Shown: piece by piece, positions 1 through 64,000 of the stretch | How positions within the stretch are numbered: the first letter of the stretch is position 1 | Layout of the letters: each line of letters begins with the position of its first letter | Assembly (NCBI GenBank): GCA_964649085.1 | Contig: CAZYPN010000002.1 | Span: 158,991-222,990 of the forward strand | Direction: 5' to 3' | Source of the DNA: an uncultured Burkholderiales bacterium | GTDB taxonomy: Bacteria; Vulcanimicrobiota; Xenobia; Xenobiales; JADMJV01 | Length of the DNA: 64,000 nucleotides | The notes under the pieces: model-generated | Databases searched by the model: none | The model's input: only the letters and a program-made list of their open reading frames with translations | What the model was told of the DNA's origin: nothing | Translations under genes and position numbers: made by a program

Positions 1-1593
1 ATGGCCATCGATGCCGATTTGGGAGCCGGACTGATCGATGCCGACACCGCCAAAGCCCGCCGTGCCAAGGTTCAACGGGCAGCCGACTTCTATGGCTCGA
101 TGGATGGAGCCGGCAAATTCATCAAGGGCGATGCCATCGCGGCCATCGTCATCATGGTCGTCAACGTGGTTGGGGGTCTGGTGATGGGCTGCGGCTACTT
201 CGGAATGAGCGCTGGAGAAGCGTTGCAAACCTACGCCGTGCTCTCCATCGGCAATGGCCTCATCACCACGTTGCCCGCCTTTCTGATGTCGACCTCGATG
301 GGCATTATCGTATCCCGGGCCGCTTCCTCGTCCAACCTGGCCCGCGACCTGGTGTTGGAGATCTTGGGCCAGCCCCAGGCCCTGCGCTTTAGCGCCTTCT
401 CCCTGTTGTTGCTCGGCTTCCTGGGGCTCACCGGTCTCTTCGCCTTTCCGGCTCCGCCCTTCTTTGCCCTGGGGGGCGCCATGCTCTACGGTCACCACCT
501 GCTTTCTCAGGAACGCCAGGACGTGCAAGCCAGGCAAGAAAACCAGAAGGCCGAGGTCCAACGCGAAGTGGTCAAGAACCCCGAGCGAGCGGTGATCAAC
601 CTGGGCATCGACCCGCTCAGCCTGGAAGTGGGTCGGGGGCTGCTGGCCCTGGTCGACCCCGGGCAGGGCGCCAAGTTACTCGAGCGCGTGACGGCCATTC
701 GTCGCCACATCTCCCTGGAAATGGGGCTCATCCTCCCCGGCGTGCGCTTTCGCGACAACCTGCAACTCAAGCCCAATGCCTACGTCATCAAGATTCGCGA
801 AATCGAGGTAGCCCAGGGCGAAGTCCAACCGGGTCAATTCCTGGCCATCGGGCCGGCCGACAAGCTCAAAAGCCTGCGGGGCCTCCGAACGGTCGACCCC
901 ACCTACTCGATGCCGGGCATCTGGCTGCCTCCGGAGCAGCGCGGCGATGCCGAGCGACTGGGCTGCATGCTCTTCGACCCGGTCAGCGTCATCGCCACCC
1001 AGCTCACCGAGGTGGTGCGCAACCACGCCGACCAGCTGCTTCACCGCCAGGACGTCCAGGGTTTGCTCGACCACGTCAAGAAAACCCACCCGGCCGTGGT
1101 CAGGGAAGTGGTGGGTGAGGGGCTGGGCCTGGGGGAGGTACAGAAAGTGCTGCAGAATCTGGTGCGAGAGCGCGTGAGCATCCGAGACATGGTGGTCATT
1201 CTCGAGTGCCTGGCCGACCATATGGCCATGACCCGGGATACCGAGATGCTCACCGAGTTTGTGCGTTCCGCCCTGTGTCGCAACATCTGCAAGGATTACG
1301 TCAACGCCGAGGGCGTGCTGCAGGTGTTGACGCTGGACCCCGTGCTGGAAAGCCGGCTACAGACCACCAGCTCGCTCAGCCCGGGCGACGCCCAGGAGGT
1401 GATGCAGGCTCTCGATGAGCCCCTTCGACGCCTGCAAGAAAAAGGGCTACAGCCCATCCTGTTGACCTCGCCCGGAGTGCGGGCCCGGCTGCGAAGGCTC
1501 ACCGAGAGGTCGTGGCCCCAACTGGTGGTGTTGTCGTGGAATGAAATCGCCCCGCGCGTGCAGGTGCATTCGCTCGACATGGTCACATGTTAA
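1..1593 (+). CDS. flhA: FlhA/SctV-family type III export apparatus protein, partial (N-terminal ~130 aa lie upstream of window)
   Basis: Translation contains the conserved FlhA/InvA block 'MAIDADLGAGLIDADTAKARRAKVQRAADFYGSMDGAGKFIKGDAIAAI'. Large cytoplasmic C-terminal domain. ORF runs from window edge. Confidence 0.8.
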   Translation: MAIDADLGAGLIDADTAKARRAKVQRAADFYGSMDGAGKFIKGDAIAAIVIMVVNVVGGLVMGCGYFGMSAGEALQTYAVLSIGNGLITTLPAFLMSTSMGIIVSRAASSSNLARDLVLEILGQPQALRFSAFSLLLLGFLGLTGLFAFPAPPFFALGGAMLYGHHLLSQERQDVQARQENQKAEVQREVVKNPERAVINLGIDPLSLEVGRGLLALVDPGQGAKLLERVTAIRRHISLEMGLILPGVRFRDNLQLKPNAYVIKIREIEVAQGEVQPGQFLAIGPADKLKSLRGLRTVDPTYSMPGIWLPPEQRGDAERLGCMLFDPVSVIATQLTEVVRNHADQLLHRQDVQGLLDHVKKTHPAVVREVVGEGLGLGEVQKVLQNLVRERVSIRDMVVILECLADHMAMTRDTEMLTEFVRSALCRNICKDYVNAEGVLQVLTLDPVLESRLQTTSSLSPGDAQEVMQALDEPLRRLQEKGLQPILLTSPGVRARLRRLTERSWPQLVVLSWNEIAPRVQVHSLDMVTC

Positions 1594-2348
1594 GTCTGGC
1601 CCTGATCGCTGCTGGCCTGCAGCTTCTTACCCTGATGGTCCTGGGTCCTTTGAGCAGGTGGCGGCGTTGGCCCGCCCTCTGGGCTGTTGCCCTGGCCCTG
1701 CTGGCGGGCCTGGGCTGGCTGCAGCGTTCACACCCCCTGCACTGGCTGCTGGCCGGACCTCAGGAATACCTGATGTTCGGACCGCTGAGTCTGCTGGTGC
1801 TGGGACTGCCGGGACGGCACATTCCGCGAAGAGCCACCCGCTGGATCCTGGCGAGCCTTTCGCTGCTGGTGTTCACCCTCTACGGAGTGGGGCCGCTGCT
1901 GGCCCCCGCCCTCTGGCCACCGGCTCCGGCCAGCCGAGGCTCACACGGTGTGTGGCTCCAAGGCGACAGCTACGGCTGTGGTCCGTCGGCCAGCCTGACG
2001 GCCCTGGAACTCCTGGGGGTCCAGGGCGACTTTCCCGCACTCGCCCGCCAGGCTCTGACCAGCCCCCTGATCGGCACGGCTCCCGATCTACTCTGCCGCG
2101 CCCTGGAGAAACTCTATCCGGTGCGGGCCAGGTGGCTGCAACCCCGCAGCCTGGCCGAGGCAGGAACAGGTCCCCTGCTGCTGATTCTTCACCTGGGGCC
2201 CATGGTCGACCATTACGTGGCCCTGCTGGAGCAGGACAGCAAAGGACTGTGGATCGGCGATCCGTTGGACGGCCGGAGGCACATCACGACGGCGGAGTTT
2301 CGTCAGCGCTGGACCGGGGCGGTCATCCGGCTGGAACGCCGACCTTAG
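1587..2348 (+). CDS. Polytopic membrane protein with C-terminal peptidase C39-like (papain-fold, bacteriocin-processing-type) domain
   Basis: N-terminal hydrophobic helices. 'WLQGDSYGCGPSASLTALELLG' resembles the C39 Gln/Cys 'Q..xxCG.A.L' block. 'DHYVALL' is a candidate His block. C-terminal 'IGDPLDG...ITTAEFRQRWTG' matches the C39-like end. Overlaps flhA stop by 7 nt. Confidence 0.5.
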   Translation: MLSLALIAAGLQLLTLMVLGPLSRWRRWPALWAVALALLAGLGWLQRSHPLHWLLAGPQEYLMFGPLSLLVLGLPGRHIPRRATRWILASLSLLVFTLYGVGPLLAPALWPPAPASRGSHGVWLQGDSYGCGPSASLTALELLGVQGDFPALARQALTSPLIGTAPDLLCRALEKLYPVRARWLQPRSLAEAGTGPLLLILHLGPMVDHYVALLEQDSKGLWIGDPLDGRRHITTAEFRQRWTGAVIRLERRP

Positions 2349-2890
2349 CGCAGCGGGGCGCTCTCCAAGACCAAAATCGTGGCGATACTCTCGCGCTGAG
2401 CCGGGGTCAGAGCCCGCATCTCCTCGACGGCCTCGATCAACGGGGCGCCTTCTCGAGCCGAGAGGCTGCCCTTCTTCACGTGCTCCTCGAGCTTGTCGAT
2501 CATCCGAGGAAAGGCGTCCATGCCCATGGCCTTGCCTTTGACGAAGGCCTCGCGGTGCTGCACCACCACCAGTCCGAAGCGGGTCTTACCCTGAATTTCC
2601 TGACCCAGCACGCGGCGCTGGTTGGCGTTCAAGGAGCCAAATCTGGCCACCACATCCTGGGGCAAAGTCTTGAGTTGCTCGACGAGCTCGGGTTTGGAAA
2701 GAATCTGGCGGCTGGTGTTTTCCGACAGCCCATAGGCCCGCAACCGGGCCATATCGGCATCGGGGGCCTGGGCGTAGACCACCGTCGGACCCATCATGCC
2801 CGCCGCCGCGCTGGCCAGGCTGGCCGTGGTCAACAGGGCCCGCGCCAGCTTCTTGCCCAGGTCGGCGGAGTCAAAGCGAGTGGGTCGCAT
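2345..2890 (-). CDS. Hypothetical secreted/periplasmic protein
   Basis: ORF 2345..3019 trimmed to Met44, which precedes a signal-peptide-like segment 'KKLARALLTTASLASAAAGMMGPTVVYAQAP'. No recognisable family. Confidence 0.35.
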   Translation of the reverse strand: MRPTRFDSADLGKKLARALLTTASLASAAAGMMGPTVVYAQAPDADMARLRAYGLSENTSRQILSKPELVEQLKTLPQDVVARFGSLNANQRRVLGQEIQGKTRFGLVVVQHREAFVKGKAMGMDAFPRMIDKLEEHVKKGSLSAREGAPLIEAVEEMRALTPAQRESIATILVLESAPLR

Positions 2891-3260
2891 CAGTTCGGCC
2901 TCGGGTGCAGCCCCCAGTTCCACCCGGTCAGCCGGATCGTCCTGGCCTGAACCCCGAACCGCGGGCGAGGGGGCACCCTGAACCGGACTCAAGGAAGAGA
3001 AACGCTTGAGGGGATCCACAGCTAATTACCGCTGATGGCGTAGGGTGGAGCACCCTTGCGCACTTCGTTCAGAGGAGGCTGAGGCAGCATAAGAAACCGA
3101 TTCGCCCCGGCCAGGTACACCCCTTTACTCGAACAAGGCCGCCAGCCTGAGGGGCAGGGCGTGTGTCACCCTTGCCCCCCTGGGAGCGCGGCCGAAAACC
3201 CGTGGCCCGACCTACAACCCCTCCTCGATTTCGCCAAGGGCGGGGTTCTGGGCCGGGCTC

Positions 3261-3746
3261 CTAGCTGAAGAGAGGCAAATCGCCCTCGACCGGATGACTC
3301 TCGCTGGTGCGTGTCAGCGAAAGCGGCGACACCAACTGCCGACGCTCGAGGTCACCTACCCAGAGCTGTCCCTTTCGGTCCAGGTGACAGCTGTGGAAAT
3401 GCGCCTGAGTGAGCATCGGGTGCCGAGACAGCCAGAGCAACTGAGCGTGTGCATGATCTAGCGGAGAAGCCCCGTGACAGAAGGCACAGCCTTCGTGGGT
3501 CAAAGCCACCACGTCGATCGGCTCCTCGGGCACCTGGCGCACTCGATGCACTGCCAGCGAAATCTCTGCGGCCTCGAGAAAGTGAGCACACCCTCCCAGA
3601 TTCTGCAGCACCACACAGTTGTGAGTGAAGAGCTTTTCTGACTTCAGGCCGGTTTCACAGCAAGTCAGCACCAGGGCCGGTGCCCCCTGCTTGAGCCTCT
3701 GATAGAGCCCCCAGAAATGTCCATATGTGAGCATCATGGCCTCCAT
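3261..3746 (-). CDS. Beta-carbonic-anhydrase-like protein (divergent; catalytic Asp/Arg dyad substituted)
   Basis: ORF trimmed to the Met downstream of the icd stop. 'LVLTCCETGLKSEKLF' aligns to the beta-CA 'LxIGCSDSRVxxExL' block, with D->E and R->G. 'ALTHEGCAFCHG' aligns to the 'VxGHxxCGG' His/Cys block. Confidence 0.3.
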   Translation of the reverse strand: MEAMMLTYGHFWGLYQRLKQGAPALVLTCCETGLKSEKLFTHNCVVLQNLGGCAHFLEAAEISLAVHRVRQVPEEPIDVVALTHEGCAFCHGASPLDHAHAQLLWLSRHPMLTQAHFHSCHLDRKGQLWVGDLERRQLVSPLSLTRTSESHPVEGDLPLFS

Positions 3747-3801
3747 CTTGCCCGAGTTGCCAGCCGTCGAGAATGACAAGGTTGTAAGCTCTGCCGGGCG
3801 G

Positions 3802-5292
3802 TTACTCACCTTGACCCAGCGAATAGCCTCGCTCGCCGCCGAAGGTGCAAAGATTCTCGGTCTTGATGAACTCAAAGCCAGCCGAGTGAACTCGATGCAG
3901 GAGGTCGACGATTTCCTGCAGCGCGATCGGTTGGAGCTGCGGATGGGTGAATCGGCAACGCCAGTGATCGGTGCAAAACGTTTCGGGCATTCCCTCGGGC
4001 CAGACCTTCACACCGCGATTGGTGATCATTTTGAGCTGAAGCGACGCGCTGCCAAGCTCGCGCAACTGATTGCCGAGCTGCTCGGGGTTGGCCCCAGCCT
4101 GGCAGAGAAAAACGTCCACGCCAATGGTTTCCCGAGGTTCGCCGGCACGGTCGACCTGGCTCTTCAATAGCGGTTTGCGCATCTCGCCACCGGCCAGCCT
4201 GCGCAAGGGTAAGTGTTCGGGGCCTTTGCCGAGTCGCTCCACAATGGCGCGGGCGAAAGCTCGGGTTCCCACCACCTCATGGGTGTGTTCGGGGGTGGCG
4301 ATGTCATAAGTGTGCAGACCGTCTTCCAGCGTGCGCAACCAGGCATTCTGAACCCGTTCGGCCACCTCGGCCTGGCCCAGGTGGGTCAGCATCAGCACGG
4401 CTCCTTGCAACAGGCCCGAGGGATTGGCCTTATCCTGGCCGGCCCGCCGAGGGGCCGAGCCGTGGATGGCTTCAAACATCGCAAATCCATCGCCAATGTT
4501 GGAAGAACCGGCCAGTCCCACCGAGCCCGCGATTTGAGCGGCCACGTCCGAAAGGATGTCGCCATACAGGTTGGGCATCACCAGCACATCAAAGAGCTCT
4601 GGAGTGTCGGCCATCTTGGCGGCGCCAATGTCTACAATCCAGTGCTCTTTCTCGAGTTCTGGGTATTCGGCTCCCACTTCGTCGAACACTTTATGAAACA
4701 GGCCGTCGGTCAGCTTCATGATGTTGTCTTTGGTGAAGCAGGTCACTTTTTTGCGTCCGTTGGCACGCGCGAACTCAAAGGCATAGCGCACGATTTTCTC
4801 GGTGCCAGGCCGGGTGATCAGCTTGAGGCACTGATACACCTCATCGGTTTGCCGATGCTCGATACCGGCGTAAAGGTCTTCCTCGTTTTCGCGCACAATC
4901 ACCAGGTCCATCTTGGGGTGCCGAGTCTTGACATAGGGATGGAAGGCCATACAGGGACGAACGTTGGCATACAGGCCCAGAGCCTTGCGAATGGTCACGT
5001 TGAGACTCTTGTATCCACCGCCCTGAGGCGTGGTGATGGGGGCCTTTAAGAAAGTGCGCGTGCGGCGCAGTGACTCCCAGGCCTCGGGGCGGATGCCCGC
5101 AGTGAAGCCCTGTGCATAGACCGCCTCTCCTACCTCGATCTCCTCAACCTCGAGCAAAGCCCCGGCCTCACGAAGCACCGTGAGTGTGGCTTCCATGATT
5201 TCGGGTCCGATACCGTCTCCGCGCGCGACCGTGATGGGTGCGACTTGCTGGCTGGAGGTCTTGGAGGCTTCGGGTGATGATGCTGCAAGCAT
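3802..5292 (-). CDS. icd: NADP-dependent isocitrate dehydrogenase, extended 496-aa (Thermus-type) form
   Basis: Conserved IDH/IMDH blocks: 'ARGDGIGPEIM', 'LYANVRPC', 'IVRENEEDLYAGIE', 'NLYGDILSD', 'GSAPRRAGQDKANP'. Has a ~140-aa C-terminal extension. Confidence 0.85.
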   Translation of the reverse strand: MLAASSPEASKTSSQQVAPITVARGDGIGPEIMEATLTVLREAGALLEVEEIEVGEAVYAQGFTAGIRPEAWESLRRTRTFLKAPITTPQGGGYKSLNVTIRKALGLYANVRPCMAFHPYVKTRHPKMDLVIVRENEEDLYAGIEHRQTDEVYQCLKLITRPGTEKIVRYAFEFARANGRKKVTCFTKDNIMKLTDGLFHKVFDEVGAEYPELEKEHWIVDIGAAKMADTPELFDVLVMPNLYGDILSDVAAQIAGSVGLAGSSNIGDGFAMFEAIHGSAPRRAGQDKANPSGLLQGAVLMLTHLGQAEVAERVQNAWLRTLEDGLHTYDIATPEHTHEVVGTRAFARAIVERLGKGPEHLPLRRLAGGEMRKPLLKSQVDRAGEPRETIGVDVFLCQAGANPEQLGNQLRELGSASLQLKMITNRGVKVWPEGMPETFCTDHWRCRFTHPQLQPIALQEIVDLLHRVHSAGFEFIKTENLCTFGGERGYSLGQGE

Positions 5293-5373
5293 TTTTGAAT
5301 CTCGATTCTTGAAGTTTGATTCATCATTTTTTGATCACATTCTTCGAGTTGTCAAGGGGGCGGAGGGTTCTTT
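5293..5373. promoter_or_regulatory. AT-rich intergenic island upstream of icd (candidate promoter); minus-strand reading contains TTGACA
   Basis: Local AT-richness in a ~65% GC context. Reverse strand reads 'ccccTTGACAactcgaagaatgtgatcaaaaaatg'. Lies between the regulator stop (5374) and icd start (5292). Confidence 0.3.
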
Positions 5374-5667
5374 CTAGCGGTCCAGGTCGCGCAACCCCAC
5401 CATGGCCAGCAAATCGCCCACCGGGCAATGGGCCTCAACAGGGTGACGCAGCGGCAACGTGGGATTCACGCGATAGCGGTTCTTGCGCCCCTCGCGCAAT
5501 TTCTCCAGGTAGCCGGCCTGCACGAGGTCGCCAATAATCTTGTGCACGGCTCGCTCGGTGATGCCAACTCGGTCGGACAGTTCACGCAGGGTGATCTCCG
5601 GATTGGATACGATGCAGATCAGCACATGACTGTGGTTCGACAAGAATGTCCAGCGTTGTTCGCTCAT
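5374..5667 (-). CDS. Winged-helix HTH transcriptional regulator (ArsR/MarR-like), last gene of pilus operon
   Basis: 'ITLRELSDRVGITERAVHKIIGDLVQAGYLEKL' is an HTH plus wing pattern. ATG at 5667-5665 overlaps the pilB TGA (5669-5667) as ATGA. Confidence 0.55.
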   Translation of the reverse strand: MSEQRWTFLSNHSHVLICIVSNPEITLRELSDRVGITERAVHKIIGDLVQAGYLEKLREGRKNRYRVNPTLPLRHPVEAHCPVGDLLAMVGLRDLDR

Positions 5668-7382
5668 CAGTGCGCCAGCAAAGCCAGGGCCTCGTCTACC
5701 GAGGTCAACCCCTGGCGAACCTTGCTGGCCAAACTGGAACGCATGGGAATCAGCGCCCCACACGCCAGAGCGGCTGATGCAATGCGATCGGCATTGGCCG
5801 ATTCGGCCGGTAAAGCCCGCAACTCGGCAGTAAAGTCGAGCAGTTCGTGGACGGCAATGCGACCCTTAAATCCAAAGTGGTTGCACTCCTGACAGCCCAA
5901 CGGACCGAAGAACTGGCCCTCGAGCTGCAACGCTGTCAGACTTTCCTGGGAAGACTCCTCGGACCGCTTACATCGGGGACACAGGCGTCGCACCAAACGT
6001 TGGGCCAGCACGCCGTTGAGTGAAGCCTGAATTTGATACAGGGGAATGCCCATGTCCATCAGCCGCGTAATGGCCTGAGGGGCATCGTTGGTGTGCAGAG
6101 TGGAAAACATTTGATGACCGGTCAGAGCGGCCCGCACGGCGATTTGCGCCGACTCAAGGTCGCGGATCTCACCCACCAGCACCACGTCGGGGTCGTGGCG
6201 CAAAATGGCTCGCAGACCCTGAGCGAAAGTGTAACCGATGTCGGGCTGCACCTGGATCTGAGTGATCCCCGCCATCTGATACTCCACGGGATCTTCCAGC
6301 GTGATGGTTTTGCGGGTGGTATCGCTGATGCGGTGCAGGGTGGCATATAACGTCGTGGATTTGCCCGATCCGGTCGGCCCGGTAACCAGCACAATGCCGT
6401 GGGGTCGCTTGAGAATCTTCTCATAACGATCGAGAATCTCGGACTCAAAGCCCAGACTGGTAAGCTCAAGCTGAACGGCGTGGGGATTGAGAATTCGAAT
6501 CACCACACCCTCGCCGTTCACGTTGGGGATGATGGATACCCGCAGGTCGTACTTCTTGTCGTCGACCACCAGGCTGGAACGACCGTCCTGAGGCAGGCGC
6601 CGTTCGGCGATATCCATTCCTGCGCTGATCTTGATGCGCGAAATGACGGCATTGTAAAGGGCCAGCGGGGGCCCCGGGAACTCGCGCAGCAGGCCATCGA
6701 CACGATAGCGAAGCAGCACCTTGTTGGGGAAGCTCTCCAGATGAAGGTCACTGGCACCCAGGCGAATGGCCTGGGCCAGAATATGGTCGACGAGCTTGAT
6801 GGTGGGAGCGTCGCGATCTTCAAGCGTAGCCGCCTGCTGGACCTGGCCCTGAGCCTCGCCGCCAGCGGCCGCGGTGATGGCTTGCAGCGTGCGGCTCGAC
6901 TCTTCCGAGGTCAGCAAACTGCGATTCAACGCTTCCTCGATATCGCGGCCCAGCGCGAACACCGGCTCGACAACCAATCCGGTAAGTTTCGCCACGAAAT
7001 CTTGCGTTTGCAGATTGTAGGGGTCGCTGACGGCCAGATACAGATGCTGGCCCACTCGGAACAGGGGAATCGCCTTGACCCTGCGAGCCTGGTCTTCGGT
7101 CAGCAAATGAACGCAGGCTGGATCGGGATGATAGCGCCGCAAAGCCAGAGCAGGACAATCGTAATGACGAGAGAGCACGTCGAGCAACTGAGACTCTTCC
7201 ACCCAACGCTGCTGAAGCAAGAAATCGGCCGGGTCGCGCTGACTACTCAGCCGTTGGCGCTGCTCGTCGCTCAGCTCGAGACGCTCGACCCAATCGCTCA
7301 AGGGGTCACCAGGCCCAGGGCTTGTTGGTAGAAGACGATTTCGGCGGGGCCGCTCGACGAACTGGGCTGCAATTGATGCCAC
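5667..7382 (-). CDS. pilB: Type II secretion / type IV pilus assembly ATPase (GspE/PilB family)
   Basis: GspE_N-like N-domain. Walker A 'GPTGSGKSTT', Asp box, His box, and tetracysteine 'CPRCK...C..C' are typical of GspE/PilB. The start may be internal, because the ORF overlaps the pilM 3' end by 85 nt. Confidence 0.85.
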   Translation of the reverse strand: MASIAAQFVERPRRNRLLPTSPGPGDPLSDWVERLELSDEQRQRLSSQRDPADFLLQQRWVEESQLLDVLSRHYDCPALALRRYHPDPACVHLLTEDQARRVKAIPLFRVGQHLYLAVSDPYNLQTQDFVAKLTGLVVEPVFALGRDIEEALNRSLLTSEESSRTLQAITAAAGGEAQGQVQQAATLEDRDAPTIKLVDHILAQAIRLGASDLHLESFPNKVLLRYRVDGLLREFPGPPLALYNAVISRIKISAGMDIAERRLPQDGRSSLVVDDKKYDLRVSIIPNVNGEGVVIRILNPHAVQLELTSLGFESEILDRYEKILKRPHGIVLVTGPTGSGKSTTLYATLHRISDTTRKTITLEDPVEYQMAGITQIQVQPDIGYTFAQGLRAILRHDPDVVLVGEIRDLESAQIAVRAALTGHQMFSTLHTNDAPQAITRLMDMGIPLYQIQASLNGVLAQRLVRRLCPRCKRSEESSQESLTALQLEGQFFGPLGCQECNHFGFKGRIAVHELLDFTAELRALPAESANADRIASAALACGALIPMRSSLASKVRQGLTSVDEALALLAH

Positions 7383-8305
7383 TGCTCAACCCGCACCGGC
7401 AAGCCCAGCGATTCGGTCAGACGCTCATCCAGGCCCTTCCACAGAGCCGTGCCCCCCGTAAGAATGACCTGGCCGGGCTTGAGCATGGGAAACCGTTGCT
7501 GAGCAAACTTCACGGAGCGCTGAATCTCGGTAAGCCATCGCTGAATGAAGGACTCCACTTTGAAGTCTCGCTCCCCCACGTGGTATTCCAGCTTGGACTG
7601 CTCGGCCTGGTCCCAAGCGACCTGATCGCCCATCTGGAAAGCGTAGGTGAAGTCAGCCCCGGCCATGCCAAAATCGCGGCTGAAATAGGGCTTGCCGCCT
7701 GAGAGCAGCAGAACGTGAGTGGTGCGAAATCCACACACCACCACCAGCGAACATTCCTCGCTCGGAACCTTGCGGTTCAGGGCCAGGCCGCGCACCAGGG
7801 CCAGCACCGCGGGTTCACACGAAGCCACTTCGAGACCGCCCTGCACAAACAAAGCCTTGCGCGCGCCCAGGGTTGCCTTGGGAATGGCCAGAAAAAAATA
7901 GCCCAGATGGTCGGGTTTGTGTAGCGCGGGCACCTCAAACGGATACAGGTCCACCTCGGCCAGGGTGTGGGGAATATCTCGGGCGGCTGCCGTAGGCAAC
8001 GCCAGCTTCAGTTGCTCTCGGGTCAGCCGCGGCACTTCCACATAGCCCGTGGCGGCCGTGGCGTCTTCTAGCGACAGATGAATCTTCGGGGTGGAGCGGC
8101 CGGCCTCGCGGGCCACCCGCTCAATATGCTGGCAGGCCAGAGCCCCCAGTTCGGCAGGGCCGAGATCGTCCTCTTTGCCATGGCGCTGCGAAACAAGCGG
8201 AACATGAGACACGGTGCAGGTAGTTCCCGAGCGATCGAGGCAACACACCTTGAGGGCATAGCTACCAAGATCTACACCGAGCTGGACCTTTTTCTTCCAG
8301 AACAC
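7298..8305 (-). CDS. pilM: Type IV pilus assembly protein PilM (actin-like ATPase fold)
   Basis: N-terminal 'LGVDLGSYALKV' and overall length/pattern fit PilM. Position is immediately upstream of pilB. Confidence 0.65.
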   Translation of the reverse strand: MFWKKKVQLGVDLGSYALKVCCLDRSGTTCTVSHVPLVSQRHGKEDDLGPAELGALACQHIERVAREAGRSTPKIHLSLEDATAATGYVEVPRLTREQLKLALPTAAARDIPHTLAEVDLYPFEVPALHKPDHLGYFFLAIPKATLGARKALFVQGGLEVASCEPAVLALVRGLALNRKVPSEECSLVVVCGFRTTHVLLLSGGKPYFSRDFGMAGADFTYAFQMGDQVAWDQAEQSKLEYHVGERDFKVESFIQRWLTEIQRSVKFAQQRFPMLKPGQVILTGGTALWKGLDERLTESLGLPVRVEQWHQLQPSSSSGPAEIVFYQQALGLVTP

Positions 8306-8338
8306 CTCAGAAGATTCGGATGCAACCGAGGCCTTCCT

Positions 8339-9586
8339 TCACAGTCGCTGGCGGAAAAGCACGGTAAGCCCGGACGAACTGCCGCCACCGGAGTTGGATC
8401 CCGTTGGCGAAAACTCGGCCAGCGCCACGTCATAGTGAATGCTGGCCGCCCCCGACAGCTTCACCCGATCGCCGACCAGAGCACCGAAAATCGTGGCAGA
8501 GTTGCTCAACTCCATATCGGCTCCCGGCCCGTAGACAACCCCCACAAGATCGGTTCCGCCCGATTGATCGTACTTGGCTCCGTCGCCCAAATAAATCTGC
8601 AGCAACTCGGGTCGGGTGCCATTCTCGGAAAGCCGGGCTCCGTTGCTGAGCTGCATCTCCTTCGACACGAAAATCTGCACCGGCCCGTCTCCGGCCAGCT
8701 CGATTCGGGTGCCGCCCGAGATGTCGAGTTTCTCGAAAATGTAGGTTCCGGCTTCAAGAGTAAGACGGGCGCCGTTGCTGATGGTCACCGTGCGATAGTT
8801 GCCGGGTTCGAGCGACTTGGATTTCGAATTCAAGCTCAGATCCTTATCTCCAGGCTTACCGGGTGCCTCAACCGTAGGAAGGTCAAGCGGTGTGGTTTGA
8901 ACCTCGGCCTTTTCGTAGCTGGTGCCCCAGTCTTTCCAAATGGTGCTGTCTTTGCCCATGGTGCTCCCATTGGGAACTGTGGCATCGACCTTGCCGCCAA
9001 CGCCCACCAGGATCGTGCCGTCGATACTGGCCCCTCCGGTGATCTGGACCGAACCGGCTTTACTCGAATTGGTCACCACCCTCGCCTGGGATCCACCTTT
9101 CTTGTAGGGCCCCAATCGACTGTCATACGAGTCGATCGAGGCCCCGTTGGAAAGCGCGATAGAACTGCCAAAAGCTCCCGGCACACCCTTGCCTACCGAG
9201 GTTCCGGGCCGAACCAGCGCACAGGCTCGGCGTCGGGTGGTGGGGGCGAAAAAGCCCGTGCTGATCACATAGATACAGTCGGAGGGAATGGCCTGTCCAT
9301 CCAGGGTACGGTTGGGGCTGCGAAGAATTTGAATGTGATAGGTTTCGGGACCATCCCCCAACTGCACCGGCTGAGCCAATCCGGCATATCCCGAATTCTC
9401 AGCCAGCAGCTTGAGAGCCACCACCAATCCTGAGTCGGCGGCCGCCTGGGCTCGCTCGCTGCCCAGTCGATGAACAGCCATTTGCAGCTGCTGTCGTGAG
9501 CCCCAAGAGAGCGCGAAGGCGATGGCCATCAAGATCGCTCCCAGAGCCACTGCCAGCGCCAGCACAAAGCCCGCCCGGCGCCTCAA
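8339..9586 (-). CDS. Membrane-anchored pilus-associated protein (PilX/TadG-like minor-pilin-associated; candidate tip/adhesin)
   Basis: Single N-terminal TM 'FVLALAVALGAILMAIAFAL'. Gly/Ser/Thr-rich C-terminal region with repeated 'SNGARL', 'GGASIDG', 'GGT(R/D)' motifs. Start ATGA-overlaps the upstream pseudopilin stop. Confidence 0.4.
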   Translation of the reverse strand: MRRRAGFVLALAVALGAILMAIAFALSWGSRQQLQMAVHRLGSERAQAAADSGLVVALKLLAENSGYAGLAQPVQLGDGPETYHIQILRSPNRTLDGQAIPSDCIYVISTGFFAPTTRRRACALVRPGTSVGKGVPGAFGSSIALSNGASIDSYDSRLGPYKKGGSQARVVTNSSKAGSVQITGGASIDGTILVGVGGKVDATVPNGSTMGKDSTIWKDWGTSYEKAEVQTTPLDLPTVEAPGKPGDKDLSLNSKSKSLEPGNYRTVTISNGARLTLEAGTYIFEKLDISGGTRIELAGDGPVQIFVSKEMQLSNGARLSENGTRPELLQIYLGDGAKYDQSGGTDLVGVVYGPGADMELSNSATIFGALVGDRVKLSGAASIHYDVALAEFSPTGSNSGGGSSSGLTVLFRQRL

Positions 9587-10167
9587 TTCTGGGGTACCAC
9601 GCTGGCCACGAATTCTACCTGGTAACCGTTCGGTGTGGTCGTGAACAGGCGAACGCGATAGGCCCGATTGGAGGGCCCGGAAACCTCAAAAGCCCGCACG
9701 TTTCGCAGCAATATCCTTTGCCGCCAGGACGACGGTGCCAGCGGTGGCCCCGTCGTCAACTCGCCTCCGCTGGTCACGGGCGTGACAAAAGCCTGTTCGG
9801 CGCTCCAAAGCGTACCATTGTTGAGGCCGAAGGCCCTCCAGCTCGACCAGATCGGCACTCCCGAGCGGTCGAATTGCAGCGCGCTGCTCCCAACACTGGC
9901 GGCTCGAGGGATGACAATACCCGCAATGTTGGCATCTCGACGGATCGACTCGGACCGGCTCCAGGAAAGCTCGGACATCACGGTGTTCAAGGCCTTTTCC
10001 GAGAGGCTCAGCGTCTCCTGGACAGCCTGATAGCGCAAGTTCAGACGGGCGAAGAAGATCAGGTAGCCCATCATCAAGGTTCCCGCCAGGCCCATCAACC
10101 CCATCGAGACCACGGCCTCGGTCAGGGTGAAGGCGTGGCAGCGTCGACTAACCGGGACTGTCGACAA
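9583..10167 (-). CDS. Prepilin-type N-terminal cleavage/methylation domain protein (pseudopilin)
   Basis: 'RCHAFTLTEAVVSMGLMGLAGTLMMGYLIFF' is a class III signal-like motif (A/G-FTL.E plus hydrophobic helix). Confidence 0.55.
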   Translation of the reverse strand: MSTVPVSRRCHAFTLTEAVVSMGLMGLAGTLMMGYLIFFARLNLRYQAVQETLSLSEKALNTVMSELSWSRSESIRRDANIAGIVIPRAASVGSSALQFDRSGVPIWSSWRAFGLNNGTLWSAEQAFVTPVTSGGELTTGPPLAPSSWRQRILLRNVRAFEVSGPSNRAYRVRLFTTTPNGYQVEFVASVVPQN

Positions 10168-10534
10168 AGCACTTCACCTCCACTCGATGATTACGGCCGC
10201 CTTCCTGCCAAAGAACTCGCGAGCGAACGAACAACAGGCCCTGTTGTGACGAGGTTTCCAATTGGGGCTGGAACTGCATCACCGAGCGGCCAATGCGACA
10301 GGAAATCGTTGCCAACGGTTGCACGCCCAGGGTGGGCTTCAGATTACCGGCTCGCACCGACTCCAACCCTTCGCGGGCGATTTGAACGGCCACCCGAACC
10401 TGGGCGGCCTGAATGTAGCTGCGCTCTGCCGAAGAAACCACGCCCAGAGTGGCAACCCCTACCACGAACATGACGAAAAAGGCCACCACCACTTGAGTCA
10501 GCAAAAAACCTCTGAAGCGGTGAATGCCCATCAC
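10148..10534 (-). CDS. Pseudopilin-like protein (prepilin-type N-terminus, E5->Q)
   Basis: 'FRGFLLTQVVVAFFVMFVVGVATLG' is a G-F-L-L-T-Q prepilin-like motif followed by a hydrophobic helix. Confidence 0.5.
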   Translation of the reverse strand: MMGIHRFRGFLLTQVVVAFFVMFVVGVATLGVVSSAERSYIQAAQVRVAVQIAREGLESVRAGNLKPTLGVQPLATISCRIGRSVMQFQPQLETSSQQGLLFVRSRVLWQEGGRNHRVEVKCFVDSPG

Positions 10535-11745
10535 ATCATCAGCGCCGGCAAATTGAGGAAGGGAAGTGCCAGCCCCAGGATCACTCCCCCAAGAATGAGC
10601 CCGACCAGCACCGTAAGTGCCGGTTCAAGCAGGCTGGTAAGGCCCCGCAGGGCGTGCTCGCAGCGACGGGTGTAGAAGCGATCAATTTCGGTCAGCATAC
10701 GCTCCAGAGCCCCGGAACTCTCTCCCGTCGCCACCATTTCACAGGCCATCGAGGGGAAGAATTCGGTGCCACGCATGGCCGAGGACAACATCTCGCCCAG
10801 CGTCACCCGCTCCCTCAATGTCTGCACCAGAGCGGCCACATGCACGCTGGGAGTGGCTTCGGCCACCACCGTCAGGGCCTGAGCCAGGGGCACCCCACTG
10901 CGATACAGCAGACCCAACGTGCGCGCGAAGAGAGCCACCTGGAGGCCCTTGAAAATCTGATTGAAGGGATACAGTCGCAGCAGGAAGGCCTCGAAGCCAG
11001 CCCGGGTTGGCCCGTGCTTCAGGCCACGTCGAAGGCTCACAACTGCCAGCACGATGCCGAGAAGCCAGGCCCACCAGTAGCTCGAGAGACTCATGCCCAC
11101 ATTGACCAGGATCTGCGTTGGCAGCGGCAAGGCCGCACCCATGGCGTCGAAAATCGACTTGATCTGGGGCACACCCCAGGCCAGCATCAGACCGGCCAGA
11201 ATACTGGCCACACTCAGAACGAACAAAGGATAGGCGAGTGCCGAACGAACCTGACCCATCAGAGCATCCCGGCTCTCCATGTCCTCGGCCAGTTGACCCA
11301 ATACCTCCGGCAGCCGTCCCGAAGCCTCGCCAGCCCGCACCAGTTTGGATTGATAGATCGGAAAAACGGCCGGATGCTGGGCCATGGCGTCGGACATATT
11401 GGACCCCTCGGCCAGGCCGCTGGCGACCTGCCTCAACACCCGCTGCAGCCGGCTGTTCTCGCAGTCATCGGCCAGAGTCTCAAGACATGGCTTCAGTGCC
11501 ACTCCGGCCGAAGTGGCCACGGCCAACTGCTGAAAAGTGGCCAACAACTGCTCGGTGGAGGGGCCTCTTTCAAACAGGGGCTGATGCTCGCGAATGGCCC
11601 GCAACTCGGTGACCAACTGATAGTGTTCCGCCAGACTTTGCAGGGCAGCCGAACGAGAACTGGCCTGGATGTTGCCACTGACCAGTTGCCCCTCGTGATT
11701 CTGAGCTTGATACTGATAACGGGGCACGAAAGACTCCTTTCCCAC
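10531..11745 (-). CDS. Type II secretion system / type IV pilus inner-membrane platform protein (GspF/PilC family)
   Basis: 404 aa with two GspF repeats, three TM segments, and a typical 'GLILGGVILGLALP' C-terminal TM. Confidence 0.85.
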   Translation of the reverse strand: MGKESFVPRYQYQAQNHEGQLVSGNIQASSRSAALQSLAEHYQLVTELRAIREHQPLFERGPSTEQLLATFQQLAVATSAGVALKPCLETLADDCENSRLQRVLRQVASGLAEGSNMSDAMAQHPAVFPIYQSKLVRAGEASGRLPEVLGQLAEDMESRDALMGQVRSALAYPLFVLSVASILAGLMLAWGVPQIKSIFDAMGAALPLPTQILVNVGMSLSSYWWAWLLGIVLAVVSLRRGLKHGPTRAGFEAFLLRLYPFNQIFKGLQVALFARTLGLLYRSGVPLAQALTVVAEATPSVHVAALVQTLRERVTLGEMLSSAMRGTEFFPSMACEMVATGESSGALERMLTEIDRFYTRRCEHALRGLTSLLEPALTVLVGLILGGVILGLALPFLNLPALMM

Positions 11746-11843
11746 GGGTTCGCCCCCCTGCCTCGTTCGCCTTCAGCCTTAAGGCTGAAGCCAGCCAGGC
11801 TTAAGTCTGAAGGCATCGATGGGTTCAAGGCGAAGCCGCCGCT

Positions 11844-12245
11844 GTGGAGCGACCGCTGCTGATCTACGTTGTGGAAGACAGTCCTACTCAGGCTCTGGGG
11901 GTCAAGCGCACCTTGAAGAGCCTTCAACCCGTGGAGGTCAAGCTCTTCAGCGATGGTCTGGAGGCACACCGAGCGGTACAGTCCTGCCCTCCCGATCTCC
12001 TATTGATGGACCTGTTGGTGCCTTCGTTGCACGGCCTGGCCCTGTGCCGTTTACTGAAGTTCCACGCTGACTTTCAGCATATTCCCGTGCTGATTTTCAG
12101 CTCGATCACCGAAGTCGACATTCTCGAGCAAACCCAGGCGGCCGGTGCCGACGCCTTTTTGCCCAAGCCTTTCGATCCCGAACAACTGGTCAGCCGGGTG
12201 CGCAAACTGCGTCCCGAACTGCGACCGGTAGAGGCGTCGGCGTGA
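11844..12245 (+). CDS. Response regulator receiver (CheY-like, stand-alone REC)
   Basis: 'LLIYVVEDSP', 'DLLLMDLLVPSLHGLAL', 'IPVLIFSSI', 'LPKPF' are REC signature positions. Starts at GTG. Confidence 0.8.
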   Translation: MERPLLIYVVEDSPTQALGVKRTLKSLQPVEVKLFSDGLEAHRAVQSCPPDLLLMDLLVPSLHGLALCRLLKFHADFQHIPVLIFSSITEVDILEQTQAAGADAFLPKPFDPEQLVSRVRKLRPELRPVEASA

Positions 12246-13012
12246 AAGCCGAAGTCTTCTGGGACGACTTTCTCGACGCTTTGGAGTCGGCCCTCGAGCC
12301 CGATCCCGAGGCCCTGAGCCTGCGCGAACTGTATGTCCAGGGTCGCCTGTGGCAATCCTGGTGCAAGCGGCCCCATCGAGCCCCCGAGCGTTTCCAGCCC
12401 AACGATTGGGCCAGCAACTTTATGCGCTCAGGGCTGGGTAAACTGGAACTCAACCCGGACCTCTCCCAGCCTCGTCAAGGCGATCCCTGGCTCCTGGAGT
12501 TGCTGTGCCGCTCGTTGCTGGCCCTCAGCCCGGCCGGGACGCTGCACATCTCTGGCGATCCTCTGGCCCTCTGGCTCCGCCCTCCTCCGGGCCTGCCGAT
12601 TCCGGCGATGAAGGGCCCCCTACTTCAACGTCTCGGCTGGTCGCTTTCACTGGAGTGGACCTCCGACGGCATCCGTGTGCCGTGCCCCCTTGCGGTCGAG
12701 ACAACTGCCAGCCCGGTGGACTTTGACTCGCTGAGGCGCACCACGATGGACGATCCAGAGTTCGAACGCGAACTGATCGAAACGTTCCTTTCCGAGGGTC
12801 AACACCAACTCGAGAGCCTGCAGTTGCGCTATGCCAGCAACATTCTCCATTCGTTTCGCGGCAGTGCCTCGATGGTCGGAGCACGCACATTGACCGAACT
12901 GTTGGCAGCTCAGGAGAAACAGCCGGATCCGGCCCAACTTGTCCATTTGCAAAAGGAATTCGAGGCCGTCAGCGACTGTCTCCGTCAGCGACTACAGCAA
13001 CTCCACGCGTGA
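12242..13012 (+). CDS. Hpt (histidine phosphotransfer) domain protein
   Basis: C-terminal 'ILHSFRGSASMVGARTLTELL' fits the Hpt 'HxLKGSxxxxGA' motif. GTGA overlap with the upstream REC gene. Confidence 0.55.
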   Translation: MKAEVFWDDFLDALESALEPDPEALSLRELYVQGRLWQSWCKRPHRAPERFQPNDWASNFMRSGLGKLELNPDLSQPRQGDPWLLELLCRSLLALSPAGTLHISGDPLALWLRPPPGLPIPAMKGPLLQRLGWSLSLEWTSDGIRVPCPLAVETTASPVDFDSLRRTTMDDPEFERELIETFLSEGQHQLESLQLRYASNILHSFRGSASMVGARTLTELLAAQEKQPDPAQLVHLQKEFEAVSDCLRQRLQQLHA

Positions 13013-13020
13013 GGTGAAAC

Positions 13021-14727
13021 TTGAAAATCCTGGGTATTTGCCACGACGTCTTGATCTGTTCGGCCGCCCTGCTGATCGATGGCGAGGTGGTAGCAGCGAT
13101 CGCTGAAGAGCGTTTGGATCGCCAGAAGCAAAGCCGCCATTTTCCCGCCCTGGCGGTGCAGCGCTGCCTGTCGATGGCCGAGCTCAAGTTTTCCGACCTC
13201 GACGAGGTGGCCGTGGCCTGGAATCCCTCCTTGGAAATGGACACCGTGCCCTCGGGCTTCCTCTCGCGCCGTTGGCGATCGGAGCACCTTTCACAGGTGG
13301 CAGCTCGCTTCAGCCAGCTCTTTCCCGCACCCCCCTCAGCAGAACTTCAGCTGCTGGGGGTCCGCCAGGGTCTGCCTCCTATCACGTTCGTAGACCACTA
13401 CCACGCCCATCTGGGCAACGCCCTCTACCTGAGCCCTTTCGAGAACTGCGCCGTAGCGGTGCTGGACGGAAGGGGGGAAAAGCAGACCAGCTTGCTCGGA
13501 TTGGCCGAAGGAACCCGCTTTACGGCTCTCTCGGAAGTCAAGTTTCCCCATTCCCTGGGGCTCTTTTATGGAGCCGTCACCCAGCATCTCGGCTTCAAAC
13601 CCGATGGGGACGAATGGAAAGTGATGGCCCTGGCATCCTTCGCCAGCCCCGACAATGGCTATCTCGAACCCATGCGTCAGCTGGTCCGCCTGGACGGGCG
13701 GGGAGGTTTTGAACTGGATCTGGGCTATTTCGAGTTCTTTAATTTCTTCGAGCCGAAGATGTACAGCCAGCGCTATATCGACGTCTTTGGTCCGCCTCGT
13801 CGTCGCGACCAGCCGCTCGAGCCTCGCCACTACGAGATCGCCGCGGCCGCCCAAAAGGTCTTCGAGGATGCCGTCAGCGCCTTGCTGCACTGGCTGCATG
13901 AGCGCACCGGTCAAGCACATTTGGTGGTGGGCGGGGGCTGCTTTATGAATAGCGCCTACAACGGCAAGATCACCTCCCAGACCCCCTTTCGTGAGTGCTT
14001 TGTCGGCAGCTGTCCCGACGATTCCGGAACCTCCTTGGGGGCGGCCCTGTGGCTGCACGCCCAGCGCACCGGGCAACGCCCCCCAGCGGCCATGAGCCAC
14101 AACTACTGGGGGCCTGCCTACAGTGACGAAGACTGTCTGAGCGTGGCCCGACGTTACAAACTCGGCCCGCTCGAAGTCTGTGACGATCCGGGGCGGCGGG
14201 CTGCCCAGGACTTACTCTCGGGCAATATCCTGGGCTGGTTTCAGGGAGCCATGGAGTTTGGCCAGCGGGCCCTGGGGAATCGTTCCATTCTGCTCGACCC
14301 TCGCCGCAGCGACGGAAAAGACGTGGTCAACTCGGCCGTCAAGTTTCGCGAACATTTCCGCCCTTTCGCGCCGGCCATTCTGGCCGAGCACGTCAGCCAG
14401 TGGTTCGAGTGCGAGGCGGGCACAAGAGTGCCGTTCATGGAGAAGGTACTGCCCTTCCGACCCGGCCAGGGAGAAAAGGTTCCGGCCGTGCTTCACGTAG
14501 ACGGCACGGGTCGGCTGCAGACGGTGGACGAGCAGAGTTCTCCCCGTTATCGACGGCTGATTCAGTGCTTTTATGAGGAAACCGGGGTTCCCATCGTGCT
14601 CAACACCAGCTTCAACCTCAATGGTGAGGCCATCTGCTGCACGCCCGAGGATGCCCTGCGCTCGTTTTTCACGTGCGGGCTGGACGTCCTCTACCTGGGC
14701 AATGTGCGAATCTCCAAGATTCCCTGA
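13021..14727 (+). CDS. Carbamoyltransferase, NodU/CmcH family
   Basis: 'KILGICHDV...AAIAEERLDRQK' N-terminus, 'HYHAHLGNA', and 'VVGGGCFMNSAYNGKI' are typical of NodU/CmcH. Likely TTG start, preceded by GAGGTG. Confidence 0.8.
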   Translation: MKILGICHDVLICSAALLIDGEVVAAIAEERLDRQKQSRHFPALAVQRCLSMAELKFSDLDEVAVAWNPSLEMDTVPSGFLSRRWRSEHLSQVAARFSQLFPAPPSAELQLLGVRQGLPPITFVDHYHAHLGNALYLSPFENCAVAVLDGRGEKQTSLLGLAEGTRFTALSEVKFPHSLGLFYGAVTQHLGFKPDGDEWKVMALASFASPDNGYLEPMRQLVRLDGRGGFELDLGYFEFFNFFEPKMYSQRYIDVFGPPRRRDQPLEPRHYEIAAAAQKVFEDAVSALLHWLHERTGQAHLVVGGGCFMNSAYNGKITSQTPFRECFVGSCPDDSGTSLGAALWLHAQRTGQRPPAAMSHNYWGPAYSDEDCLSVARRYKLGPLEVCDDPGRRAAQDLLSGNILGWFQGAMEFGQRALGNRSILLDPRRSDGKDVVNSAVKFREHFRPFAPAILAEHVSQWFECEAGTRVPFMEKVLPFRPGQGEKVPAVLHVDGTGRLQTVDEQSSPRYRRLIQCFYEETGVPIVLNTSFNLNGEAICCTPEDALRSFFTCGLDVLYLGNVRISKIP

Positions 14728-14816
14728 ACTTGAAGAGGATTCTAGCTTCTACGAACTAAACTCGAACAAGTCGAGGATCGGGGAACCTGCCTTCCCCCCA
14801 GCGACTTTGTTTTTGT

Positions 14817-17800
14817 ATGAAGCACGCCGCACTCAAACAGTTGCTCCGCGTGATGGCTCGATTCAGCGCCATCACGCTGGGCCTGTCGATGGTTCTCCTG
14901 CTGGGGGCCTTCTTTCTGGCGTACTTTTTCAAAGACCAAATTTTACAGCACTACCGCCGGCAACTGGAAAAAAGTCTCAACGTCAACATCGCCATCCAAA
15001 GCTCCCAGCTGCGGGGCCTTCAGCTTCAACTTCGCGGAGTTCAGGCACAAACGCGAGGCGGGGCCCCGCTGGCCCGCATCGAGCGCCTGAAGGTCAACTT
15101 CCGCCCCTGGGCCGGCCTCACCCACGGAGCCGCTCGCTGGATCGACGCCTGTCAGTTGGAGCAACCTCAAATCGACCTGATTCTCGATGAGCAGGGTCGG
15201 CTGAACTGGGATTCCGTCACCCTGCCGACTCTCCCAGCACCCACCAGTCCCGAGCAAACGTTTCGGGGTGAGGTGCGTTTCGAGGGTGCCTCTCTCAGCC
15301 TGCGCGACCAACGCCAGGGCGGATTTCTGGCCCAACTCCCCCCGCTTCAGGGCCAGGTGGTGGTCAGGCCCGACCGACGCTGGACGGCCAGCGCCCAGGG
15401 GGCCCACCTGAAACTTCACGGCCAGGGCAGCCCGGGAGACCAGCAAATCCGACTTCAAATTGACGATCTGCCGCTGGAGGACTACCTGCAGCACCCTGAA
15501 CTGCGCGGCCTGATCCGGGCGGAGCAGGCTCTCGCCAGGGGCTCCCTGGAGGCCCGCTGGGGACCCGCAAAACCACCCCTGCTAAGTGGCAAAATCGGCC
15601 TGTCGGCCAGTTCTCTGGCCCTGCCCTCTTCCGGCCAAAGTCTGCAACAGGCCAGCGCCCAGCTTGCCTGGCTGGGCGGGAGCCTGTCGATCGAAAAGGC
15701 CCGGGCACTGTGGCAGGGCATGCCGATCCATATCGAGGGTGAAGTCAAAAGTGGCCAGCACGGTTGGGAGGACCCCTGGCTTGATCTGCGCCTGCGGGCA
15801 CCCCAAATTGCGCTGAAAAAGCTACAGCCCTGGCTCAAGGGAGTTCCGGTTGAACCCAGCGGAACGCTGGCCCTTGACATTCTGGCCGAGGGCCCCCTCT
15901 CTGAGCCCCAGGTCAGGGGGAGGCTGAAAGGTTGGAAACTGCTGCTCGGCGGCCAGCACCTGGCTGATGTTCTCAGCGACTTCGAGCTCGATGCCACCAG
16001 CCTGCACATTGAAAAACTGCTGGCCCATACCGGGCAGGGTGAGGAGTTCTCGGCCTCGGGCTGGATCTTTCGCGGTGGCGACCAGCGCATTTTCTTACGC
16101 CTTCAGGGCGGCCAAGCCGATTTGCGGGCCTTGCACCCCTGGCTGGGCCAGGGGCAGGATCTCGAGGTTACCGCGCTGGGATCGCTGCTCGATCCCATTT
16201 TAACAGGACACGGTCAACTGGCCGCTCTACCCCATAATCCCCTGGGCCTGACCGGGGCCGACGGAAACTTCTGGATCGACTCCGGCTCGGCCCTGGTCTG
16301 GAACTCGGCTCTGCAGGGCTCCGGAGGAGAAATTCAGGTACCCTGGGCGGTGCTCGATCTGACTCGAGGTCAACTGGCTGGGGCGGTCACCACCGAGCGG
16401 TTCAACCTGGCCACTCCGCAGGCCCTTCTGGAACTGCGAGGCGGAGGCCAGGGCGTGATCGACCTGAAAAACCAAAACTATAGCGGAACCGCCTGGCTGG
16501 AAGACAGCCGCATTCAGGCTGGCGGACTACCCTCCCTGAATGGCGTTCGCGGGTATCTGGCCTTTGAGCCCGGCGCGATGCTCGTGCCGCAACTCGAATT
16601 CCAGGCAGCGGGTGACCCGGTGGAGGTCACGGGCAGTTGGAACTCGGGGCAGGGCAATCTGTGGCTCCGTTCTCCCGGCATCAACCTCGCCCATTGGCTG
16701 AACCTCCCCGGAGCACAGGGGACCCAGCAACTCATGGCCTCGGCCCGAGTGCAGGCCGGGCAGATTGACGCCTTCCGCCTGTCCACTCGAGGCACGTTGG
16801 GGGATGCCTGGGCGGTGGGTCGCTGGCTTCCCGGGCAGGGTCCCGAACTCTACACCCAGTTCGCCAACCTGAGCCCGGGCAACGCCCCGCCGCTGGTGGG
16901 CGAGCTGGCCACCCGTTGGAATCAGGGACGGATGCAATACCTCTATCGGCTGGCGCCCGAACAGGGTGCCGACCAGACCTGGGCCTTCGGCCAGGGATGG
17001 TTGCAGGGAAATCAGCTGCACCTGGCCGAGAATTTCCTGCACCAGCCGTCGCTTGAACCCGTTGTTCAAGAGCATAAAGAGGGACGAGCCTATTCCTACT
17101 TTGGTCCGCTCGAGGGACCGCCCCTCATCACCGTCCACGATGGGGCCGTGCCGCGCAGCCAGGGAACGCTGAGCTGGAAGGGTCGCCTGGACCTGCGGCG
17201 CAAGCGCCTTCAGGTCGATGTTCAGGGACGACAACTGCGGGCCCATCAGTTAGCCGCCTGGTTCGGCCCCCTGGCCCAGCCGGCACCCGAGTGGTGGGTG
17301 GAACAGGGCGTACGACTCGAGGAAGCCGTCGTCGACGTGGATGCTCGGGGCGACGGTCCCCTGAACGGGCTGCAATGGTCGGCCTCGCTGCGCTCTCCCT
17401 GGACCCGCCTTTCGCGCAACCTGGGCGATGAACTGCGCTCCACCGCCTTCTCCTGGCGCACCGAGGCCGAGCTCCGAAGTGGCAGGCTGCGCCTGACCAA
17501 CCTGCTTTCACCCCGGCCTCAGGACTGGTCTCTGATGAGCTGGCGAGGTCCGCGTCGAGGCGGAACCCCCGAGGCCGATTGGCTGCGCTCGCGATTGGAA
17601 CTGGATTCCAAGTTGCAGCTCGCCGGCTGGGTGCGTGCCGAAGCCTTCCCCATGAGCACTGCCGGCTGGTTCACCCCCGGATGGGTCTCGGGCCAGTTGC
17701 CTTCGGGCAAGTTGAGCACCGGAACGGGGCAGGGGCTGCGGATCAGCGGTAGCCTTTCTCGTCCACTGCTCGACGGTCGCGTCGACCTGGTGGATGGCCG

Positions 17801-20567
17801 ATTTTGGACCGGCTTCCGCTACCTGCCCATCGACCAGGCCTATGCCGACCTCAAAGGCCACCAGGGACGCATTTCCCTCTCTCGCTTCCTGATGAGCTCC
17901 AACGGTCTCACCGTCCAGGGACGAGGCCACCGCAGCGCCGATGGCAGCCTGGTAGGCCAGCTCTGGGCCGATGACCTCAGTCTGGAAACCTTGAGAGACT
18001 TTGGTTGGAACACCCAGGGATGGCAGGGTAAGCTGGACCTGGCCCTGCGCTTCCGCGATGCCCAGGGGGTCTCGCCCGAGGCCTGGCTGGCCCTGGAGTC
18101 GGGCGGGCTGGCGCCGCCCGACTCCAGTCAGGCCGCCATTCGCCACCTGGTTCTGGGAGAAATCGAGCAGGACAGTGAAGGGTTGCCCACCACCGGACCG
18201 GGTCGGGGAGTTCATCTCTCGCTACAGGCGGGTCAGGTGGTCGTGCAACTGCCGCCCAGCGGCATCGCCCTCGAGTGGGACAATGCCGAAGCGAGCGAAC
18301 TGAAGGCCCAGGGTCAGATCAGCTGGCGAAGTGCTCCCAGGTCGGGGCAGAGCCTGCTGACCTGGATGCTGTCTAAAGACGGTCCCCGCTTCGGCAATGG
18401 CAAGCAACCCGCCGAGTTCAGCCTGACCCGGCTGAGCTGGACGCTGCTGCGGCAACTGGCCGGATTGCCCGACGACCCGCGTCAAGGGCTACTCTCGGGG
18501 CAGCTCTGGCTCTTGGGGCAGTATTTCGAGCAACACCGCACCCGCAACCCGGTGCTGAGCGGTCAACCTCTGGTCGAGGCCCAGATCAGCCAGTTGCAGC
18601 TCGAAGGGAGCGACGCCCAGCAACGCTGGTCTGGCATGCAGCTGGCCCAGCCTATCCAGCTGGCCTATCAGGTGTTCCCGGGCAAGGCCGGGATGCCGGC
18701 CAATGGCCGACTGAGCCTGTCACCCACCTGGATCGAATTCTTCCACCGGGCAGCCGCCGAATCCCAAAAGATCTTGGGGGGCAAACTGGCCATGGAAGGC
18801 GAGGTGCTGCTGACCGAAGGTCCAGGGGCCAAGAAGCTCGCCCCCAGCTGGAAGCAGTACCTGCGAGTTGGGCTGGAGAAGTTGCCGCTGCAGAACCTGG
18901 GATTCCTGACCTCCCGCAAGCTGGATGGTATGCTGGAGAAGCTGGAGCTGAGCCTGGAGGGCAGCCTGAATCAATCGCAGGGCTGGCTAACCCTGCTGGG
19001 ACGAGACCTGCAGTTCGAATCCTTGCGCGTTTCCTCGGCTCAGGGCCGGGTAGAGCTGCGCGGAGATGAGCCCGGCAAGCTCAAGCTGACGATGGGCCAG
19101 GGCGACGAAGAGTTCCGCTGGCTGTTGGGAGCCCCCAACGATCTCACCCAGTCGCTGCGCATTCAGGGCCAGGCCGAGCTCGACTTCGATCGGCTGCTGG
19201 TGGTCAACAGTCCCACTCTGGTTCCGAGCTGGAAGGGTTGGTCGTTATCGGGGCGCAGCCAGTTCGATCTTTCGGCCCAACTGCAAGACCCCCAGATGCG
19301 CCTGCTCTCGGCCCTGGCTCCAGAAGGCAGCCTGCTCACCGGCAATCTCAAAGCCGGCTTGCAGCTTCGAGGCACGGCCGAGCAGCCCGAACTCAGCGGC
19401 AACCTGGACCTCGAGCGAGGGGGCCTGGCCCACCCTCAGCTGCGCTCTCCCCTGACAGACTTCAACCTGCAAGCCCGCTTTGAACGTCTGGAAGGGGCCC
19501 TGGGCCGATACACGCTGCAGCGCCTCGACGGCTTGCTCGGTGGCCAGCCTTTCCGGGGAAGCGGCCAGGCCGAACTGCTGGGGCTCGACCCCCAGAGTCT
19601 CGAAATCCGTTTCGACGGAGACGAACTGCCCATTCAGTGGGACGGCCTGATGGATGGGCGGGCCAATGTACACCTGCTGCTCAGCGGGGCCCAACCAGCC
19701 CTGACGGGCACCATCGAGGTGCCCGAAGCCGACTTCTGGCTTCCCAGCAAAGATACCCTGGCTCGCCTGGGCTCGTTGAGCCAGGGCAGCGGTCGAACCC
19801 CGCTCGGTTACAACATCGCTGTTCAACTCGGGGAAGACTGCTGGGGGCACTATCTGAATTCGGCGGTGCGTGGCTCGGGAGAACTGCAGCTGGTGCCCAG
19901 TTCCAGCTCGGGAAAGCCCGTGCCCAACGGCCGGCTGTTCCTCTCGCGCGGCGTGATTCGAATTCCGCTTTATGAAGTCAACTTCCGGGTGCGCCAGGGC
20001 TATGCCTATTTTGAAGACAACTGGCTGCCCCGGTTGGACAATCTCGAGGCCGACAGCACCCTGGGAGAATACCAGATCACGGCCCGCATCGACGGCCAGT
20101 ATCCCAAGGTCAGCCTGGAGCTATTTTCCAACCCGCCTCTGGCCGAATCGGAACTGCGCCGGGTGGTGGCCGGTGGCCTACCCAGTATCAACGCCCCCAG
20201 CAATCCCTCACTGCTGGGGAATGCCCTGGGCAATTCCAACAACTTCCTGGTGAACCAGGGAATGACGTTCCTCTCCAACCTGGTCACGGGACAAATCACC
20301 CAGGGACTGGGTCGACTGCTCTCGTTTTCAGAACTCTCCTTCGATGTTCTGCCCACCTCGGAGTACGCTCTGCGTCTGGCCAAAGCACTGGATGACAAAG
20401 AGAAATTCCTGATCACCTTCGCCCAGGTCATCGGCACCACCCGATTCAACCAGAGCCTCAACCAGTACGGCATCGAGTATCGCTTCCAGCCCAATCTGAT
20501 GACCCGATTCACGATGGACAACTACGGTCAGGCCCGGCTCTGGTTTCAAGGGGTGCTGCGCTTCTAA
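14817..20567 (+). CDS. Giant (1916 aa) inner-membrane-anchored envelope protein, TamB/AsmA-like (DUF490-type C-terminus)
   Basis: N-terminal signal-anchor 'FSAITLGLSMVLLLGAFFLAYFF'. Very long beta-rich body. C-terminus ends '...NYGQARLWFQGVLRF' with a terminal aromatic, as in TamB/AsmA family. Confidence 0.45.
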   Translation: MKHAALKQLLRVMARFSAITLGLSMVLLLGAFFLAYFFKDQILQHYRRQLEKSLNVNIAIQSSQLRGLQLQLRGVQAQTRGGAPLARIERLKVNFRPWAGLTHGAARWIDACQLEQPQIDLILDEQGRLNWDSVTLPTLPAPTSPEQTFRGEVRFEGASLSLRDQRQGGFLAQLPPLQGQVVVRPDRRWTASAQGAHLKLHGQGSPGDQQIRLQIDDLPLEDYLQHPELRGLIRAEQALARGSLEARWGPAKPPLLSGKIGLSASSLALPSSGQSLQQASAQLAWLGGSLSIEKARALWQGMPIHIEGEVKSGQHGWEDPWLDLRLRAPQIALKKLQPWLKGVPVEPSGTLALDILAEGPLSEPQVRGRLKGWKLLLGGQHLADVLSDFELDATSLHIEKLLAHTGQGEEFSASGWIFRGGDQRIFLRLQGGQADLRALHPWLGQGQDLEVTALGSLLDPILTGHGQLAALPHNPLGLTGADGNFWIDSGSALVWNSALQGSGGEIQVPWAVLDLTRGQLAGAVTTERFNLATPQALLELRGGGQGVIDLKNQNYSGTAWLEDSRIQAGGLPSLNGVRGYLAFEPGAMLVPQLEFQAAGDPVEVTGSWNSGQGNLWLRSPGINLAHWLNLPGAQGTQQLMASARVQAGQIDAFRLSTRGTLGDAWAVGRWLPGQGPELYTQFANLSPGNAPPLVGELATRWNQGRMQYLYRLAPEQGADQTWAFGQGWLQGNQLHLAENFLHQPSLEPVVQEHKEGRAYSYFGPLEGPPLITVHDGAVPRSQGTLSWKGRLDLRRKRLQVDVQGRQLRAHQLAAWFGPLAQPAPEWWVEQGVRLEEAVVDVDARGDGPLNGLQWSASLRSPWTRLSRNLGDELRSTAFSWRTEAELRSGRLRLTNLLSPRPQDWSLMSWRGPRRGGTPEADWLRSRLELDSKLQLAGWVRAEAFPMSTAGWFTPGWVSGQLPSGKLSTGTGQGLRISGSLSRPLLDGRVDLVDGRFWTGFRYLPIDQAYADLKGHQGRISLSRFLMSSNGLTVQGRGHRSADGSLVGQLWADDLSLETLRDFGWNTQGWQGKLDLALRFRDAQGVSPEAWLALESGGLAPPDSSQAAIRHLVLGEIEQDSEGLPTTGPGRGVHLSLQAGQVVVQLPPSGIALEWDNAEASELKAQGQISWRSAPRSGQSLLTWMLSKDGPRFGNGKQPAEFSLTRLSWTLLRQLAGLPDDPRQGLLSGQLWLLGQYFEQHRTRNPVLSGQPLVEAQISQLQLEGSDAQQRWSGMQLAQPIQLAYQVFPGKAGMPANGRLSLSPTWIEFFHRAAAESQKILGGKLAMEGEVLLTEGPGAKKLAPSWKQYLRVGLEKLPLQNLGFLTSRKLDGMLEKLELSLEGSLNQSQGWLTLLGRDLQFESLRVSSAQGRVELRGDEPGKLKLTMGQGDEEFRWLLGAPNDLTQSLRIQGQAELDFDRLLVVNSPTLVPSWKGWSLSGRSQFDLSAQLQDPQMRLLSALAPEGSLLTGNLKAGLQLRGTAEQPELSGNLDLERGGLAHPQLRSPLTDFNLQARFERLEGALGRYTLQRLDGLLGGQPFRGSGQAELLGLDPQSLEIRFDGDELPIQWDGLMDGRANVHLLLSGAQPALTGTIEVPEADFWLPSKDTLARLGSLSQGSGRTPLGYNIAVQLGEDCWGHYLNSAVRGSGELQLVPSSSSGKPVPNGRLFLSRGVIRIPLYEVNFRVRQGYAYFEDNWLPRLDNLEADSTLGEYQITARIDGQYPKVSLELFSNPPLAESELRRVVAGGLPSINAPSNPSLLGNALGNSNNFLVNQGMTFLSNLVTGQITQGLGRLLSFSELSFDVLPTSEYALRLAKALDDKEKFLITFAQVIGTTRFNQSLNQYGIEYRFQPNLMTRFTMDNYGQARLWFQGVLRF

Positions 20568-20576
20568 TAGGCCTGA

Positions 20577-20906
20577 ATGCCAGGGGCCACGGAGGAAGAG
20601 CAAGAAAGCTCTCGGGTGTTCATTGGAATCGCCCGATTTTCTATGTTCTTAACCAGTCAGCCCCACTCTCTGAAAGAGAAACGGGCCATTGTCAACAAAC
20701 TGAAAGACGCCGTGCGCAACCGACTCTCGATTTCGGTGGCCGAGGTAGATGCCCAGGACAAATGGCAGCGTGCCGTGCTGGGGGTGGCCTGCGTGACAGC
20801 CGAGCAGCAGTCGGCTCACCGGCTGCTCGAGGAAGCGGCGCGAGTGCTCAACAGCTATCCTGAAGTACAGGTGTTGGAGGAAGAACGCGATGTCGACGCC
20901 TGGTGA
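20577..20906 (+). CDS. DUF503 / YlxP-like protein
   Basis: 'IGIARFSMFLTSQPHSLKEKRAIVNKLKDAVRNRLSISVAEVDAQDKWQRAVLGVA' closely matches the YlxP pattern (HSLKEKR ... VSVAEVD.QD.WQR). Start may be GTG at 20616. Confidence 0.65.
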   Translation: MPGATEEEQESSRVFIGIARFSMFLTSQPHSLKEKRAIVNKLKDAVRNRLSISVAEVDAQDKWQRAVLGVACVTAEQQSAHRLLEEAARVLNSYPEVQVLEEERDVDAW

Positions 20907-21543
20907 CCTGAGCTGGCTGCGGGCCGCTCTATTTCATAGCCTCGACCACGGCGAACTGAAAGTGCCGGCCGGATCGGCCCAGATACCCTGGCTCGACTGG
21001 CTGGGCATCGCCTGGAAGCCCGCTGCCGAGGCCGACTCGCTGGATGTTCAGTCGCTGGACGTGCCCTTCACGGCTCAGGAGTTGCGCGACCGGGGCCTGC
21101 TGGGAGAGGTCGTCTATGGCGCTCTGGTGCAAACCCGCTGGCACCCTCATCAGCAGAGCTGGGTGGCCCGAACGCGTTCGGAAATCGCTGCCTGCTACAC
21201 ATCGGCCGAACTCGATTCGTGCCACTGGCCCCTCACGCTGGAGGTCTTGGACGAACTGAATGCCTATCGACTGCAGGAGCTGACCCCAGGGGAACTGCTG
21301 GAGTATTCCAGGCCCTTCTGGAAAGGCTGCCCCAACCCTCAGGATGAGGCGGTGATGGAAGGCTGGGTCTTGCTGCACTTCAACACCTTCGAGCGCCTCC
21401 AAGACGTCGCCGAATGTTTGCATCCCTTTTTCGAACCACAGCCGCGCCCACACTGGAAATTGCCTCCAGAGATGAGTTGGAACGACGTGGAGAGCATGCT
21501 CGGCGAGGAGAGACTGAACCGGCTGCTGGGGGTCAGGTCTTGA
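20890..21543 (+). CDS. Hypothetical protein
   Basis: 217-aa ORF with protein-like composition. Overlaps neighbours by 17 nt and 4 nt. No family recognised. Confidence 0.4.
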   Translation: MSTPGDLSWLRAALFHSLDHGELKVPAGSAQIPWLDWLGIAWKPAAEADSLDVQSLDVPFTAQELRDRGLLGEVVYGALVQTRWHPHQQSWVARTRSEIAACYTSAELDSCHWPLTLEVLDELNAYRLQELTPGELLEYSRPFWKGCPNPQDEAVMEGWVLLHFNTFERLQDVAECLHPFFEPQPRPHWKLPPEMSWNDVESMLGEERLNRLLGVRS

Positions 21544-22211
21544 AGTGGTTGGCGCTGGCAACCCTGCTGGCGCCCTGGCTGCTGGCCGTCCTGCTGCTGC
21601 CCGCCCGCCGTTGGGACTGGCCCGCAGCCTATCTGGCCGTGGCCCTTTTTCTTCTGGGCGCCATTCCCCAGGCCGCCTGGTTGGCCCGCCACAACCCCCT
21701 GCTGTTTTTTCGGCGGGGCAACGAGCAAAACAGCGACAACAAAGTTCCCCCGCCCGACCGTAAGCTGGTTCTGGCGCTGAAGTTGGCGGCGCTCTCTATC
21801 GCCGTGCTTGCCGCCCTTGACTCGGGGCCTTCGGCCCGCTGGCCGTCCCCCTGGCAAATGGCATCAGGACTGTTCCTGCTCGGAGCAGGCCTGACCCTGC
21901 TGACCGCCAGCCAACGAGCCAATCGATTTTTCGAAGCCTACGTTCGCCTGCAAAGTGAATTTGGGCACCGACCCATCGACCACGGGCCCTACGCCCGCCT
22001 GCGCCATCCCGGCTATCTGAGCTATCTGCTGATCTTTGCCTCGGGCCCGTGCCTGTTGGCCTCCAACTGGGCCTGGGGAGGGGTGGCGCTGTGCCTGGTT
22101 CTCTTCGTTCTTCGGATCGTTTTCGAAGAAGGTTTCTTACGCCAGCATCTGGAGGGATACGCCGAATATTGCAGGCGAGTTCGCTACCGGCTGATCCCCG
22201 GGCTCTGGTAA
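21540..22211 (+). CDS. Isoprenylcysteine carboxyl methyltransferase (ICMT)/phospholipid methyltransferase-family membrane protein
   Basis: C-terminal 'HGPYARLRHPGYLSYLLIFASG...RIVFEEGFLRQHLEGYAEYCRRVRYRLIP' matches the ICMT/PEMT signature. Start assigned to TTG at 21540 (TTGA overlap). Start uncertain. Confidence 0.55.
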   Translation: MKWLALATLLAPWLLAVLLLPARRWDWPAAYLAVALFLLGAIPQAAWLARHNPLLFFRRGNEQNSDNKVPPPDRKLVLALKLAALSIAVLAALDSGPSARWPSPWQMASGLFLLGAGLTLLTASQRANRFFEAYVRLQSEFGHRPIDHGPYARLRHPGYLSYLLIFASGPCLLASNWAWGGVALCLVLFVLRIVFEEGFLRQHLEGYAEYCRRVRYRLIPGLW

Positions 22212-22274
22212 AAGGGTTCGAGGACGATTAGATCGGTTCGAGCCGTGGTAAGATGCCTGCTTGAGGTAGGAACG

Positions 22275-23624
22275 ATGTTAGAGCAAAAGATTCAGGGCCG
22301 AAAGGCCAACATTACCATTATCGGACTGGGCTATGTGGGGCTTCCACTGGCGCTTGGTTTCGCCCGCAAAGGGTTCAAAGTTTTCGGGCTCGACGACGAT
22401 AGCCCGAAAATTGAGAAACTGCTGTCCGGACAGGACTACATCAACGGCCAGAACGAGGTTGTGCGCCAACTGGTCCAATCGGGCCACTTCCAGCCCACTC
22501 GCAACAGCGAGGTGATCTCTCAATCCGATGTGGTTGTCATCTGCGTTCCCACCCCACTTACCCGCAACCGCGAACCGGATATTTCCTATGTGGAACAGGT
22601 GAGTCGTCGCATCGGTCAGTTGATCCAGGTGGGCAGTCTGGTGGTGCTGGAGAGCACCACCTATCCTGGCACCACCGAAGAAGTGGTGTTACCCGCCATC
22701 CTGGCCGGCAATCGGGTGACTCGAGTCGGGCAAGACTTCCATCTGGCCTTCAGTCCCGAGCGCGTCGACCCGGGCAACCCCTCGTACGACTCCTACAACA
22801 CCACCAAAGTAGTCGGTGGCGTAACGCCGGCCTGCACTCATCTGACCACCTTGCTGTACCAGGCCCTGCTCGACCATCCCGATCTGGTGAAGGAAGCCTC
22901 TTCTTCACGCGCGGCCGAGATGGAAAAACTCTTTGAAAACATCTTCCGCAGCGTCAATATCGCACTGGTGAACGAACTGGCCCTGTTGTGTCGCGAGATG
23001 AACCTGGACGCCTGGGAGATTCTCGACCTGGCCAGTACCAAGCCTTTCGGATTCATGCGATTCAACCCGGGTCCGGGTATCGGTGGGCACTGCATTCCCC
23101 TGGATCCCTTCTACCTCACCTGGAAAGCCCGTGAATTCGATTTCCCCACTCGCTTCATCGAATTGGCCGGAGAACTCAACTCGCGCATGCCCTTCCACGT
23201 GGTCGACCTGGTGGCCGAAGGGCTGGGCTCGCGAGGCCTGGAGGACGCCCGGGTGTTGCTGCTGGGCATGGCCTACAAGAAAGATGTCGCCGACCACCGC
23301 GAGTCGCCATCGCTGAAGGTCTACGACTTGCTGCTGAAGCGGGGCGCACGAGTCGACTACTTTGACCCCCTCATCCCCCAGATCAAAACCGCCGACGGCA
23401 TGCTGCGCTCGGTGGCCGCAGGAAGCTTCCAGGACTATGACTGCCTGGTGTTGATGACCGACCACAGTCAGTTCGACCTCTCCAAGCTGGTGCGTGCCTG
23501 CAAGGTGTTCGTCGACACTCGTGGGGTTGTCCGAGAACTGAATCAGGACTTTGGCGACACCCGCGTGCTGGGGCTGGGCCTACCGGCCCGGCGCACCGGG
23601 CCGCGCCTGCAAGTGGTTCACTGA
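22275..23624 (+). CDS. Nucleotide-sugar dehydrogenase (UDP-N-acetyl-D-mannosamine / UDP-GlcNAc 6-dehydrogenase family)
   Basis: 'ITIIGLGYVGLPLALGFA' Rossmann motif, catalytic 'GGHCIPLDP', C-terminal UDPG_MGDP_dh domain. ATG at 22275 preceded by GAGGTAGGAAC. Confidence 0.85.
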   Translation: MLEQKIQGRKANITIIGLGYVGLPLALGFARKGFKVFGLDDDSPKIEKLLSGQDYINGQNEVVRQLVQSGHFQPTRNSEVISQSDVVVICVPTPLTRNREPDISYVEQVSRRIGQLIQVGSLVVLESTTYPGTTEEVVLPAILAGNRVTRVGQDFHLAFSPERVDPGNPSYDSYNTTKVVGGVTPACTHLTTLLYQALLDHPDLVKEASSSRAAEMEKLFENIFRSVNIALVNELALLCREMNLDAWEILDLASTKPFGFMRFNPGPGIGGHCIPLDPFYLTWKAREFDFPTRFIELAGELNSRMPFHVVDLVAEGLGSRGLEDARVLLLGMAYKKDVADHRESPSLKVYDLLLKRGARVDYFDPLIPQIKTADGMLRSVAAGSFQDYDCLVLMTDHSQFDLSKLVRACKVFVDTRGVVRELNQDFGDTRVLGLGLPARRTGPRLQVVH

Positions 23625-25066
23625 CCGGCCAGCCAACGCGCCCGGTGGCGGAAACACAGCGCCAGCAACCCCATGGCCACTACCCCCAGCACGGCGCTGC
23701 CGGCCCAGTGCCCGGCAGCGCAGGCCCCGCTGCCCCAAAGGACCCGATGGCTGGAAACGACTCCGCTGAGGCTCAATAAGGCCAGCAGATAAGAGAACAT
23801 GGGAACCACCACCATGGCTGCAGACAACCAGTTCCGTCCCAACAGCCACAGCGAGCAGAACACCGTGGCGTAGGTGTCGAGCAGCATCCAGCCCAGGCCC
23901 AGCAACACCAGCACCCAGATCGCGCCAAGAGCTGCCGAAGAAGGAGCCTTGAGGCTCAGCACCATCGTGCCTGGAGCGATCAGCAGCAACCCTTCCAACA
24001 GGCGGGGCTGAAGCCGAACCAGCGCCAGACCATCCACCAGTTGCGTCGGAGTGAAGGAGGTCAGGGTTAAGTCGCGATTTTTCGGACCCAATTCTTGTTG
24101 GATAAAGCTAAGCTGCGATCCCCCGGCGAGCAGCAGAAGAAAGAAGGCTGCGTAGCCAAGGAAGAGCGCACCCAGGAAAAAGTGCAGCTGGCCGGCCACC
24201 GCTCCGAGGATGCCCAGGGCCAGGCAACTCAGGAACCACACCGGCGTACCTCGCCATACCAGGCGACTGCGATGGTAGCGATACAGCAACGGATGTAGTT
24301 GGCCCAACTGCGACCAACGCGAAGAAGGTCGCTGCCGGCAACCCCCTCGCCCCAGCCAGCACCAGGGGCCGCCCGATCCTGCCAGAAGCGGCAGCGGTCC
24401 GCCCCCGCTCTGGAGCCAGCGCAGCGTGAAACGACGGCAGGTCACAGCGCAGGCCAACAGCATTCCCAGAGTGACGGGAATAAGACATCCCGTGGCCAGC
24501 ACGGGCGAAACCAGCGCAAGCAGCTGGAAAGCCAGGCCCATCGCGAACAACATGCCGTAGAAGCCCACCAGATACCCGATGATCAGTCGCATGCTCTGGC
24601 CACGACTGGCCAGTACCTGGGACGCCATTCCCAAATAGTTGCAGAAAAGCGCCAGGGGCAGGAAGGCCATCCACAGCACGGTAGCCCCCACGGCCAGGCA
24701 GGGCTTGCCGCCAAGGACCGCTACCAGGCACGCCGCCAGGACCCAGCGACAGCCCTGCCACCAGCGCAGGGCCAGGAAGGCCGAACCCGTGTCCACCAGG
24801 GCCGAGGGAGAGATGCCCGAAACCAGCAGCTCATCTACGTGCTCAGACACCGAACGCAGGCAGGCCGGAATCGCCGACAAGGCCAGCACCAGGGGGATGC
24901 CTGCCAGGCTCAGCAGTACGAGGACCAGCCCAAATAACAGATCCTCGGAACCGATGGCGCTGACCAGCGCCACCGCAAACAGGGCCCAACTCCAACGGCT
25001 CCAGCGGCGCAGGCGCCCCTGGTAGAGCAGAAATAACGGATTCTCTGGGGACAGCAGGTTGCGCAT
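23618..25066 (-). CDS. Polytopic integral membrane protein, unknown function
   Basis: Very hydrophobic, 12 or more predicted TM segments. Trimmed to the ATG at 25066 to avoid overlap with the FmdB gene. Confidence 0.4.
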   Translation of the reverse strand: MRNLLSPENPLFLLYQGRLRRWSRWSWALFAVALVSAIGSEDLLFGLVLVLLSLAGIPLVLALSAIPACLRSVSEHVDELLVSGISPSALVDTGSAFLALRWWQGCRWVLAACLVAVLGGKPCLAVGATVLWMAFLPLALFCNYLGMASQVLASRGQSMRLIIGYLVGFYGMLFAMGLAFQLLALVSPVLATGCLIPVTLGMLLACAVTCRRFTLRWLQSGGGPLPLLAGSGGPWCWLGRGGCRQRPSSRWSQLGQLHPLLYRYHRSRLVWRGTPVWFLSCLALGILGAVAGQLHFFLGALFLGYAAFFLLLLAGGSQLSFIQQELGPKNRDLTLTSFTPTQLVDGLALVRLQPRLLEGLLLIAPGTMVLSLKAPSSAALGAIWVLVLLGLGWMLLDTYATVFCSLWLLGRNWLSAAMVVVPMFSYLLALLSLSGVVSSHRVLWGSGACAAGHWAGSAVLGVVAMGLLALCFRHRARWLAGQ

Positions 25067-25083
25067 CCCCAGATTATAACACG

Positions 25084-25308
25084 TTAATTCATCGAGCAGA
25101 ATCCCTGGTCGACACAGCTGCCACAGCCCCCCGGGGGACAGCTCATGGGCATCTCCTCGCCCCCCGACTGGGGAGAACTGAAGGCAGAGAACAGCTTGCG
25201 CAGGTCGCTTTGCTGGCAATGAGGACACTCTACGGCGTCCTCAGAACGGCGAAGCAGTTTCTCGAAACGGTGATGACATTGGTTGCAGGCGTATTCGTAA
25301 ATCGGCAT
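25084..25308 (-). CDS. FmdB-family zinc-ribbon protein (putative regulatory protein)
   Basis: 'MPIYEYACNQCHHRFEKLLRRSEDAVECPHCQ' is the canonical FmdB CxxC...CxxC ribbon. Transcribed divergently from the giant coiled-coil gene. Confidence 0.7.
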   Translation of the reverse strand: MPIYEYACNQCHHRFEKLLRRSEDAVECPHCQQSDLRKLFSAFSSPQSGGEEMPMSCPPGGCGSCVDQGFCSMN

Positions 25309-25380
25309 GGGGTAGATTTCTAGATTTCGTTTGGGTTCCTTTTAACGGGAAAACCGCTCAGACTTTCGAAGGCAGCCCCA

Positions 25381-28300
25381 GTGTCCCATCAACAACCCAT
25401 TACGCTGCAAGAGCGGCTAGAGAATATCAAGCAACGAGCCAGCGCGGTACGGGGACAGATGGAGGGGCGTCCCACGCGGACCGATGAAACCCGCGAGGAC
25501 TGGGGAGCCGTCGGTGCCTCGCTGCAGGTGCGCCTGGAGCAGCTGAGCCAGCGGCTACAGGAACGAGACCGTCAACTGGCCGAGCTGCAGCAGCGCCTCA
25601 ACGAGTCCGACTCGGGCCAGGGTCTGCGCCGCAAACAGCTGGAGCAGCTGGCGCAACAGCTCAGCTCCAGCCTGGACGAGAAAAAGGTGCTGCAGGGCCA
25701 GCTTCACTCGGCCGAAAGTCAACGTCAACAGCTGGAACTGCAGCTGCAACTGGTTCGCGACCAGCTGCAGGAGCAGCAAAAATTGCTGGGGCAGAGTCAG
25801 GGGCGGGTGCATGACCTGCGCCAGGAATTGCTGCAGCAGCAACGCCGCGTGCGCGTGGTGGACCGGCTCCAGCTGCAGCTCGACGAAGCCGGTCTGAATC
25901 TCGACGATTTGCTTCATTCGCTGGCCCAACTGGAAGGCGACTCTCCGCTGTTGCAGGCGCTTCGTGACCAGATCGGCCAGCTGCAGGGCCAGCTCGAGGC
26001 CAGTCAGCAGCGAGAACAAAGGCTGCTGCAGCACCTGCAAGATTTGAAAGCCCGCCAACAAGACCTGGAGGCCGAGAAAAACCACCTGGGTTCCGATTTT
26101 GCCGAGCTACACCGCCAGCTGCTGGAAAATCAGCGCGAGCTTGGCCAGGCGCGCGGCGAGCTGAAACGCTGGATGGAGCTGCGCAGCGAGGTCGATCCTG
26201 AACTGCCGCGCGAGGTACAGCATCTGCGCGAGCGCAGCCAGAAGCTCGAAGCCAAGTTGCGTCAGGCCGTGCTGGCGCTGGGCGAGTCGCGCCAGGCCAC
26301 CGAGCAAGAACGAGAAGCGCGCGAACTGGCCGAGCAGCTCCTGGGGAAAAGCCAGCAGCGCCTGGTTCAGCTCGAGGTAGAACTGGACGAGCAGGTGTCG
26401 GCGCTGCAGAACTCGTGGGAAGACGTCAGCCGCCTCGAACAAGAGCTGGAACAAAGCCGCCACCACAATCGCAGTCTGCAACTGCAGGTGGGCTCCTCGG
26501 ACGAACTGCAACAACGCCTACTGCAAAGCGACCAGCAGGCACAGGAGCTACAGCAGAGGCTGGCCCACAGCGACCAGGAAACTCAACAGCTGCGCCAGCA
26601 GCTGCAAGAAAGCCGCCAGCAAGCTGCCAGCTCGGCCCAACAACTGGAAGAACTCGAGCAGCAGCGCAGCCAGCTTGAGCAGCGCCTCGAGCGGGCCCAG
26701 CTGGTGCTTCACGAGCTGCAAAACCGGGCAGCCGAGGGCCAGCAAGAGCAGGTCCTGCGCCAGCAGTGGGAAGAACGCGCCCTCAAGGCCCAGGCTCGCT
26801 TTCACCAGGCGGTCGAGCGTTTGCGTTCGCAAACCGAGCAGCTTCGCCAGCAGCAAGCCGACCTGGAAAACTGGCAATTGCGCTCCGAACAGGTCCAACA
26901 GAGCCTGGAAGACAGCCAGGAGCGCCAGGTTCAGCTGCGGCGACAGCTGGAACGCTGGCAAGAAATCAGTGGTGAGTGGCAGCGGGTTGCCGAGGTTGGC
27001 CAGGAGGGCACGGCCTTCCTTGAGCAGCGGCTGGCCGAGCATCAAGAGCAGCAACTTCAGGCTCAACAGCACAGCCAGGAGTTGCAGCAGGGGCTGATTC
27101 AGTACCAGCAAGATATCCTTCAACTCGGTCAGGCTCTGGCCGAGCTCGAAGAAAGCAACCGCAGCCTGGAAACAGAACTGGGCCTGACGCGCCAGGAGCG
27201 CGACCAGCTTCATCTGCGGGTCGAGCAGCTGGTGGAAGAGGGCCGGGCCCGTCAACACGGGTTTGAGCAACGCTGGGACAAACTCAAGACTCGCCTGGGT
27301 CAGGTCCAGTCGGACCTGGAATACAGCCAGCAACGCGGCCTGATGCTGCAGGACAAACTGCAGCAAGTCGTTGAGGTCGTCCGCGAAGAAAAGCACGCTC
27401 ATCAGCAAACCCGACAACAAAAGGACCAGCTTCAGGAAGCCCTGGCCCAACTGCAAGAGAGCGCTCGCCAGAAGGACTCGCTGCTCGAGCAGCAGAGACA
27501 AGAACTCGACACCCAATCCATGGCTCTGGAAGAGTCCTGGGAAGAGGCCCATCGCCTGGGGGAAGACCTTGAACGCGAGCGACAGTCCGCGGCTCAGCTT
27601 CGCCAGCAGTTGCAAGAGCTGCGAGCCCAGCAAGATAGTTTGCGGGAAGAGCGCGATGCTCTGCGCGAGCATTTTGAAGAACTGCTACAACAAACCGATC
27701 TCGAGCGAGAGGAGTCGGCCCGAGAACTACAGCGCCAGCTGGAACTCAATCACGAGCAAACCCGTGCGCTACAGCTTCGACTGAAAGAAGTTAGCGAAGA
27801 ACTGCTGTCGGTTCAGCAACGGTTGCAAAAAGCCCAACAAAAGCTCTTGCAGGCCGTAGACAGCCTGCGTCAAGAGCGCCTGCTGCGCCAGGAACTCTCC
27901 CAGCAGATCGATGAGCGCGACCTGATGCTGGAAGAACAGACGCAGCTGCTGGCTCAGCGTGCCGAAGAACTGGCCAGCGCCCAACACCGCTGGTCGTCCA
28001 CCGACCAGCAACGTCAGCAGCTGCAGGCCAACCACCTGACCACCGTGGCCGAACTGGAGGCCCTGCGCCAGGAGTACGAAACCCAGGTGCTGGCCCTGGA
28101 AGAGTCATGGGAGGAAGCCAGTCGCCTTCAAGAGTCGCTCGACAGCGAGCGCACTCGGGCCCAGGCTCTGGAGCAGCAATGGGCGCAGGCCCAACAGGCC
28201 CAGGTTCAACTGCTGTCACAGCTCGACCAGCTGCAGGCCGCCTATTCCGAACTGCAGAGTCGCCACAGCGGTGCGCTGGAGCAGCAACAGCAGGAGCAGC

Positions 28301-31300
28301 AAGCCCTGGAGCAGCTCCATCTCCAAACCACCACGCTTCAGGAGCATCTCAAGCACCGGGTGGACCAACTGCAGCAGCTGAAAGCCTTGCGCGATCAGAG
28401 CCAGCAGCGGGCCCTGGCCTTGGAAGAGAAGCTGCGCCAGGCGGTGGTTCGGCTGGCCGAGGAAAAGCAGGCCCGCCAACAGCTGGCCCAACAAAACGAC
28501 CAGCTGATCGCTCAGCTCGCTCAGCTGGAACAAGAGGCCCGTCAGTCGCAAAGCGATCTGGTGGCCGTGCGCCAGGAGTTGGAAACCCAGCTCATGGCCC
28601 TGGAGGAGTCCTGGGCCGAGAGCAGTGCGCTTCAGGCCGCATTGAACGAGGCACGGGCCGGAGCCGAACAAGAACGAAAAGCCCACGAAGAAGCCCGCGC
28701 ACGCGTCGAAATCTTGCAGAAAGCTCATCAGCACGAAGTTTCCCTGAGAGAAGAGCTGGAGCAGGAGCTGGAAGAACTGCTACAGCTTCAGCTGCAGCTT
28801 GAGGAAGAAAAACAATCTCATCGCCACACCGGCCAGAACCTCGAACAGGTCAGGCAACGCCTGCTGGCTGTGGAACAGGAACGTGACCAGAGCGAGCAAC
28901 GCAGCCAGGCCCTCGAGGCCAAGGTGCTGCAGCTGGCCGAGCTGCTCAAGCAGCATCAGCAGCTGCGCCAGGCCGAGAAGCTCAAGGCTCAGGATCGCCT
29001 GCAGAAGTTCAGCGATGAAGTCCGCCAGCTGCGCCAGCAGCTGAGCACCAGCGAGGAAGAGAGCGCTACCCAGCAGCTGGCCCTCCAGGAAGCCTGGTCG
29101 GAAATGTCTCAGCTGCAAGAACAGCTGGAAGCCGAGCAGCAGAAACTTCTACAACTGACCGAAGAACGGGGCCGCCTCCAGGTCGACATGGCCGAGCTGC
29201 TGGCCCACAGCCAGTTGGAGAGCCAGCGCTCGCAGCAGCAGATCGGGGAATTACGCACAGAAATCCAGGCCCTGCTGGGGCAACGCCACAAGCTGGTGGA
29301 CGAGCTCAACACGCGCGGTGGCCAGCTTAAGCAACTGGCCTCCAACCAGGGAGCCTTGCTCGACCAGGTCAAGCGACAACATCAGCAGATCGACACCTTG
29401 CGAGCCCAGATGGAGGCTCGCGAGGACGATGTGGCTGGCCTGCAGCGCCAGCTCGAAGAGGAAGAGCAGCAGCGGCGACATCTGCTGGACGAACTGGAGG
29501 TGGCCACTCAGGCCAGCGACCTGCTGCAGCAAGAGTTGGGCGAGCGCGAGAACGAACTGCAATCGCTGCACGAGCGGCTGACTCGACTCGACGCGGCCCT
29601 GAATCAGGCCCAACAACAGGTGTCTTTGCTGGAAAGCCAGCGCGAGGCCTCGCAGGCGCAACTGCAGCAGCTCAGTCACAACCACGCTGAACAGATGGAC
29701 GAGCTGACGCGTCAGCTGCAGCGGCGCGAGCAGGAACTGGAAACGCTGCGCCAGATCGAAGCCGGTGCCCAGCAGGCGCTGGCCCAGGCCCAAGAGGAGC
29801 TCAACCGCTCGCAACATCAACAGCAGACACAGCAGCAACAGCTTCAGCACCATCGCCAGGAACAAAGCCGTCTGCAAGAAACCGTAGAACGCCTGGGACA
29901 GCGCTTGAGCCAGGTGGGTGGGGCCTTCCAGCAAGCCAAACTGCAGCTGGCGGCCCGCACCCAGCAACTGCAACAGGTTCAGGACAGTCGCCAGCAACTT
30001 GAGGAAGAGCTGGTTCTGGCCCAGGCACACGGCCAGCGAGAAACGGTCCGCGCCGATGAACAGCTCGAGCGGGCCGATCTGCTAGAAGCCCGACTGGAGC
30101 AGCTGACCGCCCAACAGCAAGAGCTGCTCGTCCAGGTAGAGCAGCTGCATCAACAACGCGTACCGCGGGAAGAATGGCAGGCCCTGGAGCGGCAGGCACG
30201 GGCCGGCGACCAGGAAATTCAAGGCCTGAAGGCTCAGCTCACCGACCTGCAACTGGCCCTCCAGCAGTCGGAAGAGTGGCGAGAGTCGCAGCAGCGCGAG
30301 CGCGAGGCACTGGAGTCGCGCCTCGAACGCACCCGCCAGGAGCTGGTGCAGGCCGTCGAGATCCAACAGGGATTGAAGGAACGCCTGCTGAGCGTGGTGG
30401 AAAAATTTCGCCACAGCGAGGCCCTGCGCCAGCGCCAGCAAGAGGAGTTGGAGGGCCTTCAGGAAGAGCGCCGGAACTGGCAGCTGCTCGAGCAAGAGTT
30501 GCAAGGGCGCGTCGTTCAGCTAGAGCAGATGGCCCTGGAGGGGCACCAGCAGCTCTCGCAGGAGCGCCAACAGCACGAACAACAGCTGCTCGAACGCGAC
30601 CAGCTGCTGGAGAGCTTTCGCAACGAGCTCGAGCAGGCCCGCGACCAGGTCGATCAGCTGGCTCGTGAGCTGATCGAGGCCCAGGATCGGACCTTCCAGC
30701 TGCAACAGGAGCTGGAAGTCAACGAAGACGAGTCGCAACGCGATCGAACGCGACGCGAAGAACTCAACAGCCTGGTCGCCAGTCTCGAACAACAGCTGCG
30801 CCAGCTCGGCGAAGAATCGGCCAGCCGCCAGGAGCAGCTGGAGGACCAGCTGGTTCATCAGGAAGGTCAGCTGAAGTCGGGACAGCAGGCTCTGCTGCAG
30901 GCTCAGAGCCAGCTGCGTCTGCTGCAGACCGAGCGAGACAAGCTGGTGCGGGCCTATCAGCAAAGCCGTCAGGCCCTGATCGAACACCAGCAGCAAGCGG
31001 TGGAGCAGCAGCAAAAGTGGGAACAGGTTGCCAGTGAACTGCGGGTAACTCGAACCCAACTCGGCAAAACTCAGGAAGAGCTTCAGCTGGCCCATCTGCA
31101 GGTGGAAACCCTCGAGGGCGACCTGCAGCGCCTCGAGTCGCAGCGAGATGAACTCGCCCAGCGTTCCGACTCGCGTTTCCAGGAATATGAAAACGAACTG
31201 GCTCAGCTGACGGTAGAGCTTACTGAGAAGCGCCAGGAAGCCTATCGCCTGCGCAACAGCGGCGAAGGTCTGCGCCAGGAAAACCAGTCGCTCACGCGGC

Positions 31301-34300
31301 GACTGGAAGAAACCCTGCGGGAAAAGACCGAGCTGACCCAGCGACGCGAGTTTGAAACGCAACAGTTCAAAAGCGTGCTTGAGCAGCTGCTCGGTCAACG
31401 CCAGCTGCTGGAGAGCAAGCTCAAAGAAGTCGCGGCTCAGCGCAAAGAATTCCTGCTGGAACTGAAGCGCGAGCGCCAGCTCAGCAACCAGCAGCAACAG
31501 GACCTGACCCAGCTGCAAACCCGCTTTGACGAATCGCAGGCCCTGCTGCAGCAACAGCTGCAGCAGCTCGAGCAAGTACGTGGGTATTTCGACGAAGCTC
31601 GCCAGCAAGGCCAGCAGCTCCAGCAGCAGCTACAGCAAGAATTGGGGCGTTCCAGCCAGCTGGAAGAGCAGCTGCACCATCACCAAGAGGGCTGGCAACG
31701 CGACCGCGGCCAGCTGGAACAGGAACGGCAACAGCGGCAACGGCTCGAGGTTGAGGTCGAAGCTGGCCAACGTCAGCGCGGCCAACTGGAAAGCCAGCTG
31801 GACCAACAGCGTGCTCAAATCGAGGGCCTCGAAGTCGAGCTCACCAGGCTGCAGGCAGAGTCCCATCAAGATCAGCAGCGTCTGAAGCAGGAGGCCGAGC
31901 TTCTGCAGCGCCAGCTGGAGCAGCTGAGCAGCCAGCGCCAGGGCCTGATGGACAAGCTCAAAACCGTGGCCGGGGAAAGGGCCGACCTGAAGCAGGCGCT
32001 GCAGGCCCAGCAGGAAGAGCTGGCCGAAATCCAGCTGCGCCGTGAAGTGCTGGAACTGCGCCTCGTCCAGGTAGAGGGCGAACGCGACCTGCTGCAGTCG
32101 GAATCGGAGCAATACCGGCAGCGGGTCGACGAGCTGGAAGAGCGCCTGGAACGCAGCGCCTCCGACTTCCAACAGGCCCAGGAACAGCTCCAGTTGCTGT
32201 CGGAACTGCGCGCCCAGGGTGCGCGCCAGGAACAGCAGCTGCAGGCCCTGGAGTGGGGGCGGGAAGCAGACGGACAAAAGATCGGCGAACTGCAGCAACG
32301 GCTGGAACAGGTTGACCAGCAACGCCAGGCCCTGGAAGTGGAACTGGCCCAGGCACGTGGCCGCCTGGAAGAAGCCGCCGTTCGTCGTGAGGAGCTGCAG
32401 TCGGAGATCGAAGACGCGGCTCGTCAGCTGCAGGGCCTGCGTTTTGAAGCCTCCGAATTGCGCCAGTCCCAGCAGAAGTCCAAGGAGTCGCTGCTGCTCT
32501 CGCAGCAAAAGGTCGAACAGCTCGAGGCCGAGCTCGGTGAACTGCGCACCCAGCATCAACAGCTTCAGGAACAATCGGCTCGCAACGAGGAAGAGCTGCG
32601 GCTTCTGCTGCGCCAGAGCCAGCAAGAATCCGAAGAACATCGCCAACTGTCCGAGGAACTGCTGCAACAGACACGAGAGCAGTTGGAACAGAAGGAAGCC
32701 CACCTTCTGAAGCTGGTCGATACGCTGGGTCGCGCCAAGGACCGGATGCGCGACCAGAAGGCGCGCGTGGCCGAACTGGAAAGCGAGCTGGCACAGGTCC
32801 GTGAGCAGGCCCAGGAGCATTTTCAGAGACTGATTCGCGTGACCCGCGAACGAGAAGATCTGTCGGAACTGAAGCAGCGCGAATTGGGCGAGCTGCAGCG
32901 CCAGCTACAGGCCGCCAGCGCCGAACTGGAACAGCGCCAGCGCGAACTGCTGGCGCTGGAGGCGCAAAACCAGCTGCAGCAGCGCGAACTGGTCGAGCTG
33001 AGCCGGCAGGAAGTCGCTGCCGAAGAACAGCGCACTCTGCTGCAGTCGCAACTCTTTGAACTGGAACAACAGCTGCGCTCGGCAGCCGAAGACAAGCAGC
33101 AGCTGGAGCGAGAACGAGACAGCTGGCAAGACAGGCAAGAACAAACCCAAAACGAGCTGGAGCAGCTGTCCATTGAGCATCGCGAGGTGCTGGATTCGAG
33201 GCAACAGCTCCAGGCAGAGCTGGAGCGCCTCTCGGTCCAGCTGAGCCAGCTGGAAGAGCACTCGAGCAGCGATTTGCAGCAGCGAGAACAGCAGATTCAA
33301 AAGCTCGGCGAGGCCTATGCCAAAATCCGTCAGCGCTTCGTAGAAAACCAGCAGCAACTGGCCGAGGCCCAGGCCGAGCAGGCCGCGCTGCGGCAGCGAA
33401 ACGAGCAGATCGAGGCAGAGCTGGGCCAGGCTCATGAACGATTGGAGCAGTTGCAGAGCGAAGCTCGCCAGCTCGAGGCTCAGGTCCACGAGCGCCAACT
33501 TGAACTGCAAGATCAGCAGCAGCAGCTAGAGCAACAGCGCAACGAACTGACCCGCCTTGGCCAGGAGAGCGAGAAGCAACGTTTCGAGCTGCAGCGACTG
33601 GCCCCGCTGGAAGCCCAGAACCAGGCTCAACAACGCGAGCTCATGGCCCTGAGCCGACAGGAAGCCGAGCTGGAGGAGCAGCGACAGCGGCTGCAGTCGA
33701 ACCTGGAACAGCTGAACCTGCGCCAGCAGAAGCTCGAGGGTGAACTGGCCGAGAGCGAGCGACGCCATTCCAAACTACAGGCCGAGCACTTAAAGCTGCA
33801 GCAAAAGCAGGCCACGGCCGAGGCCCAACTCGAGAGTCAACAGCAGGAAGTCGAGCGACTGCAGACCGAGCACCGCCTGGCCCGGCGCGAGGTTGAAGAG
33901 CTTCAAGAGCAACTCCAGCAGCGCGAAGTATCGACCCAAAAGCTGGGCGAGGCTTATGCCAAAGTGCGCCAGAAGCTGGTAGAAACCCAGCAGCAACTGG
34001 CCGAAGCTCAGGCCGAGGCCGAGCAGCAACAACGCCGCGCCGACCGTCTTGAGGACGATCTGGGCGGGCTGAAAGAAGAGCTGCGACTGGCCACTTTCGA
34101 GCGCAGCGCCGCTGAAGAACGCTGGCGAGGCGCCAGTCAACAGGTGCAGCAGGCGGGCGAAGAGCGCGAACGTCTGTCGCAGCTCAACGAAGAACTCAAG
34201 TCGAATCTGCGCCACACCCAGCAACTGCAGCAACAGGGCGAAGCCGACCTGGTCGAACTGAAGTTGCAGCTGCAGCAGGAACAGGAGCGAGCCGGGCAGC

Positions 34301-37300
34301 TGCAGCAAAAATTGCAGCAGGCCATTGGACGCCTGCAGCACACCAAACAGGCACTGCAGCAACGTCAGGACGAGTTGCTGGCCGGCAAAGAGGAAAAACT
34401 CCAGCTGGAATCCGAGCTGGAACAGCGCCAGCAAGCCTATAGCGAGCTGGAGCAGCAGTTGCGCCAGGCCCAGCAGCGACTGGCGGAACTGGAACCCGAA
34501 GTTGAAGGGCAGCGCGGGTTGCGGCTCGAGCTTCACGGCCTGCGAAGCCAGCTCGACAGCCTGCAGCACCAGCTGCAGCGAGCCCAGCAGCGAGAACAAG
34601 CCCTGGAAAGCCGGCTGGAGCAGGCCCAGGTTCAAGAACAGGAGCTGACCGGCAAGCTGCAACGCAGCCAGGCCAAAGAGCGCGAGCTGGAGCATCAACT
34701 GCAACGCTCGCAACAGCGAGAGCGAGAGATCGATAGTCAGCTGCAACGGGCGGGCAGCCGCGAGCGCGACCTGGAACAACAGCTGCGAGCGGGTGTCGAG
34801 CAAGAAGAGCGTCTGCGGGCCCAGCTCACCCAGGCCTGGAGCGATCTCCAGCAATCCGAACTGCTCCAGCAGCGGCTGCAGGACGAATTGAGCCAGTCTC
34901 GCTCCCAGGGCTCGCGACGTGAGAAGCAGGTGGCCGGGCTGGAAGAGCAGCTGGCCGGCCTTCAGGAATCGCTCGAGCGGGCTCGGCTGGATGGCGAGAA
35001 GCAGCTGGAGCAACATCGCGAGCGCGAGAGCCAGCTGCTGGAACAGCTAGAAAAGCTGGGAGAAGCCCTCAAGCTGCACCGCAGCAAGGCCAACGAGGCC
35101 CTGGCCGGGCTGAAACAACGCAGCGAAGAGGTCAGCGGTGAGCTGCAACTCTCGCTCCAGGAGCGCCTGGAGCTGCGCACACGGCTCGACCAGCAGGAAC
35201 ATCTCCTGGAAGAGCTGCACCACGAAGTGGACACCCGGCGCCAGCGCGAGGCCCACCTCGAGCAGGCTCTGGCCGAGGCCCGGCGGCGCGGCGGCGAACT
35301 TCAGGCGCGAGCCGGCGAGCTGGCACAATCGCTGGACGAGAGCCAGAACTTCCGGCGGCTGTTGCAAGAAGAGCTGGCCCAACAGCGTGAGCAGAGCCAG
35401 CACGACCTGGACACCCTGAATGCTCGCCTGCATGAGGCCGAGTCACGCGGCCGCGACCTGGAGGAAACCCGTTCCTTACTGCTGGAACAAGAGCAGAAGG
35501 CCCACGAGTTGAGCCTGAAACTGCGCGAGTTCCAGCAAAGCGCCATCCTTCAAGAAACCGAGCTGCAGCAGCTTCGGCAATCGCTCAAGCACGAGGAAGG
35601 CAAGCTTCAACAGCAGCAAAAGGCCCAACTCCACCAGCAGGAAATGCACCAGCAAAGGGTGCTGCAACTGCAACAGGACCTGGCCGACTTGGAAGGGCGA
35701 CTCGAAGAAAGCGAGCGTAACAACCACAAGCGTGAGCAGATCATCGGCCAGCTCAAGCAGCGCCTCGGCCAGGCGATGCAAGACCTCAGCCAGCGCCAGA
35801 CCGAGCTCCATGAGTCGCAACTGAGCCTGGAGAGGGCAGGGCGCGAACTGGAACTGAGTCGCAGCGACGGCCTGGGCAAGGAAGCGCGCATCGCCGAACT
35901 CGAGCAAGACCTCGAGCAGCGCATCCAGCGTGCCAATTCTGCCCAGCAGGAAGTCGAGAAGCTCTGGCAGCGCCTGCAGCGCGAAGAAGAACAGCGAGCC
36001 CAGCTGGCCTCCGATCTGGAAAGGCACCAGCAAGAAGCCGACCGGTTGCAGCAGCAGCTGGATGAAGCCACGCTGGAAAAACGCCAGCTGTTGCTCGACC
36101 TCGACGACGCCGCCAATCAAAAACTGCAGCTGGCGCTGGAGCTCGATCGCTCACTGGAGCAAAAGACCGCGGAAATTCAGCGCTGGCAGAAGCTGCAGGA
36201 AGAACAGCAACGCCGCCAGGACGACCTGGAAGGTCGCCTATTACTGGCCCAACAGCGAATCGAGGTCCTGACCGGAGAGCTGGAAGAACGCGAAGCTCGC
36301 CTGCAGGCTGAACGCAAGTCGGCCCAGGACCGCCAGCAAGAGTTGCGGGGCCGACTGGAACGCCAGGTGCTGGAGGCGCAGGCCCAGCAGCTGGAGCGCG
36401 AGGCCCGAGTGCAGCAACTCGAGCGCGAACAGCGCAAACAAGCCGAAGAGCTGGAACGTCAGCTGCAGGAGTTGCAAACGCAGCGCTCGGCCCTCGAAGG
36501 CGAGCTGGCCAGCCTGAAGGCCCTGGGCCAGTCGAGCCAGGCCAGCTACCAGGCCCGAATCGAGCAGATGCAGCGCGAATACGAGGGTCTGCAACGCCAG
36601 CTCAGCGAGCAGGAAGAAGAGGTTCATCAGCAACGCCTGCGGGTCTCCCAGCTGGAGGCCGATCAGGTGCTGCTCAAGCAGGCACTGCACCAGTCGGAAA
36701 CCGCCGCTCAGCAGCAACTACAGCGTCTGGAACGCCTGCAACTGGAGCGCGAGGCTCTGGAACAGCAGTTGCGTCAGCAGGAAGAGCTGGCCCACAAACT
36801 GTCGCAGCGGGCCGAGGCCGCCGGGCAAGAAGGCGAAGAGCTGCAGCGACGTCTTGAAGACGAGCAGCTCTTGCGACAGAGCCAGTGGGACGACATGAAC
36901 ACGCGCCTGGTTGAGGCCGAACGCAGGCACGCCGAGAGCGAAAGGGCGCGCGAAGAGCTGAGCCATCGCCTCAATGACGGTCAGCTGAATTACGAGATGC
37001 AGCTGTCCGAGCTGCGCCGTCAGCTCGACCAGGCTCGACTGCGTCTGGAGCGCGAGGGCGAATTTGTGCAGGGCCTGCAGGAGCGCCTGAAAGAGTCGCA
37101 GGCAGCCCAAATCCGTTTACAACAGGAGCAAGGCGAGGGGCGCCAGCAGTTGCTCGAGGCCCAGGCCGAACTGGAGCGTGCCCAGCAGGCGATGGAACGC
37201 ACCCTGAGCGAGATGCAGCTGCAGGAACGCAAGGTGGAACTGAGTCGCGAGTCTCAGGAACAGCAAAGACAGCTGTTGTTGCAGCGGGAAAGCGAGTTGC

Positions 37301-38109
37301 ACCAATTGGAAGAGGTGCGGGCCCGCCTGGACCTGCAGGTTGCCGATCTGGACCAGGAACGCGCCCGACTGCAGAAAGAGTCGGATCAACTCCGTCAGGA
37401 GCTGCAGACCTCGGGGCACCGCCTGCGCGAACAGGAAGAACGAGCACGTCTGCTTCAGGCCCAGCTCAACGTGGCCATGCAGCAGGCCGAAGAGGCCGAT
37501 CACCTGCAGCTCATGCAGATGCAGTATGAGCAAGACCTTGCCCGTCTACGCGGAGAACTGGACCAGAAACAGGCCGAAATCGACCAGCTGCAAGCCCAGG
37601 CCCGCAGCCTGTCTCGATTGCCCAACGAACTCAGCGACCGGTCGCGTCGACTGGAAGAACAGCAGGCCGAAATCCAACGGCACCGCAGTCGGGTGGACGA
37701 ATTGGAGTCGGAACTCTCGGATAGCCGTTTCTGGCGCCGAGATGCGGAAACGCGCCTGGAACGCAGCCAGCAATCGCTGGCCGAGGCCCAACGCAGCCTG
37801 GAAGCCGCCCGGCTGGAACGCGAAGAGCTGCGACGACAACTCGACGAACTGCGCGGCCAGGATGTTCGCACCCCCTACCTGCGCGCCCAGGAAGAACTGG
37901 CCGCCCTGCGTCAGGAACTGGCCCAGGCCCGAAAGCGAGAGGAACGACCGCCCGAGCCCACCCCCGAGGCCAGCCCCCCGCCACCCCGCTCGCGCCCCAC
38001 CAGCCGTAAAGCGCCTGCCAGCAAGCCTCAGGCCTGGACCCTGTTGGAGGGCTCCGAGACCAGCAGCGATCCGGCCGGTGGTGGTCTGGAGTTACCGGGG
38101 TTCTCGTGA
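25381..38109 (+). CDS. Giant (4242 aa) coiled-coil protein, Q/E/L/R-rich, modular repeats, Pro-rich basic C-terminal tail
   Basis: Uninterrupted 12,729-nt ORF. Heptad-like Leu spacing throughout, e.g. 'LQQRLNESD...LEQLAQQL'. No enzymatic motif. C-terminus 'RKREERPPEPTPEASPPPPRSRPTSRKAPASKP...'. Start GTG at 25381 (uncertain; next ATG at 25459). Confidence 0.8.
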   Translation: MSHQQPITLQERLENIKQRASAVRGQMEGRPTRTDETREDWGAVGASLQVRLEQLSQRLQERDRQLAELQQRLNESDSGQGLRRKQLEQLAQQLSSSLDEKKVLQGQLHSAESQRQQLELQLQLVRDQLQEQQKLLGQSQGRVHDLRQELLQQQRRVRVVDRLQLQLDEAGLNLDDLLHSLAQLEGDSPLLQALRDQIGQLQGQLEASQQREQRLLQHLQDLKARQQDLEAEKNHLGSDFAELHRQLLENQRELGQARGELKRWMELRSEVDPELPREVQHLRERSQKLEAKLRQAVLALGESRQATEQEREARELAEQLLGKSQQRLVQLEVELDEQVSALQNSWEDVSRLEQELEQSRHHNRSLQLQVGSSDELQQRLLQSDQQAQELQQRLAHSDQETQQLRQQLQESRQQAASSAQQLEELEQQRSQLEQRLERAQLVLHELQNRAAEGQQEQVLRQQWEERALKAQARFHQAVERLRSQTEQLRQQQADLENWQLRSEQVQQSLEDSQERQVQLRRQLERWQEISGEWQRVAEVGQEGTAFLEQRLAEHQEQQLQAQQHSQELQQGLIQYQQDILQLGQALAELEESNRSLETELGLTRQERDQLHLRVEQLVEEGRARQHGFEQRWDKLKTRLGQVQSDLEYSQQRGLMLQDKLQQVVEVVREEKHAHQQTRQQKDQLQEALAQLQESARQKDSLLEQQRQELDTQSMALEESWEEAHRLGEDLERERQSAAQLRQQLQELRAQQDSLREERDALREHFEELLQQTDLEREESARELQRQLELNHEQTRALQLRLKEVSEELLSVQQRLQKAQQKLLQAVDSLRQERLLRQELSQQIDERDLMLEEQTQLLAQRAEELASAQHRWSSTDQQRQQLQANHLTTVAELEALRQEYETQVLALEESWEEASRLQESLDSERTRAQALEQQWAQAQQAQVQLLSQLDQLQAAYSELQSRHSGALEQQQQEQQALEQLHLQTTTLQEHLKHRVDQLQQLKALRDQSQQRALALEEKLRQAVVRLAEEKQARQQLAQQNDQLIAQLAQLEQEARQSQSDLVAVRQELETQLMALEESWAESSALQAALNEARAGAEQERKAHEEARARVEILQKAHQHEVSLREELEQELEELLQLQLQLEEEKQSHRHTGQNLEQVRQRLLAVEQERDQSEQRSQALEAKVLQLAELLKQHQQLRQAEKLKAQDRLQKFSDEVRQLRQQLSTSEEESATQQLALQEAWSEMSQLQEQLEAEQQKLLQLTEERGRLQVDMAELLAHSQLESQRSQQQIGELRTEIQALLGQRHKLVDELNTRGGQLKQLASNQGALLDQVKRQHQQIDTLRAQMEAREDDVAGLQRQLEEEEQQRRHLLDELEVATQASDLLQQELGERENELQSLHERLTRLDAALNQAQQQVSLLESQREASQAQLQQLSHNHAEQMDELTRQLQRREQELETLRQIEAGAQQALAQAQEELNRSQHQQQTQQQQLQHHRQEQSRLQETVERLGQRLSQVGGAFQQAKLQLAARTQQLQQVQDSRQQLEEELVLAQAHGQRETVRADEQLERADLLEARLEQLTAQQQELLVQVEQLHQQRVPREEWQALERQARAGDQEIQGLKAQLTDLQLALQQSEEWRESQQREREALESRLERTRQELVQAVEIQQGLKERLLSVVEKFRHSEALRQRQQEELEGLQEERRNWQLLEQELQGRVVQLEQMALEGHQQLSQERQQHEQQLLERDQLLESFRNELEQARDQVDQLARELIEAQDRTFQLQQELEVNEDESQRDRTRREELNSLVASLEQQLRQLGEESASRQEQLEDQLVHQEGQLKSGQQALLQAQSQLRLLQTERDKLVRAYQQSRQALIEHQQQAVEQQQKWEQVASELRVTRTQLGKTQEELQLAHLQVETLEGDLQRLESQRDELAQRSDSRFQEYENELAQLTVELTEKRQEAYRLRNSGEGLRQENQSLTRRLEETLREKTELTQRREFETQQFKSVLEQLLGQRQLLESKLKEVAAQRKEFLLELKRERQLSNQQQQDLTQLQTRFDESQALLQQQLQQLEQVRGYFDEARQQGQQLQQQLQQELGRSSQLEEQLHHHQEGWQRDRGQLEQERQQRQRLEVEVEAGQRQRGQLESQLDQQRAQIEGLEVELTRLQAESHQDQQRLKQEAELLQRQLEQLSSQRQGLMDKLKTVAGERADLKQALQAQQEELAEIQLRREVLELRLVQVEGERDLLQSESEQYRQRVDELEERLERSASDFQQAQEQLQLLSELRAQGARQEQQLQALEWGREADGQKIGELQQRLEQVDQQRQALEVELAQARGRLEEAAVRREELQSEIEDAARQLQGLRFEASELRQSQQKSKESLLLSQQKVEQLEAELGELRTQHQQLQEQSARNEEELRLLLRQSQQESEEHRQLSEELLQQTREQLEQKEAHLLKLVDTLGRAKDRMRDQKARVAELESELAQVREQAQEHFQRLIRVTREREDLSELKQRELGELQRQLQAASAELEQRQRELLALEAQNQLQQRELVELSRQEVAAEEQRTLLQSQLFELEQQLRSAAEDKQQLERERDSWQDRQEQTQNELEQLSIEHREVLDSRQQLQAELERLSVQLSQLEEHSSSDLQQREQQIQKLGEAYAKIRQRFVENQQQLAEAQAEQAALRQRNEQIEAELGQAHERLEQLQSEARQLEAQVHERQLELQDQQQQLEQQRNELTRLGQESEKQRFELQRLAPLEAQNQAQQRELMALSRQEAELEEQRQRLQSNLEQLNLRQQKLEGELAESERRHSKLQAEHLKLQQKQATAEAQLESQQQEVERLQTEHRLARREVEELQEQLQQREVSTQKLGEAYAKVRQKLVETQQQLAEAQAEAEQQQRRADRLEDDLGGLKEELRLATFERSAAEERWRGASQQVQQAGEERERLSQLNEELKSNLRHTQQLQQQGEADLVELKLQLQQEQERAGQLQQKLQQAIGRLQHTKQALQQRQDELLAGKEEKLQLESELEQRQQAYSELEQQLRQAQQRLAELEPEVEGQRGLRLELHGLRSQLDSLQHQLQRAQQREQALESRLEQAQVQEQELTGKLQRSQAKERELEHQLQRSQQREREIDSQLQRAGSRERDLEQQLRAGVEQEERLRAQLTQAWSDLQQSELLQQRLQDELSQSRSQGSRREKQVAGLEEQLAGLQESLERARLDGEKQLEQHRERESQLLEQLEKLGEALKLHRSKANEALAGLKQRSEEVSGELQLSLQERLELRTRLDQQEHLLEELHHEVDTRRQREAHLEQALAEARRRGGELQARAGELAQSLDESQNFRRLLQEELAQQREQSQHDLDTLNARLHEAESRGRDLEETRSLLLEQEQKAHELSLKLREFQQSAILQETELQQLRQSLKHEEGKLQQQQKAQLHQQEMHQQRVLQLQQDLADLEGRLEESERNNHKREQIIGQLKQRLGQAMQDLSQRQTELHESQLSLERAGRELELSRSDGLGKEARIAELEQDLEQRIQRANSAQQEVEKLWQRLQREEEQRAQLASDLERHQQEADRLQQQLDEATLEKRQLLLDLDDAANQKLQLALELDRSLEQKTAEIQRWQKLQEEQQRRQDDLEGRLLLAQQRIEVLTGELEEREARLQAERKSAQDRQQELRGRLERQVLEAQAQQLEREARVQQLEREQRKQAEELERQLQELQTQRSALEGELASLKALGQSSQASYQARIEQMQREYEGLQRQLSEQEEEVHQQRLRVSQLEADQVLLKQALHQSETAAQQQLQRLERLQLEREALEQQLRQQEELAHKLSQRAEAAGQEGEELQRRLEDEQLLRQSQWDDMNTRLVEAERRHAESERAREELSHRLNDGQLNYEMQLSELRRQLDQARLRLEREGEFVQGLQERLKESQAAQIRLQQEQGEGRQQLLEAQAELERAQQAMERTLSEMQLQERKVELSRESQEQQRQLLLQRESELHQLEEVRARLDLQVADLDQERARLQKESDQLRQELQTSGHRLREQEERARLLQAQLNVAMQQAEEADHLQLMQMQYEQDLARLRGELDQKQAEIDQLQAQARSLSRLPNELSDRSRRLEEQQAEIQRHRSRVDELESELSDSRFWRRDAETRLERSQQSLAEAQRSLEAARLEREELRRQLDELRGQDVRTPYLRAQEELAALRQELAQARKREERPPEPTPEASPPPPRSRPTSRKAPASKPQAWTLLEGSETSSDPAGGGLELPGFS
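32950..34030 (+). repeat. Two diverged ~640-655-nt direct repeats inside the giant coiled-coil gene
   Basis: 'EAQNQ(L/A)QQREL(V/M)(E/A)LSRQE' at ~32957 and ~33610. 'QKLGEAYAK(I/V)RQ(R/K)(F/L)VE(N/T)QQQLAEAQAE' at ~33298 and ~33938. Confidence 0.5.
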
Positions 38110-39107
38110 GGCAGCTGCTGCTTCAGTCACCGATCTTTCTCGAGCACGACACCGGTCGTCACGTGGAGAACGCCGCAAGGCTGCAAGCCATTCAACAGCA
38201 GCTCGTAGGTCTGGAAGGCTGGCGGTCTGCCAGCCCCCGAGCGGCCAGCGACGACGAACTGTTGCTGGCTCATCAACCCTCCCACCTGCAACACCTGCTT
38301 CAGCTGCAAGCCGAGGGTGCGCGCTGCGTCGATGCCGACACCGTCCTTTCGGCACGCAGCCTGGAGGCAGCCCGTCTGGCCGCAGGTGGGGGGCTGCTGC
38401 TGGTGGACGAGGTGCTGAGTGGCGAGGCCGACCTGGGCTTCGCCCTGGTGCGCCCCCCGGGCCACCACGCCACGCCCGACCGCGCCATGGGCTTCTGCCT
38501 GTTTTCCAATGTGGCGCTGGCCGCCCTCTACGCCCGCCAACGTTGGAAGCTGGAGCGCATCTTCATCCTCGACTGGGATGTACACCACGGCAATGGCACC
38601 CAGGACTGCCTGCTGGAGCATCCCCAGGTCACCTTTTGTTCGCTGCACCAATGGCCGCTTTACCCGGGTTCGGGCTGGCACGACGAGCGCGGCCAGGGCA
38701 ATCTGTACAATCTGCCGATGCCGGCCGGCTGCGGCGACGCCGAGTACTTATTTGCGCTGGAAAAGCTGGTTGGACCCTTGCTGGACAAGGTCCAGCCTCA
38801 ACTGATCCTGCTTTCTGCCGGCTACGACGCCCACCAGCGCGACCCGCTGGGTTCGATGGAAGTCACCACCAACGGCTTTGCTGCCATGGCCTCCTGGCTG
38901 CGCCAGCGAGCGACGCAATTGCGGGCACCTTTATTGGGCTTTCTCGAGGGAGGCTACGACCTGCGCGGACTGTCCGAATCGGTAGCGGCTACGCTGCAGG
39001 CCTGGTCTCGGCCGGGCCCGCTCAGCCCGGTGGAGGCTCGGGCATTGAGCAGTGGGGTCCTGCAGAGGATCTACCAGGCTCAGGCAAGCTGGCAACTCGA
39101 GGGCTGA
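38106..39107 (+). CDS. Histone deacetylase-family enzyme (HDAC/AcuC/acetylpolyamine amidohydrolase class)
   Basis: 'LVRPPGHHA', 'GFCLFSNVALAA', 'ILDWDVHHGNGTQD', 'SAGYDAHQRDPLGSMEVT' are the HDAC-fold catalytic and Zn-binding blocks. GTG start overlaps the giant gene TGA (GTGA at 38106-38109). Confidence 0.85.
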   Translation: MRQLLLQSPIFLEHDTGRHVENAARLQAIQQQLVGLEGWRSASPRAASDDELLLAHQPSHLQHLLQLQAEGARCVDADTVLSARSLEAARLAAGGGLLLVDEVLSGEADLGFALVRPPGHHATPDRAMGFCLFSNVALAALYARQRWKLERIFILDWDVHHGNGTQDCLLEHPQVTFCSLHQWPLYPGSGWHDERGQGNLYNLPMPAGCGDAEYLFALEKLVGPLLDKVQPQLILLSAGYDAHQRDPLGSMEVTTNGFAAMASWLRQRATQLRAPLLGFLEGGYDLRGLSESVAATLQAWSRPGPLSPVEARALSSGVLQRIYQAQASWQLEG

Positions 39108-39242
39108 TCTGGATCATCGTTCTCCGCTTTGGGGCCGACTATAGTCCACAGGGCTCTGGCAGGAGTCCGCTTCCGTCGCTCGATATCCTGGTAACGGCTT
39201 CGCTTAGAGCGATGACGGGGGTCACTTACCTGGAGGTAACTT

Positions 39243-40382
39243 ATGAAGACAACAACGCGCAATCTTTTCGGAGGTCTGGCCCTCACGGCGGCCCTGGTTT
39301 CCGGCTGCGGCGACGAGGAATTCGCCGCCTTCCTGGGACGTCAGCTCAATTTTCTGCTGGTGCCCAACACCGCCAGCACCAACGTAGACATTCGCCTGCT
39401 CGAACAGGGCAGCGGCATTCCCGGCCCCAATGTGCAGGTAGCCACCGGCAACCACCCCACCATGGTCGCCATTACGCCCAATGGCGCTTTAGGCTATGTG
39501 CCCAACGCCGACGAGGTGGGCAGCATTACGGGCTACAACATCGACGCTTCCAACAGCAACTTTGTGCAGGCCCCCGGCTCGCCTACCCCGGTAGACTTTC
39601 CTCCCTGCACCTTGAACATCCACCCCAGCGGGCGCTTTATGTATGCCGTGGGCGACAATGACATCACCGGTTTTGGCATTGGCGAAACCGGCGCGCTCAC
39701 TCCTCTGGCGAATACCAGTTTCGAATTCGGTGGCAAGGCTACGGTAGGCATTACGCCAGGCGCCTTCTTCCGCAATGGTCAATTCTTCTTCCACAACGCT
39801 GGCTTTGAGGGAGTCGTGGCCTTCGAGGTCAACGGCGACACCGGGGCCCTTACCGGTGACTTGCCCGTAATCCAAGGCAAAGGTCCGTCGACCTCCATTG
39901 CCCGGCTGCCGAACACCGAAATTCTGCTGGTAGCACGACGAGATTTTGGCCAGGAAGATGCCCGCAGTGAGCAACTGCAAGGCCACAGCGACGGCGTGCT
40001 CGAGAGTTACCGGATCGAGGCCAATGGTAGTGCAACCTTCCTCGACTCCGAACCCTTCCAGGCCGACCCGATGGGCGTGGTGGCCAGCACACGCGGCTTT
40101 GCCTATGTGGGCACCAGGTCTACCGGCTCGGGGGTGCTGGCCTTCCAGGTGGACGCCAACGGCAACATCTCCAACGAGGTGGCCTTTGCCGCCGGTGCCG
40201 AGGACAGTTCCTACCCGGGCGTGGACCCCTCGGGCAACTTCGTCTTCGTTTCGGCCCAGAATACCAATCAGGTGTTCGGATTTCGAATCGACGACGTGGG
40301 CAACATGATCGCGCTGGCCGGTTCACCGTTTGCCGGTTACCTGGCCCCCGGCGTGCCCACCCTGGCCTTCTATCAACTGTAG
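39243..40382 (+). CDS. Lipoprotein, 7-bladed beta-propeller lactonase-like (Pgl/3-carboxymuconate cycloisomerase-like fold)
   Basis: Signal peptide plus lipobox 'LTAALVSGCG'. Repeated propeller-like segments 'FMYAVGDNDITGF', 'FVFVSAQNTNQVFGFRID'. SD 'GGAGGT' 7 nt upstream. Confidence 0.5.
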   Translation: MKTTTRNLFGGLALTAALVSGCGDEEFAAFLGRQLNFLLVPNTASTNVDIRLLEQGSGIPGPNVQVATGNHPTMVAITPNGALGYVPNADEVGSITGYNIDASNSNFVQAPGSPTPVDFPPCTLNIHPSGRFMYAVGDNDITGFGIGETGALTPLANTSFEFGGKATVGITPGAFFRNGQFFFHNAGFEGVVAFEVNGDTGALTGDLPVIQGKGPSTSIARLPNTEILLVARRDFGQEDARSEQLQGHSDGVLESYRIEANGSATFLDSEPFQADPMGVVASTRGFAYVGTRSTGSGVLAFQVDANGNISNEVAFAAGAEDSSYPGVDPSGNFVFVSAQNTNQVFGFRIDDVGNMIALAGSPFAGYLAPGVPTLAFYQL

Positions 40383-40436
40383 GCCATAGCAGCTCCTTGA
40401 ACAGAAAAGCCCGGGCTCCGGCCCGGGCTTCTTCGT

Positions 40437-42311
40437 TCAGGGGTGCTGGCGTCGCCAGAGGATGGCTGGATACACGGTGCTCCAAAGCTGTACGGGGTTG
40501 GACTCGTTTTCGCCGCCGCCGTGAAAAGCACGAGCCACGACGCCCTGGCCGGGTTCGATCGCAAAGCCCCACAGCTCCGAATGAGCCAGCTTGCCGGCCC
40601 GGGCCTCGGCCGCGTCGAGACGGGACAGCACTTTTTCAATGCGCTCCTGGAGCTCCGGAAAACGCTGCTGTTGTTGAATCAGCCCGGCCGTCAGCATGGC
40701 CGATTGCCACGACCAGATCACCGATCCGTGGTAAGCGCGCCGCCCCAGCGACTCGAAGTGTCGAGGGCTGTAGGCCGGATTGGCCACCACCGGGCCCACT
40801 TCGGTCATCAGCCCCAGCGGGAAGTGGAGTTCCAACAATCGCAAGGCCGTCTCGACCTCCAATCGTTCGGGCTGGCCCAGGAACAGCTCGAAGCTGAAGT
40901 CGCTGTTGACGACCTCCACGGCCTTTCCCTGGTCGTCGAGAGACAGGGCCCAAAAGCGCAGCCCTTCGTCGCCATGTTGCAGAAACTGACCCAAGGTGGG
41001 CCCCCCGGGCTCGATTTCGCGGCTCAGAAAAAACCTCGCTTCGGCCTGGGGCAGATGAGCGAGAAACCTTTGCAGGCGCTGGCGAACCTCGCTGCCGGAA
41101 AGTTCTACCTGGTAGGCAGGGGCCACGCGCTCACGCCAGGCCAAAGCCATCTCTCGGGCGGCCGGCTCCTCGGCGGCCAGCGCCTCGAGGGCGGCCGGGA
41201 CCAGGGTCAGGTTAACATTGCCGGGATAGCGCCCGCCCCCCAGCCCCTCCTGCGAATCACGCCACTCCCCCACCGACAGGCCCGGGCGTAAGGCCACTCC
41301 CCGGGAAGAAGTCTGTAGAGCTGCCGCCTGAGCCAGTACATATTCGGCATTGCGCCGGACCTGGGGTCCGCGAGAAAATCCAGGAGCCCGAGCCAGGGCG
41401 ATGGGCAACAGGAAGTCGTCATCGATCATCTTGTAGTCGTAGAGAGGCCGCTGACTGACGCGGCCTTCCTCGACCCGATGGCGGTAAGAGGCCCAATCGC
41501 CCAGGTCTTCTTCGTGGGCCACCTGGCCGTCGGCCGAGAGGCGACCCAGCACCGACTCCAGCCCCTGAGCATAGGCCTGGGGGGTGAGCACGGGCTGCAG
41601 CAACATGAGCGATAGCAACGTGTCGCGGCCAAAATAGGTCAGAAAGCGCCAGGACCCGGCCATCCACTTCTGCGGGCCCACCAGAAACCGCAGGCCCTCG
41701 AGCGCCTCCTGGCAGCGCCGCCGCTGAGCGGTAGGCAACTGCTGCATCCAGCCCAGGGCCCGAGGTTCAATCAGCTCCTCAAGGGCGTAGACCGGCTGGG
41801 GGGCATAGGGAATGCGAACCTGGCCTTCGAGCACCTCTCCCCGTTGGCGCAGCCCCAGGTGATAGCCCGAACGGGTCCACCATTGCCAGCCATTCTGACG
41901 ACGATAGACCTCGCGCTGGCCTCGCCCACGCCGCACGCGTTCCGCTCCCTGCGGTCCAAGTTGCTCGCGGTCGCGGATGGTGCGGATACTGTCGAGCAAG
42001 ACTTCCTGAACTCGCAGCGAGCCCCGAACTCGCAGCTTGAAACGCAAGGTCTGGCCGGCCGCGTCGGCCCCAAAGTTGGGCTCTTGAAGCCAGCTCAAGC
42101 GGGCCCCGGAAAACCACAGGGCCACCCCGCTGTTCTGGCTGGGAAAGGCCAGAATCAGCCGAGACTCGGGGCGAAGCAGAGCATGAACCTGTCCCTTGCT
42201 CTGCTGCACAAAGCGATGGTCCTGACCCCCTTCGCTGCGCCGAAAGCGCAGTTCGTCGGCGGGCACAGCCCAGCTTAAAGCCAGGCTCAACAGAAATACG
42301 GACCATCGCAT
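40437..42311 (-). CDS. Secreted six-hairpin glycosidase-like protein (glycogen-debranching/GDE_C-like)
   Basis: Track ORF 40437..43556 trimmed to Met 'MRWSVFLLSLALSWAVPA' (signal peptide). 'LTYFGRDTLLS' and 'GSVIWSWQSAMLTAGL' resemble (alpha/alpha)6 GDE-like hydrolases. The upstream 415 aa of the track ORF is antisense to a better gene. Confidence 0.45.
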   Translation of the reverse strand: MRWSVFLLSLALSWAVPADELRFRRSEGGQDHRFVQQSKGQVHALLRPESRLILAFPSQNSGVALWFSGARLSWLQEPNFGADAAGQTLRFKLRVRGSLRVQEVLLDSIRTIRDREQLGPQGAERVRRGRGQREVYRRQNGWQWWTRSGYHLGLRQRGEVLEGQVRIPYAPQPVYALEELIEPRALGWMQQLPTAQRRRCQEALEGLRFLVGPQKWMAGSWRFLTYFGRDTLLSLMLLQPVLTPQAYAQGLESVLGRLSADGQVAHEEDLGDWASYRHRVEEGRVSQRPLYDYKMIDDDFLLPIALARAPGFSRGPQVRRNAEYVLAQAAALQTSSRGVALRPGLSVGEWRDSQEGLGGGRYPGNVNLTLVPAALEALAAEEPAAREMALAWRERVAPAYQVELSGSEVRQRLQRFLAHLPQAEARFFLSREIEPGGPTLGQFLQHGDEGLRFWALSLDDQGKAVEVVNSDFSFELFLGQPERLEVETALRLLELHFPLGLMTEVGPVVANPAYSPRHFESLGRRAYHGSVIWSWQSAMLTAGLIQQQQRFPELQERIEKVLSRLDAAEARAGKLAHSELWGFAIEPGQGVVARAFHGGGENESNPVQLWSTVYPAILWRRQHP

Positions 42312-42359
42312 CGGAAAGGTTTCCAAATCCAGGGTTCCCAGGCCTTCTGGAGAAGCTGG

Positions 42360-43721
42360 GTGGCTATGGCCGGTCCTTCGGAACTGGAGAATTTTCTCAA
42401 AGAGCAGCAGGCCGAGGGCGTGCTCGAGTCCCAGGGCAAGTTCACCATGGCCCGGGAAAAGGCCCTGGAGAAACTGGCCGCCTTCCAACTGCCCCGCGAC
42501 ACCGCCTGGATTCTCAAAATCGTCCAGGCGGCCGTGCGCTGCGGAGCGCCCGGGCTGGACATCCGTCAGACCAGTACCGACACCGAGTTTCGCTTCCGCT
42601 GCCCCGAAAGTTGGACGCTGGAAGCTCTGGACGCCGCCCTGGTCGACCCCGAAAACAGCGAGGACCTGGGGCTGGATCACCTCAAACGCGGGCTCTGGAG
42701 CGTGGGCATCAACGGGCTGCGCCCCTTTCACTGCAGCCTGCCCGGGGCCGACAAGGCTCTGGTTTGGAACGGGAAAGATTTTCATCAGCCACCGTGTCAG
42801 GTGACGCCCGACTTTCACCTTACGGTGTCTCACCGCACGGTCTATGAGGGCAAGGGCCTGCCGCTGCTCCGGTCGATTGAGGCAGCTTCGGGCAATGCCA
42901 CCCTGGCCCGCGAACTTCGTGATCATGCCTTCACCTGCCCCATTCCTCTCAGCCTGGACAAACGCCGTCTCGACGCCCTGCAGCTGTGTCCCGGCCACGG
43001 CTATTCCAAAACCAGCTATCCGGCCTACCTGGCCCTGGCCTCGGGGCAACTGCCCGACCTTCCCCTGCCCCCGGGCACCTTTGGCGGCTACGATATGCCC
43101 TCTGGCGGCGATGCCCAACTGAAGAAGCTGCTGCATCAGGTGGCCCAACCCCAACAAATCGCGGTAGCCGCCCTGATCGCCATTCATGTCGAGCGAGTCA
43201 CCGAGAACAAACGCACCTTTTGGCGGCGCCACCAAAGCGACCATCATTTTTACTGGGTGCGCGACGGGGTGGTGGTCAGCCGCCAAAGCCTTGCAGGTTT
43301 GCGAACCTCGCCGGTCAGTATGGCGGTCATCGCCAGTGCCGAAGGTTTGCCCAGCGACCTGAGCGCCTTCAGCGTAGTGCAGAACGCCGAAACCCAGAGC
43401 CGCCAGCGTGACGCGCTGCTCGCCATCTGGCCCCGTCTGCAGCAGGCCCAAATCCAGCTCAAGCCGCTGATCGAAAGCAGCCAATCTTACGGCCGTCTGG
43501 GGGGTGGGCTGCTGATCGGTGCGGGCGGCCTGATGATGCTGGCCTCGCCCATTCACGGGCTGGGTTTTATGGGCTGGGGTCTATTCACGCTGATTCAGGC
43601 CGGGCAAGACGAGGTGGAACTGGAGAACGCTTTGCAAAGCGAACTCCAGAGCCTGCAAGCTCAGTGGGAGCAAAAGGTGTTGCCCACTACTTCCCAGCCC
43701 CGCTCACCGTGGAGCTGGTGA
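42360..43721 (+). CDS. Hypothetical protein with C-terminal hydrophobic hairpin
   Basis: Protein-like composition. SD 'GGAGAAG' before the GTG start. C-terminal 'GGGLLIGAGGLMMLASPIHGLGFMGWGLFTLI'. Overlaps the convergent permease gene by 35 nt. Confidence 0.45.
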   Translation: MAMAGPSELENFLKEQQAEGVLESQGKFTMAREKALEKLAAFQLPRDTAWILKIVQAAVRCGAPGLDIRQTSTDTEFRFRCPESWTLEALDAALVDPENSEDLGLDHLKRGLWSVGINGLRPFHCSLPGADKALVWNGKDFHQPPCQVTPDFHLTVSHRTVYEGKGLPLLRSIEAASGNATLARELRDHAFTCPIPLSLDKRRLDALQLCPGHGYSKTSYPAYLALASGQLPDLPLPPGTFGGYDMPSGGDAQLKKLLHQVAQPQQIAVAALIAIHVERVTENKRTFWRRHQSDHHFYWVRDGVVVSRQSLAGLRTSPVSMAVIASAEGLPSDLSAFSVVQNAETQSRQRDALLAIWPRLQQAQIQLKPLIESSQSYGRLGGGLLIGAGGLMMLASPIHGLGFMGWGLFTLIQAGQDEVELENALQSELQSLQAQWEQKVLPTTSQPRSPWSW

Positions 43722-52565: not shown

Positions 52566-54281
52566 TCAGGCCGGGTCGTAACTTTCGCCGATGGCATCCT
52601 CGGGGTTGGCCGCTTCGTCTTCCTTGATATAGGCCTGCAGCGTGTCGTCGACGCGCTTCACCTGCCAGATCTTTTGGCAGCCCTGGAAGTAGAACTGCTG
52701 CCCCTCGTTGATCATCGCCTGGTTCTCTTCCTGAGCCCCCTGGCGAATCTGACGAATGCCGTACTCGCACTCTTCCACGCCCTGATTGAGCAACTCGAGC
52801 GAGTCGGCACAGAGGTCGATCACCTCCTGGAGCTTGGCCCGCTCTTCCTCTTCCACTTCGTCGGGAATGGGGGGTGGGTGCAGCTTGCTCAATTCGGCTT
52901 TGGCGCTGTCGATGTTGGCCTGGCTTACATCCAGCTTGGCCATCAGCTCATCGATAGGCAACTTACCGCGCAAAAACTTGTCGCAGCTCTCAAAGAGGTC
53001 CTTCATGACGTCGGTGACGACCATGTCGCGAGAACTATCGCTGGCATCGCCCTCGAGCACCTGGAAGCTGCTGGTCGAACTCCAGCTGCTGTAGACGTCG
53101 GAACCGGCCATCTGGGGCAGGCTGGCGCCGCACTTGGCGCAAAACTTGGCCGGCGCATTGGGTGTGGAACAGGCCGGACAAATCACTTTTCCATAGCTCT
53201 CACTGTGGGCCTCAACGTTCACGCGGGCGCCGTGCACCGTTTGCGTACCGCTCTCGAGGTCTTCCAGAGCCTGAACGGCGTCGTCGGCCGAAGCCGTACC
53301 GTCGCAGTAAGCGATCAGAACCGTCAGGGCCTCCTCCATGAGCTCCATGGCCTCGAGCATCTTGGGGGTCTCTTCCTGAATGACCGTAGAGTCGTTGCTG
53401 GCCTTGACCACCAGCTGCAGGTCGCCAATGCTTTTCTGCAGCCGCTCCACCTGGGGCACGCACAGATTGCGCAAAACACCCGGCTGGATCTTCTTCTCCA
53501 GCACGCTGTCGGCGGTTTTCAAGATAATGTTGATGGCCGCCGACGGGGTTGGGCTGGAAGTGATCGATTCGTTGAATTCGTCGACTGCGGCATCCAGGTT
53601 GGAGTGACCCTGTTCCAGGTCGCGGGTCAGTTCCTCGAACTTGGCGGCCGACGACCCGGGGGTCAGAGCCTTGAGCGCCTGCAGAGCAGCCACGATGCTC
53701 TCCAGGGCAGCCCGCCGGGCCGGCACGCCCGGACCGTTCTTCTCCTTACTGTTGTCGATCTCGCGAATGGCCTCCGCATAGAACACCTCATACTGGTTGC
53801 AGGTGCCCTGCCAGCCCTCGATGGGCGCCTTGCCCTCGCGAACCAGCTTGCCGAGATTGGCAAACAGGTTGATCAGCGGATACTTGCTCGGCCCCTCGGA
53901 AAGGAACCGTTGCTCATAGGCCGCCATCGCCGACTGCAACCCGGCCGAACAGAAGGCCAGCACGTGGGCTGACTCGTCGAGCAACTCGGGGCGAGGATCC
54001 GCCTTAAAACTGAGGATCTGCTCGAGTGCCGCGTCGTAGCCTTCGAAATACTTGGCAATCAGCTCAATTTCGTTCTTGAACTTGGCCTGAAACTCGGCCC
54101 CCTGCTTTTCAGTACCGGCGAAAAAATTGTCCGAAGCCTGAGTCAGCGCGTCCTGTCGGGCCTGGGCCATGTGCTCCAGCTCAGGGTAGGCCCTGGTGTC
54201 GCCGGCGGCGACCTCCAGACATTTGTCGATCAGCGCCTGGGTCTCGGCGGATTGGCTGACGGGCTTGGTTGCTTGGCTCAT
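52566..54281 (-). CDS. Zinc-ribbon-containing coiled-coil protein, unknown function
   Basis: Trimmed to Met 'MSQATKPVSQ'. Double CxxC ribbon 'CPACSTPNAPAKFCAKCGASL'. Long helical acidic regions. ATGA overlap with upstream GNAT gene. Confidence 0.5.
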   Translation of the reverse strand: MSQATKPVSQSAETQALIDKCLEVAAGDTRAYPELEHMAQARQDALTQASDNFFAGTEKQGAEFQAKFKNEIELIAKYFEGYDAALEQILSFKADPRPELLDESAHVLAFCSAGLQSAMAAYEQRFLSEGPSKYPLINLFANLGKLVREGKAPIEGWQGTCNQYEVFYAEAIREIDNSKEKNGPGVPARRAALESIVAALQALKALTPGSSAAKFEELTRDLEQGHSNLDAAVDEFNESITSSPTPSAAINIILKTADSVLEKKIQPGVLRNLCVPQVERLQKSIGDLQLVVKASNDSTVIQEETPKMLEAMELMEEALTVLIAYCDGTASADDAVQALEDLESGTQTVHGARVNVEAHSESYGKVICPACSTPNAPAKFCAKCGASLPQMAGSDVYSSWSSTSSFQVLEGDASDSSRDMVVTDVMKDLFESCDKFLRGKLPIDELMAKLDVSQANIDSAKAELSKLHPPPIPDEVEEEERAKLQEVIDLCADSLELLNQGVEECEYGIRQIRQGAQEENQAMINEGQQFYFQGCQKIWQVKRVDDTLQAYIKEDEAANPEDAIGESYDPA

Positions 54282-54892
54282 GGTGTCTCCCCGGATGTAG
54301 TTTGTTGCCCTTCGCGCCGCTTGCGGGTGCGCAGCAGACGGCTGACCGAATGGCTTCGTTCGGCCAGCGGACGCCCCGGCATTCGCACCGGACCTTCGGC
54401 TCCGCAGGCCATCGTGAGCTGATATCGCTCGATATCGAATCCTACCTGGATAGCGCTGAGCAGGGCTCGCTCGTTGCTGGCAGAGACTTTCGCGGTCATA
54501 TAGCGATACCCTCGCTGATGGGTAATGCGGGCAGCCTCGCGCACCAACGCGTGCCCCACATAGCGGCCCCAATACGCTTCCTCAACGCCCATGTTGAAAA
54601 GAAAACTCTGACTCTCGCCGGTAGACTCCTCGATATGGTGGAACTCGAGGATGAGAAAACCCGCCGGCAGATGTTCTTTGTGGGCGTCGACGGCCACCAG
54701 CACGGCGAAATCGCGCTTGCGCAAAATCCACTGGTCCAGCTCGTGCAGCGAGGCCTGGGCCCGCTCCAGCACCTGAGCCGTGGGAATGTCGCGGCTCTCG
54801 GGAATGCCCTGCCCCACCAGCTCCAGCGAGAGGCGGCGGATGAAATCCATGTCCGACAATCGCGCGCGGCGAACCTCAATGCCTGGTGTCAC
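54278..54892 (-). CDS. GNAT-family N-acetyltransferase
   Basis: Acetyl-CoA-binding-like 'RYVGHALVREAARITHQRGYRYM' plus overall GNAT topology. ATGA overlaps on both sides. Confidence 0.65.
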   Translation of the reverse strand: MTPGIEVRRARLSDMDFIRRLSLELVGQGIPESRDIPTAQVLERAQASLHELDQWILRKRDFAVLVAVDAHKEHLPAGFLILEFHHIEESTGESQSFLFNMGVEEAYWGRYVGHALVREAARITHQRGYRYMTAKVSASNERALLSAIQVGFDIERYQLTMACGAEGPVRMPGRPLAERSHSVSRLLRTRKRREGQQTTSGETP

Positions 54893-56280
54893 GACGGGCC
54901 CTGCTTCAGACGCAAGGGCGAACCTTTCAAGGCCACTTTCACCTTCAGCCTTTCGATCCGCAGTTGCAGATCTCCCGGTAGTGGCAACTGCTCCAAAGCT
55001 CGCAACTCTCCCTGAGCCCGTAGGGGCTGGTCGGCCTCCAAGAAAAGCTCGGCCAGCTCGAGCTGAGCCTCAAGATTGGCCATATCCTGGGGCAACAGCT
55101 GCAGAGCACGTCGATAGCTCTTCATGGCGGCCTGAGGCTGTCCTGACTGTCGCTGTGCCCGCGCCAACTCGCGCAGCAACTCGACCCGCGAACCCGGGTC
55201 GGACAGCTGTAGCTTGAGGGCCTCCTGCAGGCAGGCCTCGGCCTCGGTCGGGCGACGTCCCAGGCTCCAGGCCCGTGCCAGCAAACCCAACAAATGCCTT
55301 CGCGATAAGGGATCGGCGCTCTCACCCCAGTCGGCGAGCAACTTCTGCCAACGCTCCGCGGCAGCCCGATAACGCTTTTGCTCAAAATCGATGAAGCCCC
55401 TCAGATAGTCGGCCTTGCCGGGCGTGACCTGCCCCAGCCAGTGCTCGGCCTTGATATAGTTCTTGCGCAGCCAGTAGAAGGCGGCCACATCGAAGGCGTC
55501 GACCTGATATTCAGGCACCAGAGTCGCAGCCTGCTCGAACCCCGGGCCCTGATGGTCCTGACCGCTGCCCCAGGCCCGGCACACCAGAGCTGCAGCCCGC
55601 AGACCGGCCACCTCCTGGCTGAGGTCCTTCAGGCTGTGGAAGGCCGCCATCCAGGCTTCGACCTCAGAACGCTGCCCCTTGCCCAGCATTTCGCAGAGGT
55701 CGCCCAAGTAGCGACGGCACAGCGGCGTGTAGCCTCCGATCACCGAGTAGGCCACGGTGGTGGCCTGAAACTGCAGGCCCCGCAGTCGCTCGAAGAGCTG
55801 CAAAGGATCTTCCCAAACCCCGTCGCTGGCGTCCAGGAAATAGTCCACATCGATGTCCAGCAGCCAGCTGCGCTCATCGGCTCGCGGCAGAACCTCGCTG
55901 GTGCACACCACCAATCGGGCTCCGCGGAGCTGGCCTACCACCCGATGGTCTTCGAGCTTGAGCGAATTGAACTCGGGCAGTTGCAGGGGAACCCAGGTGG
56001 GAAGCTCGTGAAAACACCACTGCAGCAGGTCAGAGTGGCCCTGGCAGAGATGGGGAGGCACCACCCACCAGACTTCGCTGACGATGCCTTCCTGAACGGC
56101 CTTCAGCAGATAGTTGGCGCAGTTGACCTCGGGATGCTCCACCTGCAGGTCGAGGGGCGCCTGAAACTCGGCCATGTCCAGATGGGCGTCGATGTGCAGG
56201 CAGGCAGCCCCTCGAATACCCATTTCCTTCCACAGGAAATAGGCATCCCGATGGTCCTCCATCATACGAAGCGGTCCCAT
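54889..56280 (-). CDS. UPF0489 (C5orf22-like) N-terminal domain fused to TPR repeats
   Basis: N-terminus 'MMEDHRDAYFLWKEMG...CLHIDAHLDM...NYLLKAV...VWWVVPPH' parallels the UPF0489 pattern 'VVEDHQEV...LHFDSHPDL...NWIMPAV...VIWFHP'. C-terminal half has TPR-like 34-aa repeats. Confidence 0.5.
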   Translation of the reverse strand: MGPLRMMEDHRDAYFLWKEMGIRGAACLHIDAHLDMAEFQAPLDLQVEHPEVNCANYLLKAVQEGIVSEVWWVVPPHLCQGHSDLLQWCFHELPTWVPLQLPEFNSLKLEDHRVVGQLRGARLVVCTSEVLPRADERSWLLDIDVDYFLDASDGVWEDPLQLFERLRGLQFQATTVAYSVIGGYTPLCRRYLGDLCEMLGKGQRSEVEAWMAAFHSLKDLSQEVAGLRAAALVCRAWGSGQDHQGPGFEQAATLVPEYQVDAFDVAAFYWLRKNYIKAEHWLGQVTPGKADYLRGFIDFEQKRYRAAAERWQKLLADWGESADPLSRRHLLGLLARAWSLGRRPTEAEACLQEALKLQLSDPGSRVELLRELARAQRQSGQPQAAMKSYRRALQLLPQDMANLEAQLELAELFLEADQPLRAQGELRALEQLPLPGDLQLRIERLKVKVALKGSPLRLKQGPS

Positions 56281-56397
56281 GGGCCACAGTTCAGGACTCT
56301 GCCTGGCAGGTCCTCTGTGGCGGTTCGGGCTCCCCTTACCAAGAAAAAGAGACCCGCGGAACCCGCGGGCCTCTTTTCATTTCAGGTTGCTCTGGAT

Positions 56398-57174
56398 TTA
56401 GAAGAAGCCAACGCCACCGGGGGCGCAGCCGCAGAACGGAGGACGACCGAAGGGCGGGAACTGAGGCTGCATCATAAAGTTGCCGCCGCCGCAGCCCATA
56501 TAGCCGCCGCCACCCTGGCCCATCATCATCACCTGCATCATCATCATCGTGGACATCATCTGCGACATCATGCCCATCATCATCATCTGCTGCATCATCG
56601 GATCCTGGCCATAGCCCTGTCCGGGATAGGGTCCACACTGGGGCCCACCGTAGCCACCACCATAGGGAGGAGCATAGCCACCACCGTAGCCGCAGCCGCC
56701 GCCGTGATAGGGGGGCATCGGGGGGGGCTGAATGCCACCGCAACCGTTGCCGAACGAACCATTGCAGGGGCCGAAGCTGGCGCAGTTCTGAGCCTGACCG
56801 GCCTCGCCCAGCGGGCCCACACCGAAGAGCTTCTGCACACCACCGTCGAGCCAACCGATTGCTCCGGCAGCGGCCTGACCGACGAACGGGCCGGCCATCG
56901 AGCCCAGGAAGGGCATTCCGAACATACCGCCGATGGCGAAGCCGGCGATGCCGCCGACAATCGGGTCGCCCAGCACGTTCTTGGCAGCCGACAGACCGCC
57001 GTGGAGAACGTGACCTACGCCTTTAAAAAGTCCTTTACCAACCGAGCCGAGGGCGCCAAGGGGGTCACCACTGACCAGTTTGACTGCGCCGTCGACCACA
57101 CCGCCGACGACCGATTTGGCTCCACGCCAGACGCCTCGTGCGACGTCAACTACTCCGCGTACTACACCACCCAT
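56398..57174 (-). CDS. Low-complexity Gly/Val-, Gly/Tyr/Cys/Pro- and poly-Met-rich protein
   Basis: Trimmed to Met 'MGGVVRGVVDVARGV'. Segments 'GYGGGYAPPYGGGYGGPQCGPYPGQGYGQ', 'MMQQMMMMGMMSQMMSTMMMMQVMMMG', terminal 'CGCAPGGVGFF'. Confidence 0.4.
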   Translation of the reverse strand: MGGVVRGVVDVARGVWRGAKSVVGGVVDGAVKLVSGDPLGALGSVGKGLFKGVGHVLHGGLSAAKNVLGDPIVGGIAGFAIGGMFGMPFLGSMAGPFVGQAAAGAIGWLDGGVQKLFGVGPLGEAGQAQNCASFGPCNGSFGNGCGGIQPPPMPPYHGGGCGYGGGYAPPYGGGYGGPQCGPYPGQGYGQDPMMQQMMMMGMMSQMMSTMMMMQVMMMGQGGGGYMGCGGGNFMMQPQFPPFGRPPFCGCAPGGVGFF

Positions 57175-57260
57175 GTTCTTGTCCCTCCAGATTTTCGTTG
57201 TCGAAACTTCTCTTGCCCAGTGTATCCCCCGGTACCGGGGAGCCGACAAGGGCTTAAATG

Positions 57261-57300
57261 TTGAACATTTGCAACAAGTTTGTTTCAAAAGTGTTAACCA
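57261..57300. promoter_or_regulatory. AT-rich palindrome-dense element in divergent intergenic region (candidate promoter/operator for map and/or the Gly/Met-rich gene)
   Basis: 'TTGAACAtttgcaacaagtTTGTTTCAAaagTGTTAACCa'. Contains inverted TTGAACA/TGTTTCAA, palindromic TTGCAA and GTTAAC. Shares TGTTAACC with the rpsB upstream region. Confidence 0.3.
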
Positions 57301-57334
57301 GGCTTTCGTCGGCGCCATCCCGAACCCCTGGCCC

Positions 57335-58084
57335 GTGAATCTCGTCACCGACAAGCAAGACCTGCAGATCCTCCGACAGTGTGGTTTGCTCGTGGCCGAT
57401 ATCCTGGACACCGTTTCGGCGGCGGTAGCCCCCGGGATCTCTACGGGCGAGCTCGACCAGATGGCAGCCTCCATGATCGAAGCCGCCGGGGCCATTTCGG
57501 CGCCGCGCAAGGTGTATAACTTTCCTGGCAGCATTTGCATCAGCCTTAATGACGAAGCGGTTCACGGCATTCCCGGAGAGCGCAAGGTACAGGCTGGCGA
57601 CCTCGTCAAGGTAGACGTCACGGTGGAATACCAGGGATGGATCACCGATGCCGCCCGAACCGTGGTGGTGGGTCCCAGCGATCCTCAGGCCGAACAGCTG
57701 GCGCGCTGCTCCGAAACCGCTCTATTGAAGGCCCTGAGCCTGGCGCGCGAGGGCAGGGCTCTTTGGGAAATCGGCCTGGCCGTTGAAAGCGTGGTCAAGC
57801 GGGCGGGTTTTCGCGTGTTGCGCCAACTCTGTGGGCACGGCGTGGGGCGCAGCATACACGAGAGCCCCGTGGTGCCCAATTTCTACGATCGGCGCTACAA
57901 GGACAGGCTGCGCGCCGGGCAGGTGATCACCATCGAGCCCATTCTAGCCCTGAGCACCGAGGAAATCGTTACCGACCCCGACGGCTGGACCTTGCGCACC
58001 CGCGACGGTTCGGTTTCAGCCCACTTCGAGCACAGCCTGCTGATCACCCAACGAGAGCCCATTATCCTGACCCTCAAGCCATGA
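57335..58084 (+). CDS. map: Methionine aminopeptidase, type I
   Basis: 'VNLVTDKQDLQILRQCGLLVADIL' aligns to the MetAP N-terminus. Metal ligands in 'DLVKVDVTV', 'HGVGRSIHE', 'ITIEP', 'HFEHSLLIT'. GTG start chosen by alignment. Track ORF begins earlier (57080). Confidence 0.8.
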   Translation: MNLVTDKQDLQILRQCGLLVADILDTVSAAVAPGISTGELDQMAASMIEAAGAISAPRKVYNFPGSICISLNDEAVHGIPGERKVQAGDLVKVDVTVEYQGWITDAARTVVVGPSDPQAEQLARCSETALLKALSLAREGRALWEIGLAVESVVKRAGFRVLRQLCGHGVGRSIHESPVVPNFYDRRYKDRLRAGQVITIEPILALSTEEIVTDPDGWTLRTRDGSVSAHFEHSLLITQREPIILTLKP

Positions 58085-59217
58085 TCGCCCTGGTAGCCTG
58101 GGCCTGGCTGTACGTGGGATTGATCGTGGCTCTGGTCAGCTGGCGGACGGGCCTGCTGCCCGCGGGCCGACGCGCCCATTTGCCCCGCCTTTCAGTGGTC
58201 ATTCCGGCCTGCAACGAAGCCGACACGCTGGCTCCCGCGCTGGCTTCATTGCTGGCCAGCGACTATCCCGACCTGGAAATCGTGCTGGTCAACGACCGCT
58301 CCAGCGACGCAACCGGAGACCTGATGGAGGCCATGGCGGCCCACGACCCACGGGTGCAGGTCGTTCACCTGCACAGCCTGCCGCCGGGTTGGCTGGGCAA
58401 GAACCACGCCATGCACCAGGGCGCGCGGCGGGCCAGCGGGCGCTGGATATTGTTCAGCGACGCCGACGTCGTTTTCCAGCCCGACACGCTGGCCCGGGCC
58501 GTCAGCCTGGCCGAGGACCGAGGGGTCGAACACCTGGTGCTGTCGCCCCGTGTCATTGCAGGAACGTTTTGGGAGAAGGTGTTCCTGAGCTATTTTGGCA
58601 CGGCCTTCTGTTTCCGTTTTCGCCCCGACCGGGTGGGCCACAGGGGGCGCTATTTTGCCGGCATAGGCGCCTTCAACCTGGTGCAGCGAGAGCCGTACCT
58701 GCAACTGGGAGGCCACTCGACCCTGGCCCTGCAGGTGCTCGACGACATGGAACTGGGGCGCCTCTTCAAGCTTCACGGCTACCGTCAGCATTTTGCCGGT
58801 GGCGGAGCCAGCGTCCAGGTGCGCTGGGCGGTGGGGCTGCGCGGGCTGGTGATGGGCCTGGAAAAAAACGCCTTCGCCGGGGTCAACTATTCGCTGCTGC
58901 TGGGCCTTTCGGGCTCGTTGGCATCGCTGCTGGCCAGCCTGGTTCCGCTGCTGCTGCTCGCTCCCCAGGCCGATCCGTGGCTGCGCCTGGTGTGCTGGGC
59001 CGGCATCGCTATCAGCGCCATCGCCGTCAGTCCTGGTACGGGAACCCCCCGCTGGGCAGGAGCCTGCTTTCCGCTGGCGGGAGCTTTGTTCAGCTTCATC
59101 TTCCTGCGTTCCATCTTCCTGGCACAGTACCGAGGCGGAATTTACTGGCGAGGCCAGTTCTATCCCCTGTCCCGCTTGAAGGAGGCCCAAAGGGCTCTGC
59201 GAACTCCTGCTGGTTAA
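58081..59217 (+). CDS. Family 2 glycosyltransferase with N- and C-terminal TM segments
   Basis: 'LSVVIPACNEADTL', 'EIVLVNDRSSD', 'FSDADVV' are GT2 DxD-type blocks. ATGA overlap with map. Confidence 0.75.
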   Translation: MIALVAWAWLYVGLIVALVSWRTGLLPAGRRAHLPRLSVVIPACNEADTLAPALASLLASDYPDLEIVLVNDRSSDATGDLMEAMAAHDPRVQVVHLHSLPPGWLGKNHAMHQGARRASGRWILFSDADVVFQPDTLARAVSLAEDRGVEHLVLSPRVIAGTFWEKVFLSYFGTAFCFRFRPDRVGHRGRYFAGIGAFNLVQREPYLQLGGHSTLALQVLDDMELGRLFKLHGYRQHFAGGGASVQVRWAVGLRGLVMGLEKNAFAGVNYSLLLGLSGSLASLLASLVPLLLLAPQADPWLRLVCWAGIAISAIAVSPGTGTPRWAGACFPLAGALFSFIFLRSIFLAQYRGGIYWRGQFYPLSRLKEAQRALRTPAG

Positions 59218-59236
59218 GCCCTATCTGGAGGATCCC

Positions 59237-60625
59237 TTGTCGCTTTCCGAGTATCTGAACAGCCACCGTCAACAGTTTGAGTCCGACCTTTTCCGCCTGC
59301 TGGAAATCCCCAGCGTCAGCACCGATCCGGCGCGCAAGTCCGAGGTTGTGCGCTGTGCCCACGAGGTTGCCGCTCAGCTGCGTCAGGCCGGTCTGGAGGA
59401 CGTGGCCGTGATGGAAACCGGCGGGCACCCTTTGGTGTTTGGCCAGTGGCTGCATGCGCCCAATGCGCCCACCGTGCTGGTCTACGGCCACTACGACGTG
59501 CAGCCCGAAGATCCGGTAGAGCTGTGGACCAGCCCCCCGTTCCAGCCCACGGTGCGTGAGGGCAAGGTGTACGCCCGCGGAGCCACCGATGACAAAGGCC
59601 AGTTCATCGCTCACGTCAAGGCCGTCGAGGCCCTGATGAAAACCGAAGGCAGGCTGCCGGTGAACGTCAAGTTTGTCATCGAAGGCGAAGAAGAAATCGG
59701 CAGCCGCAACCTGGCGCCCTTCCTGGAGAGCCACCGTGAGCTGTTGGCCGCCGACGTGCTCGTCGTCAGCGACAGCGCCATGTTTGCCCCCGACGAACCC
59801 AGCATCGTATACGGGCTGCGGGGTCTGGCCTACGTGCAGGTGGAGCTGAAGGGTGCCGATAGCGACCTGCATTCGGGCGTATTTGGCGGGGCTGTGCCCA
59901 ATCCGGGCTTTGAACTGTGCCGCATCATCTCCCAGCTGAAGGACGAGCAGGGCCGCATTACCGTGCCCGGCTTTTACGACAAGGTGCAGGACCTCACTCC
60001 TCAGGAACGTCAGGACTATGCGCGCCTTCCCTTCGACGCCGAGGCCTTTCGCAAGGAACTGAACGTCCCGGGCCTTTCCGGCGAAGAAGGCTGGACCCCG
60101 CTCGAGCAACGCAGCGGTCGGCCCACTTTGGAAATCAACGGAATGTTGTGTGGCTGGACGGGTCCGGGAGCCAAAACGGTGCTGCCCAATAAGGCTATGG
60201 CCAAAATTTCCTGCCGATTGGTGCCCGACCAGGACCCCGAAGACATCGCCCGCCTGCTGAGCGAGCACATTCGCAGACTCTGCCCCCCCACGGTGGAATG
60301 TCATATCGAATCGCTGCACGGCGGCAAGCCCTGGCTGACCCCGCGCCAACATCCGGCCCTCGACTGCGCCAATCGGGCGGTACAGCAAGTCTTTGGCAAG
60401 CCGGCTCTGTTCGTTCGTGAAGGGGGCTCGATTCCCATCGTGGTGGATTTTCAGACCATCTTGGGCCTGCCTGGAATTCTGGTGGGCTTTGGCCTGAACA
60501 GCGAAAACCTGCACGCCCCCGACGAGCATTTCGACCTGGGCAACTACCACAAGGGCATCCAGCTTTCGGTGGAACTGATGCGCCAAATGGCCAGCTACCA
60601 GAGCCCCGTATTGCTCAACCAGTAG
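59237..60625 (+). CDS. M20-family metallopeptidase (dipeptidase/ArgE-DapE-CPG2-like)
   Basis: 'VLVYGHYDVQP', 'ARGATDDKGQ', 'EGEEEIGS' are M20 metal-binding blocks. C-terminal dimerisation domain. TTG start with GGAGG 7 nt upstream. Confidence 0.8.
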   Translation: MSLSEYLNSHRQQFESDLFRLLEIPSVSTDPARKSEVVRCAHEVAAQLRQAGLEDVAVMETGGHPLVFGQWLHAPNAPTVLVYGHYDVQPEDPVELWTSPPFQPTVREGKVYARGATDDKGQFIAHVKAVEALMKTEGRLPVNVKFVIEGEEEIGSRNLAPFLESHRELLAADVLVVSDSAMFAPDEPSIVYGLRGLAYVQVELKGADSDLHSGVFGGAVPNPGFELCRIISQLKDEQGRITVPGFYDKVQDLTPQERQDYARLPFDAEAFRKELNVPGLSGEEGWTPLEQRSGRPTLEINGMLCGWTGPGAKTVLPNKAMAKISCRLVPDQDPEDIARLLSEHIRRLCPPTVECHIESLHGGKPWLTPRQHPALDCANRAVQQVFGKPALFVREGGSIPIVVDFQTILGLPGILVGFGLNSENLHAPDEHFDLGNYHKGIQLSVELMRQMASYQSPVLLNQ

Positions 60626-60658
60626 GGGTCAGCGCTCCCTCAACGAAATCCTCCGTTC

Positions 60659-61114
60659 ATGAGTGCAGTACCCCCTCGCGTCGCCCTTCGCTATTCAGGT
60701 TACATCCAGGCCGATCACCTCTTGGGCTATCTCAAGGCTCTGAAAATCATCATCGCCGCCGACCACATCACCCCCCACGAGCACCAGGCCTTTCAGGCCG
60801 GGATGCGGGTGATGGGGGTCAGTCCCGAAATGCGCCGCGAGGTCGACGAATTTGACCCCCGCCAGGGTAAGCTGCTGGAAGTACTGCCCAACATGCAATT
60901 GGGCGGGCGGGCTGCCCGTTTCCTGATCCGCGATGCTATTGAACTGGCCTATGCCGATGGGGTCTACGGCTCGCAGGAACGCTCGGCCATTCACCGAGTG
61001 GCTCGCTTGCTGGGCATCAGCAATGAATTGCTGACGGCCATCGAAAGTCTGGTGGAGATCGAGCGGGCGGCTCGCCATCTCAAGAAATCGCTGATGTTGA
61101 TCAGTTCTCACTGA
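60659..61114 (+). CDS. TerB-like domain protein (tellurite-resistance TerB / DjlA N-domain-like)
   Basis: 'ALKIIIAADHITPHEHQAFQAGMRVMG' and 'AIELAYADGVYGSQERSAIHRVARLLGI' fit the TerB-like helical pattern. Confidence 0.4.
   Translation: MSAVPPRVALRYSGYIQADHLLGYLKALKIIIAADHITPHEHQAFQAGMRVMGVSPEMRREVDEFDPRQGKLLEVLPNMQLGGRAARFLIRDAIELAYADGVYGSQERSAIHRVARLLGISNELLTAIESLVEIERAARHLKKSLMLISSH

Positions 61115-64000: not shown

Follow-up and report, generated by a model that had tools for sequence, protein, structure and literature searches.

An overlap between flhA and a membrane C39 peptidase gene in Eremiobacterota: a probable accident of gene order

FlhA is the export-gate protein of the flagellar type III system, and a gene that overlaps flhA raises the question of whether its product takes part in export. 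Such an overlap lies at the beginning of the stretch of DNA analysed here (64,000 nucleotides, hereafter the window), in which the 3' part of flhA (positions 1–1593, forward strand) runs into a gene for a membrane protein with a C39 peptidase domain (1587–2348, forward strand). The first-pass annotation suggested that this protein could process an exported substrate or serve as an inactive C39-like scaffold. The evidence assembled below favours another answer, in which two intact and functionally independent genes have probably been made neighbours in one narrow lineage of the Eremiobacterota (Vulcanimicrobiota).

The window start cuts off the 5' end of flhA, leaving the C-terminal 530 of its 698 aa. 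This part matches the Pfam family FHIPEP (PF00771) with E = 2.7e-162 over profile positions 132–656 of 657, and in NCBIfam it scores 521.7 bits on the FlhA model TIGR01398 against 345 bits or less on the hrcV/SctV models. The complete gene is found on contigs with an identical downstream peptidase (L001, 1926–4022); its product covers positions 3–678 of 678 of TIGR01398 with 730.6 bits, just under the equivalog cutoff of 772.1 and far over the hrcV score of 547. The initial call of an FlhA/SctV gene was thus sound, and FlhA is the better of the two names. The nearest named relatives belong to Eremiobacterota/Vulcanimicrobiota/Xenobia, at 65–68% identity. Comparison of L001 with its L013 orthologue (94% protein identity) gives a dN/dS of 0.064 for flhA, compared with 0.009 for murA and 0.168 for the peptidase gene, and flhA is under strong purifying selection. 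A GGAGG Shine-Dalgarno motif stands 7 nt 5' of its ATG in L001. Because the gene is full length, has its own Shine-Dalgarno motif and is constrained to this degree, it is judged to be alive and is not a pseudogene.

The neighbourhood of this flhA is not flagellar. The genes atpD, atpC and murA lie upstream on the same strand, non-flagellar genes follow downstream, and a Pfam scan of the larger open reading frames of the window revealed no further flagellar gene. A weak match of the open reading frame at 52569–54572 to FliT (20.3 bits against a cutoff of 29.5) is probably spurious. A different arrangement exists in two other Eremiobacterota genomes (L015 and L016), where flhA closes a complete flagellar export operon and the genes after it are unrelated; the operon order in two related genomes is SLT-fliK-flgE-fliM-fliN-fliO-fliP-fliQ-fliR-flhB-flhA. 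The FlhA proteins of the flagellated Eremiobacterota GCA_046327835.1 and GCA_050250895.1 resemble that of the window in full-length identity (65–68%) and in FHIPEP architecture. Their flhA is the last cistron of fliK…fliPQR-flhB-flhA and passes TIGR01398 with 795–802 bits, unlike the flhA of the window, which sits after murA and remains at 730.6 bits. In a further relative (L014, FlhA 75% identical), flhA has already become detached and has a DUF7689 gene next downstream. The two flagellar operon loci of the phylum that were examined contain no C39 gene. A literature search on Eremiobacterota flagella returned nothing specific.

These comparisons bear on two points of the first-pass annotation. 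The expectation that flhA is normally followed by flhF/flhG does not hold in this phylum, where flhA closes the operon and unrelated genes come after it. The proposal to look upstream, with an orphan or pseudogene state of flhA in mind, had a divided outcome: flhA is indeed an orphan with respect to flagellar genes, having atpD-atpC-murA before it, and with 698 aa and its low dN/dS it is no pseudogene. The protein has nevertheless diverged to a measurable extent. Among 117 other FlhA proteins, 302 positions show at least 95% conservation; the clade with detached flhA keeps 269 of them, and the 33 that are altered there carry mainly conservative changes. On TIGR01398, FlhA of this clade scores 728–731 bits (727.8 for the other detached relative), as compared with 795–802 for the operon-embedded relatives. 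The context or function of FlhA in the detached clade may therefore have changed somewhat.

The overlap itself can be read directly from the sequence as ATGTTAA at 1587–1593 on the forward strand, where the peptidase start lies over the flhA stop, and the 7 nt first reported are correct. No start codon precedes the ATG at 1587 in that frame, and the TAA of flhA occupies 1591–1593. The same register is kept in L013 and L097 with a GTG start (GTGCTGA). No Shine-Dalgarno motif was found upstream of the peptidase start, in contrast to the GGAGG before flhA. Because the motif is missing and the two genes overlap by 7 nt, the simplest reading would be a common transcript for flhA and the peptidase gene, with termination-reinitiation as the way in which the latter is translated. 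Retention of the overlapping start register, with ATG in the window and GTG in L013 and L097, could reflect selection for coupled expression. Packing is tight elsewhere in the atpC-murA-flhA string as well, with spacers of 8 and 86 nt. Such same-strand packing does not imply a shared function here, since atpC, murA and flhA are functionally unrelated. A scan of the atpC-murA-flhA-peptidase string for σ70-type promoters and terminators gave nothing beyond shuffled expectation, and neither an Rfam nor a tRNA scan of the window had any hit. On the other side, the 3' end of the peptidase gene overlaps by 4 nt with a convergent open reading frame (2345–3019, reverse strand; 181–224 aa), which has a probable signal peptide (…GPTVVYA/QAPD) and no significant Pfam or NCBIfam match that would give it a function. 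Gene calling recovers it in L001, L013 and L097, and it is not found beside the 68%-identical peptidase homologue in L007.

The product of the peptidase gene has 253 aa and two parts. The N-terminal part is a predicted four-helix transmembrane domain with a conserved TM2-TM3 loop (aa 1–113; 1587–1925, forward strand), delimited by AlphaFold2, hydrophobicity and the Lys/Arg profile. The C-terminal part is a C39 (double-glycine-type) cysteine peptidase domain (aa 123–253; 1953–2345, forward strand). AlphaFold2, supplied with 130 sequences of the family, gave a very confident model (mean pLDDT 95.3, pTM 0.91) in which four long helices precede an alpha/beta domain; DSSP assigns helices at 2–23, 28–47, 49–55, 57–77 and 82–109, and all but 49–55 are long. 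The model agrees with the earlier description of a polytopic membrane protein. The four-helix part has no PDB match, and the C39 domain has the papain-like C39 fold. Its match to Pfam Peptidase_C39 (PF03412) reaches 37.1 bits against a gathering score of 22, spanning aa 123–252 and profile positions 5–131 of 133. The signature consists of Q125-x5-C131-G132, H209 (in VDHYV) and D225-P226, and in the alignment with the ComA peptidase domain these residues fall on its catalytic ones. Cys and His are the catalytic pair, Gln serves the oxyanion and Asp is the orienting residue. The C39-like motif noticed in the first pass has thus stood up to an HMM search.

Conservation of the active site gives the same picture. 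Q125, C131, H209 and D225 are invariant in six close homologues (52–100% identity), and across 155 family members the Gln is present in 155, the Cys in 154, the His in 154 and the Asp in 153. The peptidase is under purifying selection, with the dN/dS of 0.168 measured against an 87%-identical orthologue (L001 versus L013). The C39-like domain of HlyB lacks the catalytic Cys and acts as a substrate-binding scaffold. The family differs from such inactive domains of RTX-toxin exporters (HlyB CLD, PDB 3zua; Vibrio, 3b79) in that C131 is present in all members except one. Because the catalytic residues are conserved in homologues, the scaffold option of the first-pass annotation is rejected, and the domain is, as judged by its residues and profile match, a genuine C39 domain of the catalytically competent type.

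A word-based homologue search returned only six relatives, at 52–100% identity. A profile of these six retrieved 1172 representatives of 50%-identity clusters at E ≤ 1e-3, and 430 at E ≤ 1e-10, from a database of 1.84 billion cluster representatives. Among the 150 matches listed, most are about 270 aa long and aligned over nearly their whole extent, so that the C39 domain and the four-helix part occur as a unit. A Pfam scan of eight longer members found no informative fused domain. In their source records the members are called 'hypothetical protein', 'cysteine peptidase family C39 domain-containing protein' or 'predicted double-glycine peptidase', and the named organisms belong to Planctomycetota, Kiritimatiellia and Candidatus Xenobia. 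Literature searches on COG3271 and on membrane or stand-alone C39 peptidases brought up nothing relevant and no experimental characterisation of the family. A better-conserved neighbour than flhA is a gene for an M3-family oligoendopeptidase (TIGR02289, 528 bits; Pfam Peptidase_M3), which is next downstream on the same strand in 22 of the 66 family loci with at least 400 nt of downstream sequence. This neighbour hints at a peptide-processing role for the family. The window contains no M3 gene.

The side of the membrane on which the C39 domain lies bears on its possible functions. In 131 members of canonical length, the mean number of Lys/Arg is 2.4 in the TM1-TM2 loop and 3.9 in the TM3-TM4 loop, versus 1.7 in the TM2-TM3 loop and 1.4 in the stretch of ten residues that follows TM4. 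Under the positive-inside rule, such a profile places the N-terminus and the C39 domain outside. Three N-terminally extended members point in the same direction. As read by eye, a textbook signal peptide (MRTILTCLLLVLPLAAVA/EV) stands at the N-terminus of P0131 and a signal or anchor sequence at that of P0091 and of P0152, and all three have a soluble domain ahead of the four helices. A soluble domain after a signal or anchor sequence would put the beginning of TM1 in the periplasm and, with it, the C39 domain. The C39 domain is therefore most likely on the periplasmic face of the membrane, an orientation that rests on the positive-inside rule and the three fusion proteins. The M3 oligoendopeptidase often encoded 3' of family members has no obvious signal peptide and would fit a cytoplasmic partner better.

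Comparison with characterised C39 systems reveals both likeness and distance. Peptidase-containing ABC transporters (PCATs) carry a C39 domain that is N-terminally fused to the membrane domain and nucleotide-binding domain of an ABC transporter, and their peptidase domains are cytoplasmic. The best sequence and structure matches of the C39 domain described here are the peptidase domains of ComA, PCAT1 and LahT150. Identity to those of PCAT1, ComA and LahT (MEROPS C39, PF03412) is only 18–23%, and a PDB sequence search with the peptidase gave only marginal ComA matches (E about 0.9). No ABC_membrane or ABC_tran match is present in the 253 aa, which end with the C39 domain, and NCBIfam PCAT models align with 44 residues only, at 16–18 bits. 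In place of a fused transporter, a four-helix membrane domain precedes the C39 domain, and the latter is predicted to be periplasmic and not cytoplasmic. If that orientation is correct, the family is separate from the PCAT peptidase domains. FapD, a C39 peptidase encoded in the functional-amyloid operon of Pseudomonas and presumed to work outside the cytoplasm, shares with the window peptidase a stand-alone C39 domain with no transporter fusion. The window peptidase differs in its four transmembrane helices, and no fap operon accompanies it. Membership in the FapD group was rejected, as NCBIfam C39_FapD scores 16.3 bits against a cutoff of 330.

Double-glycine peptidases cut behind a Gly-Gly (or GA/GS) motif in the leader of a cognate precursor peptide. 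The kinship with PCAT domains leaves room for a rather unlikely alternative, in which a cytoplasmic C39 domain trims the GG leaders of bacteriocin-like or RiPP peptides, a separate transporter exports the products and the helices are an anchor only. The ComA, PCAT1 and LahT150 matches agree with it, one family member carries the 'double-glycine' annotation, and an M3 oligoendopeptidase with no visible signal peptide could degrade released leaders in the cytoplasm. The charge counts and the three fusions with signal peptides, however, point outward, and across 85 family loci no ABC transporter, HlyD-like or precursor-peptide gene is a recurrent neighbour. None was recognised beside the window peptidase either. 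Under the preferred reading, the peptidase would be a membrane-anchored endopeptidase that acts on exported or envelope peptides through a Cys131/His209 dyad, independently of FlhA.

How far the two genes are conserved as a pair is the point on which the question of partnership turns. The string atpD-atpC-murA-flhA-peptidase is present in L001–L006, which represent the window's own population, and in two relatives, L013 and L097, whose peptidase and FlhA are respectively 87% and 94% identical to those of the window. Adjacency of flhA and the peptidase gene is found only where the peptidase is at least 87% identical. At 68% identity (L007) no flhA adjoins, and the peptidase gene follows a divergently transcribed gene; at 52% (L009 and L010) it follows a toxin-antitoxin-like pair, again with no flhA adjoining; and in L011, from a Xenobia genome, a DEAD-box helicase gene comes before it, also with no adjoining flhA. 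A tblastn search with FlhA found no match in 85 family loci comprising about 570 kb in total. Since flhA is already detached in L014 and has another neighbour there, the junction would have formed recently, after flhA had left its operon. On this comparison of loci, the flhA-peptidase junction is best described as a recent, genus-level rearrangement in a clade whose flhA had left the operon.

In the preferred reading, flhA would have moved from an ancestral fliK-flgE-fliM-fliN-fliO-fliP-fliQ-fliR-flhB-flhA operon into the atpD-atpC-murA-flhA-peptidase string. The downstream gene would encode an inner-membrane protein of the family of about 270 aa, with a four-helix domain and a competent C39 domain that is most likely periplasmic. 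Their shared operon would then be an accident of genome rearrangement that involves no functional partnership. Because the rearrangement is recent and confined to a narrow lineage, the pairing is probably without shared function.

A functional partnership would mean that the peptidase is made in a fixed ratio with FlhA and processes a substrate or component of the flagellum or T3SS. Its task might be to take a propeptide off an exported protein, or to open the way for the rod by local cleavage of peptidoglycan peptides. The kept register of the overlap could be read in favour of coupled expression, but several observations make a partnership improbable. Adjacency is missing where peptidase identity is 68% or 52%, and likewise from 85 other family loci; the phylum's flagellar operons are without a C39 gene; and the same string holds atpC and murA, two genes that plainly have nothing to do with each other. 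Moreover, flagellar export substrates go straight through the export channel and bypass the periplasm. A periplasmic C39 domain, if correctly placed, is thus unlikely to act on cytoplasmic FlhA or on flagellar export substrates. The proposal that the peptidase serves type III export accordingly finds no backing in its lineage-limited adjacency, in the phylum's operons or in the predicted location of its catalytic domain.

One version would be compatible with a periplasmic domain. A periplasm-facing C39 peptidase could have been recruited to the flagellar export gate, with its ratio fixed by termination-reinitiation, and could act beside the basal body during rod assembly, where it might sever peptide cross-links of the peptidoglycan or mature an envelope component. 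This version is considered very doubtful. Least credible of all is the notion of a degenerate remnant, in which flhA would be left over from a flagellum since lost and/or the C39 domain would be an inactive scaffold as in HlyB: the isolation of flhA from all other flagellar genes and its score just below the equivalog cutoff would suit it, but the full length, low dN/dS and largely kept conserved positions of flhA, together with the retained Gln, Cys, His and Asp and the constraint on the peptidase, speak strongly against it.

Overall, the locus is a displaced but conserved flhA together with a further member of a peptidase family that is annotated but unstudied. The pairing, read as a young and lineage-restricted accident of gene order, matters little for type III secretion, and it illustrates that gene overlaps should not count as functional links before their conservation is checked. 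If the recruited-peptidase reading were nevertheless true, flagellar assembly would gain a new accessory enzyme, and more than 1000 clusters of proteins with four transmembrane helices and a C39 domain would receive their first assigned function. Two by-products of the analysis reach beyond the locus. One clade of Eremiobacterota has an flhA that is split from its operon and measurably diverged, which raises the question of flagella in these organisms. The other is a large and widespread four-helix membrane family, represented by the 1172 clusters, with an intact C39 domain that probably faces the periplasm.

The FlhA genes compared were those of the window's own population (L001, 1926-4022), of a relative with 75% identical FlhA (L014, 8001-10088) and of two Eremiobacterota loci in which flhA is still embedded in the flagellar operon (L015 and L016, both 8001-10100). 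The operon-embedded proteins scored 795-802 bits on the NCBIfam FlhA model TIGR01398. The detached FlhA of the window lineage and of its 75% identical relative reached 728-731 bits, under the cutoff of 772. The clade with detached flhA forms a branch of its own that has distinctly diverged.

The consensus of the 4TM-C39 family, to which the peptidase encoded next to flhA belongs, is DGVCxQxTxYTCGP around the catalytic Cys and includes an extra Cys located 8 residues N-terminal to it. The extra Cys is kept in at least 90% of 130 aligned members. The site is occupied by Trp (W123, codon at window 1953-1955) in the window peptidase and its three closest relatives, and Cys is retained at the equivalent site in the 52% identical relatives. 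In the Kiritimatiellia member P0009 (604 aa), the whole module is tandemly duplicated, with four transmembrane helices plus C39 occurring twice in a single polypeptide, and the first copy is far more divergent than the second.

The sole recurrent neighbour of the family is an M3-family oligoendopeptidase gene, found directly downstream on the same strand in 22 of 66 4TM-C39 loci (L017-L096) and matching TIGR02289 'M3_not_pepF' with 528 bits (for example, L049 5070-6797). No M3 oligoendopeptidase gene is present in the window. At its 3' end the window peptidase gene meets a convergent ORF (2345-3019, minus strand), whose product probably carries a signal peptide. Conservation of this ORF is limited to the closest relatives (L013 and L097). 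Because the two genes overlap by 4 nt, there is no space for a terminator between them.

Among the other ORFs of the window, a giant plus-strand ORF of 4242 aa (25381-38109) has no match in Pfam and looks like a coiled coil along its entire length. Gln makes up 20% of its residues, Leu 17%, Glu 16% and Arg 11%, and exact internal repeats are nearly absent (8 repeated 8-mers). In L010, shorter coiled-coil ORFs rich in Q and E (6471-8389) lie upstream of the 52% identical peptidase homologue. Three long minus-strand ORFs also lack Pfam matches: 23618-25228 (536 aa) and 40437-43556 (1039 aa), both with coding-like GC3 bias, and 61101-62657 (518 aa), which failed the GC3 filter. Close to the window end, a minus-strand ORF (62393-63937) carries a polyketide-synthase dehydratase N-terminal domain together with a class I/II aminotransferase domain and probably forms the tail end of a PKS gene.

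A type IV pilus or type II secretion-like cluster (5667-13012, minus strand) comprises genes for an MshE/PilB-type ATPase, PilM and a DUF7305 protein, two small ORFs and a gene for a T2SSF platform protein. After it come plus-strand genes for a response regulator and an Hpt-domain protein. The presence of a 1916-aa AsmA/TamB/DUF748-type protein (14817-20567, plus strand) suggests that the organism possesses an outer membrane.

Follow-up and report, generated by a model that had tools for sequence, protein, structure and literature searches.

A conserved pilus-type gene module with its own motor genes and an adjoining CheY-like receiver in Eremiobacterota and allied uncultivated bacteria

Introduction

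The usual classes of type IV filaments are T4aP, T4bP, Tad, MSH, T2SS and Com, and in the best-studied of them one motor is common to several minor-pilin sets. The locus described here, within a 64-kb stretch of DNA (the window), raises the question of how a set of pilin-like genes that lies beside an ATPase, a platform protein, PilM and a CheY-like receiver of its own should be placed among these classes. The evidence below shows the locus to be one copy of a conserved gene module, as yet undescribed, that occurs in Eremiobacterota and in allied uncultivated bacteria. The module is a variant type IV filament system that joins a probable priming/tip set to a motor and a receiver of its own, and not a new kind of machine.

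Organization of the locus

On the minus strand, the genes encode, in order, a GspF/PilC platform protein, two prepilin-like proteins (p1 and p2), a 415-aa protein (X), PilM, a PilB/GspE ATPase and a small winged-helix regulator, with the genes for a receiver and an Hpt protein oriented divergently on the plus strand. This content and order had been proposed in the initial annotation, and the positions of the open reading frames and their Pfam domains agree with it. The minus-strand set is a real, tightly packed pilus-type operon, and the junction sequences reveal tight translational coupling among the module genes.

The longest reading frames on this strand span 10531-11745 for the platform protein, 5667-7382 for the ATPase and 5374-5763 for the regulator. 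For the platform gene, the likeliest start is the second GTG (11727), which is preceded by a GGAAAGGAG Shine-Dalgarno sequence and gives a protein of 398 aa (10531-11727); in a sister strain, an indel shifts the upstream GTG out of frame. The divergent arrangement described earlier is thus retained, but its spacing of 98 bp counts to the longest-frame start, and the likely gap is 116 bp (11728-11843). The ATPase most likely starts at a TTG overlapping the stop codon of the PilM gene (TTGA), which gives 544 aa (5667-7301), and gene callers on near-identical contigs place the start likewise. The regulator (97 aa; 5374-5667) had been described as fused to pilB by ATGA; it does overlap the ATPase stop by one base, but the junction reads TGATG (cacTGATGagc).

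Motor proteins

The ATPase matches Pfam MshEN and T2SSE at E 7e-128 and carries a Walker A motif (GPTGSGKST) and a tetracysteine motif, both read from the translation. It resembles PilB over its full length: its best match among PDB sequences is Myxococcus PilB (413 bits, full length), its homologues are annotated as PilB by JGI, and the alignment to the PilB equivalog TIGR02538 is still full-length at 541 bits, below the cutoff of 675.65. The ATPase also stays below the cutoff of the GspE equivalog (514 bits against 630) and of ComGA (261 against 300). The platform protein (Pfam T2SSF, E 1.5e-51) scores 299 bits on the NCBIfam GspF equivalog (cutoff 424) and 234 bits on PilC, both below cutoff, with about 230 bits against 700 on the PilC equivalogs and 112 against 240 on ComGB. 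The PilM-like protein (335 aa; 7298-8305, minus strand), a predicted cytoplasmic actin-fold protein, matches Pfam PilM_2 (E 7e-20) and PDB PilM sequences (E 5e-10), and reaches 98 bits on TIGR01175, below the cutoff of 133. PilM is a hallmark of T4aP. No PilN follows it here, and PilN/O never follow PilM in 12 related loci; we know of no characterised precedent for PilM without PilN/O.

Pilin-like proteins

The 415-aa protein X (8339-9586, minus strand), whose TTG start overlaps the p2 stop, had been labelled a large minor-pilin-associated protein, a label that no longer fits, as X is itself pilin-like. It matches Pfam DUF7305 (E 7e-22), and its N-terminus, RRRAG↓FVLAL, is of the processing type with Leu at +5; the absence of Glu5 is kept in homologues. 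Its predicted structure is a pilin fold with a triangular, ice-binding-protein-like beta-solenoid (DUF7305) inserted before the last strand (VLFRQRL), and X is modelled as a cap pilin of the PilX/ComZ/GspK type. The nearest solved relative is ComZ, although a profile search of PDB sequences with X gave no match, so that this similarity is undetectable by sequence.

The second prepilin-like protein, p2 (194 aa; 9583-10167, minus strand), has a weak Pfam N_methyl match and a signal peptide (RRCHA↓FTLTE). Its predicted structure is GspJ/PilW-like, a J-type two-sheet pilin fold with Glu5, which is invariant among the aligned orthologues; a match to ComGE (E 7e-4) is far below the cutoff. The smaller p1 (128 aa; 10148-10534, minus strand) matched nothing in Pfam, NCBIfam or PDB sequences. 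It has a class-III signal peptide, HRFRG↓FLLTQ, with Gln and not Glu at +5. Polymerising pilins almost always have Glu at this position. The Gln is found here and in one related locus (L008), and other lineages have Glu; in most lineages the N-terminus reads G↓F(T/S)L(I/V)E, the canonical form. Judged by size and position, p1 would be GspI/PilV-like. Because p2 is GspJ/PilW-like and X a PilX/ComZ-type cap in structure prediction, the three proteins most likely form an I-J-K-type priming/tip set and not the fibre.

Genes absent from the window

The window was searched by a six-frame pilin-motif scan and by Pfam scans of most larger open reading frames. The motif scan found no further prepilin N-terminus in the 64 kb, and the Pfam scans of these frames found neither PilN/O/P/Q, PilT, a prepilin peptidase or a major pilin nor GspC, D, G, L or M domains. 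The lack of PilN/O/P/Q, a major pilin and a prepilin peptidase, first noted for the operon, thus extends to the scanned frames of the window, and the system is therefore semi-autonomous. It had been called self-contained, which does not hold: p1, p2 and X look like a tip/priming set, and the prepilin peptidase, the outer-membrane channel and probably the major pilin would come from elsewhere.

Conservation across related loci

The arrangement is not due to chance, as these genes are found in company at 12 further loci. All 12 carry whichever module genes their contigs reach, and the eight other lineages found through ATPase or X homologues, with ATPase identities from 69% down to 46%, all have the full module with an orthologous receiver. 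The gene order is permuted between lineages, and none of the 12 loci has a major pilin gene linked to the module. The conservation of the module covers two or more classes of Eremiobacterota and reaches lineages with ATPases only 46% identical. A distinct, non-canonical type IV filament locus, as first proposed, is supported by its own ATPase, platform and PilM. Its accessory character is also plausible. Vulcanimicrobium alpinus, the only cultured member of its phylum, which shows pilus-based phototaxis, encodes a canonical T4aP at other places in its genome: pilB, pilT and pilC form one cluster, and pilD, pilM and pilQ another (PMC9758169, Table S8).

Receiver and Hpt protein

The receiver (133 aa; 11844-12245, plus strand) is a single-domain CheY-like protein (Pfam Response_reg, E 3e-21, 76 bits). 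Its acidic pocket (E11-D12), phospho-Asp (D56), Ser/Thr (S86/S87) and Lys (K108) are conserved in eight orthologues. By its PSLxGLA..RLLKFH signature, it belongs to a subfamily dedicated to the pilus module: retrieval by this signature alone gave four true matches, all of them module loci. An orthologous single-domain receiver adjoins the module genes in 12/12 related loci despite the rearrangements; in several of them it shares an operon with the module genes and immediately follows X, F or E.

The Hpt gene (256 aa; 12242-13012, plus strand) has a GTG start overlapping the receiver stop (GTGA). The C-terminus of its product matches Pfam Hpt at 28.0 bits (cutoff 24.6) with the histidine motif HSFRGSA, and three orthologues (L001, L008 and L021) share LHS(F/L)(R/K)GSA with the conserved His, so that a phosphotransfer domain is predicted; about 165 N-terminal residues match no Pfam family at E up to 10. 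In most lineages, the neighbours of the module include genes for PAS/GAF kinases, Hpt or CheA-like proteins. The proposal that the system has its own phosphorelay input is borne out for the receiver, but the Hpt gene is found in only some lineages. In L001, a PilB-like ATPase has a weak Pfam receiver match, which suggests that receivers can act directly on such ATPases.

Comparison with known systems

The competence pilin locus of Thermus thermophilus lies beside the major pilin gene pilA4, and its small pilin, J-like pilin and cap presumably stand in the same order as p1-p2-X. It is not known to include its own ATPase, platform, PilM or receiver. This locus, pilA2-pilA3-comZ (ComZ structure 6qvi; TTHA1218/1219), is the competence locus compared here.

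In cyanobacterial minor-pilin sets (PilX-PilV-PilW-FimT; Com-type and EPS-type), the PilX caps share the solenoid insertion of X and have no Glu5, whereas the FimT that they include has no FimT/GspH-like counterpart in this module. According to a preprint, several such sets per genome prime distinct filaments and, in its model, share a single PilB/PilC/PilMNOQ machine. The set described here is instead linked to its own PilB/PilC/PilM and receiver. A counterpart of the multiple sets is seen in L009 and L011, which hold extra motor-less pilin/X sets, and this parallel argues for a tip set.

With the T2SS, which combines a GspI-GspJ-GspK tip with GspE/GspF, the module shares an ATPase and platform that score nearly as well on GspE/GspF as on PilB/PilC models. 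However, GspC, D, G, H, L and M are absent here, PilM stands in place of GspL, and GspK has an alpha-helical insert where X has a beta-solenoid. The ComG-type competence pseudopilus has no PilM, unlike the module.

CheY-like receivers with Hpt-containing partners control pilus extension in the Chp, Pix and Tax systems. In contrast to Chp/Pil-Chp and cyanobacterial Pix/Tax (PilG/PilH, PixG/PixE on PilB), the Hpt protein here has no kinase, CheW or P2 domains, there is no MCP, and the receiver forms its own subfamily and lies inside the structural operon in many lineages. A parallel to them is found in L016, where CheA-like, CheX and receiver genes stand beside the module.

Possible function and alternative explanations

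On balance, we favour the reading that the private motor, the p1/p2/X tip set and the receiver make up a type IV filament module whose major pilin is encoded elsewhere. X, p2 and p1 would assemble on the platform as filament nucleus and tip, and the ATPase would then extend the filament with that pilin. This model assumes PilD, PilQ and the major pilin in trans; the prepilin peptidase would be supplied in this way, and the secretin too if the filament is surface-exposed. The solenoid tip may form the working end and serve as a receptor for a ligand, DNA or a surface, and the receiver may gate the motor through contact with PilM, the ATPase or the platform. Phosphorylation of the receiver would start, in this clade, from a hybrid sensor kinase encoded at another site and pass through the Hpt protein, which is co-translated with the receiver; an adjacent PAS/GAF kinase is the probable donor in other clades. 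Candidate roles of the system are DNA uptake, adhesion or motility.

More tentatively, the module could work by itself as a minimal pseudopilus comparable to ComG or the T2SS piston. In that case p1 would polymerise, p2 and X would cap it, and the module's motor would produce a short fibre, either periplasmic or spanning the envelope, that serves DNA uptake or secretion; PilN/O/Q and a separate major pilin would be unneeded. No major pilin gene adjoins the module in the 12 loci, and p1 could therefore be the polymerising subunit; it is about the size of ComGC- and GspG-class subunits, and its N-terminus is canonical in most lineages. ComZ, the nearest solved relative of X, is a competence-specific DNA receptor, and an ATPase and a platform are encoded in the module itself, whereas PilT is not. 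However, p1 has Gln in place of Glu5 here and in L008, the order and sizes of p1-p2-X fit I-J-K sets, and the extra motor-less sets in other genomes imply a shared fibre subunit. In addition, ComEA, ComEC and DprA genes are near none of the loci, and uptake or secretion in a diderm organism would still require an outer-membrane channel. A TamB-like gene lies at 14817-20567, and because of it the organism is taken to be diderm.

It is rather unlikely that the module represents a deep-branching, unrecognised class, in which PilM, a PilB-like ATPase and a PilC-like platform, without PilN/O/P/Q or a separate major pilin, would build only a short solenoid-tipped pseudopilus and dedicated phospho-CheY would switch its extension by docking on the motor.

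Still more doubtful is that the operon is the core T4aP assembly locus of the organism in split form, with PilN/O/P/Q, PilD, PilT and PilA elsewhere and no second PilB, PilC or PilM. The full-length PilB-likeness of the ATPase, the JGI annotations and the presence of PilM would fit, and the genome data covered are the 64-kb window. Against it, the ATPase, platform and PilM all stay below NCBIfam equivalog/subfamily cutoffs, PilN/O follow PilM in 0/12 loci, a minor-pilin set and a receiver always accompany the module, and L001 and L012 hold additional PilB-like ATPases adjoining it. Moreover, the cultured relative pairs pilB with pilT and pilC, and pilM with pilD and pilQ (PMC9758169), and neither pairing is found here. 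Finally, the receiver and Hpt genes lie on the opposite strand here and many lineages have no Hpt, but it is most improbable that they are mere neighbours regulating something unrelated, given the receiver beside the module in every related locus, in several within its operon, and the retrieval of module loci only among true signature matches.

If the module builds its own filament, it would illustrate how two-component control lets a cell deploy a specialised tip, be it a DNA receptor, an adhesin or a surface sensor, independently of its main pilus. It would offer a compact, genetically separable system for CheY-like switching of a PilB-type ATPase and a way to ask whether PilM works without PilN/O. 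Pilus-driven phototaxis is known in Eremiobacterota, and the adjacent PAS/GAF kinases therefore allow a connection with light or redox sensing to be tested.

The winged-helix regulator and the divergent promoter

The regulator matches Pfam HTH_24/MarR_2 (E 1.6e-9; HTH_24 37.6 bits, cutoff 21.9). It had been taken as an embedded, integral part of the operon. Its gene is instead confined to this species and near-identical contigs (L003, L004, L006 and L007, the same or a sister strain), and no such gene follows the ATPase in any other lineage among the related loci; it thus appears to be a lineage-specific add-on. In the divergent promoter region, a perfect 20-bp palindrome, CTTCAGCCTTAAGGCTGAAG, lies at 11771-11790 and a second, imperfect copy at 11793-11812, two matches in the window against 0.04 expected. 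These palindromes are a candidate operator, through which the species-specific regulator probably controls its own expression. Their symmetry is partly degraded in the sister strain L006, which keeps the regulator.

Organization of the operon

The window has a G+C content of about 62%, and seven close-packed ORFs occupy 5374-11745 on its minus strand, with two more diverging from them on the plus strand. In the order of transcription, Pfam assigns T2SSF to the GspF/PilC-type platform gene (F; 10531-11745, minus), DUF7305 to a large pilin-like protein, here called X (8339-9586, minus), PilM_2 to PilM (7298-8305, minus), MshEN and T2SSE to the PilB/GspE-type ATPase (E; 5667-7382, minus), and HTH_24/MarR_2 to the winged-helix protein (5374-5763, minus). 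On the plus strand, a single-domain receiver (RR; Response_reg, 11844-12245) precedes a protein whose C-terminal Hpt domain scores slightly above threshold (12242-13012). Two small ORFs between the GspF and DUF7305 genes, p1 (10148-10534, minus) and p2 (9583-10167, minus), carry the class-III signal peptides HRFRG/FLLTQ and RRCHA/FTLTE, respectively, and these are the only class-III N-termini in a six-frame scan of the window. Thus, the Pfam domains and the two signal peptides bear out the gene list and order of the initial annotation. The absence of PilN/O/P/Q and of a prepilin peptidase, also claimed there, agrees with Pfam scans of most of the larger ORFs in the window, in which neither PilT nor a secretin was found.

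Two details of the layout are revised. The regulator and ATPase genes, described as fused by ATGA, are actually joined by TGATG, in which the regulator ATG and the ATPase stop share one base. The GspF gene most likely starts at its second GTG, which has a strong Shine-Dalgarno sequence upstream, and therefore the divergent gap is 116 bp instead of 98 bp. At the other junctions, the most likely ATPase start is a TTG that overlaps the stop of PilM, and the start of X is likewise a TTG, overlapping the stop of p2. A GTGA overlap joins the receiver and Hpt genes.

The pilin-like proteins

The 415-aa X begins with RRRAG/FVLAL, a processing-type, hydrophobic N-terminus that lacks Glu5. An AlphaFold model built from 17 homologues (pLDDT 83) begins with an N-terminal helix of 43 residues, which is followed by a small sheet, a long beta-helix and a single final strand; this strand is the invariant C-terminus VLFRQR. 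[quoted passage not shown] The same architecture was reported for all cyanobacterial PilX proteins in a 2026 preprint (10.64898/2026.02.12.705559). The architecture predicted for X matches the one published for ComZ. A profile search of X against PDB sequences gave no match, and DUF7305 was not mentioned in the literature searched. An exact-sequence look-up of the 415-aa form found nothing; gene callers choose a shorter start. The family is large, with 9,093 cluster representatives at E ≤ 1e-3 and 106 at E ≤ 1e-30, and the close subfamily is small (17 close homologues). A narrow peptide pattern derived from an 8-sequence alignment of X matched one genome only and is uninformative about distribution.

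The 128-aa p1 is without a sequence match in Pfam, NCBIfam or PDB, where a profile search returned only noise; its size and position suggest an I/V-like member. Glu5 of the small prepilin is normally conserved. At residue +5 in the N-terminus of p1 (10507-10521, minus), Gln is found here and in the related locus L008, and Glu in seven other lineages. In p2 (194 aa), for which only N-terminal pilin helices were matched in PDB, position -1 of the cleavage site is Ala instead of Gly here and in the loci L008 and L009. Taken together, the p1, p2 and X genes read as an I-J-K-type priming or tip set, not as a fibre subunit with accessories.

The motor

The ATPase has a Walker A and a tetracysteine motif and aligns over its full length to PilB models, and among solved structures Myxococcus PilB is closest to it in sequence. 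Its scores stay below the cutoffs of both the PilB model (541 bits, cutoff 676) and the GspE model (514 bits, cutoff 630). The platform protein and PilM give clear domain-level matches, yet these too are under the equivalog or subfamily cutoffs, and model scores allow no assignment of the motor to T4aP, T2SS or ComG. Since PilM is present and GspL is absent, gene content places it nearest to T4aP. The RLGxx...Q motifs for c-di-GMP were not recognisable by eye in the MshEN domain. At the N-terminus of the ATPase (7281-7301, minus), a peptide M..W(L/V/I)(E/D).(L/M) is conserved in all nine aligned module ATPases except that of the locus L001. As a speculation, PilM could dock on this peptide, which would replace the missing PilN.

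Conservation of the module and its receiver

The nearest ATPase homologues carry the labels Eremiobacterota, Vulcanimicrobiota or Xenobiia, and the window most likely comes from the same phylum. The module was present around every ATPase or X homologue looked up, from 98% to 46% identity. L001 and L008 keep the order of the window with the divergent receiver-Hpt pair. The order is p1-p2-X-PilM-E-F-RR in L009 and PilM-E-F-p1-p2-X-RR in L010, L011 and L012; L015 has PilM-E-F-RR with Hpt-p1-p2-X nearby, and L016 has PilM-E-RR opposite F-p1-p2-X with adjoining CheA-like, CheX and RR genes. Most copies are flanked by PAS/GAF sensor kinases. The winged-helix gene is confined to the species of the window and near-identical contigs.

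The receivers of the module are orthologous, with the signature PSLxGLA..RLLKFH in common and the phospho-acceptor residues intact. As a reverse test, a hand-made degenerate DNA pattern for this signature was scanned against JGI metagenomes. Five loci were obtained, and in four of them the receiver adjoins module genes; the other, L019, is a chance match. One of the four true loci is a complete Xenobiia-type module, and another is a window-type Hpt-RR/F-p1-p2-X locus. Hpt is found only in the window-type clade and in L015, which encodes it as a separate protein of 133 aa. The first ~165 residues of the 256-aa protein here (12242-12736, plus) are conserved among three orthologues, including those of L001 and L008. 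Pfam matches nothing in the N-terminal 170 residues of the three even at E 10, which leaves a degenerate kinase ATP-binding domain unsupported.

All parts of the module come from known families, and solenoid-capped priming sets have already been described. The literature searched does not describe such a set in conserved linkage with a PilM/PilB/PilC motor and a receiver of its own, in the absence of PilN/O.

Possible role of the module

Vulcanimicrobium alpinus, a cultured relative, moves by type IV pili, and its gene table groups pilB with pilT and pilC, and pilD with pilM and pilQ, and includes a Tad locus (PMC9758169). Thus, canonical T4aP loci exist in the phylum, and they differ in look from the module. 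Additional prepilin-like gene sets without a motor are present in L009 (14673-17764) and L011 (1574-5439), each with a large X-like protein as its last member (657 aa in L009; 438 aa with DUF7305 in L011), similar to the multiple priming sets of cyanobacteria. Further PilB-like ATPases lie beside the module in two loci. The one in L001 (16186-18402) has 738 aa and matches DZR and, weakly, the Pfam receiver; the one in L012 (6659-8759; 568 aa) comes after a receiver and kinases of its own. The V. alpinus loci, the extra sets and the extra ATPases together favour a specialised system that works alongside a main pilus and depends on a borrowed peptidase and outer-membrane channel and probably on a borrowed fibre subunit. 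Of the self-contained accessory system first proposed, the accessory part is therefore favoured and the self-contained part is not.

In such a system, a filament would be nucleated on the platform by X, p2 and p1, be extended by the ATPase and have the solenoid tip as its functional end. The dedicated receiver would gate the motor, with a hybrid kinase from another locus feeding it here through Hpt. In the chief alternative, p1 would itself polymerise into a minimal pseudopilus like those of ComG or T2SS; membership in T2SS and in ComG proper is ruled out by scores and gene content, and p1 reads as part of the priming set. It is possible but less likely that the module is the sole core T4aP locus, the counter-case named in the initial annotation itself, given the canonical loci of V. 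alpinus.

The winged-helix protein may act in autoregulation through palindromes in the divergent promoter. A perfect 20-bp palindrome, CTTCAGCCTTAAGGCTGAAG, lies at 11771-11790, and an imperfect second copy follows 22 bp on (11793-11812). Nowhere else in the window does the pattern occur (0.04 matches expected). The case for a conserved operator is weakened because the sister strain L006 has two non-compensatory changes in each copy, which erode the symmetry.

Other genes in the window

No tRNA or Rfam features were found in the window. It opens with the C-terminal part of FlhA (FHIPEP; 1-1593, plus), truncated by the window start and directly followed by a Peptidase_C39-domain protein (1587-2348, plus); V. 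alpinus was reported to be without flagellin and visible flagella. A carbamoyltransferase gene (13021-14727) lies upstream of a 1916-aa TamB/AsmA/DUF748 protein (14817-20567, plus), which is consistent with a diderm envelope. Four large putative ORFs on the minus strand have no Pfam match at E ≤ 1e-3: 23618-25228 (536 aa), 40437-43556 (1039 aa), 56398-57540 (380 aa) and 61101-62657 (518 aa). A single 4242-aa ORF (25381-38109, plus) without a Pfam domain accounts for the strongly positive AT skew over 24-38 kb; from its composition (Q 20%, L 17%, E 16%, R 11%) it looks like one giant coiled coil. Near the other end, one ORF (62393-63937, minus) combines a polyketide-synthase dehydratase N-terminal match with a class I/II aminotransferase domain, possibly as the terminal part of a PKS-type gene running beyond the window.

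Follow-up and report, generated by a model that had tools for sequence, protein, structure and literature searches.

Scaffolds made of coiled coils thousands of residues long count as a hallmark of eukaryotes. The largest rod-only bacterial example known to us is HMW2, at ~0.2 µm, a protein of 1818 amino acids (aa) without an enzymatic domain. This 200-kDa coiled-coil protein of Mycoplasma pneumoniae, with an estimated alpha-helix length of ~190 nm, has been reported as both scaffold and ruler of the attachment organelle: its coiled coils align along the cell axis, and when coiled-coil regions were lengthened or shortened, the length of the organelle changed by 0.13 nm per residue (PMC8191905). 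Bacterial intermediate filament-like and coiled-coil-rich proteins are likewise presumed to have a structural role (PMC6599971, PMC7002697), and a survey of 22 proteomes identified the arms of SMC-type proteins as the longest coiled coils in prokaryotes (PMC1322226).

Here, we describe a gene that encodes a far longer rod. It lies at 25381..38109 on the forward strand of the window (the whole 64,000-nucleotide stretch of DNA that was analyzed) and runs from a GTG start through 4242 codons to a TGA, which is its sole stop. The product, of 4242 aa and 480 kDa, is ~2.3 times longer than HMW2 in residues, >3 times longer than Scy (~1326 aa, with an unusual long repeat), and ~10 times longer than crescentin or FilP, so the claim that it far exceeds the described bacterial coiled-coil proteins holds. 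It is made up largely of Q (20.2%), L (16.7%), E (15.7%), R (11.0%), and A (8.3%) and contains no Cys. The GC3 of the gene resembles that of the neighboring genes.

The gene is genuine and under purifying selection. Base composition at 62% GC leads us to expect ~0.03 stops per random codon, which puts the chance of an open 4242-codon frame near e^-120 (both values are estimates). In a Logan contig (DRR438461) with 99.5% nucleotide identity, the gene is called at the same start as in the window and at a length of exactly 4242 aa. This contig (L086) and two others (L087 and L088) reproduce the first 1696-1842 codons without a stop or frameshift, where they show 31-32 synonymous differences against 10 non-synonymous ones, and the last 739-763 codons are reproduced in L003 and L005 (21 synonymous and 9 non-synonymous differences); a further sequence, L001, is 100% identical to window positions 34388-48705. 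The gene is present in samples SRR15237813, DRR438460/DRR438461, the SRR348312xx series, and ERZ27240673. At the strain level, synonymous differences thus outnumber non-synonymous ones by ~3:1, and dN/dS is well below 1. Long DNA repeats are absent from the gene (the longest is ~100 nt at 79% identity), so repeat collapse during assembly is unlikely. The single open reading frame of the original prediction is therefore intact, and the gene shows none of the flaws (frameshift, stop, or collapsed repeat) that had been named as grounds for rejecting it.

Almost all of the protein is heptad repeat. With a rise of 0.1485 nm per residue, the rod (aa 8-4186; 25402..37938, forward strand) would be ~619 nm long at full extension. 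The dominant hydrophobic period is 3.50 residues and has a harmonic at 2.33; this is the canonical 7-residue periodicity and not the long repeat of Scy. A home-made Viterbi predictor (not COILS or DeepCoil) assigned 4167 of the 4242 residues (~98%) to 38 register-continuous heptad runs with a median length of 99 and a maximum of 343 residues, compared to 102-120 runs with medians of 27-34 residues in shuffled controls. Leu fills 47% of the a positions and 43% of the d positions, and the only parts outside heptads are aa 1-7, 186-190, 273-276, 1593-1595, and the tail (aa 4187-4242). The description of the product as an almost pure coiled coil is thus well founded, but its description as one continuous coil of ~0.6 µm stands only in part: nearly everything is heptad, yet the rod is broken by ~34 register shifts, of which 16 resemble stutters and 9 stammers, and by a few kinks at Pro/Gly. 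As the 38 segments are separate, 0.6 µm is an upper bound that applies to a straight rod.

The charge statistics favor parallel, in-register pairing of chains. Among g(i)-e'(i+5) pairs in the rod, 96 are attractive and 34 repulsive, compared to 63 and 64 under permutation (z = 5.7); trimers may also form, as cores with Leu at both a and d can be trimeric. The protein is acidic, with a net charge of ~-235 that is evenly distributed along the rod, and a search of the rod for a 28-residue or other long charge periodicity, the driver of staggered filament packing, found none. In AF2 monomer models, aa 1-440 and 3941-4189 are helices with short breaks, and the chain in the model of the C-terminal end turns back on itself to form a hairpin.

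A Pfam search of the full protein yielded no family above the cutoff (no SMC_N, hinge, Filament, RTX, or Ig-like repeats), a motif scan of the protein found no Walker A/B, ABC signature (LSGG), CxxC, or LPXTG motif, and no sequence match was found in the PDB. For the N-terminal 3000 aa, the searches were those of Pfam, NCBIfam, PHROGs, and PADLOC. There is no transmembrane segment, signal peptide, or hydrophobic N-terminus (the maximum Kyte-Doolittle hydropathy over 19 residues is 0.59), and this, together with the absence of an LPXTG motif, points to a cytoplasmic location. These results agree with the original prediction, which had noted no Walker or enzymatic motif and no transmembrane segment and had allowed that recognized globular domains might reveal a known family; Pfam recognizes none, and no domain for catalysis, DNA binding, membrane insertion, or secretion is present.

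The search for homologues that had been proposed was run and identified collinear orthologues in three other lineages (L006, L007, and L094), two of which are labeled Vulcanimicrobiota (Eremiobacterota). Each exceeds 2870 aa and is cut by the end of its locus or contig, and the comparison spans the giant protein from aa 1426 to the C-terminus, over which the aligned blocks are 40-58% identical. Contigs JAFKGI010000061.1 and JAFEBA010000101.1 are expected to hold full-length orthologues. The orthologue in L094 has an in-frame TAA stop 228 codons before its end. Three-way identity depends on heptad position (47% at a, 51% at d, 43% at e, 47% at g, 37% at c, 32% at b, and 27% at f), and this gradient, from a/d through e/g and c to b and f, confirms the heptad register independently, by evolutionary means. 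The surface positions b, c, and f are themselves 27-37% identical, compared to ~14% expected from composition (an estimate).

Beyond these orthologues, relatives are few. When the C-terminal 1200 aa were compared exhaustively with 1.84 billion representative proteins by phmmer, five matches were returned, four of them true relatives, all C-terminal fragments; the fifth, the eukaryote-like P0005, was rejected as a compositional match only. A 128-aa tail query recovered only fragment P0001, and the tail of L006 only fragments P0004, P0006, and P0007. A 342-aa C-terminal query had no significant match among the 8000 coiled-coil candidates listed, and two scans of metagenome contigs (alignments A1 and A2), swamped by degenerate patterns, produced no confirmed relative. 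Word-indexed or bias-filtered searches largely miss this family. The paper on Vulcanimicrobium alpinus makes no mention of a coiled-coil or cytoskeletal structure. The features that mark the family are collinear rod blocks (including RWQK..DLE.RLLL.QQR, DQVLLKQAL, and RLRLERE.EF..GLQERLKE), a W[ST]LL[DE]...GGLELPGF tail, and a downstream gene of the HDAC family, and they occur in the window, L006, L007, and L094; the tail is also common to P0001, P0002, P0004, and P0006/L095. The family is small and lineage specific, with members known to date only from Vulcanimicrobiota/Eremiobacterota-like bacteria.

Several parts of the rod stand out. The N-terminal region at 26404..29103 (forward strand) contains five modules of the type [LM]AL[EQ]E[SA]W[ES]E (repeat family D9), which lie at aa 342, 716, 906, 1074, and 1235 and share one heptad register, with Trp at e. 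These modules may be either remnants of segmental duplications of ~160-190 aa or repeated docking sites. A module of ~215 aa (repeat family D16; aa 2523-2666 and 2740-2879; 32947..34017, forward strand) is duplicated in the window protein, compared to a single copy at that place in the orthologues. The most conserved block of the rod (aa 3100-3250; 34678..35130, forward strand) has a three-way identity of 55-70% and the sequence RDLEQQL..EQEERLRA..AWSD..RLQDEL..RREKQ..LEEQLA. A second conserved block (aa 3600-3800; 36178..36780, forward strand) includes RWQK..DLE.RLLL.QQR..ELEERE, SLEGEL.SL.AL, and DQVLLKQAL; compared pairwise with the orthologues, it is 52-58% identical over aa 3601-3793, and the figure for aa 3702-3900 is 41-43%.

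The rod ends in a non-helical tail (aa 4187-4242; 37939..38106, forward strand), in which a Pro-rich stretch and a basic patch precede two short conserved motifs. It had been singled out as a Pro/Arg/Ser-rich segment of distinct character; we find that it is modeled as disordered (AF2 pLDDT of <50 for the 53 residues at aa 4190-4242) and that it carries the conserved motifs. In the first, W-[ST]-L-L-[DE] (aa 4219-4223; 38035..38049, forward strand), the W and LL are invariant in 6/6 aligned tails. The second, G-G-L-E-L-P-G-F (aa 4234-4241; 38080..38103, forward strand), is invariant in the same alignment (6/6) and is present too in the tails of L094 and L095, eight in all. It forms the extreme C-terminus in the other lineages and is followed by one extra Ser in the window lineage and in P0001. 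Tail length otherwise varies between relatives, yet these eight consecutive residues at the C-terminus do not.

Directly downstream, at 38106..39107 on the forward strand, is a gene for an HDAC-family deacylase (class IIb/HDAC6-like). The TGA stop of the giant gene and the GTG start of the HDAC gene overlap by 4 nt (GTGA), which implies that the two are translationally coupled. In L006, L007, and L094, the giant gene is also upstream of the HDAC gene, with one MFS or unannotated transporter-size gene between them, so the adjacency that was to be checked is conserved in four lineages, in three of them across this one gene. Upstream of two further HDAC orthologues, L008 and L009, the available sequence contains no giant gene, which makes the linkage clade specific, and no other flanking genes are common to the window and L006-L009. 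The other neighbors have housekeeping roles (TamB, UDP-glucose dehydrogenase, rpsB, and tsf), and the organism is a flagellated, piliated diderm. A phage tape-measure protein or anti-phage defense component was considered and rejected, given these neighbors, a single PHROGs match of 19.8 bits (to a minor head protein family), and no PADLOC match to the protein. An Rfam search of the window found nothing. As a separate observation on the annotation, the real gene start of a 265-aa ICMT-like ORF in the window differs from that of the ORF.

We conclude that the giant protein probably serves inside the cell as a scaffold or tether, one whose length greatly exceeds that of any bacterial example described to date. 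More fully, we assign a probability of roughly 55% to a cytoplasmic giant coiled coil, maintained by selection, that acts as a parallel, segmented rod and docks by its C-terminus. Two (possibly more) chains would pair in parallel and in register to form a semi-flexible segmented rod of up to ~0.6 µm, comparable to the width of a cell, and this rod would serve as a structural scaffold or tether. The C-terminal peptide (W[ST]LL[DE]...GGLELPGF-COOH) would dock the rod end onto a partner protein or structure, and the conserved surface-exposed blocks and repeated Trp modules may recruit or space other components along the rod. Its length would be set approximately rather than exactly, evolving by duplication and loss of modules of ~160-215 residues. 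A scaffold, cytoskeletal, or ruler function is proposed here from architecture and analogy only.

By analogy, the protein is best read as a giant scaffold or tether that is new and confined to its lineage, comparable to HMW2, which is also a very large cytoplasmic bacterial protein whose coiled coils serve as a scaffold along the cell axis (PMC8191905). The two differ in several ways. No homology to HMW2 emerged among the phmmer matches to the C-terminal 1200 aa or in the PDB sequence search, the potential rod is much longer (~0.6 µm), the length of the giant protein is not conserved between orthologues, and its host is a flagellated, piliated diderm, whereas that of HMW2 is a wall-less mollicute. 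We know of no conserved C-terminal docking peptide or HDAC linkage for HMW2. Among eukaryotic proteins, golgins such as giantin, CENP-F, and the rods of myosin and paramyosin also extend over thousands of residues in Q/E/L/R-rich heptads. In contrast to these, the giant gene has a native bacterial codon composition, and no homology was found, P0005 being the only eukaryote-like match; the protein also lacks the transmembrane anchor of giantin, a motor domain, and the 28-residue charge repeat of the myosin rod. The combination of a rod with short terminal motifs resembles that of the golgin tethers (PMC5267433).

An intermediate filament-like polymer, formed by lateral and longitudinal self-assembly as in crescentin, FilP, and Scy, is an unlikely alternative. 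Such proteins have been described from several bacteria (PMC6599971), and the giant protein, itself acidic, shares with crescentin, FilP, Scy, and the cyanobacterial CCRPs a cytoplasmic location, a coiled-coil-dominated character, heptad stutters, and the lack of enzymatic domains; the elevated identity at b, c, and f also speaks for this reading. However, it does not have their tripartite head-rod-tail layout with a short rod, it has no sequence relation to Pfam Filament or other families, and long-range charge periodicity is absent. Moreover, the evenly spread net charge would oppose lateral packing unless counter-ions or partners were present.

We consider it quite unlikely that the protein is a precise molecular ruler, i.e., that some cellular structure takes its size from the length of the rod, as has been reported for HMW2. 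That precedent, which the original prediction did not cite, and an architecture of almost pure rod with distinct ends speak for the idea, as does the summed length from the first shared landmark to the C-terminus, which differs by 8-16% between orthologues (collinear spans overall by 8-17%) and so varies less than the individual segments. Those segments, however, differ by -30% to +140% between conserved landmarks, and the same collinear span (aa 1426 of the giant protein to its end) comprises 2817 aa here and 3302 aa in L094, a difference of ~70 nm. The ruler that was originally suggested is thereby weakened, and a rigid one is unlikely in view of the ~34 breaks in register and the several kinks at Pro.

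Export is improbable. An exported fibrous protein, i.e., a substrate of type I or other non-classical secretion with the tail as its secretion signal, would form a surface fiber or matrix, and the protein has some features in common with T1SS substrates (giant size, acidic composition, no Cys, and an unstructured conserved C-terminal tail); in L006 and L007, moreover, a transporter gene lies directly downstream of the giant gene. That transporter is an MFS protein, however, not an ABC/MFP/TolC set, and is absent from the window. Pfam detects no RTX or Ig-like repeats, a signal peptide is absent, and a stable 0.6-µm coiled coil would need to remain unfolded until export. Comparison with known surface or secreted fibrillar types (M protein, Omp-alpha, tetrabrachion, and T1SS adhesins) was likewise set aside, as signal peptide, anchor, repeats, and T1SS neighbors are all lacking.

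A more specific form of the scaffold or tether reading, which we regard as very improbable, would be a half-micrometer tether whose LEL-P-G-F-COOH tip docks on a division or DNA hub and whose assembly is under the control of the co-translated HDAC6-like deacylase. It draws on the likeness of L-E-L-P-G-F-COOH after a disordered linker to the C-terminal peptide of FtsZ (LDIPAF...) or the tip of SSB (D-I/L-P-F-COOH), a correspondence that we assume. Lys residues in the rod, tested as deacylase targets, are not specially conserved, so nothing marks the rod as a target of the deacylase. If true, such a tether would be a bacterial counterpart of the acetylation-regulated eukaryotic cytoskeleton, without described precedent.

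The two weakest readings can be dismissed briefly. A chromosome organizer of the SMC/Rad50/MukB type, from the ABC-ATPase family that also includes SbcC, is already effectively refuted: NCBIfam SMC models match 14 stretches and the best Foldseek matches of the C-terminal AF2 model are SMC arm fragments among generic coiled-coil or SMC-arm matches, but these resemblances to SMC arm profiles and structures are weak and compositional (the NCBIfam stretches total 253 bits, far below the 567-bit cutoff, and the one reported falls within the arm, at profile positions 683-943 of 1181), whereas the ATPase head (Walker A/B and ABC signature), the SMC_N and hinge domains, and the Zn hook are lacking, Cys is absent altogether, the rod is several-fold longer, and the charge pattern favors parallel pairing over a folded-back antiparallel arm; the original prediction had likewise held that this is not an SMC protein. 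An artifact, whether a misassembled repeat, a pseudogene, or an ORF that arose by chance in DNA rich in GC and in CAG/CTG, is already refuted by the recurrence of parts of the gene in several independent assemblies from different samples (with one full 4242-aa call), the low dN/dS, the divergent collinear orthologues conserved in a heptad position-specific pattern, and the absence of long DNA repeats, although one orthologue (L094) has an in-frame stop and long antisense ORFs are present, the codon set of the gene being one that suppresses stops on both strands.

Automated annotation would probably label the giant protein "SMC-like," which is a practical warning. With a conserved, selected rod of 4242 residues, which could reach across an entire cell, the known sizes of bacterial structural proteins would range ~2-3-fold higher, and this in Vulcanimicrobiota/Eremiobacterota, a barely cultured phylum. 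The invariant eight-residue C-terminal peptide and the conserved HDAC-like neighbor provide a handle for finding what the rod may organize.

We conclude that the gene for the giant coiled-coil protein is real, under selection, and lineage restricted. As originally predicted, it is a single open frame of 4242 codons at window positions 25381-38109 (+), with a GTG start and a terminal TGA as its sole stop. By our own estimate, stops occur at ~0.03 per codon in a random frame at 62% GC, and chance therefore does not account for a frame that stays open this long. The GC3 of the gene (0.73) is in line with that of its neighbors. The gene call in a Logan contig (L086, from DRR438461; 99.5% nucleotide identity) is exactly 4242 aa, from the same GTG. 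The first 1696 to 1842 codons are reproduced in L086, L087, and L088, with 31 to 32 synonymous versus 10 nonsynonymous codon differences and no stops. The last 739 to 763 codons are reproduced in L003 and L005 (98.7 to 98.8% nucleotide identity; 21 synonymous versus 9 nonsynonymous), and L001 matches window 34388-48705 at 100% identity. The synonymous excess of ~3:1 gives a dN/dS that we estimate at roughly 0.1 to 0.15. Long DNA repeats are absent from the gene (the longest is ~100 nt at 79% identity), and recurrence at the protein level is limited to a few diverged modules of 160 to 215 aa at aa 280-1260 and 2520-2880. The independent assemblies, in which the frame is intact, the synonymous excess, and the lack of long repeats refute an artifact: we reject both assembly collapse or frameshift, the main test to which the original prediction was exposed, and pseudogene status for the window lineage.

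The product is dominated by Q (20.2%), L (16.7%), E (15.7%), R (11.0%), and A (8.3%) and contains no cysteine. The hydrophobic pattern has a sharp peak at a period of 3.50 residues and a harmonic at 2.33. According to our own scripts for heptad (Viterbi) and charge analysis, which are not established predictors, 4167 of the 4242 residues fall in 38 register-continuous heptad runs (median, 99 residues; longest, 343); shuffled sequences give 102 to 120 runs with medians of 27 to 34. Leucine makes up 47% of a and 43% of d positions, and e and g positions are Q, E, or R. Most register breaks are stutter-like (n = 16) or stammer-like (n = 9), and genuine non-heptad stretches are confined to aa 1-7, 186-190, 273-276, 1593-1595, and the tail (4187-4242). 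The predicted almost pure coiled coil of ~0.6 µm therefore stands in its heptad content but not in its continuity: at 0.1485 nm per residue the 4167 residues of the rod would measure ~619 nm, which is an upper bound given ~37 discontinuities. Charge pairs between g(i) and e'(i+5) are attractive in 96 cases versus repulsive in 34 (permutation, 63 versus 64; z = 5.7), an excess that favors parallel, in-register association. Net charge is about -235 and even along the chain. In AF2 models, run as monomers only, aa 1-440 are helical apart from six short breaks (mean pLDDT of 65, single sequence), and aa 3941-4189 form three helices, with pLDDT mostly 75 to 97. The following 53 residues have pLDDT <50 and hold 13 of the 23 prolines, in keeping with the distinct Pro/Arg/Ser tail noted earlier. 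Five register-locked "ALEESWEE" modules ([LM]AL[EQ]E[SA]W[ES]E; window 26404-29103), at aa 342, 716, 906, 1074, and 1235 within aa 342-1241, are spaced by 161 to 374 residues (~24 to 55 nm), with Trp always at heptad e. They could mark docking sites that recur or be what is left of duplications.

Orthologues in other lineages are collinear in tile-wise BLAST from aa 1426 to the C terminus, the part of the rod covered by the comparison, with blocks of 40 to 58% identity and large indels. The window lineage has an additional module of ~215 aa near aa 2520-2880, and the other clade has ~700 additional residues between aa 3360 and 3510. Three-way conservation is graded by heptad position (a, 47%; d, 51%; e, 43%; g, 47%; c, 37%; b, 32%; f, 27%), which is independent evidence for a real, structurally constrained register. 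Blocks at aa 3100-3250 and ~3600-3650 are 55 to 70% identical in all three sequences, including surface positions. Tails of eight sequences, which represent four or more lineages, can be aligned; the Pro-rich, basic linker is variable, and the motifs W[ST]LL[DE] and, at the very C terminus, GGLELPGF are invariant. LELPGF-COOH may resemble the C-terminal peptide of FtsZ or the tip of SSB. In one orthologue (L094; ENA ERZ28574331:scaffold_1262), an in-frame TAA at 9290-9292 (REY*ADV versus REYEADV; relatives have GAA) ends the frame 228 codons early and so deprives it of the conserved tail. A sequencing error, a pseudogene, and a true nonsense allele are all possible explanations.

In its precise form, the originally proposed molecular ruler, in which rod length would set the dimension of a structure, is weakened by these comparisons, as the same span is 2817 aa in the giant versus 3302 aa in L094 and single segments differ by -30% to +140%. 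An intermediate filament-like polymer is a possible alternative but lacks support from charge periodicity, as no myosin-type long-range pattern was found along the protein. A secreted fiber is unlikely, given that a signal peptide, an anchor, and a T1SS context are all lacking. The product is a segmented rod of heptad repeats that is cytoplasmic and lacks domains. As anticipated, it contains no Walker motif and no transmembrane segment (maximum 19-residue hydropathy, 0.59); signature, CxxC, and LPXTG motifs are absent as well, and searches against Pfam, PHROGs, PADLOC, and PDB sequences returned nothing meaningful. Nor is it an SMC protein: with 253 bits, the NCBIfam SMC models fall far short of their 567-bit cutoff, and the stretch reported is within the arm region. 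An exhaustive phmmer search with the last 1200 aa against 1.84 billion cluster representatives gave only five hits, four of them true C-terminal fragments, so either the family is uncommon or most of it escapes bias-filtered searches. Over window 24001-38000, AT skew ranges from +0.28 to +0.40, versus ~0 elsewhere, as expected from CAG, GAG, and CTG codons. This compositional fingerprint of Q/E-rich coiled-coil coding sequence would alone allow such genes to be found. Antisense ORFs of up to 408 aa occur within the gene (window 33790-35016, 31630-32820, and 26548-27672, all -), and one of 1714 aa lies within the L006 orthologue (2095-7239, -); we consider them most likely side effects of a codon set (CAG/CTG/GAG/CTC) that is self-complementary, not genes.

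The giant gene is linked to an HDAC6-like gene in four lineages (the window, L006, L007, and L094), bearing out the suggested synteny. In the window, the GTG start of the HDAC-family gene (38106-39107, +) overlaps the TGA stop of the giant gene. The closest solved relatives of this HDAC-family enzyme are HDAC6 (class IIb), the bacterial lysine deacylase 5zmp, and HDAH, and a genome scan placed its closest relatives (51 to 60% identity) in four MAGs, two labeled Vulcanimicrobiota. In L006 and L007, the 10 kb upstream of HDAC is taken up by the gene for an MFS transporter and by an open coiled-coil frame that spans at least 2872 to 2880 aa and runs off the locus. The order recurs in L094, where the giant exceeds 3324 aa and is followed by a 499-aa gene, by HDAC, and by the gene for an S9 peptidase. 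In L006 and L007 the HDAC ORF starts at or just upstream of the MFS gene end; in L094, HDAC as called overlaps the 499-aa gene that precedes it. An S9 prolyl-oligopeptidase-family gene follows HDAC at L006 10959-12881, L007 10798-12876, and L094 13365-15254; the window has a lactonase-like beta-propeller gene there instead (39243-40382). The available sequence upstream of two more distant HDAC orthologues (L008 and L009) contains no giant gene, and no other flanking genes are common to the window and L006 to L009. A deacylase-rod link finds no support in lysine conservation (41% identity, frequent K to R, nothing special).

The host is a flagellated, piliated diderm; FlhA, PilB, GspF/PilC, TamB, rpsB, and tsf are encoded in the window. 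Motility and envelope genes occupy window 1-20567, with FlhA (cut at the window start), a PilB-like ATPase (5667-7382, -), GspF/PilC (10531-11745, -), a response regulator and Hpt protein (11844-13012), a carbamoyltransferase, and a 1916-aa TamB/AsmA-like protein (14817-20567). A 536-aa ORF upstream of the giant (23618-25308, -) is in fact two divergently transcribed genes. One encodes a 482-aa protein, rich in Leu, that has hydrophobic stretches at its N terminus and no Pfam match; the other encodes a 74-aa Zn_ribbon_8 (FmdB-like) protein and ends 72 nt from the giant start. The 1039-aa ORF at 40437-43556 (-) is probably no gene, as independent calls place a 624-aa gene (-) and a 451-aa gene (+) there, neither with a Pfam match.

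We infer that the giant chains form parallel homo-oligomers, probably dimers, that would serve as a structural scaffold or tether, with the C-terminal peptide docking to a partner and the conserved blocks and five modules acting as binding or spacing sites along the rod. Crescentin, FilP, and Scy are much shorter. They are also organized differently (PMC6599971). The closest functional analogue that we found would be HMW2 of Mycoplasma pneumoniae, a coiled-coil protein of 200 kDa whose helix length is estimated at ~190 nm; engineering of its coiled-coil regions altered the length of the organelle by 0.13 nm per residue (PMC8191905). No sequence relation to HMW2 was detected for the giant, which is ~2.3 times as long and belongs to a diderm of another phylum. 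On these grounds, we regard the giant as a new family, and an extreme size class, among bacterial coiled-coil structural proteins.

Follow-up and report, generated by a model that had tools for sequence, protein, structure and literature searches.

Five tryptophan-bearing modules in a 4242-residue coiled-coil protein of an uncultured bacterium from the Vulcanimicrobiota

The giant gene and its neighbours

The window, a stretch of 64,000 nucleotides from contig CAZYPN010000002.1, carries a giant gene flanked by two divergent genes upstream and a gene of the histone-deacetylase family downstream (Table 1). The encoded protein is rich in Q (20%), L (17%), E (16%) and R (11%), as counted in the translation, has a net charge of about -235 and contains no Cys. 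Heptad harmonics are visible at 3.5 and 2.33 residues, and the fully extended protein would span about 630 nm. No transmembrane or other hydrophobic segment is present (the maximal 19-residue Kyte-Doolittle hydropathy is 0.59), and neither a signal peptide nor an anchor was found in the hydropathy scan or on inspection of the termini; the protein is probably cytoplasmic. Both termini are short and non-globular, and the C-terminal end, ...GGGLELPGFS, lacks a hydrophobic tail. Pro is absent across aa 277-1594. The strand opposite the gene holds many long shadow ORFs.

Table 1. Features of the giant-gene locus (nucleotide positions in the window; aa numbering of the giant protein).
Feature	Position	Strand	Evidence and details
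Polytopic membrane protein, 482 aa, divergent	23618..25066	-	ORF; no known family
Zinc-ribbon protein (Zn_ribbon_8), 74 aa, divergent	25084..25308	-	ORF; Pfam tags in L083-L088
Giant gene, heptad coiled-coil protein, 4242 aa	25381..38109	+	ORF and translation
Module 1, aa 283-381	26227..26523	+	Profile 92.9 bits; leave-one-out 21.8 bits
Module 1 core motif ALQNSWEDVSRLEQELE	26401-26451	+	Trp346 at 26416-26418
Module 2, aa 650-755	27328..27645	+	Profile 122.4 bits; leave-one-out 69.5 bits
Module 2 core motif	27520-27573	+	Trp720 at 27538-27540
Module 3, aa 812-945	27814..28215	+	Profile 80.5 bits; leave-one-out 27.7 bits; alignment
Module 3 core motif	28090-28143	+	Trp910 at 28108-28110
Module 4, aa 1008-1113	28402..28719	+	Profile 117.4 bits; leave-one-out 73.9 bits
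Module 4 core motif	28594-28647	+	Trp1078 at 28612-28614
Module 5, aa 1172-1274	28894..29202	+	Profile 92.7 bits; leave-one-out 20.1 bits
Module 5 core motif	29077-29130	+	Trp1239 at 29095-29097
Other internal duplication, aa 2517-2719 vs. 2734-2932	32929..34176	+	Dot plot
Pro-rich C-terminal linker and terminal peptide W[TS]LL[ED]...GGLELPGF(S)	37942..38106	+	Identical ending in L002 and L003 orthologues
Histone-deacetylase-family gene	38106..39107	+	Pfam E = 3e-85

Wherever a related contig shows the junction, the zinc-ribbon gene adjoins the giant gene. The start of the deacetylase gene overlaps the giant-gene stop. The 482-aa membrane protein, which served as the handle for retrieving orthologous loci, evolves faster than the giant protein (dN/dS 0.24 vs. 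0.07). The same neighbourhood is found at two related loci, L002 and L003, where a gene of ~455 aa, whose product looks like a membrane transporter from its sequence, is inserted between the giant gene and the deacetylase.

Five copies of one module

Five motifs of the type 'ALEESWEEA' are all in frame in the single giant ORF, within its N-terminal third, and each lies within 4 nt of where the sequence-only reading had placed it. They belong to a longer module, with a core of ~106 aa (up to ~140 aa when modules 2 and 4 are compared), built of a block A, 'R..LE.KLRQAV..L', and a block B, 'L..LR.E..[TE]Q..ALE.SW.E.s.L...LE.ER'. The alignment bears out the proposal that a similar segment follows each motif: 'W.E.s.L...LE.ER' is common to all copies after the Trp. 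In module 3, an insertion of ~25 aa separates block A from block B, and module 5 is the most diverged of the five copies. Modules 2 and 4 share 52% identity over 101 aa (E = 2e-17 in composition-adjusted blastp).

The Trp-to-Trp spacings are 374, 190, 168 and 161 aa (1122, 570, 504 and 483 nt). The interval of ~480-570 nt proposed earlier describes the last three, while the first is about twice as long; no degenerate sixth copy was found between modules 1 and 2 in the profile search. The region aa 283-1274 arose by duplication of a helical unit with a period of 160-190 aa, which supports the proposed serial duplication of a unit of ~170-190 aa there. Profile and leave-one-out scans gave no further copy in the remaining ~3000 aa, so only one region of the protein has grown by serial copying of the unit. 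The coiled coil had also been called otherwise free of Trp, which is incorrect, as 23 of the 28 Trp residues stand outside the five motifs, W871 and W934 being close to W910.

The similarity between the copies was measured in several ways. In 26-aa ungapped BLOSUM62 scans, the top four non-self matches of each copy are the other four, with scores of 50-84; the best score elsewhere in the giant protein is at most 45 and in shuffles at most 50. The loose pattern Q..AL...W occurs five times, where 0.08 are expected (2000 shuffles, maximum two). A self-dot-plot had been proposed as a check; window-sum dot plots gave repeats above the reversed-sequence null for aa 629-761 vs. 987-1119 (45/80 identical), 689-769 vs. 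879-959 and 888-930 vs. 1056-1098. Composition-adjusted blastp between modules gave E = 1e-5 to 1e-17 over 85-150 aa, with E >= 0.002 for all other segments of the protein. In the leave-one-out profiles, the omitted copies score 20-74 bits, against a maximum of 9.4 bits elsewhere in the giant protein and 7.0 bits in a control set of 101 sequences (the reversed protein and 100 register-preserving shuffles). The profile search recovered exactly five copies.

An origin of the motif similarity in chance under the Q/E/L/R bias, in an assembly artefact or in a non-coding shadow ORF has in its favour the extreme composition and the many long ORFs on the opposite strand. Against it, and against the objection that composition bias would suffice, every control (shuffled, reversed-sequence, register-preserving, rest-of-protein) is exceeded by a wide margin. 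The gene is also found, collinear, on seven independent contigs, with a dN/dS of 0.07 in frame. Such an origin is refuted by these controls.

The five modules are not the only internal repeat. The segments aa 2517-2719 and 2734-2932 reach 28/40 and 26/40 identical residues in the dot plot, at offsets of 213-217, again above the reversed-sequence null. This duplication is unrelated to the Trp module; hence, the family grows by copying different segments. Lineage-specific duplications affect other segments of the giant-protein family too.

Orthologues, selection and heptad register

The closest relatives of the locus are metagenome-assembled genomes of Vulcanimicrobiota/Eremiobacterota, and the host probably belongs to Eremiobacterota. 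Assemblies made independently from JGI, Logan and ENA samples show the same gene structure, and independent gene callers also yield 4242 aa (L083, L086). Members of the family have the collinear N-terminal Q..AL..SW modules, found in P0001-P0004 and L082-L088, and/or the ...GGLELPGF C-terminus, found in L002 and L003. These last two loci are cut, with the N-terminal region outside the sequence in view, and their membership comes from the C-terminal side, where identity is 43% over ~750 aa and the terminal peptide is the same.

Over the N-terminus, the distant orthologue P0001 (34% identity) is collinear with the window protein, with modules starting at aa 284, 651, 811 and 940 in P0001 and at 283, 650, 812 and 1008 (modules 1-4) in the window protein. 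Module 1 has positional orthologues in P0001 (aa 284-382, 40% identity) and P0003 (61%), a Cys replaces the Trp in the P0001 orthologue of module 2, and no counterpart of module 5 is recognisable in P0001. The module spacings are 358/162/129 aa in P0001 vs. 374/190/168/161 aa in the window protein, and this difference between lineages disfavours a strict ruler. The copies descend from an ancient duplication that predates the split from the lineage now 34% identical. Within the window protein, modules 2-4 share 39-50% identity, and within P0001 they share 44-49%; between the two lineages the figure is only 27-35%. Modules 2-4 were thus homogenised or re-duplicated later within lineages.

Compared with L082/L083, the giant gene has a dN/dS of ~0.07 at a dS of 0.37-0.42, and no indel over 3228 codons. 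TamB in the same genome pair has a comparable dN/dS of 0.06. The gene is thus real, and its modules are maintained by purifying selection. The Trp, described as invariant in the five motifs, had been proposed for a test of purifying selection in homologues. Across five lineages it is conserved in 11 of the 12 module copies, the remaining one having Cys; the invariant columns across these copies are Q, A, L and L(+10). Over the short divergence available (~6% aa), the constraint on the Trp cores does not exceed that on the non-module sequence beside them (dN/dS 0.024-0.029 for the 27-aa cores vs. 0.033-0.041 for non-module N-terminal sequence). Extra constraint on the motif appears only in the deep comparison.

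The conserved Leu residues 702, 705, 716, 726, 730, 740, 747 and 754 share a single continuous heptad frame, and register tracing followed this frame unbroken over aa 618-769 and 769-1111. The assignment is by a simple in-house scoring, with the spacing of the conserved Leu as its one corroboration; it places the Trp at a+4, i.e., position e, preceded by Ser/Ala at d and by the invariant Gln at an earlier d. Mean column conservation is 0.54 at a, 0.65 at d, 0.50 at e and 0.52 at g, with 0.45 at b, 0.40 at c and 0.38 at f. An AlphaFold2 model (monomer, 3-row alignment, mean pLDDT 77, pTM 0.23) shows uninterrupted helices over aa 604-794 and 805-959, and a Foldseek search gave no matches. No sequence relative was found in the PDB, where the profile search returned only keratin-type noise (E = 0.2-0.45).

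The suggestion that the Trp marks a break in the coiled coil does not agree with these data: the conserved Leu stay in one frame, and the predicted helix runs through the motif. The idea of a register-defining element may survive in a weaker form, with a polar Gln and a Ser/Ala at consecutive core d positions beside the Trp at e. A role of the Trp in partner binding, also proposed, seems less favoured, as conservation is concentrated at a/d/e/g and not at the outward-facing b/c/f.

Putative role and likeness to known proteins

We can only infer a function for the giant protein and its Trp modules. The reading that we prefer, with a probability of about one in two, is that the motifs are the best-conserved part of five paralogous helical modules acting as helix-helix packing elements. 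The unbroken register, the Trp at e and the conservation at a/d/e/g point to such an element, and each module would be neither a break nor an outward-facing epitope. In the heptad, the invariant Gln would occupy d, the Ala g, the Leu a, the Ser/Ala the next d and the Trp e, and this set would form a locally weakened and widened g-a-d-e seam. Polar residues buried at a/d positions (Asn16 of GCN4 is one) dictate register and oligomer state, and hydrophobic residues at e/g broaden the interface, favouring assemblies of more than two strands. The seam would set the register of pairing and/or admit a further helix, which could belong to a second rod (lateral or higher-order bundling) or to a helical partner, at packing sites ~24-28 nm apart along the rod.

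The recurrence of the copies every 161-190 aa, their collinear positions in the distant orthologue and the charged positions that are kept (including R652, K659, E708 and R734) would also suit periodic docking sites like those of tropomyosin or nebulin, with an outward surface binding one partner copy per 24-28 nm. This is a possible but rather unlikely alternative, since conservation is highest at a/d/e/g and lowest at b/c/f, the spacing varies between lineages, and no conserved partner candidate is seen beyond the zinc-ribbon protein, the membrane protein and the deacetylase. It is equally doubtful that the modules are remnants of duplication in a uniformly constrained rod, with the Trp an inherited passenger. 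The dN/dS of the Trp cores at short divergence, the Trp-to-Cys change in one orthologous copy, the loss or decay of module 5 in P0001 and the lineage-specific duplication of other segments agree with it; drift, on the other hand, would hardly keep the motif columns invariant at 34% overall identity, preserve the polar-d/Trp-e arrangement in 11 of 12 copies, or leave the motif intact through the homogenisation of modules 2-4 within a genome.

The ~106-aa core with a conserved Trp in a 'W-E-E-L'-type context resembles the helical unit of the spectrin repeat (PF00435) and of EzrA, with their highly conserved Trp. Such a three-helix bundle stabilised by the Trp is largely refuted and very improbable here: the period is 161-190 aa and not 106, the predicted helices are continuous over 155-190 residues with no loops inside the modules, and the Pro-free segment keeps its heptad frame. 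Spectrin gave no match to the 4242-aa sequence at E <= 0.01 or to any of the five modules at E <= 10, in line with the PDB and Foldseek searches.

The buried-polar and 'trigger'-type specificity elements of coiled coils (GCN4 Asn16; the trigger site of cortexillin and GCN4) are also short conserved elements in regular heptads with polar core residues; they differ from the element described here, which is repeated five times and has its Trp at e. 'ALEESWEEAxRL' may loosely fit the cortexillin/GCN4 trigger consensus xxLExchxcxccx, which a sequence rich in E, R and L easily matches by chance. Two modules gave weak matches to Pfam Cortex-I_coil, the best (E = 0.0041) being below the curated cut-off. 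Serially duplicated blocks that set repeated interaction sites along a helical rod are also known from tropomyosin, nebulin and streptococcal M proteins (A/B/C repeats), but with other periods (~40 aa, ~35 aa and variable, respectively) and with known ligands. M proteins are, moreover, secreted and wall-anchored, whereas the giant protein has no signal peptide, LPXTG or membrane anchor. An ATPase of the SMC/Rad50/MukB type was rejected, as Pfam gave no SMC_N, AAA or hinge family in the 4242 aa and the termini are short and non-globular.

Structural parallels are the intermediate-filament-like, coiled-coil-rich cytoskeletal proteins (CCRPs) of bacteria: crescentin, FilP and Scy of Streptomyces, those of cyanobacteria and Helicobacter, and HMW2 of Mycoplasma. 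Like the giant protein, these are long, probably cytoplasmic, nearly all-alpha-helical heptad rods with no enzymatic domain, signal peptide or transmembrane segment, some of them with internal repeats. With Scy at ~1326 aa and HMW2 at ~1818 aa, the giant protein is two to three times longer than the CCRP examples. Pfam and PDB profile searches gave no homology to Filament (PF00038), crescentin, FilP or Scy, no Pfam family matched the whole 4242-aa protein, and we know of no CCRP cytoskeletal protein with the Q..AL..SW module. In sequence, the giant protein represents a new family; its structural kind is a familiar one.

Giant genes of bacteria mostly encode surface adhesins or NRPS/PKS enzymes, and we know of no description of a bacterial protein longer than 4000 residues that is purely coiled-coil and probably cytoplasmic. 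This one is constrained like TamB and keeps its exact length between strains, in a lineage (Eremiobacterota/WPS-2) about whose cell biology hardly anything is known. If the modules are merely relics of duplication, it would be an ordinary case of repeat growth in a fibrous protein. More speculatively, and with a likelihood slightly lower than that of docking sites or relics, the protein would represent the first example of a cytoskeletal or tethering system not yet described in bacteria: a rod of ~0.6 micrometres, on the scale of a cell's length, whose length would be under selection, as the absence of indels in 3228 codons at a dS of ~0.4 would suggest, with the Trp modules as periodic nodes of assembly or docking. 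Its conserved C-terminal W.LL...GGLELPGF would act as a short linear motif and recruit it to another machine; the shape 'L-[DE]-[IL]-P-x-F' may resemble the FtsZ C-terminal peptide. The Q..AL..SW modules offer mutable handles on the register pairing and bundling of this 630-nm, low-complexity coiled coil.

Five repeated modules in the giant protein

The giant coiled-coil protein is composed mainly of Gln (20%), Leu (17%), Glu (16%) and Arg (11%), carries a net charge of about -235 and contains no Cys over its 4242 residues. Fourteen of its 23 Pro are located within the final 60 residues. No hydrophobic segment was detected (maximum 19-residue hydropathy, 0.59). Taken as a whole, the protein shows strong harmonics at 3.5 and 2.33 residues and lacks a 28-residue myosin-like charge period; its computed length, if fully extended, would be ~630 nm. 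The coiled coil is not otherwise Trp-free, as had been stated from the sequence alone, since 23 of the 28 Trp lie outside the five 'ALEESWEEA'-type motifs.

All five peptides recognized in that reading are in frame in the giant ORF (see the table). The Trp-to-Trp intervals are 374, 190, 168 and 161 aa: the proposed spacing of ~480-570 nt describes the last three, but not the first, which measures 1122 nt. A profile search of the 374-aa gap between modules 1 and 2 did not identify a degenerate sixth module.

Because of the extreme composition of the protein, controls that keep this composition were chosen for the repeat tests. In 26-aa ungapped scans, each motif finds its top four non-self matches (scores 50-84) in the remaining four, with a best match elsewhere in the 4242 aa of at most 45, and of at most 50 in shuffles. 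The pattern Q..AL...W occurs five times, against 0.08 expected. In a window-sum dot plot with the protein against its own reverse as null, three module pairs rise above the null maximum: aa 629-761 vs. 987-1119 (45/80 identical), 689-769 vs. 879-959 and 888-930 vs. 1056-1098. Composition-adjusted blastp links all five modules (E = 1e-5 to 1e-17 over 85-150 aa) and gives no E better than 0.002 elsewhere in the protein. A 106-column profile finds exactly five copies and, when each is left out in turn, the omitted copy scores 20-74 bits, compared with a maximum of 9.4 bits in the rest of the protein and 7.0 bits in 101 control sequences (the reversed protein and 100 shuffles preserving the heptad register). 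The repeats surpass all shuffle, reverse and rest-of-protein controls and hence go beyond composition bias; the initial observation, although wrong in two descriptive details, is real and statistically solid.

Features of the window and of related loci (window positions in nt unless indicated otherwise)
Feature	Position	Strand	Remarks
Flagellar export and pilus genes	1-1593, 5667-11745, 12242-13012		FlhA beside PilB-like, PilM, DUF7305 protein, PilC-like, Hpt-domain protein
Membrane protein	23618-25066	-	482 aa, polytopic, without Pfam family
Giant gene	25381-38109	+	Single ORF, 4242 aa, contains all five motifs
Motif 1	26401-26451	+	In frame; Trp = aa 346; profile copy aa 283-381
Motif 2	27520-27573	+	In frame; Trp = aa 720; profile copy aa 650-755
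Motif 3	28090-28143	+	In frame; Trp = aa 910; profile copy aa 812-945
Motif 4	28594-28647	+	In frame; Trp = aa 1078; profile copy aa 1008-1113
Motif 5	29077-29130	+	In frame; Trp = aa 1239; profile copy aa 1172-1274
Private duplication of the window protein	32929-33537 and 33580-34176		aa 2517-2719 vs. 2734-2932; unrelated to Trp modules
'QR.EQ...QLK.RL' module	35728-35766 (aa 3450); L002 ORF aa 1377, 1625, 1842, 2032; L003 ORF aa 1454, 1706, 1951
Pro-rich linker, then terminal peptide W[TS]LL[ED]...GGLELPGF	37942-38106; L002 ~8500-8640; L003 ~8480-8618		Conserved between distant orthologues

Homologues and selection

Among 1.84 billion representative proteins, searched exhaustively with a profile, at least four homologues were found (P0001-P0004), a lower bound because the search missed the window's own 4242-aa protein, which two Logan contigs (L083, L086) contain. 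P0001 (1199 aa) represents the N-terminal part of an orthologue; a 4208-aa ORF begins 3 nt later on its 25-kb contig (ERZ22666135). The alignment of P0001 to the window protein is collinear (34% identity) and places its modules at aa 284, 651, 811 and 940, with Trp, Cys, Trp and Trp at the equivalent position; no counterpart of module 5 is recognizable in P0001. P0002-P0004, which stem from other lineages, are short fragments with one Trp-bearing module apiece. Given the collinear modules of P0001 and the single modules of these fragments, the duplications predate these lineage splits: the five modules are paralogous and result from ancient duplication. Growth of the protein by serial duplication, as initially proposed, holds for the Trp-module region only.

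Between the window protein and P0001, module 1 follows plain orthology (40% identity). For modules 2-4 (window 27328-28719, P0001 aa 647-1033), identity amounts to 39-50% within the window protein and 44-49% within P0001, vs. 27-35% between positional orthologues. This pattern suggests that these modules have undergone concerted evolution (gene conversion) or parallel re-duplication.

A search of genome and metagenome contigs with the module alignment gave no relative, but does not show that none exist. The metagenome-contig search missed L082 and L084, JGI-sourced contigs that hold the identical motif; together with the missed 4242-aa protein itself, this makes negative searches unreliable for such a low-complexity family. 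Either the tblastn confirmation is blind to low-complexity sequence or the samples fall outside the scanned collection. An exact-match look-up found neither the giant protein nor the UDP-glucose dehydrogenase.

With the upstream membrane protein as a handle, independent contigs carrying the same giant gene (L082-L088) were recovered from JGI, Logan and ENA samples. Over 9686 nt, no indel separates the window from two groups of contigs, at ~0.9% and 9-10% nucleotide difference. Between 25381-35066 and positions 1-9686 (minus strand) of L082 and L083, no indel occurs over 3228 codons at a dS of ~0.4; repetitive fibrous proteins rarely keep their length so exactly. In L084, a frameshift splits the gene into 2777 and 1439 aa. 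A low-coverage ENA contig (L089, 1-1417) is 98.9% identical to the window until nt 27037, inside the giant gene, and continues with unrelated DctP-type genes; the junction is probably a chimeric assembly, although it may be a real rearrangement.

Compared with the 9-10% group (dS 0.37-0.42), the giant gene shows a dN/dS of 0.07 and is under purifying selection. The values are 0.06 for TamB, 0.02 for the UDP-glucose dehydrogenase and 0.24 for the adjacent membrane protein, which evolves much faster than its neighbours. The 27-aa Trp cores (0.024-0.029) are under the gene average; they were not regarded as slower than the sequence outside the modules within the N-terminal 1300 aa (0.033-0.041), hence there is no evidence of extra constraint on the motif at this divergence.

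Heptad structure and putative role of the modules

The five window copies and seven homologous modules of other lineages, once aligned, show two conserved blocks, 'R...LE.KLRQAV..LR' (A) and 'L..LR.E..[TE]Q..ALE.SW.E.s.L...LE.ER' (B), separated by 35-60 aa. Relative to the Trp, Q(-8), A(-5), L(-4) and L(+10) are present in 12/12 copies; the Trp itself is retained in 11 (Cys in the remaining one), and position -1 is Ser in ten and Ala otherwise. Similarity between modules 2 and 4 extends over ~140 aa and then fades; ~30-50 aa of each 161-190-aa period have no detectable relation.

The conserved Leu at aa 702, 705, 716, 726, 730, 740, 747 and 754 (gaps 3, 11, 10, 4, 10, 7, 7) are compatible with one continuous heptad frame, and by our own tracing, the register is unbroken over aa 618-769 and 769-1111. 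The heptad positions of the motif are then Q(d)-x-x-A(g)-L(a)-x-x-S(d)-W(e)-x-x-h(a)-x-x-L(d)-x-x-x-L(a). In an AlphaFold2 monomer prediction for aa 600-960 from a shallow alignment (pTM 0.23, mean pLDDT 77), residues 604-794 and 805-959 each form a single uninterrupted helix, and no loop falls inside a module. The unbroken frame and the predicted helices speak against a break in the coiled coil at the Trp: the heptads stay regular through the motif, and their core becomes polar or small here, with Gln and Ser in two successive d positions and Ala(g) and Trp(e) at its flanks.

A polar residue buried in the core of a coiled coil is known to determine its register and oligomeric state, and hydrophobic side chains at e/g are known to broaden the interface. 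By these rules, placing Q(d) and S(d) in the core next to A(g) and W(e) would make a specific site along the rod, where the rod would lock its pairing register or accept a further helix from another rod or a partner; such sites would repeat every 24-28 nm along an extended rod. Modules acting in this way as helix-helix packing elements are the reading we favour, with a probability of about 0.5. Module conservation is biased toward helix interface positions (column conservation: d 0.65, a 0.54, g 0.52, e 0.50, b 0.45, c 0.40, f 0.38), and next to this bias, docking of a partner on an outward-facing side of the modules appears unlikely. That the modules are functionless relics of duplication would fit the unremarkable dN/dS of the Trp cores, and is doubtful beside residues kept in all 12 copies. 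Explanations beyond packing, docking and relics share the small remainder.

Distant family members and genomic setting

The best genome matches of the downstream deacetylase, the gene of which overlaps the stop codon of the giant gene, are MAGs with 57-60% identity, two of them labelled Vulcanimicrobiota (L002) and EREM-KAN-1 (L003). At both loci, a giant coiled-coil ORF lies upstream of the deacetylase and extends past the locus edge, with its N-terminus beyond that edge; the adjoining upstream stretches are positions 1-14318 of JAFKGI010000061.1 (L002) and 16850-28455 of JAFEBA010000101.1 (L003). In these ORFs, the last ~750 aa share 43% identity with the window protein and close with the same ...GGLELPGF. 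No flanking genes shared with the window were found around the gene pair. The terminal peptide is possibly a short linear interaction motif, and may resemble the FtsZ C-terminal peptide in shape.

Short ~14-aa units, 'QRSQ.RERE[LI][ED].QLQR', stand in series at 34561-34794 (aa 3061-3138) and are also seen in the L002 and L003 orthologues. The 'QR.EQ...QLK.RL' module, with four copies in L002, three in L003 and one in the window protein, is a case of lineage-specific amplification elsewhere in the family. The private duplication of the window protein peaks at 28/40 identical residues (e.g., QKLGEAYAK[IV]RQ at aa 2640 and 2853). As different segments are duplicated in each lineage, segmental duplication is a general mode of change in this family.

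The window is otherwise ordinary chromosome, with FlhA, type IV pilus genes, isocitrate dehydrogenase, TamB, and rpsB with tsf (47887-49491); a plasmid collection gave no match to it, and Rfam and tRNA scans of it found nothing. A zinc-ribbon gene and the membrane-protein gene are located, divergently, upstream of the giant gene in all close relatives. The membrane protein has two internal halves with a common motif resembling 'E(L/D)L..S(I/F)(S/T)P..LVDG'. Since V. alpinus, the sole cultured member of the Eremiobacterota, is reported without flagella (PMC9758169), the FlhA gene suggests that the window lineage may differ from it in motility.

Neither the giant protein nor any module matches a Pfam family, even at E <= 10 (Spectrin included), and a profile search of PDB sequences gave generic coiled-coil noise only. 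The resemblance to spectrin (a ~106-aa unit, a conserved Trp) breaks down over the profile, the predicted topology and the period, and Foldseek with the predicted module structure found nothing comparable. The terminal domains that define SMC-type and M-protein-type architectures are missing. The coiled-coil-rich cytoskeletal or scaffold proteins crescentin, FilP/Scy, CCRPs and HMW2 share the architecture of the giant protein, but not its sequence, and are exceeded by it in length two- to threefold. Literature searches on Eremiobacterota, coiled coils and Vulcanimicrobium yielded no account of a protein of this type. Judged by sequence, the giant protein is a new family of a known structural kind; the modules are modestly interesting alone, and the unusual protein that hosts them adds to this interest.

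Follow-up and report, generated by a model that had tools for sequence, protein, structure and literature searches.

A giant gene for a heptad coiled-coil protein

The window, the whole 64,000-nucleotide stretch of DNA that was analysed, contains a giant gene on the forward strand (25381..38109, 12.7 kb), identified from its open reading frame and translation. The gene encodes a 4,242-residue product without a Pfam domain. The stop codon of the giant gene overlaps the start of a downstream gene of the histone deacetylase family, and divergently transcribed genes upstream encode an FmdB-type zinc-ribbon protein and a 482-residue membrane protein. No tRNA or Rfam elements were found across the window, and a megablast search against plasmids returned no match. 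The pN/pS ratio among strains is approximately 0.10 in the frame of the giant gene. Therefore, the giant gene is truly protein-coding, and the long open reading frames on its antisense strand are by-products of codon symmetry.

The giant protein consists predominantly of glutamine (20%), leucine (17%), glutamate (16%), and arginine (11%), and contains no cysteine. Fourteen of its 23 prolines are located within the last approximately 60 residues, and about nine precede this C-terminal tail. The hydrophobic periodicity of the protein has a sharp peak at 3.5 residues, with a local spectral power of 0.81 at this period compared to 0.31 at 3.643. The giant protein is thus almost wholly a heptad coiled coil, and it is uncharacterised. 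The N-terminal quarter contains a five-copy module with the motif ALEESWEE, whereas the C-terminal tail ends with GGLELPGF, which is also present in the two orthologues described below (L001 and L002). The ends of the protein are short and non-helical. Neither a signal peptide nor a wall anchor is visible in the translation.

The Pfam scan of the giant protein identified no family above its cut-off, and the NCBIfam scan gave only fragmented matches to the coiled-coil arms of SMC and Rad50 proteins, all below their cut-offs. The sole match from a search of PDB sequences was a weak one to a kinesin coiled coil. By itself, a giant orphan coiled-coil protein is a modest curiosity.

Two head-to-tail units within the coiled coil

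A preliminary description of the locus had reported an internal duplication of approximately 650 nt within the giant gene, and the in-frame alignment of the two units confirms a tandem duplication with this period. Repeat unit A (32941..33591, forward strand) encodes residues 2521–2737, and repeat unit B (33592..34242, forward strand), which abuts unit A, encodes residues 2738–2954. The units were delimited by local alignment, in which they are 48% identical in amino acids and 55% identical in nucleotides over 195 aligned codons. They are arranged head-to-tail and in frame. An HMM built from both units recovered two copies, at residues 2521–2736 and 2738–2954, with scores of 323 and 327 bits, respectively. 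The HMM scores are negative elsewhere in the giant protein, and a third, degenerate unit was found neither upstream nor downstream of the pair.

Conserved DNA between the units is limited to two islands of approximately 100–170 nt each. Island 1 of unit A (32947..33063, residues 2523–2561, LLALEAQNQLQQRELVELSRQE..EEQR..LQS) corresponds to 33598..33714 of unit B (residues 2740–2778), which includes Pro2742 (nucleotides 33604–33606) at the unit junction. Island 2 of unit A (33274..33444, residues 2632–2688, LQQREQQIQKLGEAYAKIRQRFVENQQQLAEAQAE) corresponds to 33913..34083 of unit B (residues 2845–2901, LQQREVSTQKLGEAYAKVRQKLVETQQQLAEAQAE). All four copies are on the forward strand and were defined by blastp matches, DNA blocks, and dS/dN estimates, and those of island 2 also by the motif shared with orthologues. 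Comparison of protein chunks by blastp with composition-based statistics gave 67% identity at an offset of 217 residues for island 1 and 60% identity at an offset of 213 residues for island 2, each with an E-value of approximately 7e-8. The islands are collinear between the units, with both their order and their spacing kept. At the DNA level, the repeat search recovered the two block pairs at the positions given by the preliminary description: 32954–33053 and 33605–33704 are 70% identical at an offset of 651 nt, which equals 217 codons or 31 heptads, and 33277–33378 and 33916–34017 are 79% identical over 102 nt at an offset of 639 nt. The blocks thus lie where they had been placed, but "long near-duplicates" is too strong a description of them, as the conserved islands are short, reach 70–79% identity, and belong to units that are 55% identical overall. 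The pair in island 2 is the top match when the gene is compared to itself by blastn (E 1.7e-19), and the pair in island 1 falls short of an E-value of 1e-3. Between the islands, identity is at background, with 4–8 of 15 residues and 31–62% of nucleotides shared. The duplication of the entire 217-residue unit is thus suggested by the collinearity and spacing of the two islands, not by end-to-end similarity.

The best heptad register is identical on either side of the unit junction. The single-sequence AlphaFold2 model of residues 2500–2960 (mean pLDDT 82) is entirely helical and comprises two predicted unbroken helices, 237 and 215 residues long. The lone helix break in the model comprises residues 2738–2744 (QRLAPLE) and coincides exactly with the unit junction. 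Pro2742 of unit B stands where unit A has an alanine, and it is one of only about nine prolines outside the C-terminal tail.

A small set of codons (CAG, CTG, GAG, and similar) makes up the giant gene, and therefore the null distribution for the repeat was drawn from the gene itself by comparing all its in-frame 100-nt segments with one another (8.7 million pairs). The background identity of these pairs is 33.6% on average, with a standard deviation of 5.3. Only three places in the gene reach at least 68% identity: 33262–33415 at an offset of 639 nt (best 79%), 32947–33055 at an offset of 651 nt (69–70%), and 28045–28153, the pair of which is unrelated to the repeat units. The possibility that no duplication took place, and that the blocks reflect chance or compositional similarity within a coiled coil rich in glutamine, glutamate, leucine, and arginine, is consistent with the numerous weak matches in the gene (60–75% identity over 20–45 nt, repeat families D1–D10), with the background similarity of the sequence between the islands, and with the composition-corrected phmmer search, which found nothing outside the locus. 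However, the repeat blocks are 7–8 standard deviations above the mean of the same-gene control pairs. The local alignment of units A and B has a score of 314, which none of 1,500 random pairs of segments from the same protein reached (median 145, 99th percentile 195). Relative to shuffled sequences, the alignment has a z-score of 15.5. Furthermore, each island retains its low blastp E-value under composition-based statistics, and the two lie in the same order and at the same spacing. Since the blocks are far above the null from the same gene, the observed duplication is real, and a compositional origin of the blocks appears disfavoured and very improbable from these sequence comparisons.

Age of the duplication and stability of the repeat

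The Nei-Gojobori estimates of divergence between the units are a dS of 1.70 and a dN of 0.29 for island 1, a dS of 0.78 and a dN of 0.20 for island 2, and a dS of 1.52 and a dN of 0.83 for the rest of the unit, which is 33% identical. The dS of the units overall is 1.35, and dN/dS in the islands is about 0.2. Synonymous sites between the units are near saturation, and the duplication is old, not recent as had been proposed. Two peptide motifs in each unit are under purifying selection. The synonymous divergence of strains in the giant gene (pS) is 0.027, and comparison with the dS of the units therefore makes the duplication tens of times older than the radiation of the strains.

Where the residues of the two island 1 copies agree, 12 codons are also identical, which matches the 11.8 expected from codon usage, and the DNA similarity of island 1 is therefore explained by conserved residues and codon bias. 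The corresponding numbers for island 2 are 21 observed and 14.2 expected. This excess, together with the lower dS of island 2 than of island 1 and the position of the longest identical word of the gene within island 2, would fit an old duplication in which island 2 (33277–33378 and 33916–34017) was later homogenised by a short gene-conversion tract. Such an event would account for island 2 being the best DNA match of the gene. However, the dS of 0.78 is still approximately 30 times the divergence of the strains, codon identity can also be raised by strong purifying selection on a motif conserved in the family combined with biased codon usage, and no strain carries SNP patterns copied between the units. 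We therefore consider gene conversion unlikely, and a younger age of the island 2 part is conceivable as an alternative to it.

Exact direct repeats in the giant gene do not exceed 18 nt, and one word of this length, CCAGCAGCAACTGGCCGA, occurs at 33348 and 33987. Eighteen nucleotides is less than any usual assembly k-mer, and it is also less than the length of identity needed for efficient RecA-dependent recombination. Therefore, the repeat causes no k-mer ambiguity and offers little substrate for recombination.

The flanking small genes served as exact-match anchors for finding the locus in assemblies of other samples. Exact searches for the giant protein, with its N-terminus set at three alternative positions, gave no match, since a few residues vary from strain to strain. 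Four assemblies from four other samples, produced by three assemblers (L092, Logan, DRR438461; L093, ENA MEGAHIT, ERZ27240673; L095, Logan, SRR34831191; and L096, ENA SPAdes, ERZ794928), align without gaps to 25381–35308 of the window with 99.1–99.4% identity. The called products of L092 and L096 are 4,242 residues long, equal to the protein from the window. Within 32941–34242, the strains differ by 6–15 SNPs, about two thirds of which are synonymous, and by no indels. The number of repeat copies is two in all five assemblies, including the window. The comparison of copy number among strains that the preliminary description had suggested as a check thus revealed no variation, and the view of the repeat as a hot spot for in-frame length variation is not supported by the strains sampled, which show only SNPs, most of them synonymous.

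The preliminary reading, according to which a recent duplication of approximately 650 nt with near-identical copies endangers short-read assembly and drives in-frame changes of copy number by slipped recombination, correctly describes the tandem in-frame arrangement and its period. Short-read contigs of the locus also often stop inside the giant gene, with ends at 27037, 29248, 30268, 30469 (L094), 31011 (L097), 34388 (L081), 35819, and 35892. Nevertheless, none of the observed contig ends lies within 32941–34242, and the four independent assemblies span both copies gaplessly, two of them with the same total length. The units are 55% identical in nucleotides (79% in their best block of 102 nt), their dS values are 0.8–1.7, and their longest identical run is 18 nt, all of which likewise argues against near-identical copies. 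Of the features that characterise a recent, length-variable tandem DNA repeat, the units have the head-to-tail in-frame arrangement, but neither near-identical copies nor a difference in copy number between strains. Divergence and the comparison of strains have already refuted the reading of a recent duplication, to which we assign next to no probability. The repeat is stable, with no sign of assembler confusion or of copy-number variation among the sampled strains. The assembly of the region can be trusted, as it is reproduced in four other samples and contains nothing repetitive enough to collapse.

Based on the alignments and the comparison of strains, the two units very probably go back to an old duplication, in tandem and in frame, of a segment of 217 codons (651 nt, 31 heptads) of the giant 4,242-residue heptad coiled-coil protein, which is encoded by an uncultured relative of the Vulcanimicrobiota/Eremiobacterota. 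The duplication preserved the heptad register and presumably originated in unequal crossing-over or slippage during replication. The units then diverged almost to the compositional background of the gene, while two motifs in each were kept by purifying selection. The residual 70–79% DNA similarity of the two blocks of approximately 100 nt is mainly a by-product of the conserved amino acids and codon bias. The duplication is real but ordinary, since the copies have diverged too far to endanger the assembly or to change in number from strain to strain.

Relatives of the giant protein and growth of the coiled-coil rod

Orthologues of the giant gene were reached indirectly, by a search with the downstream deacetylase gene. 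The best matches of the deacetylase, with 57–60% identity, are in a Vulcanimicrobiota metagenome-assembled genome (MAG; L001), an EREM-labelled MAG of isolate SZAS-1 (L002), and an unclassified bacterial MAG (L003). L001 and L002 contain a collinear giant coiled-coil gene upstream of the deacetylase gene, and the 5′ part of this gene is missing from both loci. The two orthologues belong to contigs JAFKGI010000061.1 and JAFEBA010000101.1. The encoded giant proteins share blocks of 40–65% identity with the protein from the window. The unit HMM matches each orthologue once, with the half containing island 2 only, at residues 763–834 of the L001 protein and 814–932 of the L002 protein. Island 2 copy B is 56% identical to residues 765–803 of L001. 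Island 2 can be aligned in all four sequences as ..[QD]QR....KL[GS]EA[YF]xK[IV]R.., and the motif KLGEA[YF]xK occurs twice in the protein from the window and once in L001, with the variant KLSEAFHK in L002. Island 1 was not recognisable in L001 or L002.

Outside these MAGs, no homologues of the giant protein were found. Protein searches with the repeat region and with the C-terminal 660 residues produced no scoring match among the 8,000 candidates that a saturated word filter let through. A phmmer search with the repeat region against 1.84 billion representatives identified no homologue; its lone match (P0001) was rejected as an unrelated repeat protein rich in serine, threonine, and asparagine. 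Searches of genome and metagenome contigs with the repeat region, and of metagenome contigs with the conserved block that follows the repeat, aligned from three sequences, revealed no relative. Nothing relevant was found in the literature on giant bacterial coiled-coil proteins or on coiled coils of Eremiobacterota.

The distribution of island 2 among the four sequences makes it most parsimonious that the duplication was gained after the split from the L001 and L002 lineages, as judged from the two 5′-cut orthologous loci, and the loss of a copy in the L001/L002 lineage instead of a gain in the lineage of the window is conceivable. One module (residues 3363–3561, ..REQIIGQLKQRL..) occurs once in the protein from the window but in 3–4 copies in L001 and L002. 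The genes of L001 and L002 also contain diverged tandem duplications of their own, of 522 nt (77% identity, offset 570) and 348 nt (75% identity, offset 411). Because different modules are duplicated in the window and in the orthologues, the family grows by lineage-specific segmental duplication. The second motif of the unit (..QQR....KLGEA[YF]xK[IV]R..) is ancestral to the family and single in the nearest orthologues, and the duplication would therefore have given the protein a second copy of a conserved site and a helical rod longer by approximately 217 residues. The added length of coiled coil may be about 32 nm. The conserved islands are candidate sites for partner binding or assembly, and the giant protein may have a cytoskeletal or scaffold role.

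Bacterial proteins rich in coiled coils or resembling intermediate filaments include crescentin, FilP, Scy, and the cyanobacterial CCRPs. The giant protein resembles them in that it appears cytoplasmic, is nearly all coiled coil, lacks a catalytic domain, and has short non-helical ends, and by analogy its rod architecture is that of an intermediate filament-like protein. Scy is approximately 1,300 residues long, and the giant protein is about three times that length. Scy and FilP have a 51-residue repeat with 3.64 residues per turn, whereas the giant protein has the canonical 3.5-residue periodicity and not the 51-residue repeat. Pfam and NCBIfam scans detected no sequence similarity of the giant protein to crescentin, FilP, Scy, or the CCRPs.

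Many stretches of the giant protein match NCBIfam SMC models in the manner of the arms of SMC, Rad50, and MukB (TIGR02168, 253 bits, 14 stretches). Among the stretches listed, the matches are confined to the coiled-coil part of the models, and the score for TIGR02168 is well below the cut-off of 567 bits. The protein contains no ATPase head (no SMC_N or AAA-type Pfam match), no match to SMC_hinge, and no cysteine for a CxxC zinc hook, and an identity as SMC, Rad50, or MukB was rejected. Spectrin-type repeats, three-helix bundles of approximately 106 residues to which the half-units of approximately 108 residues might be compared, were also rejected, as Pfam gave no match and the helices of the AlphaFold2 model run for 237 and 215 residues without interruption.

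Streptococcal M protein and the alpha C protein of group B streptococci contain tandem repeats and vary in size by intragenic recombination. The giant protein shares with these fibrillar coiled-coil surface proteins an in-frame tandem coiled-coil repeat, the length of which preserves the heptad frame. However, the repeats of M protein and alpha C protein are nearly identical in DNA and vary in number by strain, whereas the copies in the giant protein are 55% identical and constantly two. Furthermore, no signal peptide or wall anchor is visible in the translation of the giant protein. Golgins such as giantin and the myosin rod are giant coiled-coil tethers and rods of eukaryotes. They have in common with the giant protein a near-unbroken heptad coiled coil of kilo-residue length, long-period internal repeats, and short terminal peptides that may dock partners. 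The giant protein is bacterial, has no homology to giantin or myosin, and lacks a motor, GRIP, or transmembrane domain, so the likeness is an analogy of architecture.

We speculate, with low confidence, that the product of the giant gene may be a bacterial cytoskeletal or "ruler" element of a kind not described before. Such an element would form a canonical heptad rod of approximately 4,150 residues and up to approximately 0.6 µm, its conserved C-terminal peptide (W[ST]LL[ED]...GGLELPGF) would serve for docking, and it appears to occur only in a lineage related to Vulcanimicrobiota. Each lineage would adjust the length of the rod and the number of its sites for partner binding, for instance KLGEAYAK, by duplicating modules of approximately 140–250 residues. 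If so, the duplication in the window would be the fossil of one length-tuning step. Apart from this idea, the duplication is a routine example of the growth of long coiled-coil proteins by segmental duplication. It flags two short peptide motifs that were held constant while their surroundings drifted; one of them is common to distant orthologues, and both are obvious first targets for study.

Unit junction and further repeat modules of the giant protein

The first approximately 4,160 residues of the giant coiled-coil protein contain about nine prolines. One of them, Pro2742 (window positions 33604–33606), is located exactly at the boundary between the tandemly duplicated units A and B, where the sequence reads RLAPLEAQ; the counterpart in unit A is LLALEAQ. 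Pro2742 is also the site of the only helix break predicted in the single-sequence AlphaFold2 model of residues 2500–2960.

Residues 285–1285 (26233–29235) contain a second repeat system, independent of units A and B. It is formed by five copies of a module of about 165–190 residues, centered on the motif [AL]L[EQ][EN][SA]W[EAS][ED], which occurs at residues 345, 719, 909, 1077, and 1240. The closest pair of copies at the DNA level (28050–28111 and 28554–28615) is 84% identical over 62 nucleotides. The module containing REQIIGQLKQRL is present once in the window (35467–36063, residues 3363–3561), whereas the orthologous loci L001 (about 3900–6250) and L002 (about 4150–6100) contain three to four copies. 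The giant genes of L001 and L002 also carry diverged tandem duplications of their own. Therefore, different modules were expanded in different lineages.

Coding strand, strain diversity, and contig breaks

Long antisense open reading frames of up to 408 codons are located opposite the giant gene, including those at 31630–32820, 32905–33510, and 33790–35016 on the reverse strand. They occur because the codons of the giant gene are strand-symmetric and rich in CAG, CTG, GAG, and CTC. The pN/pS of 0.10 among strains in the forward frame shows that the real gene is that on the forward strand. In one low-coverage assembly, L086 (ena:ERZ794918 NODE_4922, coverage 2.4), genes were called on the wrong strand in the region of antisense reading frames.

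Contig L086 matches positions 21733–27037 of the window at 98.9% and continues for 1.4 kb beyond the junction at 27037 with sequence that has no match anywhere in the window. The junction is located in the N-terminal repeat region of the giant gene, outside units A and B. L086 is probably a chimeric low-coverage contig, or possibly a structural variant.

Over positions 25381–35308, the giant gene has a pS of 0.027–0.029 among strains and about 8.6 SNPs per kb. Its synonymous diversity is about six to seven times higher than that of the neighboring TamB-like gene (14817–20567, pS 0.004); the UDP-glucose dehydrogenase gene has an intermediate pS of 0.015. The raised synonymous diversity may contribute to the breaks of short-read contigs within the giant gene.

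C-terminal tail and gene context

The C-terminal 55 or so residues (37940–38106) are the only non-helical part of the giant protein. A proline-rich linker is followed at the extreme C-terminus by the tail QxW[TS]LL[ED]...GGLELPGF, which is shared with L001 (8470–8640). The conserved tail matches no known motif and resembles a short docking peptide.

The neighboring regions 1–11862 and 12242–21543 encode the flagellar export protein FlhA (FHIPEP) and type IV pilus components (PilB-like ATPase, PilM, and PilC-like T2SSF). Their other products include an Hpt-domain protein, a carbamoyltransferase, and a 1,916-residue TamB/AsmA-family protein. This gene content indicates a diderm-like and probably motile host.

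Follow-up and report, generated by a model that had tools for sequence, protein, structure and literature searches.

The DNA analysed here, hereafter the window, is a stretch of 64,000 nucleotides in which a giant coiled-coil gene occupies positions 25381–38109 of the forward strand. Its product of 4242 amino acids is rich in Gln (20%), Leu (17%), Glu (16%), and Arg (11%), with Lys at 2.7%, and the open reading frame closes with a TGA codon at 38107–38109. The next gene on the same strand (38106–39107) encodes a 333-residue Zn-dependent deacylase of the HDAC family. Upstream of the giant gene is a divergent intergenic region of 152 bp (25229–25380), the only non-coding gap available as a promoter site for a unit made up of the giant and HDAC genes.

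The hydrophobic residues of the giant recur with a period of 3.506 residues, at a power of 55316 vs a maximum of 10732 after shuffling (about 5-fold), and its 23 Pro residues leave Pro-free runs of 1318, 1146, and 1041 amino acids. This periodicity, together with Pro-free runs longer than 1000 residues, characterizes the protein as an extended heptad-repeat rod. Its length would be about 0.6 micrometres if the coiled coil were continuous. Neither a transmembrane-like segment, a Pfam domain, nor a Walker A motif was found in the giant, its ends have no relatives among PDB sequences, and self-BLAST with composition correction revealed no internal repeats. An SMC/Rad50 identity was rejected because the Walker A signature GxxxxGK[ST] is absent and the scores are under the cutoff (253 bits vs 567 for the NCBIfam SMC model), with the SMC and Rad50 matches confined to the coiled-coil regions. 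A reading as a defence system was dropped because no PADLOC model matched the giant, the HDAC or their neighbours. The giant shares with crescentin, FilP, Scy, and the cyanobacterial CCRPs (Springstein et al., PMC7002697) a long, heptad-repeat, non-enzymatic and cytoplasmic character; it differs from them in being 3 to 10 times longer, in having no detectable homology (no Pfam match), and in carrying a distinctive conserved C-terminal peptide.

This C-terminal tail (38035–38106, forward strand) has the consensus W[ST]LL[DE] ... GGLE[LM]PGF(S), and comes after a linker rich in Pro and a basic patch. It is kept in the window and in loci L082, L001, L002, L083, L089, L092, and L093, and no second copy of the motif was found in the window. 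Members of the giant family range from 4230 to 4965 amino acids and are rare, with 8 matches among 1.84 billion representative proteins. A search with the tail profile (alignment A2) returned six fragments only, and a metagenome scan added one further locus, L089.

Membership of the downstream gene product in the PF00850 superfamily is firm on sequence grounds (E value 3e-85; 286.6 bits against a cutoff of 27.9; profile positions 1–296 of 298), which upholds the suggestion in an earlier note on this DNA that it is a Zn-dependent HDAC-family enzyme. The primary structure contains the motifs RPPGHH (residues 116–121), GFC (129–131), D156/D158/H160, D241, EGGY (281–284), and DPLG. Residues H120/H121, D158/H160/D241, and E281-G-G-Y284 align to those of HDAC6, and H120, H121, D156, D158, H160, D241, and E281–Y284 are invariant across 50 homologues. 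The AF2 model (pLDDT 94.2; pTM 0.94) has the arginase/deacetylase alpha/beta fold, and the results from Foldseek (probability 1.00) give TM scores of 0.84–0.93 to HDAC6, HdaH, and Kdac1; the top matches are HDAC6 CD1/CD2, HdaH, Kdac1, and PDB entries 5ji5 and 5zmp (rmsd 1.8–2.0 Å). Class II enzymes lead both the sequence and the fold rankings (HDAC6, HdaH, Kdac1, 5zmp, 5ji5, HDA15, and HDAC4/7). By its sequence characters, the protein is a class II deacylase of the HdaH/HDAC6 type with all of the catalytic motifs of an active lysine deacylase.

The closest characterized bacterial enzymes belong to cluster 1 of the class II deacylases (Graf et al. 2024, PMC11532494), i.e., HdaH from Bordetella/Alcaligenes FB188, PA3774 from P. 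aeruginosa, Kdac1 from A. baumannii, and the proteins of PDB entries 5zmp and 5ji5, to which the window HDAC has E values of 1e-54 to 1e-60. They have the same fold in one catalytic domain of roughly 300–370 amino acids, with the motifs RPPGHH, GFC, D-x-H...D, and EGGY in common, but no operon that joins any of them to a giant coiled coil has been reported. The best overall sequence match is the eukaryotic class IIb, cytoskeleton-associated enzyme HDAC6 (E value 1e-98 summed over both domains), which is also among the top fold matches and whose CD2 has a similar PLG element. A deacylase partnered with a long structural protein may recall, by analogy, the cytoskeletal clients of HDAC6. The window enzyme differs in having a single domain and neither zinc-finger nor dynein-binding parts, and their resemblance stems from a shared class II ancestry, not from orthology.

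The AcuC assignment (cluster 2c) made in the earlier note was rejected, since the best matches are class II and the gene is flanked by the giant and a lactonase-like gene. In B. subtilis, AcuC is likewise a classical Zn-deacylase whose operon gives a clue to its client, and acuABC is the sole operon mentioned by Graf et al. (PMC11532494). AcuC is, however, class I-like, and AcuA, AcuB or AcsA neighbours are absent here.

In favour of a role in deacetylating polyamines, as for ApaH and HDAC10, the window enzyme belongs to the same superfamily as those two, its generic JGI label is 'AcuC-like', and bacterial enzymes of the HDAC family can be dual-function (PMC11532494). The gatekeeper motif is diagnostic: PEG (Glu) marks HDAC10, while PIS with extended L1/L2 loops marks bacterial ApaH (PMC11532494 for the meaning of PLG, PEG, and PIS). 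The window HDAC has D-P-L-G, neither PEG nor PIS, with PLG aligned to the Leu of HDAC6 CD2. With only 18 residues ahead of the Pfam domain, an N-terminal L1 hairpin could not be accommodated, and the match to the acetylpolyamine amidohydrolase 3men (E value 9e-31) is far behind those to HdaH and 5zmp (1e-58 to 1e-60). Action on polyamines, raised earlier, is thus disfavoured and we consider it very unlikely; the enzyme is probably a protein deacylase.

The two genes meet at a 4-bp overlap, GTGA (38106–38109), within the sequence gttctcGTGA (38100–38109), where the GTG start codon of the HDAC gene (38106–38108) lies on the TGA stop codon of the giant gene (38107–38109). In the HDAC frame a TAA codon at 38007–38009 is followed by no ATG, GTG or TTG until 38106, and the next Met is residue 128, within the catalytic core. 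The N-terminus so defined, MxxLLLQSPxFLEH, aligns with orthologues from residue 1. With a single possible start, the overlap is therefore forced, and the earlier proposal that a GTG start overlaps the stop codon of the giant gene is correct, although the start is at 38106, 16 nt downstream of the coordinate then given (38090). The only Shine-Dalgarno-like element, GGAG (38089–38092, forward strand), is poorly spaced at 13 nt upstream of the GTG. Promoter and terminator consensus scans of the 5' end of the giant gene and of the junction found none, the sigma-70-like consensus used being uninformative for the host phylum. The observed arrangement supports one tightly packed unit of giant and HDAC genes, and the HDAC gene is very probably co-transcribed with the giant gene.

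Overlaps of this type are routine in the host genome, accounting for 6 of the 23 same-strand junctions in the window (crude gene calls) and for 4 of 6 in independent gene calls on an identical contig (L081), and the GTGA overlap is no rarer than chance there. This frequency favours the alternative that the HDAC is a general-purpose deacylase whose position is inherited gene order, the overlap being ordinary packing in a compact GC-rich genome. In orthologous loci a stop/start overlap is conserved at either giant/HDAC or MFS/HDAC junctions, as expected of a translationally coupled pair: locus L082 has the same architecture as the window (TCATGA), and the junction between an MFS transporter gene and the HDAC gene is GTGA or ATGA in L001, L002, and L092.

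Gene order was compared across contigs with the giant C-terminal tail and visible downstream DNA (n = 9). In all nine an orthologous HDAC gene comes next after the giant gene, either directly (the window and L082) or past one MFS gene (L001/P0005, L002, which is the same as L084, L083, the P0013 contig, L089, and L092); the L093 contig ends inside the MFS gene. Every member of the giant family that was seen has the HDAC, and the question of whether it always lies downstream is answered in the affirmative on this count. The window clade (the window, L082, and probably the P0002 contig) and the MFS-bearing clade are sister groups, and HDAC identity across the two is 58–61%. The gene 3' of the HDAC varies: it is lactonase-like, an S9 peptidase, a 298-residue gene followed by S9, a convergent GT4, or a PAS response regulator. 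Because these downstream genes differ by lineage, the HDAC is taken as the last gene of the conserved block. The pairing recurs wherever the giant occurs in Xenobiales, and the two genes therefore form a real conserved operon. A literature search found no paper on an HDAC with a giant coiled coil, in line with the view that the pairing had not been described. The association is thus real, lineage-specific, and previously undescribed, and a functional link between the two products is plausible.

All instances come from one order, Xenobiales (Eremiobacterota), and for that reason inherited gene order has to be weighed as the explanation of the pairing. The gene that the HDAC start overlaps in the sister clade encodes an unrelated MFS transporter. 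Three loci, L003, L090, and L091, which are nested in the linked clade in a neighbour-joining tree, have the HDAC but no giant next to it; in L091 the GT4 gene downstream is the one neighbour that is retained. No alignment column separating giant-linked from unlinked HDACs was found, and 0 of 76 HDAC-relative loci from other taxa adjoin a coiled-coil giant. All of this is as expected of a bystander enzyme. Once proteins have diverged by about 40%, genes that do not share an operon have usually lost their order, and here the order is kept despite such divergence of the HDAC. In each of at least five different contexts downstream, the block breaks off precisely behind the HDAC, and the HDAC stays with the giant in the presence or absence of the MFS gene. 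Inheritance of gene order without a functional relation to the giant is, in our judgment, a serious contender, albeit one we regard as somewhat improbable. The same observations make it too strong to say, as the earlier note did, that the HDAC is dedicated to the scaffold, given that in most relatives its start overlaps the MFS stop codon.

The recurrent overlap with the MFS gene raises a further alternative, in which the transporter is the real partner of the HDAC and imports an acetylated small molecule, e.g., an organophosphate or an amine, for deacetylation; the giant would merely lie upstream, and the window lineage would have lost the transporter. The 4-bp MFS/HDAC overlap is present in L001, L002, L083, L084, and L092, the transporter is GlpT/UhpC/PgtP-like, of the OPA family (E value about 1e-105, under curated cutoffs), and HDAC-fold hydrolases of small amides exist, with propanil and dimethoate hydrolases among the PDB matches of the window enzyme. 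But the window clade has the HDAC and no MFS gene within 64 kb, the unlinked subclade of L003, L090, and L091 is also without it, and the MFS–HDAC pairing occurs in 0 of 78 other genome loci. Neither the giant nor the MFS gene is present in the outgroups. Moreover, RPPGHH and EGGY are motifs of robust deacetylases (PMC11532494), and together with PLG they argue for action on lysine. We regard the transporter as an improbable partner.

If the giant were itself the substrate, its lysines might be expected to bear some mark of it. The giant has 468 Arg and 116 Lys, in agreement with the earlier impression that Arg is far in excess. The accompanying suggestion that acetyl-lysine sites would be sparse and specific did not hold up: the Lys content of 2.7% is close to the 2.6% background of the 28 other proteins of the window, and among orthologues of the giant Lys is conserved less than Arg, Glu, and Leu. 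No invariant Lys was found in the best-conserved 400 amino acids, where Lys and Arg swap freely. Such a lack of preferential conservation is also what a bystander HDAC would predict. A tblastn search of the window with the GNAT acetyltransferase that lies near the HDAC in L083 found no similar gene, and no acetyltransferase was found near the HDAC in the window. That the giant itself is deacetylated by the HDAC is accordingly rather doubtful.

The operon runs from the giant coiled coil, through an OPA-type MFS transporter in the sister clade, to the class II Zn-deacylase; in the explanation that we tentatively prefer, the HDAC gene would be transcribed from the promoter of the giant gene. Because the Shine-Dalgarno element is weak, translation would be mainly by ribosomes terminating on the upstream frame, through termination-reinitiation, so that HDAC output would be capped by, and placed near, the finishing giant chain. 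The HDAC would act as a protein lysine deacetylase functionally associated with the giant, its substrate being the giant or the proteins that assemble there; alternatively it may be docked on the giant, perhaps via the conserved C-terminal tail. The absence of intergenic space, with the only start on the upstream stop codon, and the retention of the giant-to-HDAC block with every giant amid changing downstream genes, speak for this proposal, as does the full set of catalytic motifs. Against it stand the MFS overlap of most relatives, the routine nature of 4-bp overlaps, the unlinked loci, and the lysine and acetyltransferase results. As a whole, this account falls a little short of being probable, and the same holds for some functional tie between HDAC and giant taken by itself.

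By analogy, we speculate further that the giant could serve Xenobiales as a scaffold or as part of a cytoskeleton, with its assembly or its clients controlled by reversible lysine acetylation via a co-expressed HDAC6-like deacetylase, recruited by the W-S-L-L-D ... G-G-L-E-L-P-G-F tail. Such a system would parallel, in bacteria, the eukaryotic relationship between HDAC6 and the cytoskeleton, although in this full form we think it unlikely.

If only inherited gene order is at work, the locus amounts to an unremarkable deacylase of the HdaH type encoded after an odd giant gene. Physiological substrates are known for few of the classical deacylases of bacteria (PMC11532494), and a conserved operon in which such an enzyme is linked with one unusual candidate client provides a concrete and testable substrate hypothesis. 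The locus also flags a family of coiled-coil proteins of 4200–5000 residues, unrelated to characterized cytoskeletal proteins, in a largely uncultured phylum.

The deacetylase gene (HDAC; 38106..39107, +; 333 aa) directly follows the 12.7-kb frame for the 4242-aa coiled-coil protein (the giant; 25381..38109, +), both as delimited by ORF calling. The DNA at 38100–38109 reads gttctcGTGA; the TGA stop of the giant occupies 38107–38109, and the GTG start of the HDAC gene has three bases in common with this stop region. The earlier note had recognized the GTGA overlap and was exact in its description of the junction, except that it placed the HDAC start at 38090, which is 16 nt before the true position. 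The HDAC frame is closed on the upstream side by a TAA at 38007–38009, the first ATG, GTG or TTG after it is at 38106, and the second Met is residue 128, within the catalytic core. The N-terminus has the pattern MxxLLLQSPxFLEH. Because there is a single possible start codon and the orthologues align from HDAC residue 1, the start, and hence the overlap, is forced. Overlaps of 4 bp are common in this genome: crude gene calling places them at 6 of 23 same-strand junctions, and independent calls at 4 of 6. With a GGAG 13 nt upstream as the sole Shine-Dalgarno-like element, the HDAC is probably translated by termination-reinitiation, which would bind its output to the finished 4242-residue giant chain. 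Both genes would be co-transcribed from the promoter of the giant. A 773-aa open frame (37340–39661, +) covers the entire HDAC gene in another frame; it is taken to be a GC-rich shadow ORF and no gene, as are the many minus-strand ORFs of at least 100 aa within the giant.

The HDAC product matches the full PF00850 profile (E value 3e-85). Its top solved relative is HDAC6 (E value 1e-98, both domains), and other close ones include the 'lysine deacylase' 5zmp (2e-60), HdaH from FB188 (7e-58), 5ji5 and Kdac1. The motifs RPPGHH (116–121), GFC (129–131) and EGGY (281–284), together with D156, D158, H160 and D241, are invariant in an alignment of 50 sequences. The AlphaFold model (pLDDT 94.2) superposes on HDAC6 CD1 and CD2, HdaH and Kdac1, and on 5ji5 and 5zmp at 1.8–2.0 Å. 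The substrate-gatekeeper position carries D-P-L-G, which aligns to the Leu of HDAC6 CD2; the corresponding motif is PEG in the polyamine deacetylase HDAC10, PKG in HDAC6 CD1 and PIS in bacterial ApaH (Graf et al. 2024, PMC11532494). Based on these relatives, motifs, superpositions and gatekeeper, the protein is a class II, HdaH/HDAC6-like deacylase that is catalytically complete by its motifs and predicted to be active, i.e., a new member of an already known enzyme family. The AcuC-type identity proposed in the earlier note was rejected, as AcuC is class I-like (cluster 2c; PMC11532494). The acetylpolyamine substrate it also entertained finds little credence with us: given the D-P-L-G gatekeeper and a match of only 9e-31 to the acetylpolyamine amidohydrolase 3men, the enzyme is unlikely to be a polyamine deacetylase.

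The giant is rich in Q (20%), L (17%), E (16%) and R (11%), has a hydrophobic periodicity of 3.506 residues, roughly fivefold stronger than in the best shuffle, and contains 23 Pro among its 4242 residues, with Pro-free runs of 1318, 1146 and 1041 aa. The standard coiled-coil rise is about 0.15 nm per residue, and a continuous coiled coil would thus be about 0.6 micrometres long. No TM-like segment, Walker A motif or Pfam domain was found in it, and SMC and Rad50 were rejected, the model matches being confined to coiled-coil segments and far under cutoffs. No characterised relative of the family was found in Pfam or among PDB sequences, and an exhaustive search with the last 400 aa returned 8 matches in 1.84 billion representative proteins. 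Five copies of ALEESWEEAxRL (aa 341, 715, 905, 1073 and 1234; nt ~26400–29100), ~160–370 aa apart, point to extended internal repeats within the first third of the protein. In two ENA contigs (L092, 9292–9362; L093, 1706–1722) the giant is called as two ORFs, a stop or frameshift of either genuine or assembly origin interrupting it close to the 3' end.

The conserved C-terminal region (37948–38106, +; aa ~4190–4242) consists of a Pro-rich linker, a basic SRK/KRK patch and the tail W[ST]LL[DE]...GGLE[LM]PGF(S), which is kept in all eight orthologues (the window, L001 at ~8500–8640, L002, L082, L083, L089, L092 and L093). We presume a resemblance to C-terminal docking peptides such as those of SSB (...DDDIPF) and FtsZ (LDIPAF).

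Elsewhere in the window, a gene divergent from that of the giant (23618–25228, -), with which it shares a 152-bp intergenic region, encodes a hydrophobic protein of 536 aa that probably spans the membrane several times and has no Pfam, NCBIfam or PADLOC match. Upstream lie genes for a 1916-aa TamB/AsmA/DUF748-family protein (14817–20567, +) and, in the same orientation, a carbamoyltransferase (13021–14727) and an Hpt-domain protein (12242–13012). A 668-aa ORF (52566–54572, -) gives only weak, coiled-coil-type Pfam matches (FliT, ATG17-like); its K and R contents (5.1% each) are unlike those of the giant.

Among species-representative genomes, the nearest HDAC relatives belong to Vulcanimicrobiota/Eremiobacterota, one source record being named Xenobiales, and a HDAC identical to that of the window is present on NCBI and Logan contigs. 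In locus L082 (HDAC 79% identical to that of the window) the giant and HDAC genes again adjoin, with a TCATGA overlap, and a 1403-bp contig probably carries a giant tail (P0128) together with an 87%-identical HDAC (P0002). A neighbour-joining tree places the window clade (P0001–P0003) as sister to a larger clade, in which the order giant, OPA-family transporter (MFS), HDAC occurs. This order was found on the P0005 contig (HDAC 61%; giant 4680 aa), in L001 (60%; giant extending past the locus start; MFS 8646–10004), L083 (59%; 4965 aa; MFS 8661–10004), on the P0013 contig (59%; 4230 aa), in L002, which equals L084 (58%; 4714 aa; MFS 8625–10004), in L092 (MFS 9976–11475) and, after a giant tail, in L089 (MFS 1243–2622). 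L093 shows a giant tail and MFS and ends within the latter. The giant–MFS gap is 1–3 nt or a TAATG overlap, and MFS stop and HDAC start overlap as GTGA or ATGA. Whether the HDAC always lies downstream of the giant in relatives thus has a positive answer: it follows, with at most one gene between, in 9 of 9 giants with visible downstream DNA. What follows HDAC is variable: a lactonase-like, S9 peptidase or PAS response regulator gene, a 298-aa gene with S9 behind it, or a GT4 gene in convergent orientation; therefore the conserved block stops at HDAC. The unit is real, tightly packed and kept wherever the giant occurs.

The 9/9 result and the sharp right-hand boundary make a functional link the most economical reading, and we hold it tentatively, at slightly under an even chance. 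It is weakened by the transporter gene between the partners in the sister clade, by an unlinked subclade and by the restriction to one bacterial order. In that subgroup of the larger clade (L003/P0014, L090/P0016, L091/P0017), HDAC has neither giant nor MFS nearby; its upstream neighbour is a CHASE2 Ser/Thr kinase gene in the first two and a 265-aa gene in L091, which keeps a GT4 neighbour as in L083. No coiled-coil giant was found at the more distant orthologues P0019, P0023 and L004 or at 76 HDAC loci of other taxa, and the HDAC alignment contains no column by which lineages with and without the linkage can be told apart. Adjacency as bystander synteny, with no functional tie, is accordingly a credible, if slightly less likely, alternative. 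The transporter, of the sugar-phosphate type, is GlpT/UhpC/PgtP-like with an acidic central loop; it adjoins both genes in the sister clade but occurs nowhere in the 64-kb window, and we consider an MFS-linked, small-molecule role for HDAC improbable.

If a functional link exists, the giant could be substrate, platform or, through its tail, dock for HDAC. The first of these is doubtful. Arg does greatly exceed Lys in the giant, as the earlier note had it, and is alone enriched (11.0% versus 7.0% in the 28 other window proteins), but Lys is not sparse relative to the same background (2.7% versus 2.6%). Across orthologues, retention of window residues is 35–50% for Lys, 53–67% for Arg, 54–58% for Glu and 56–68% for Leu, and the best-conserved 400 aa contain no invariant Lys. 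Separately, one giant-linked lineage encodes a GNAT acetyltransferase (L083, 12080–12661) ~1 kb downstream of HDAC, beyond the convergent GT4 gene; tblastn found no relative in the window or the other loci compared.

In agreement with the view that the pairing is undescribed, no report of a conserved operon of HDAC and giant coiled-coil genes was found in the literature searched. The pairing provides a concrete substrate hypothesis, drawn from sequence and gene order, for a bacterial HDAC.
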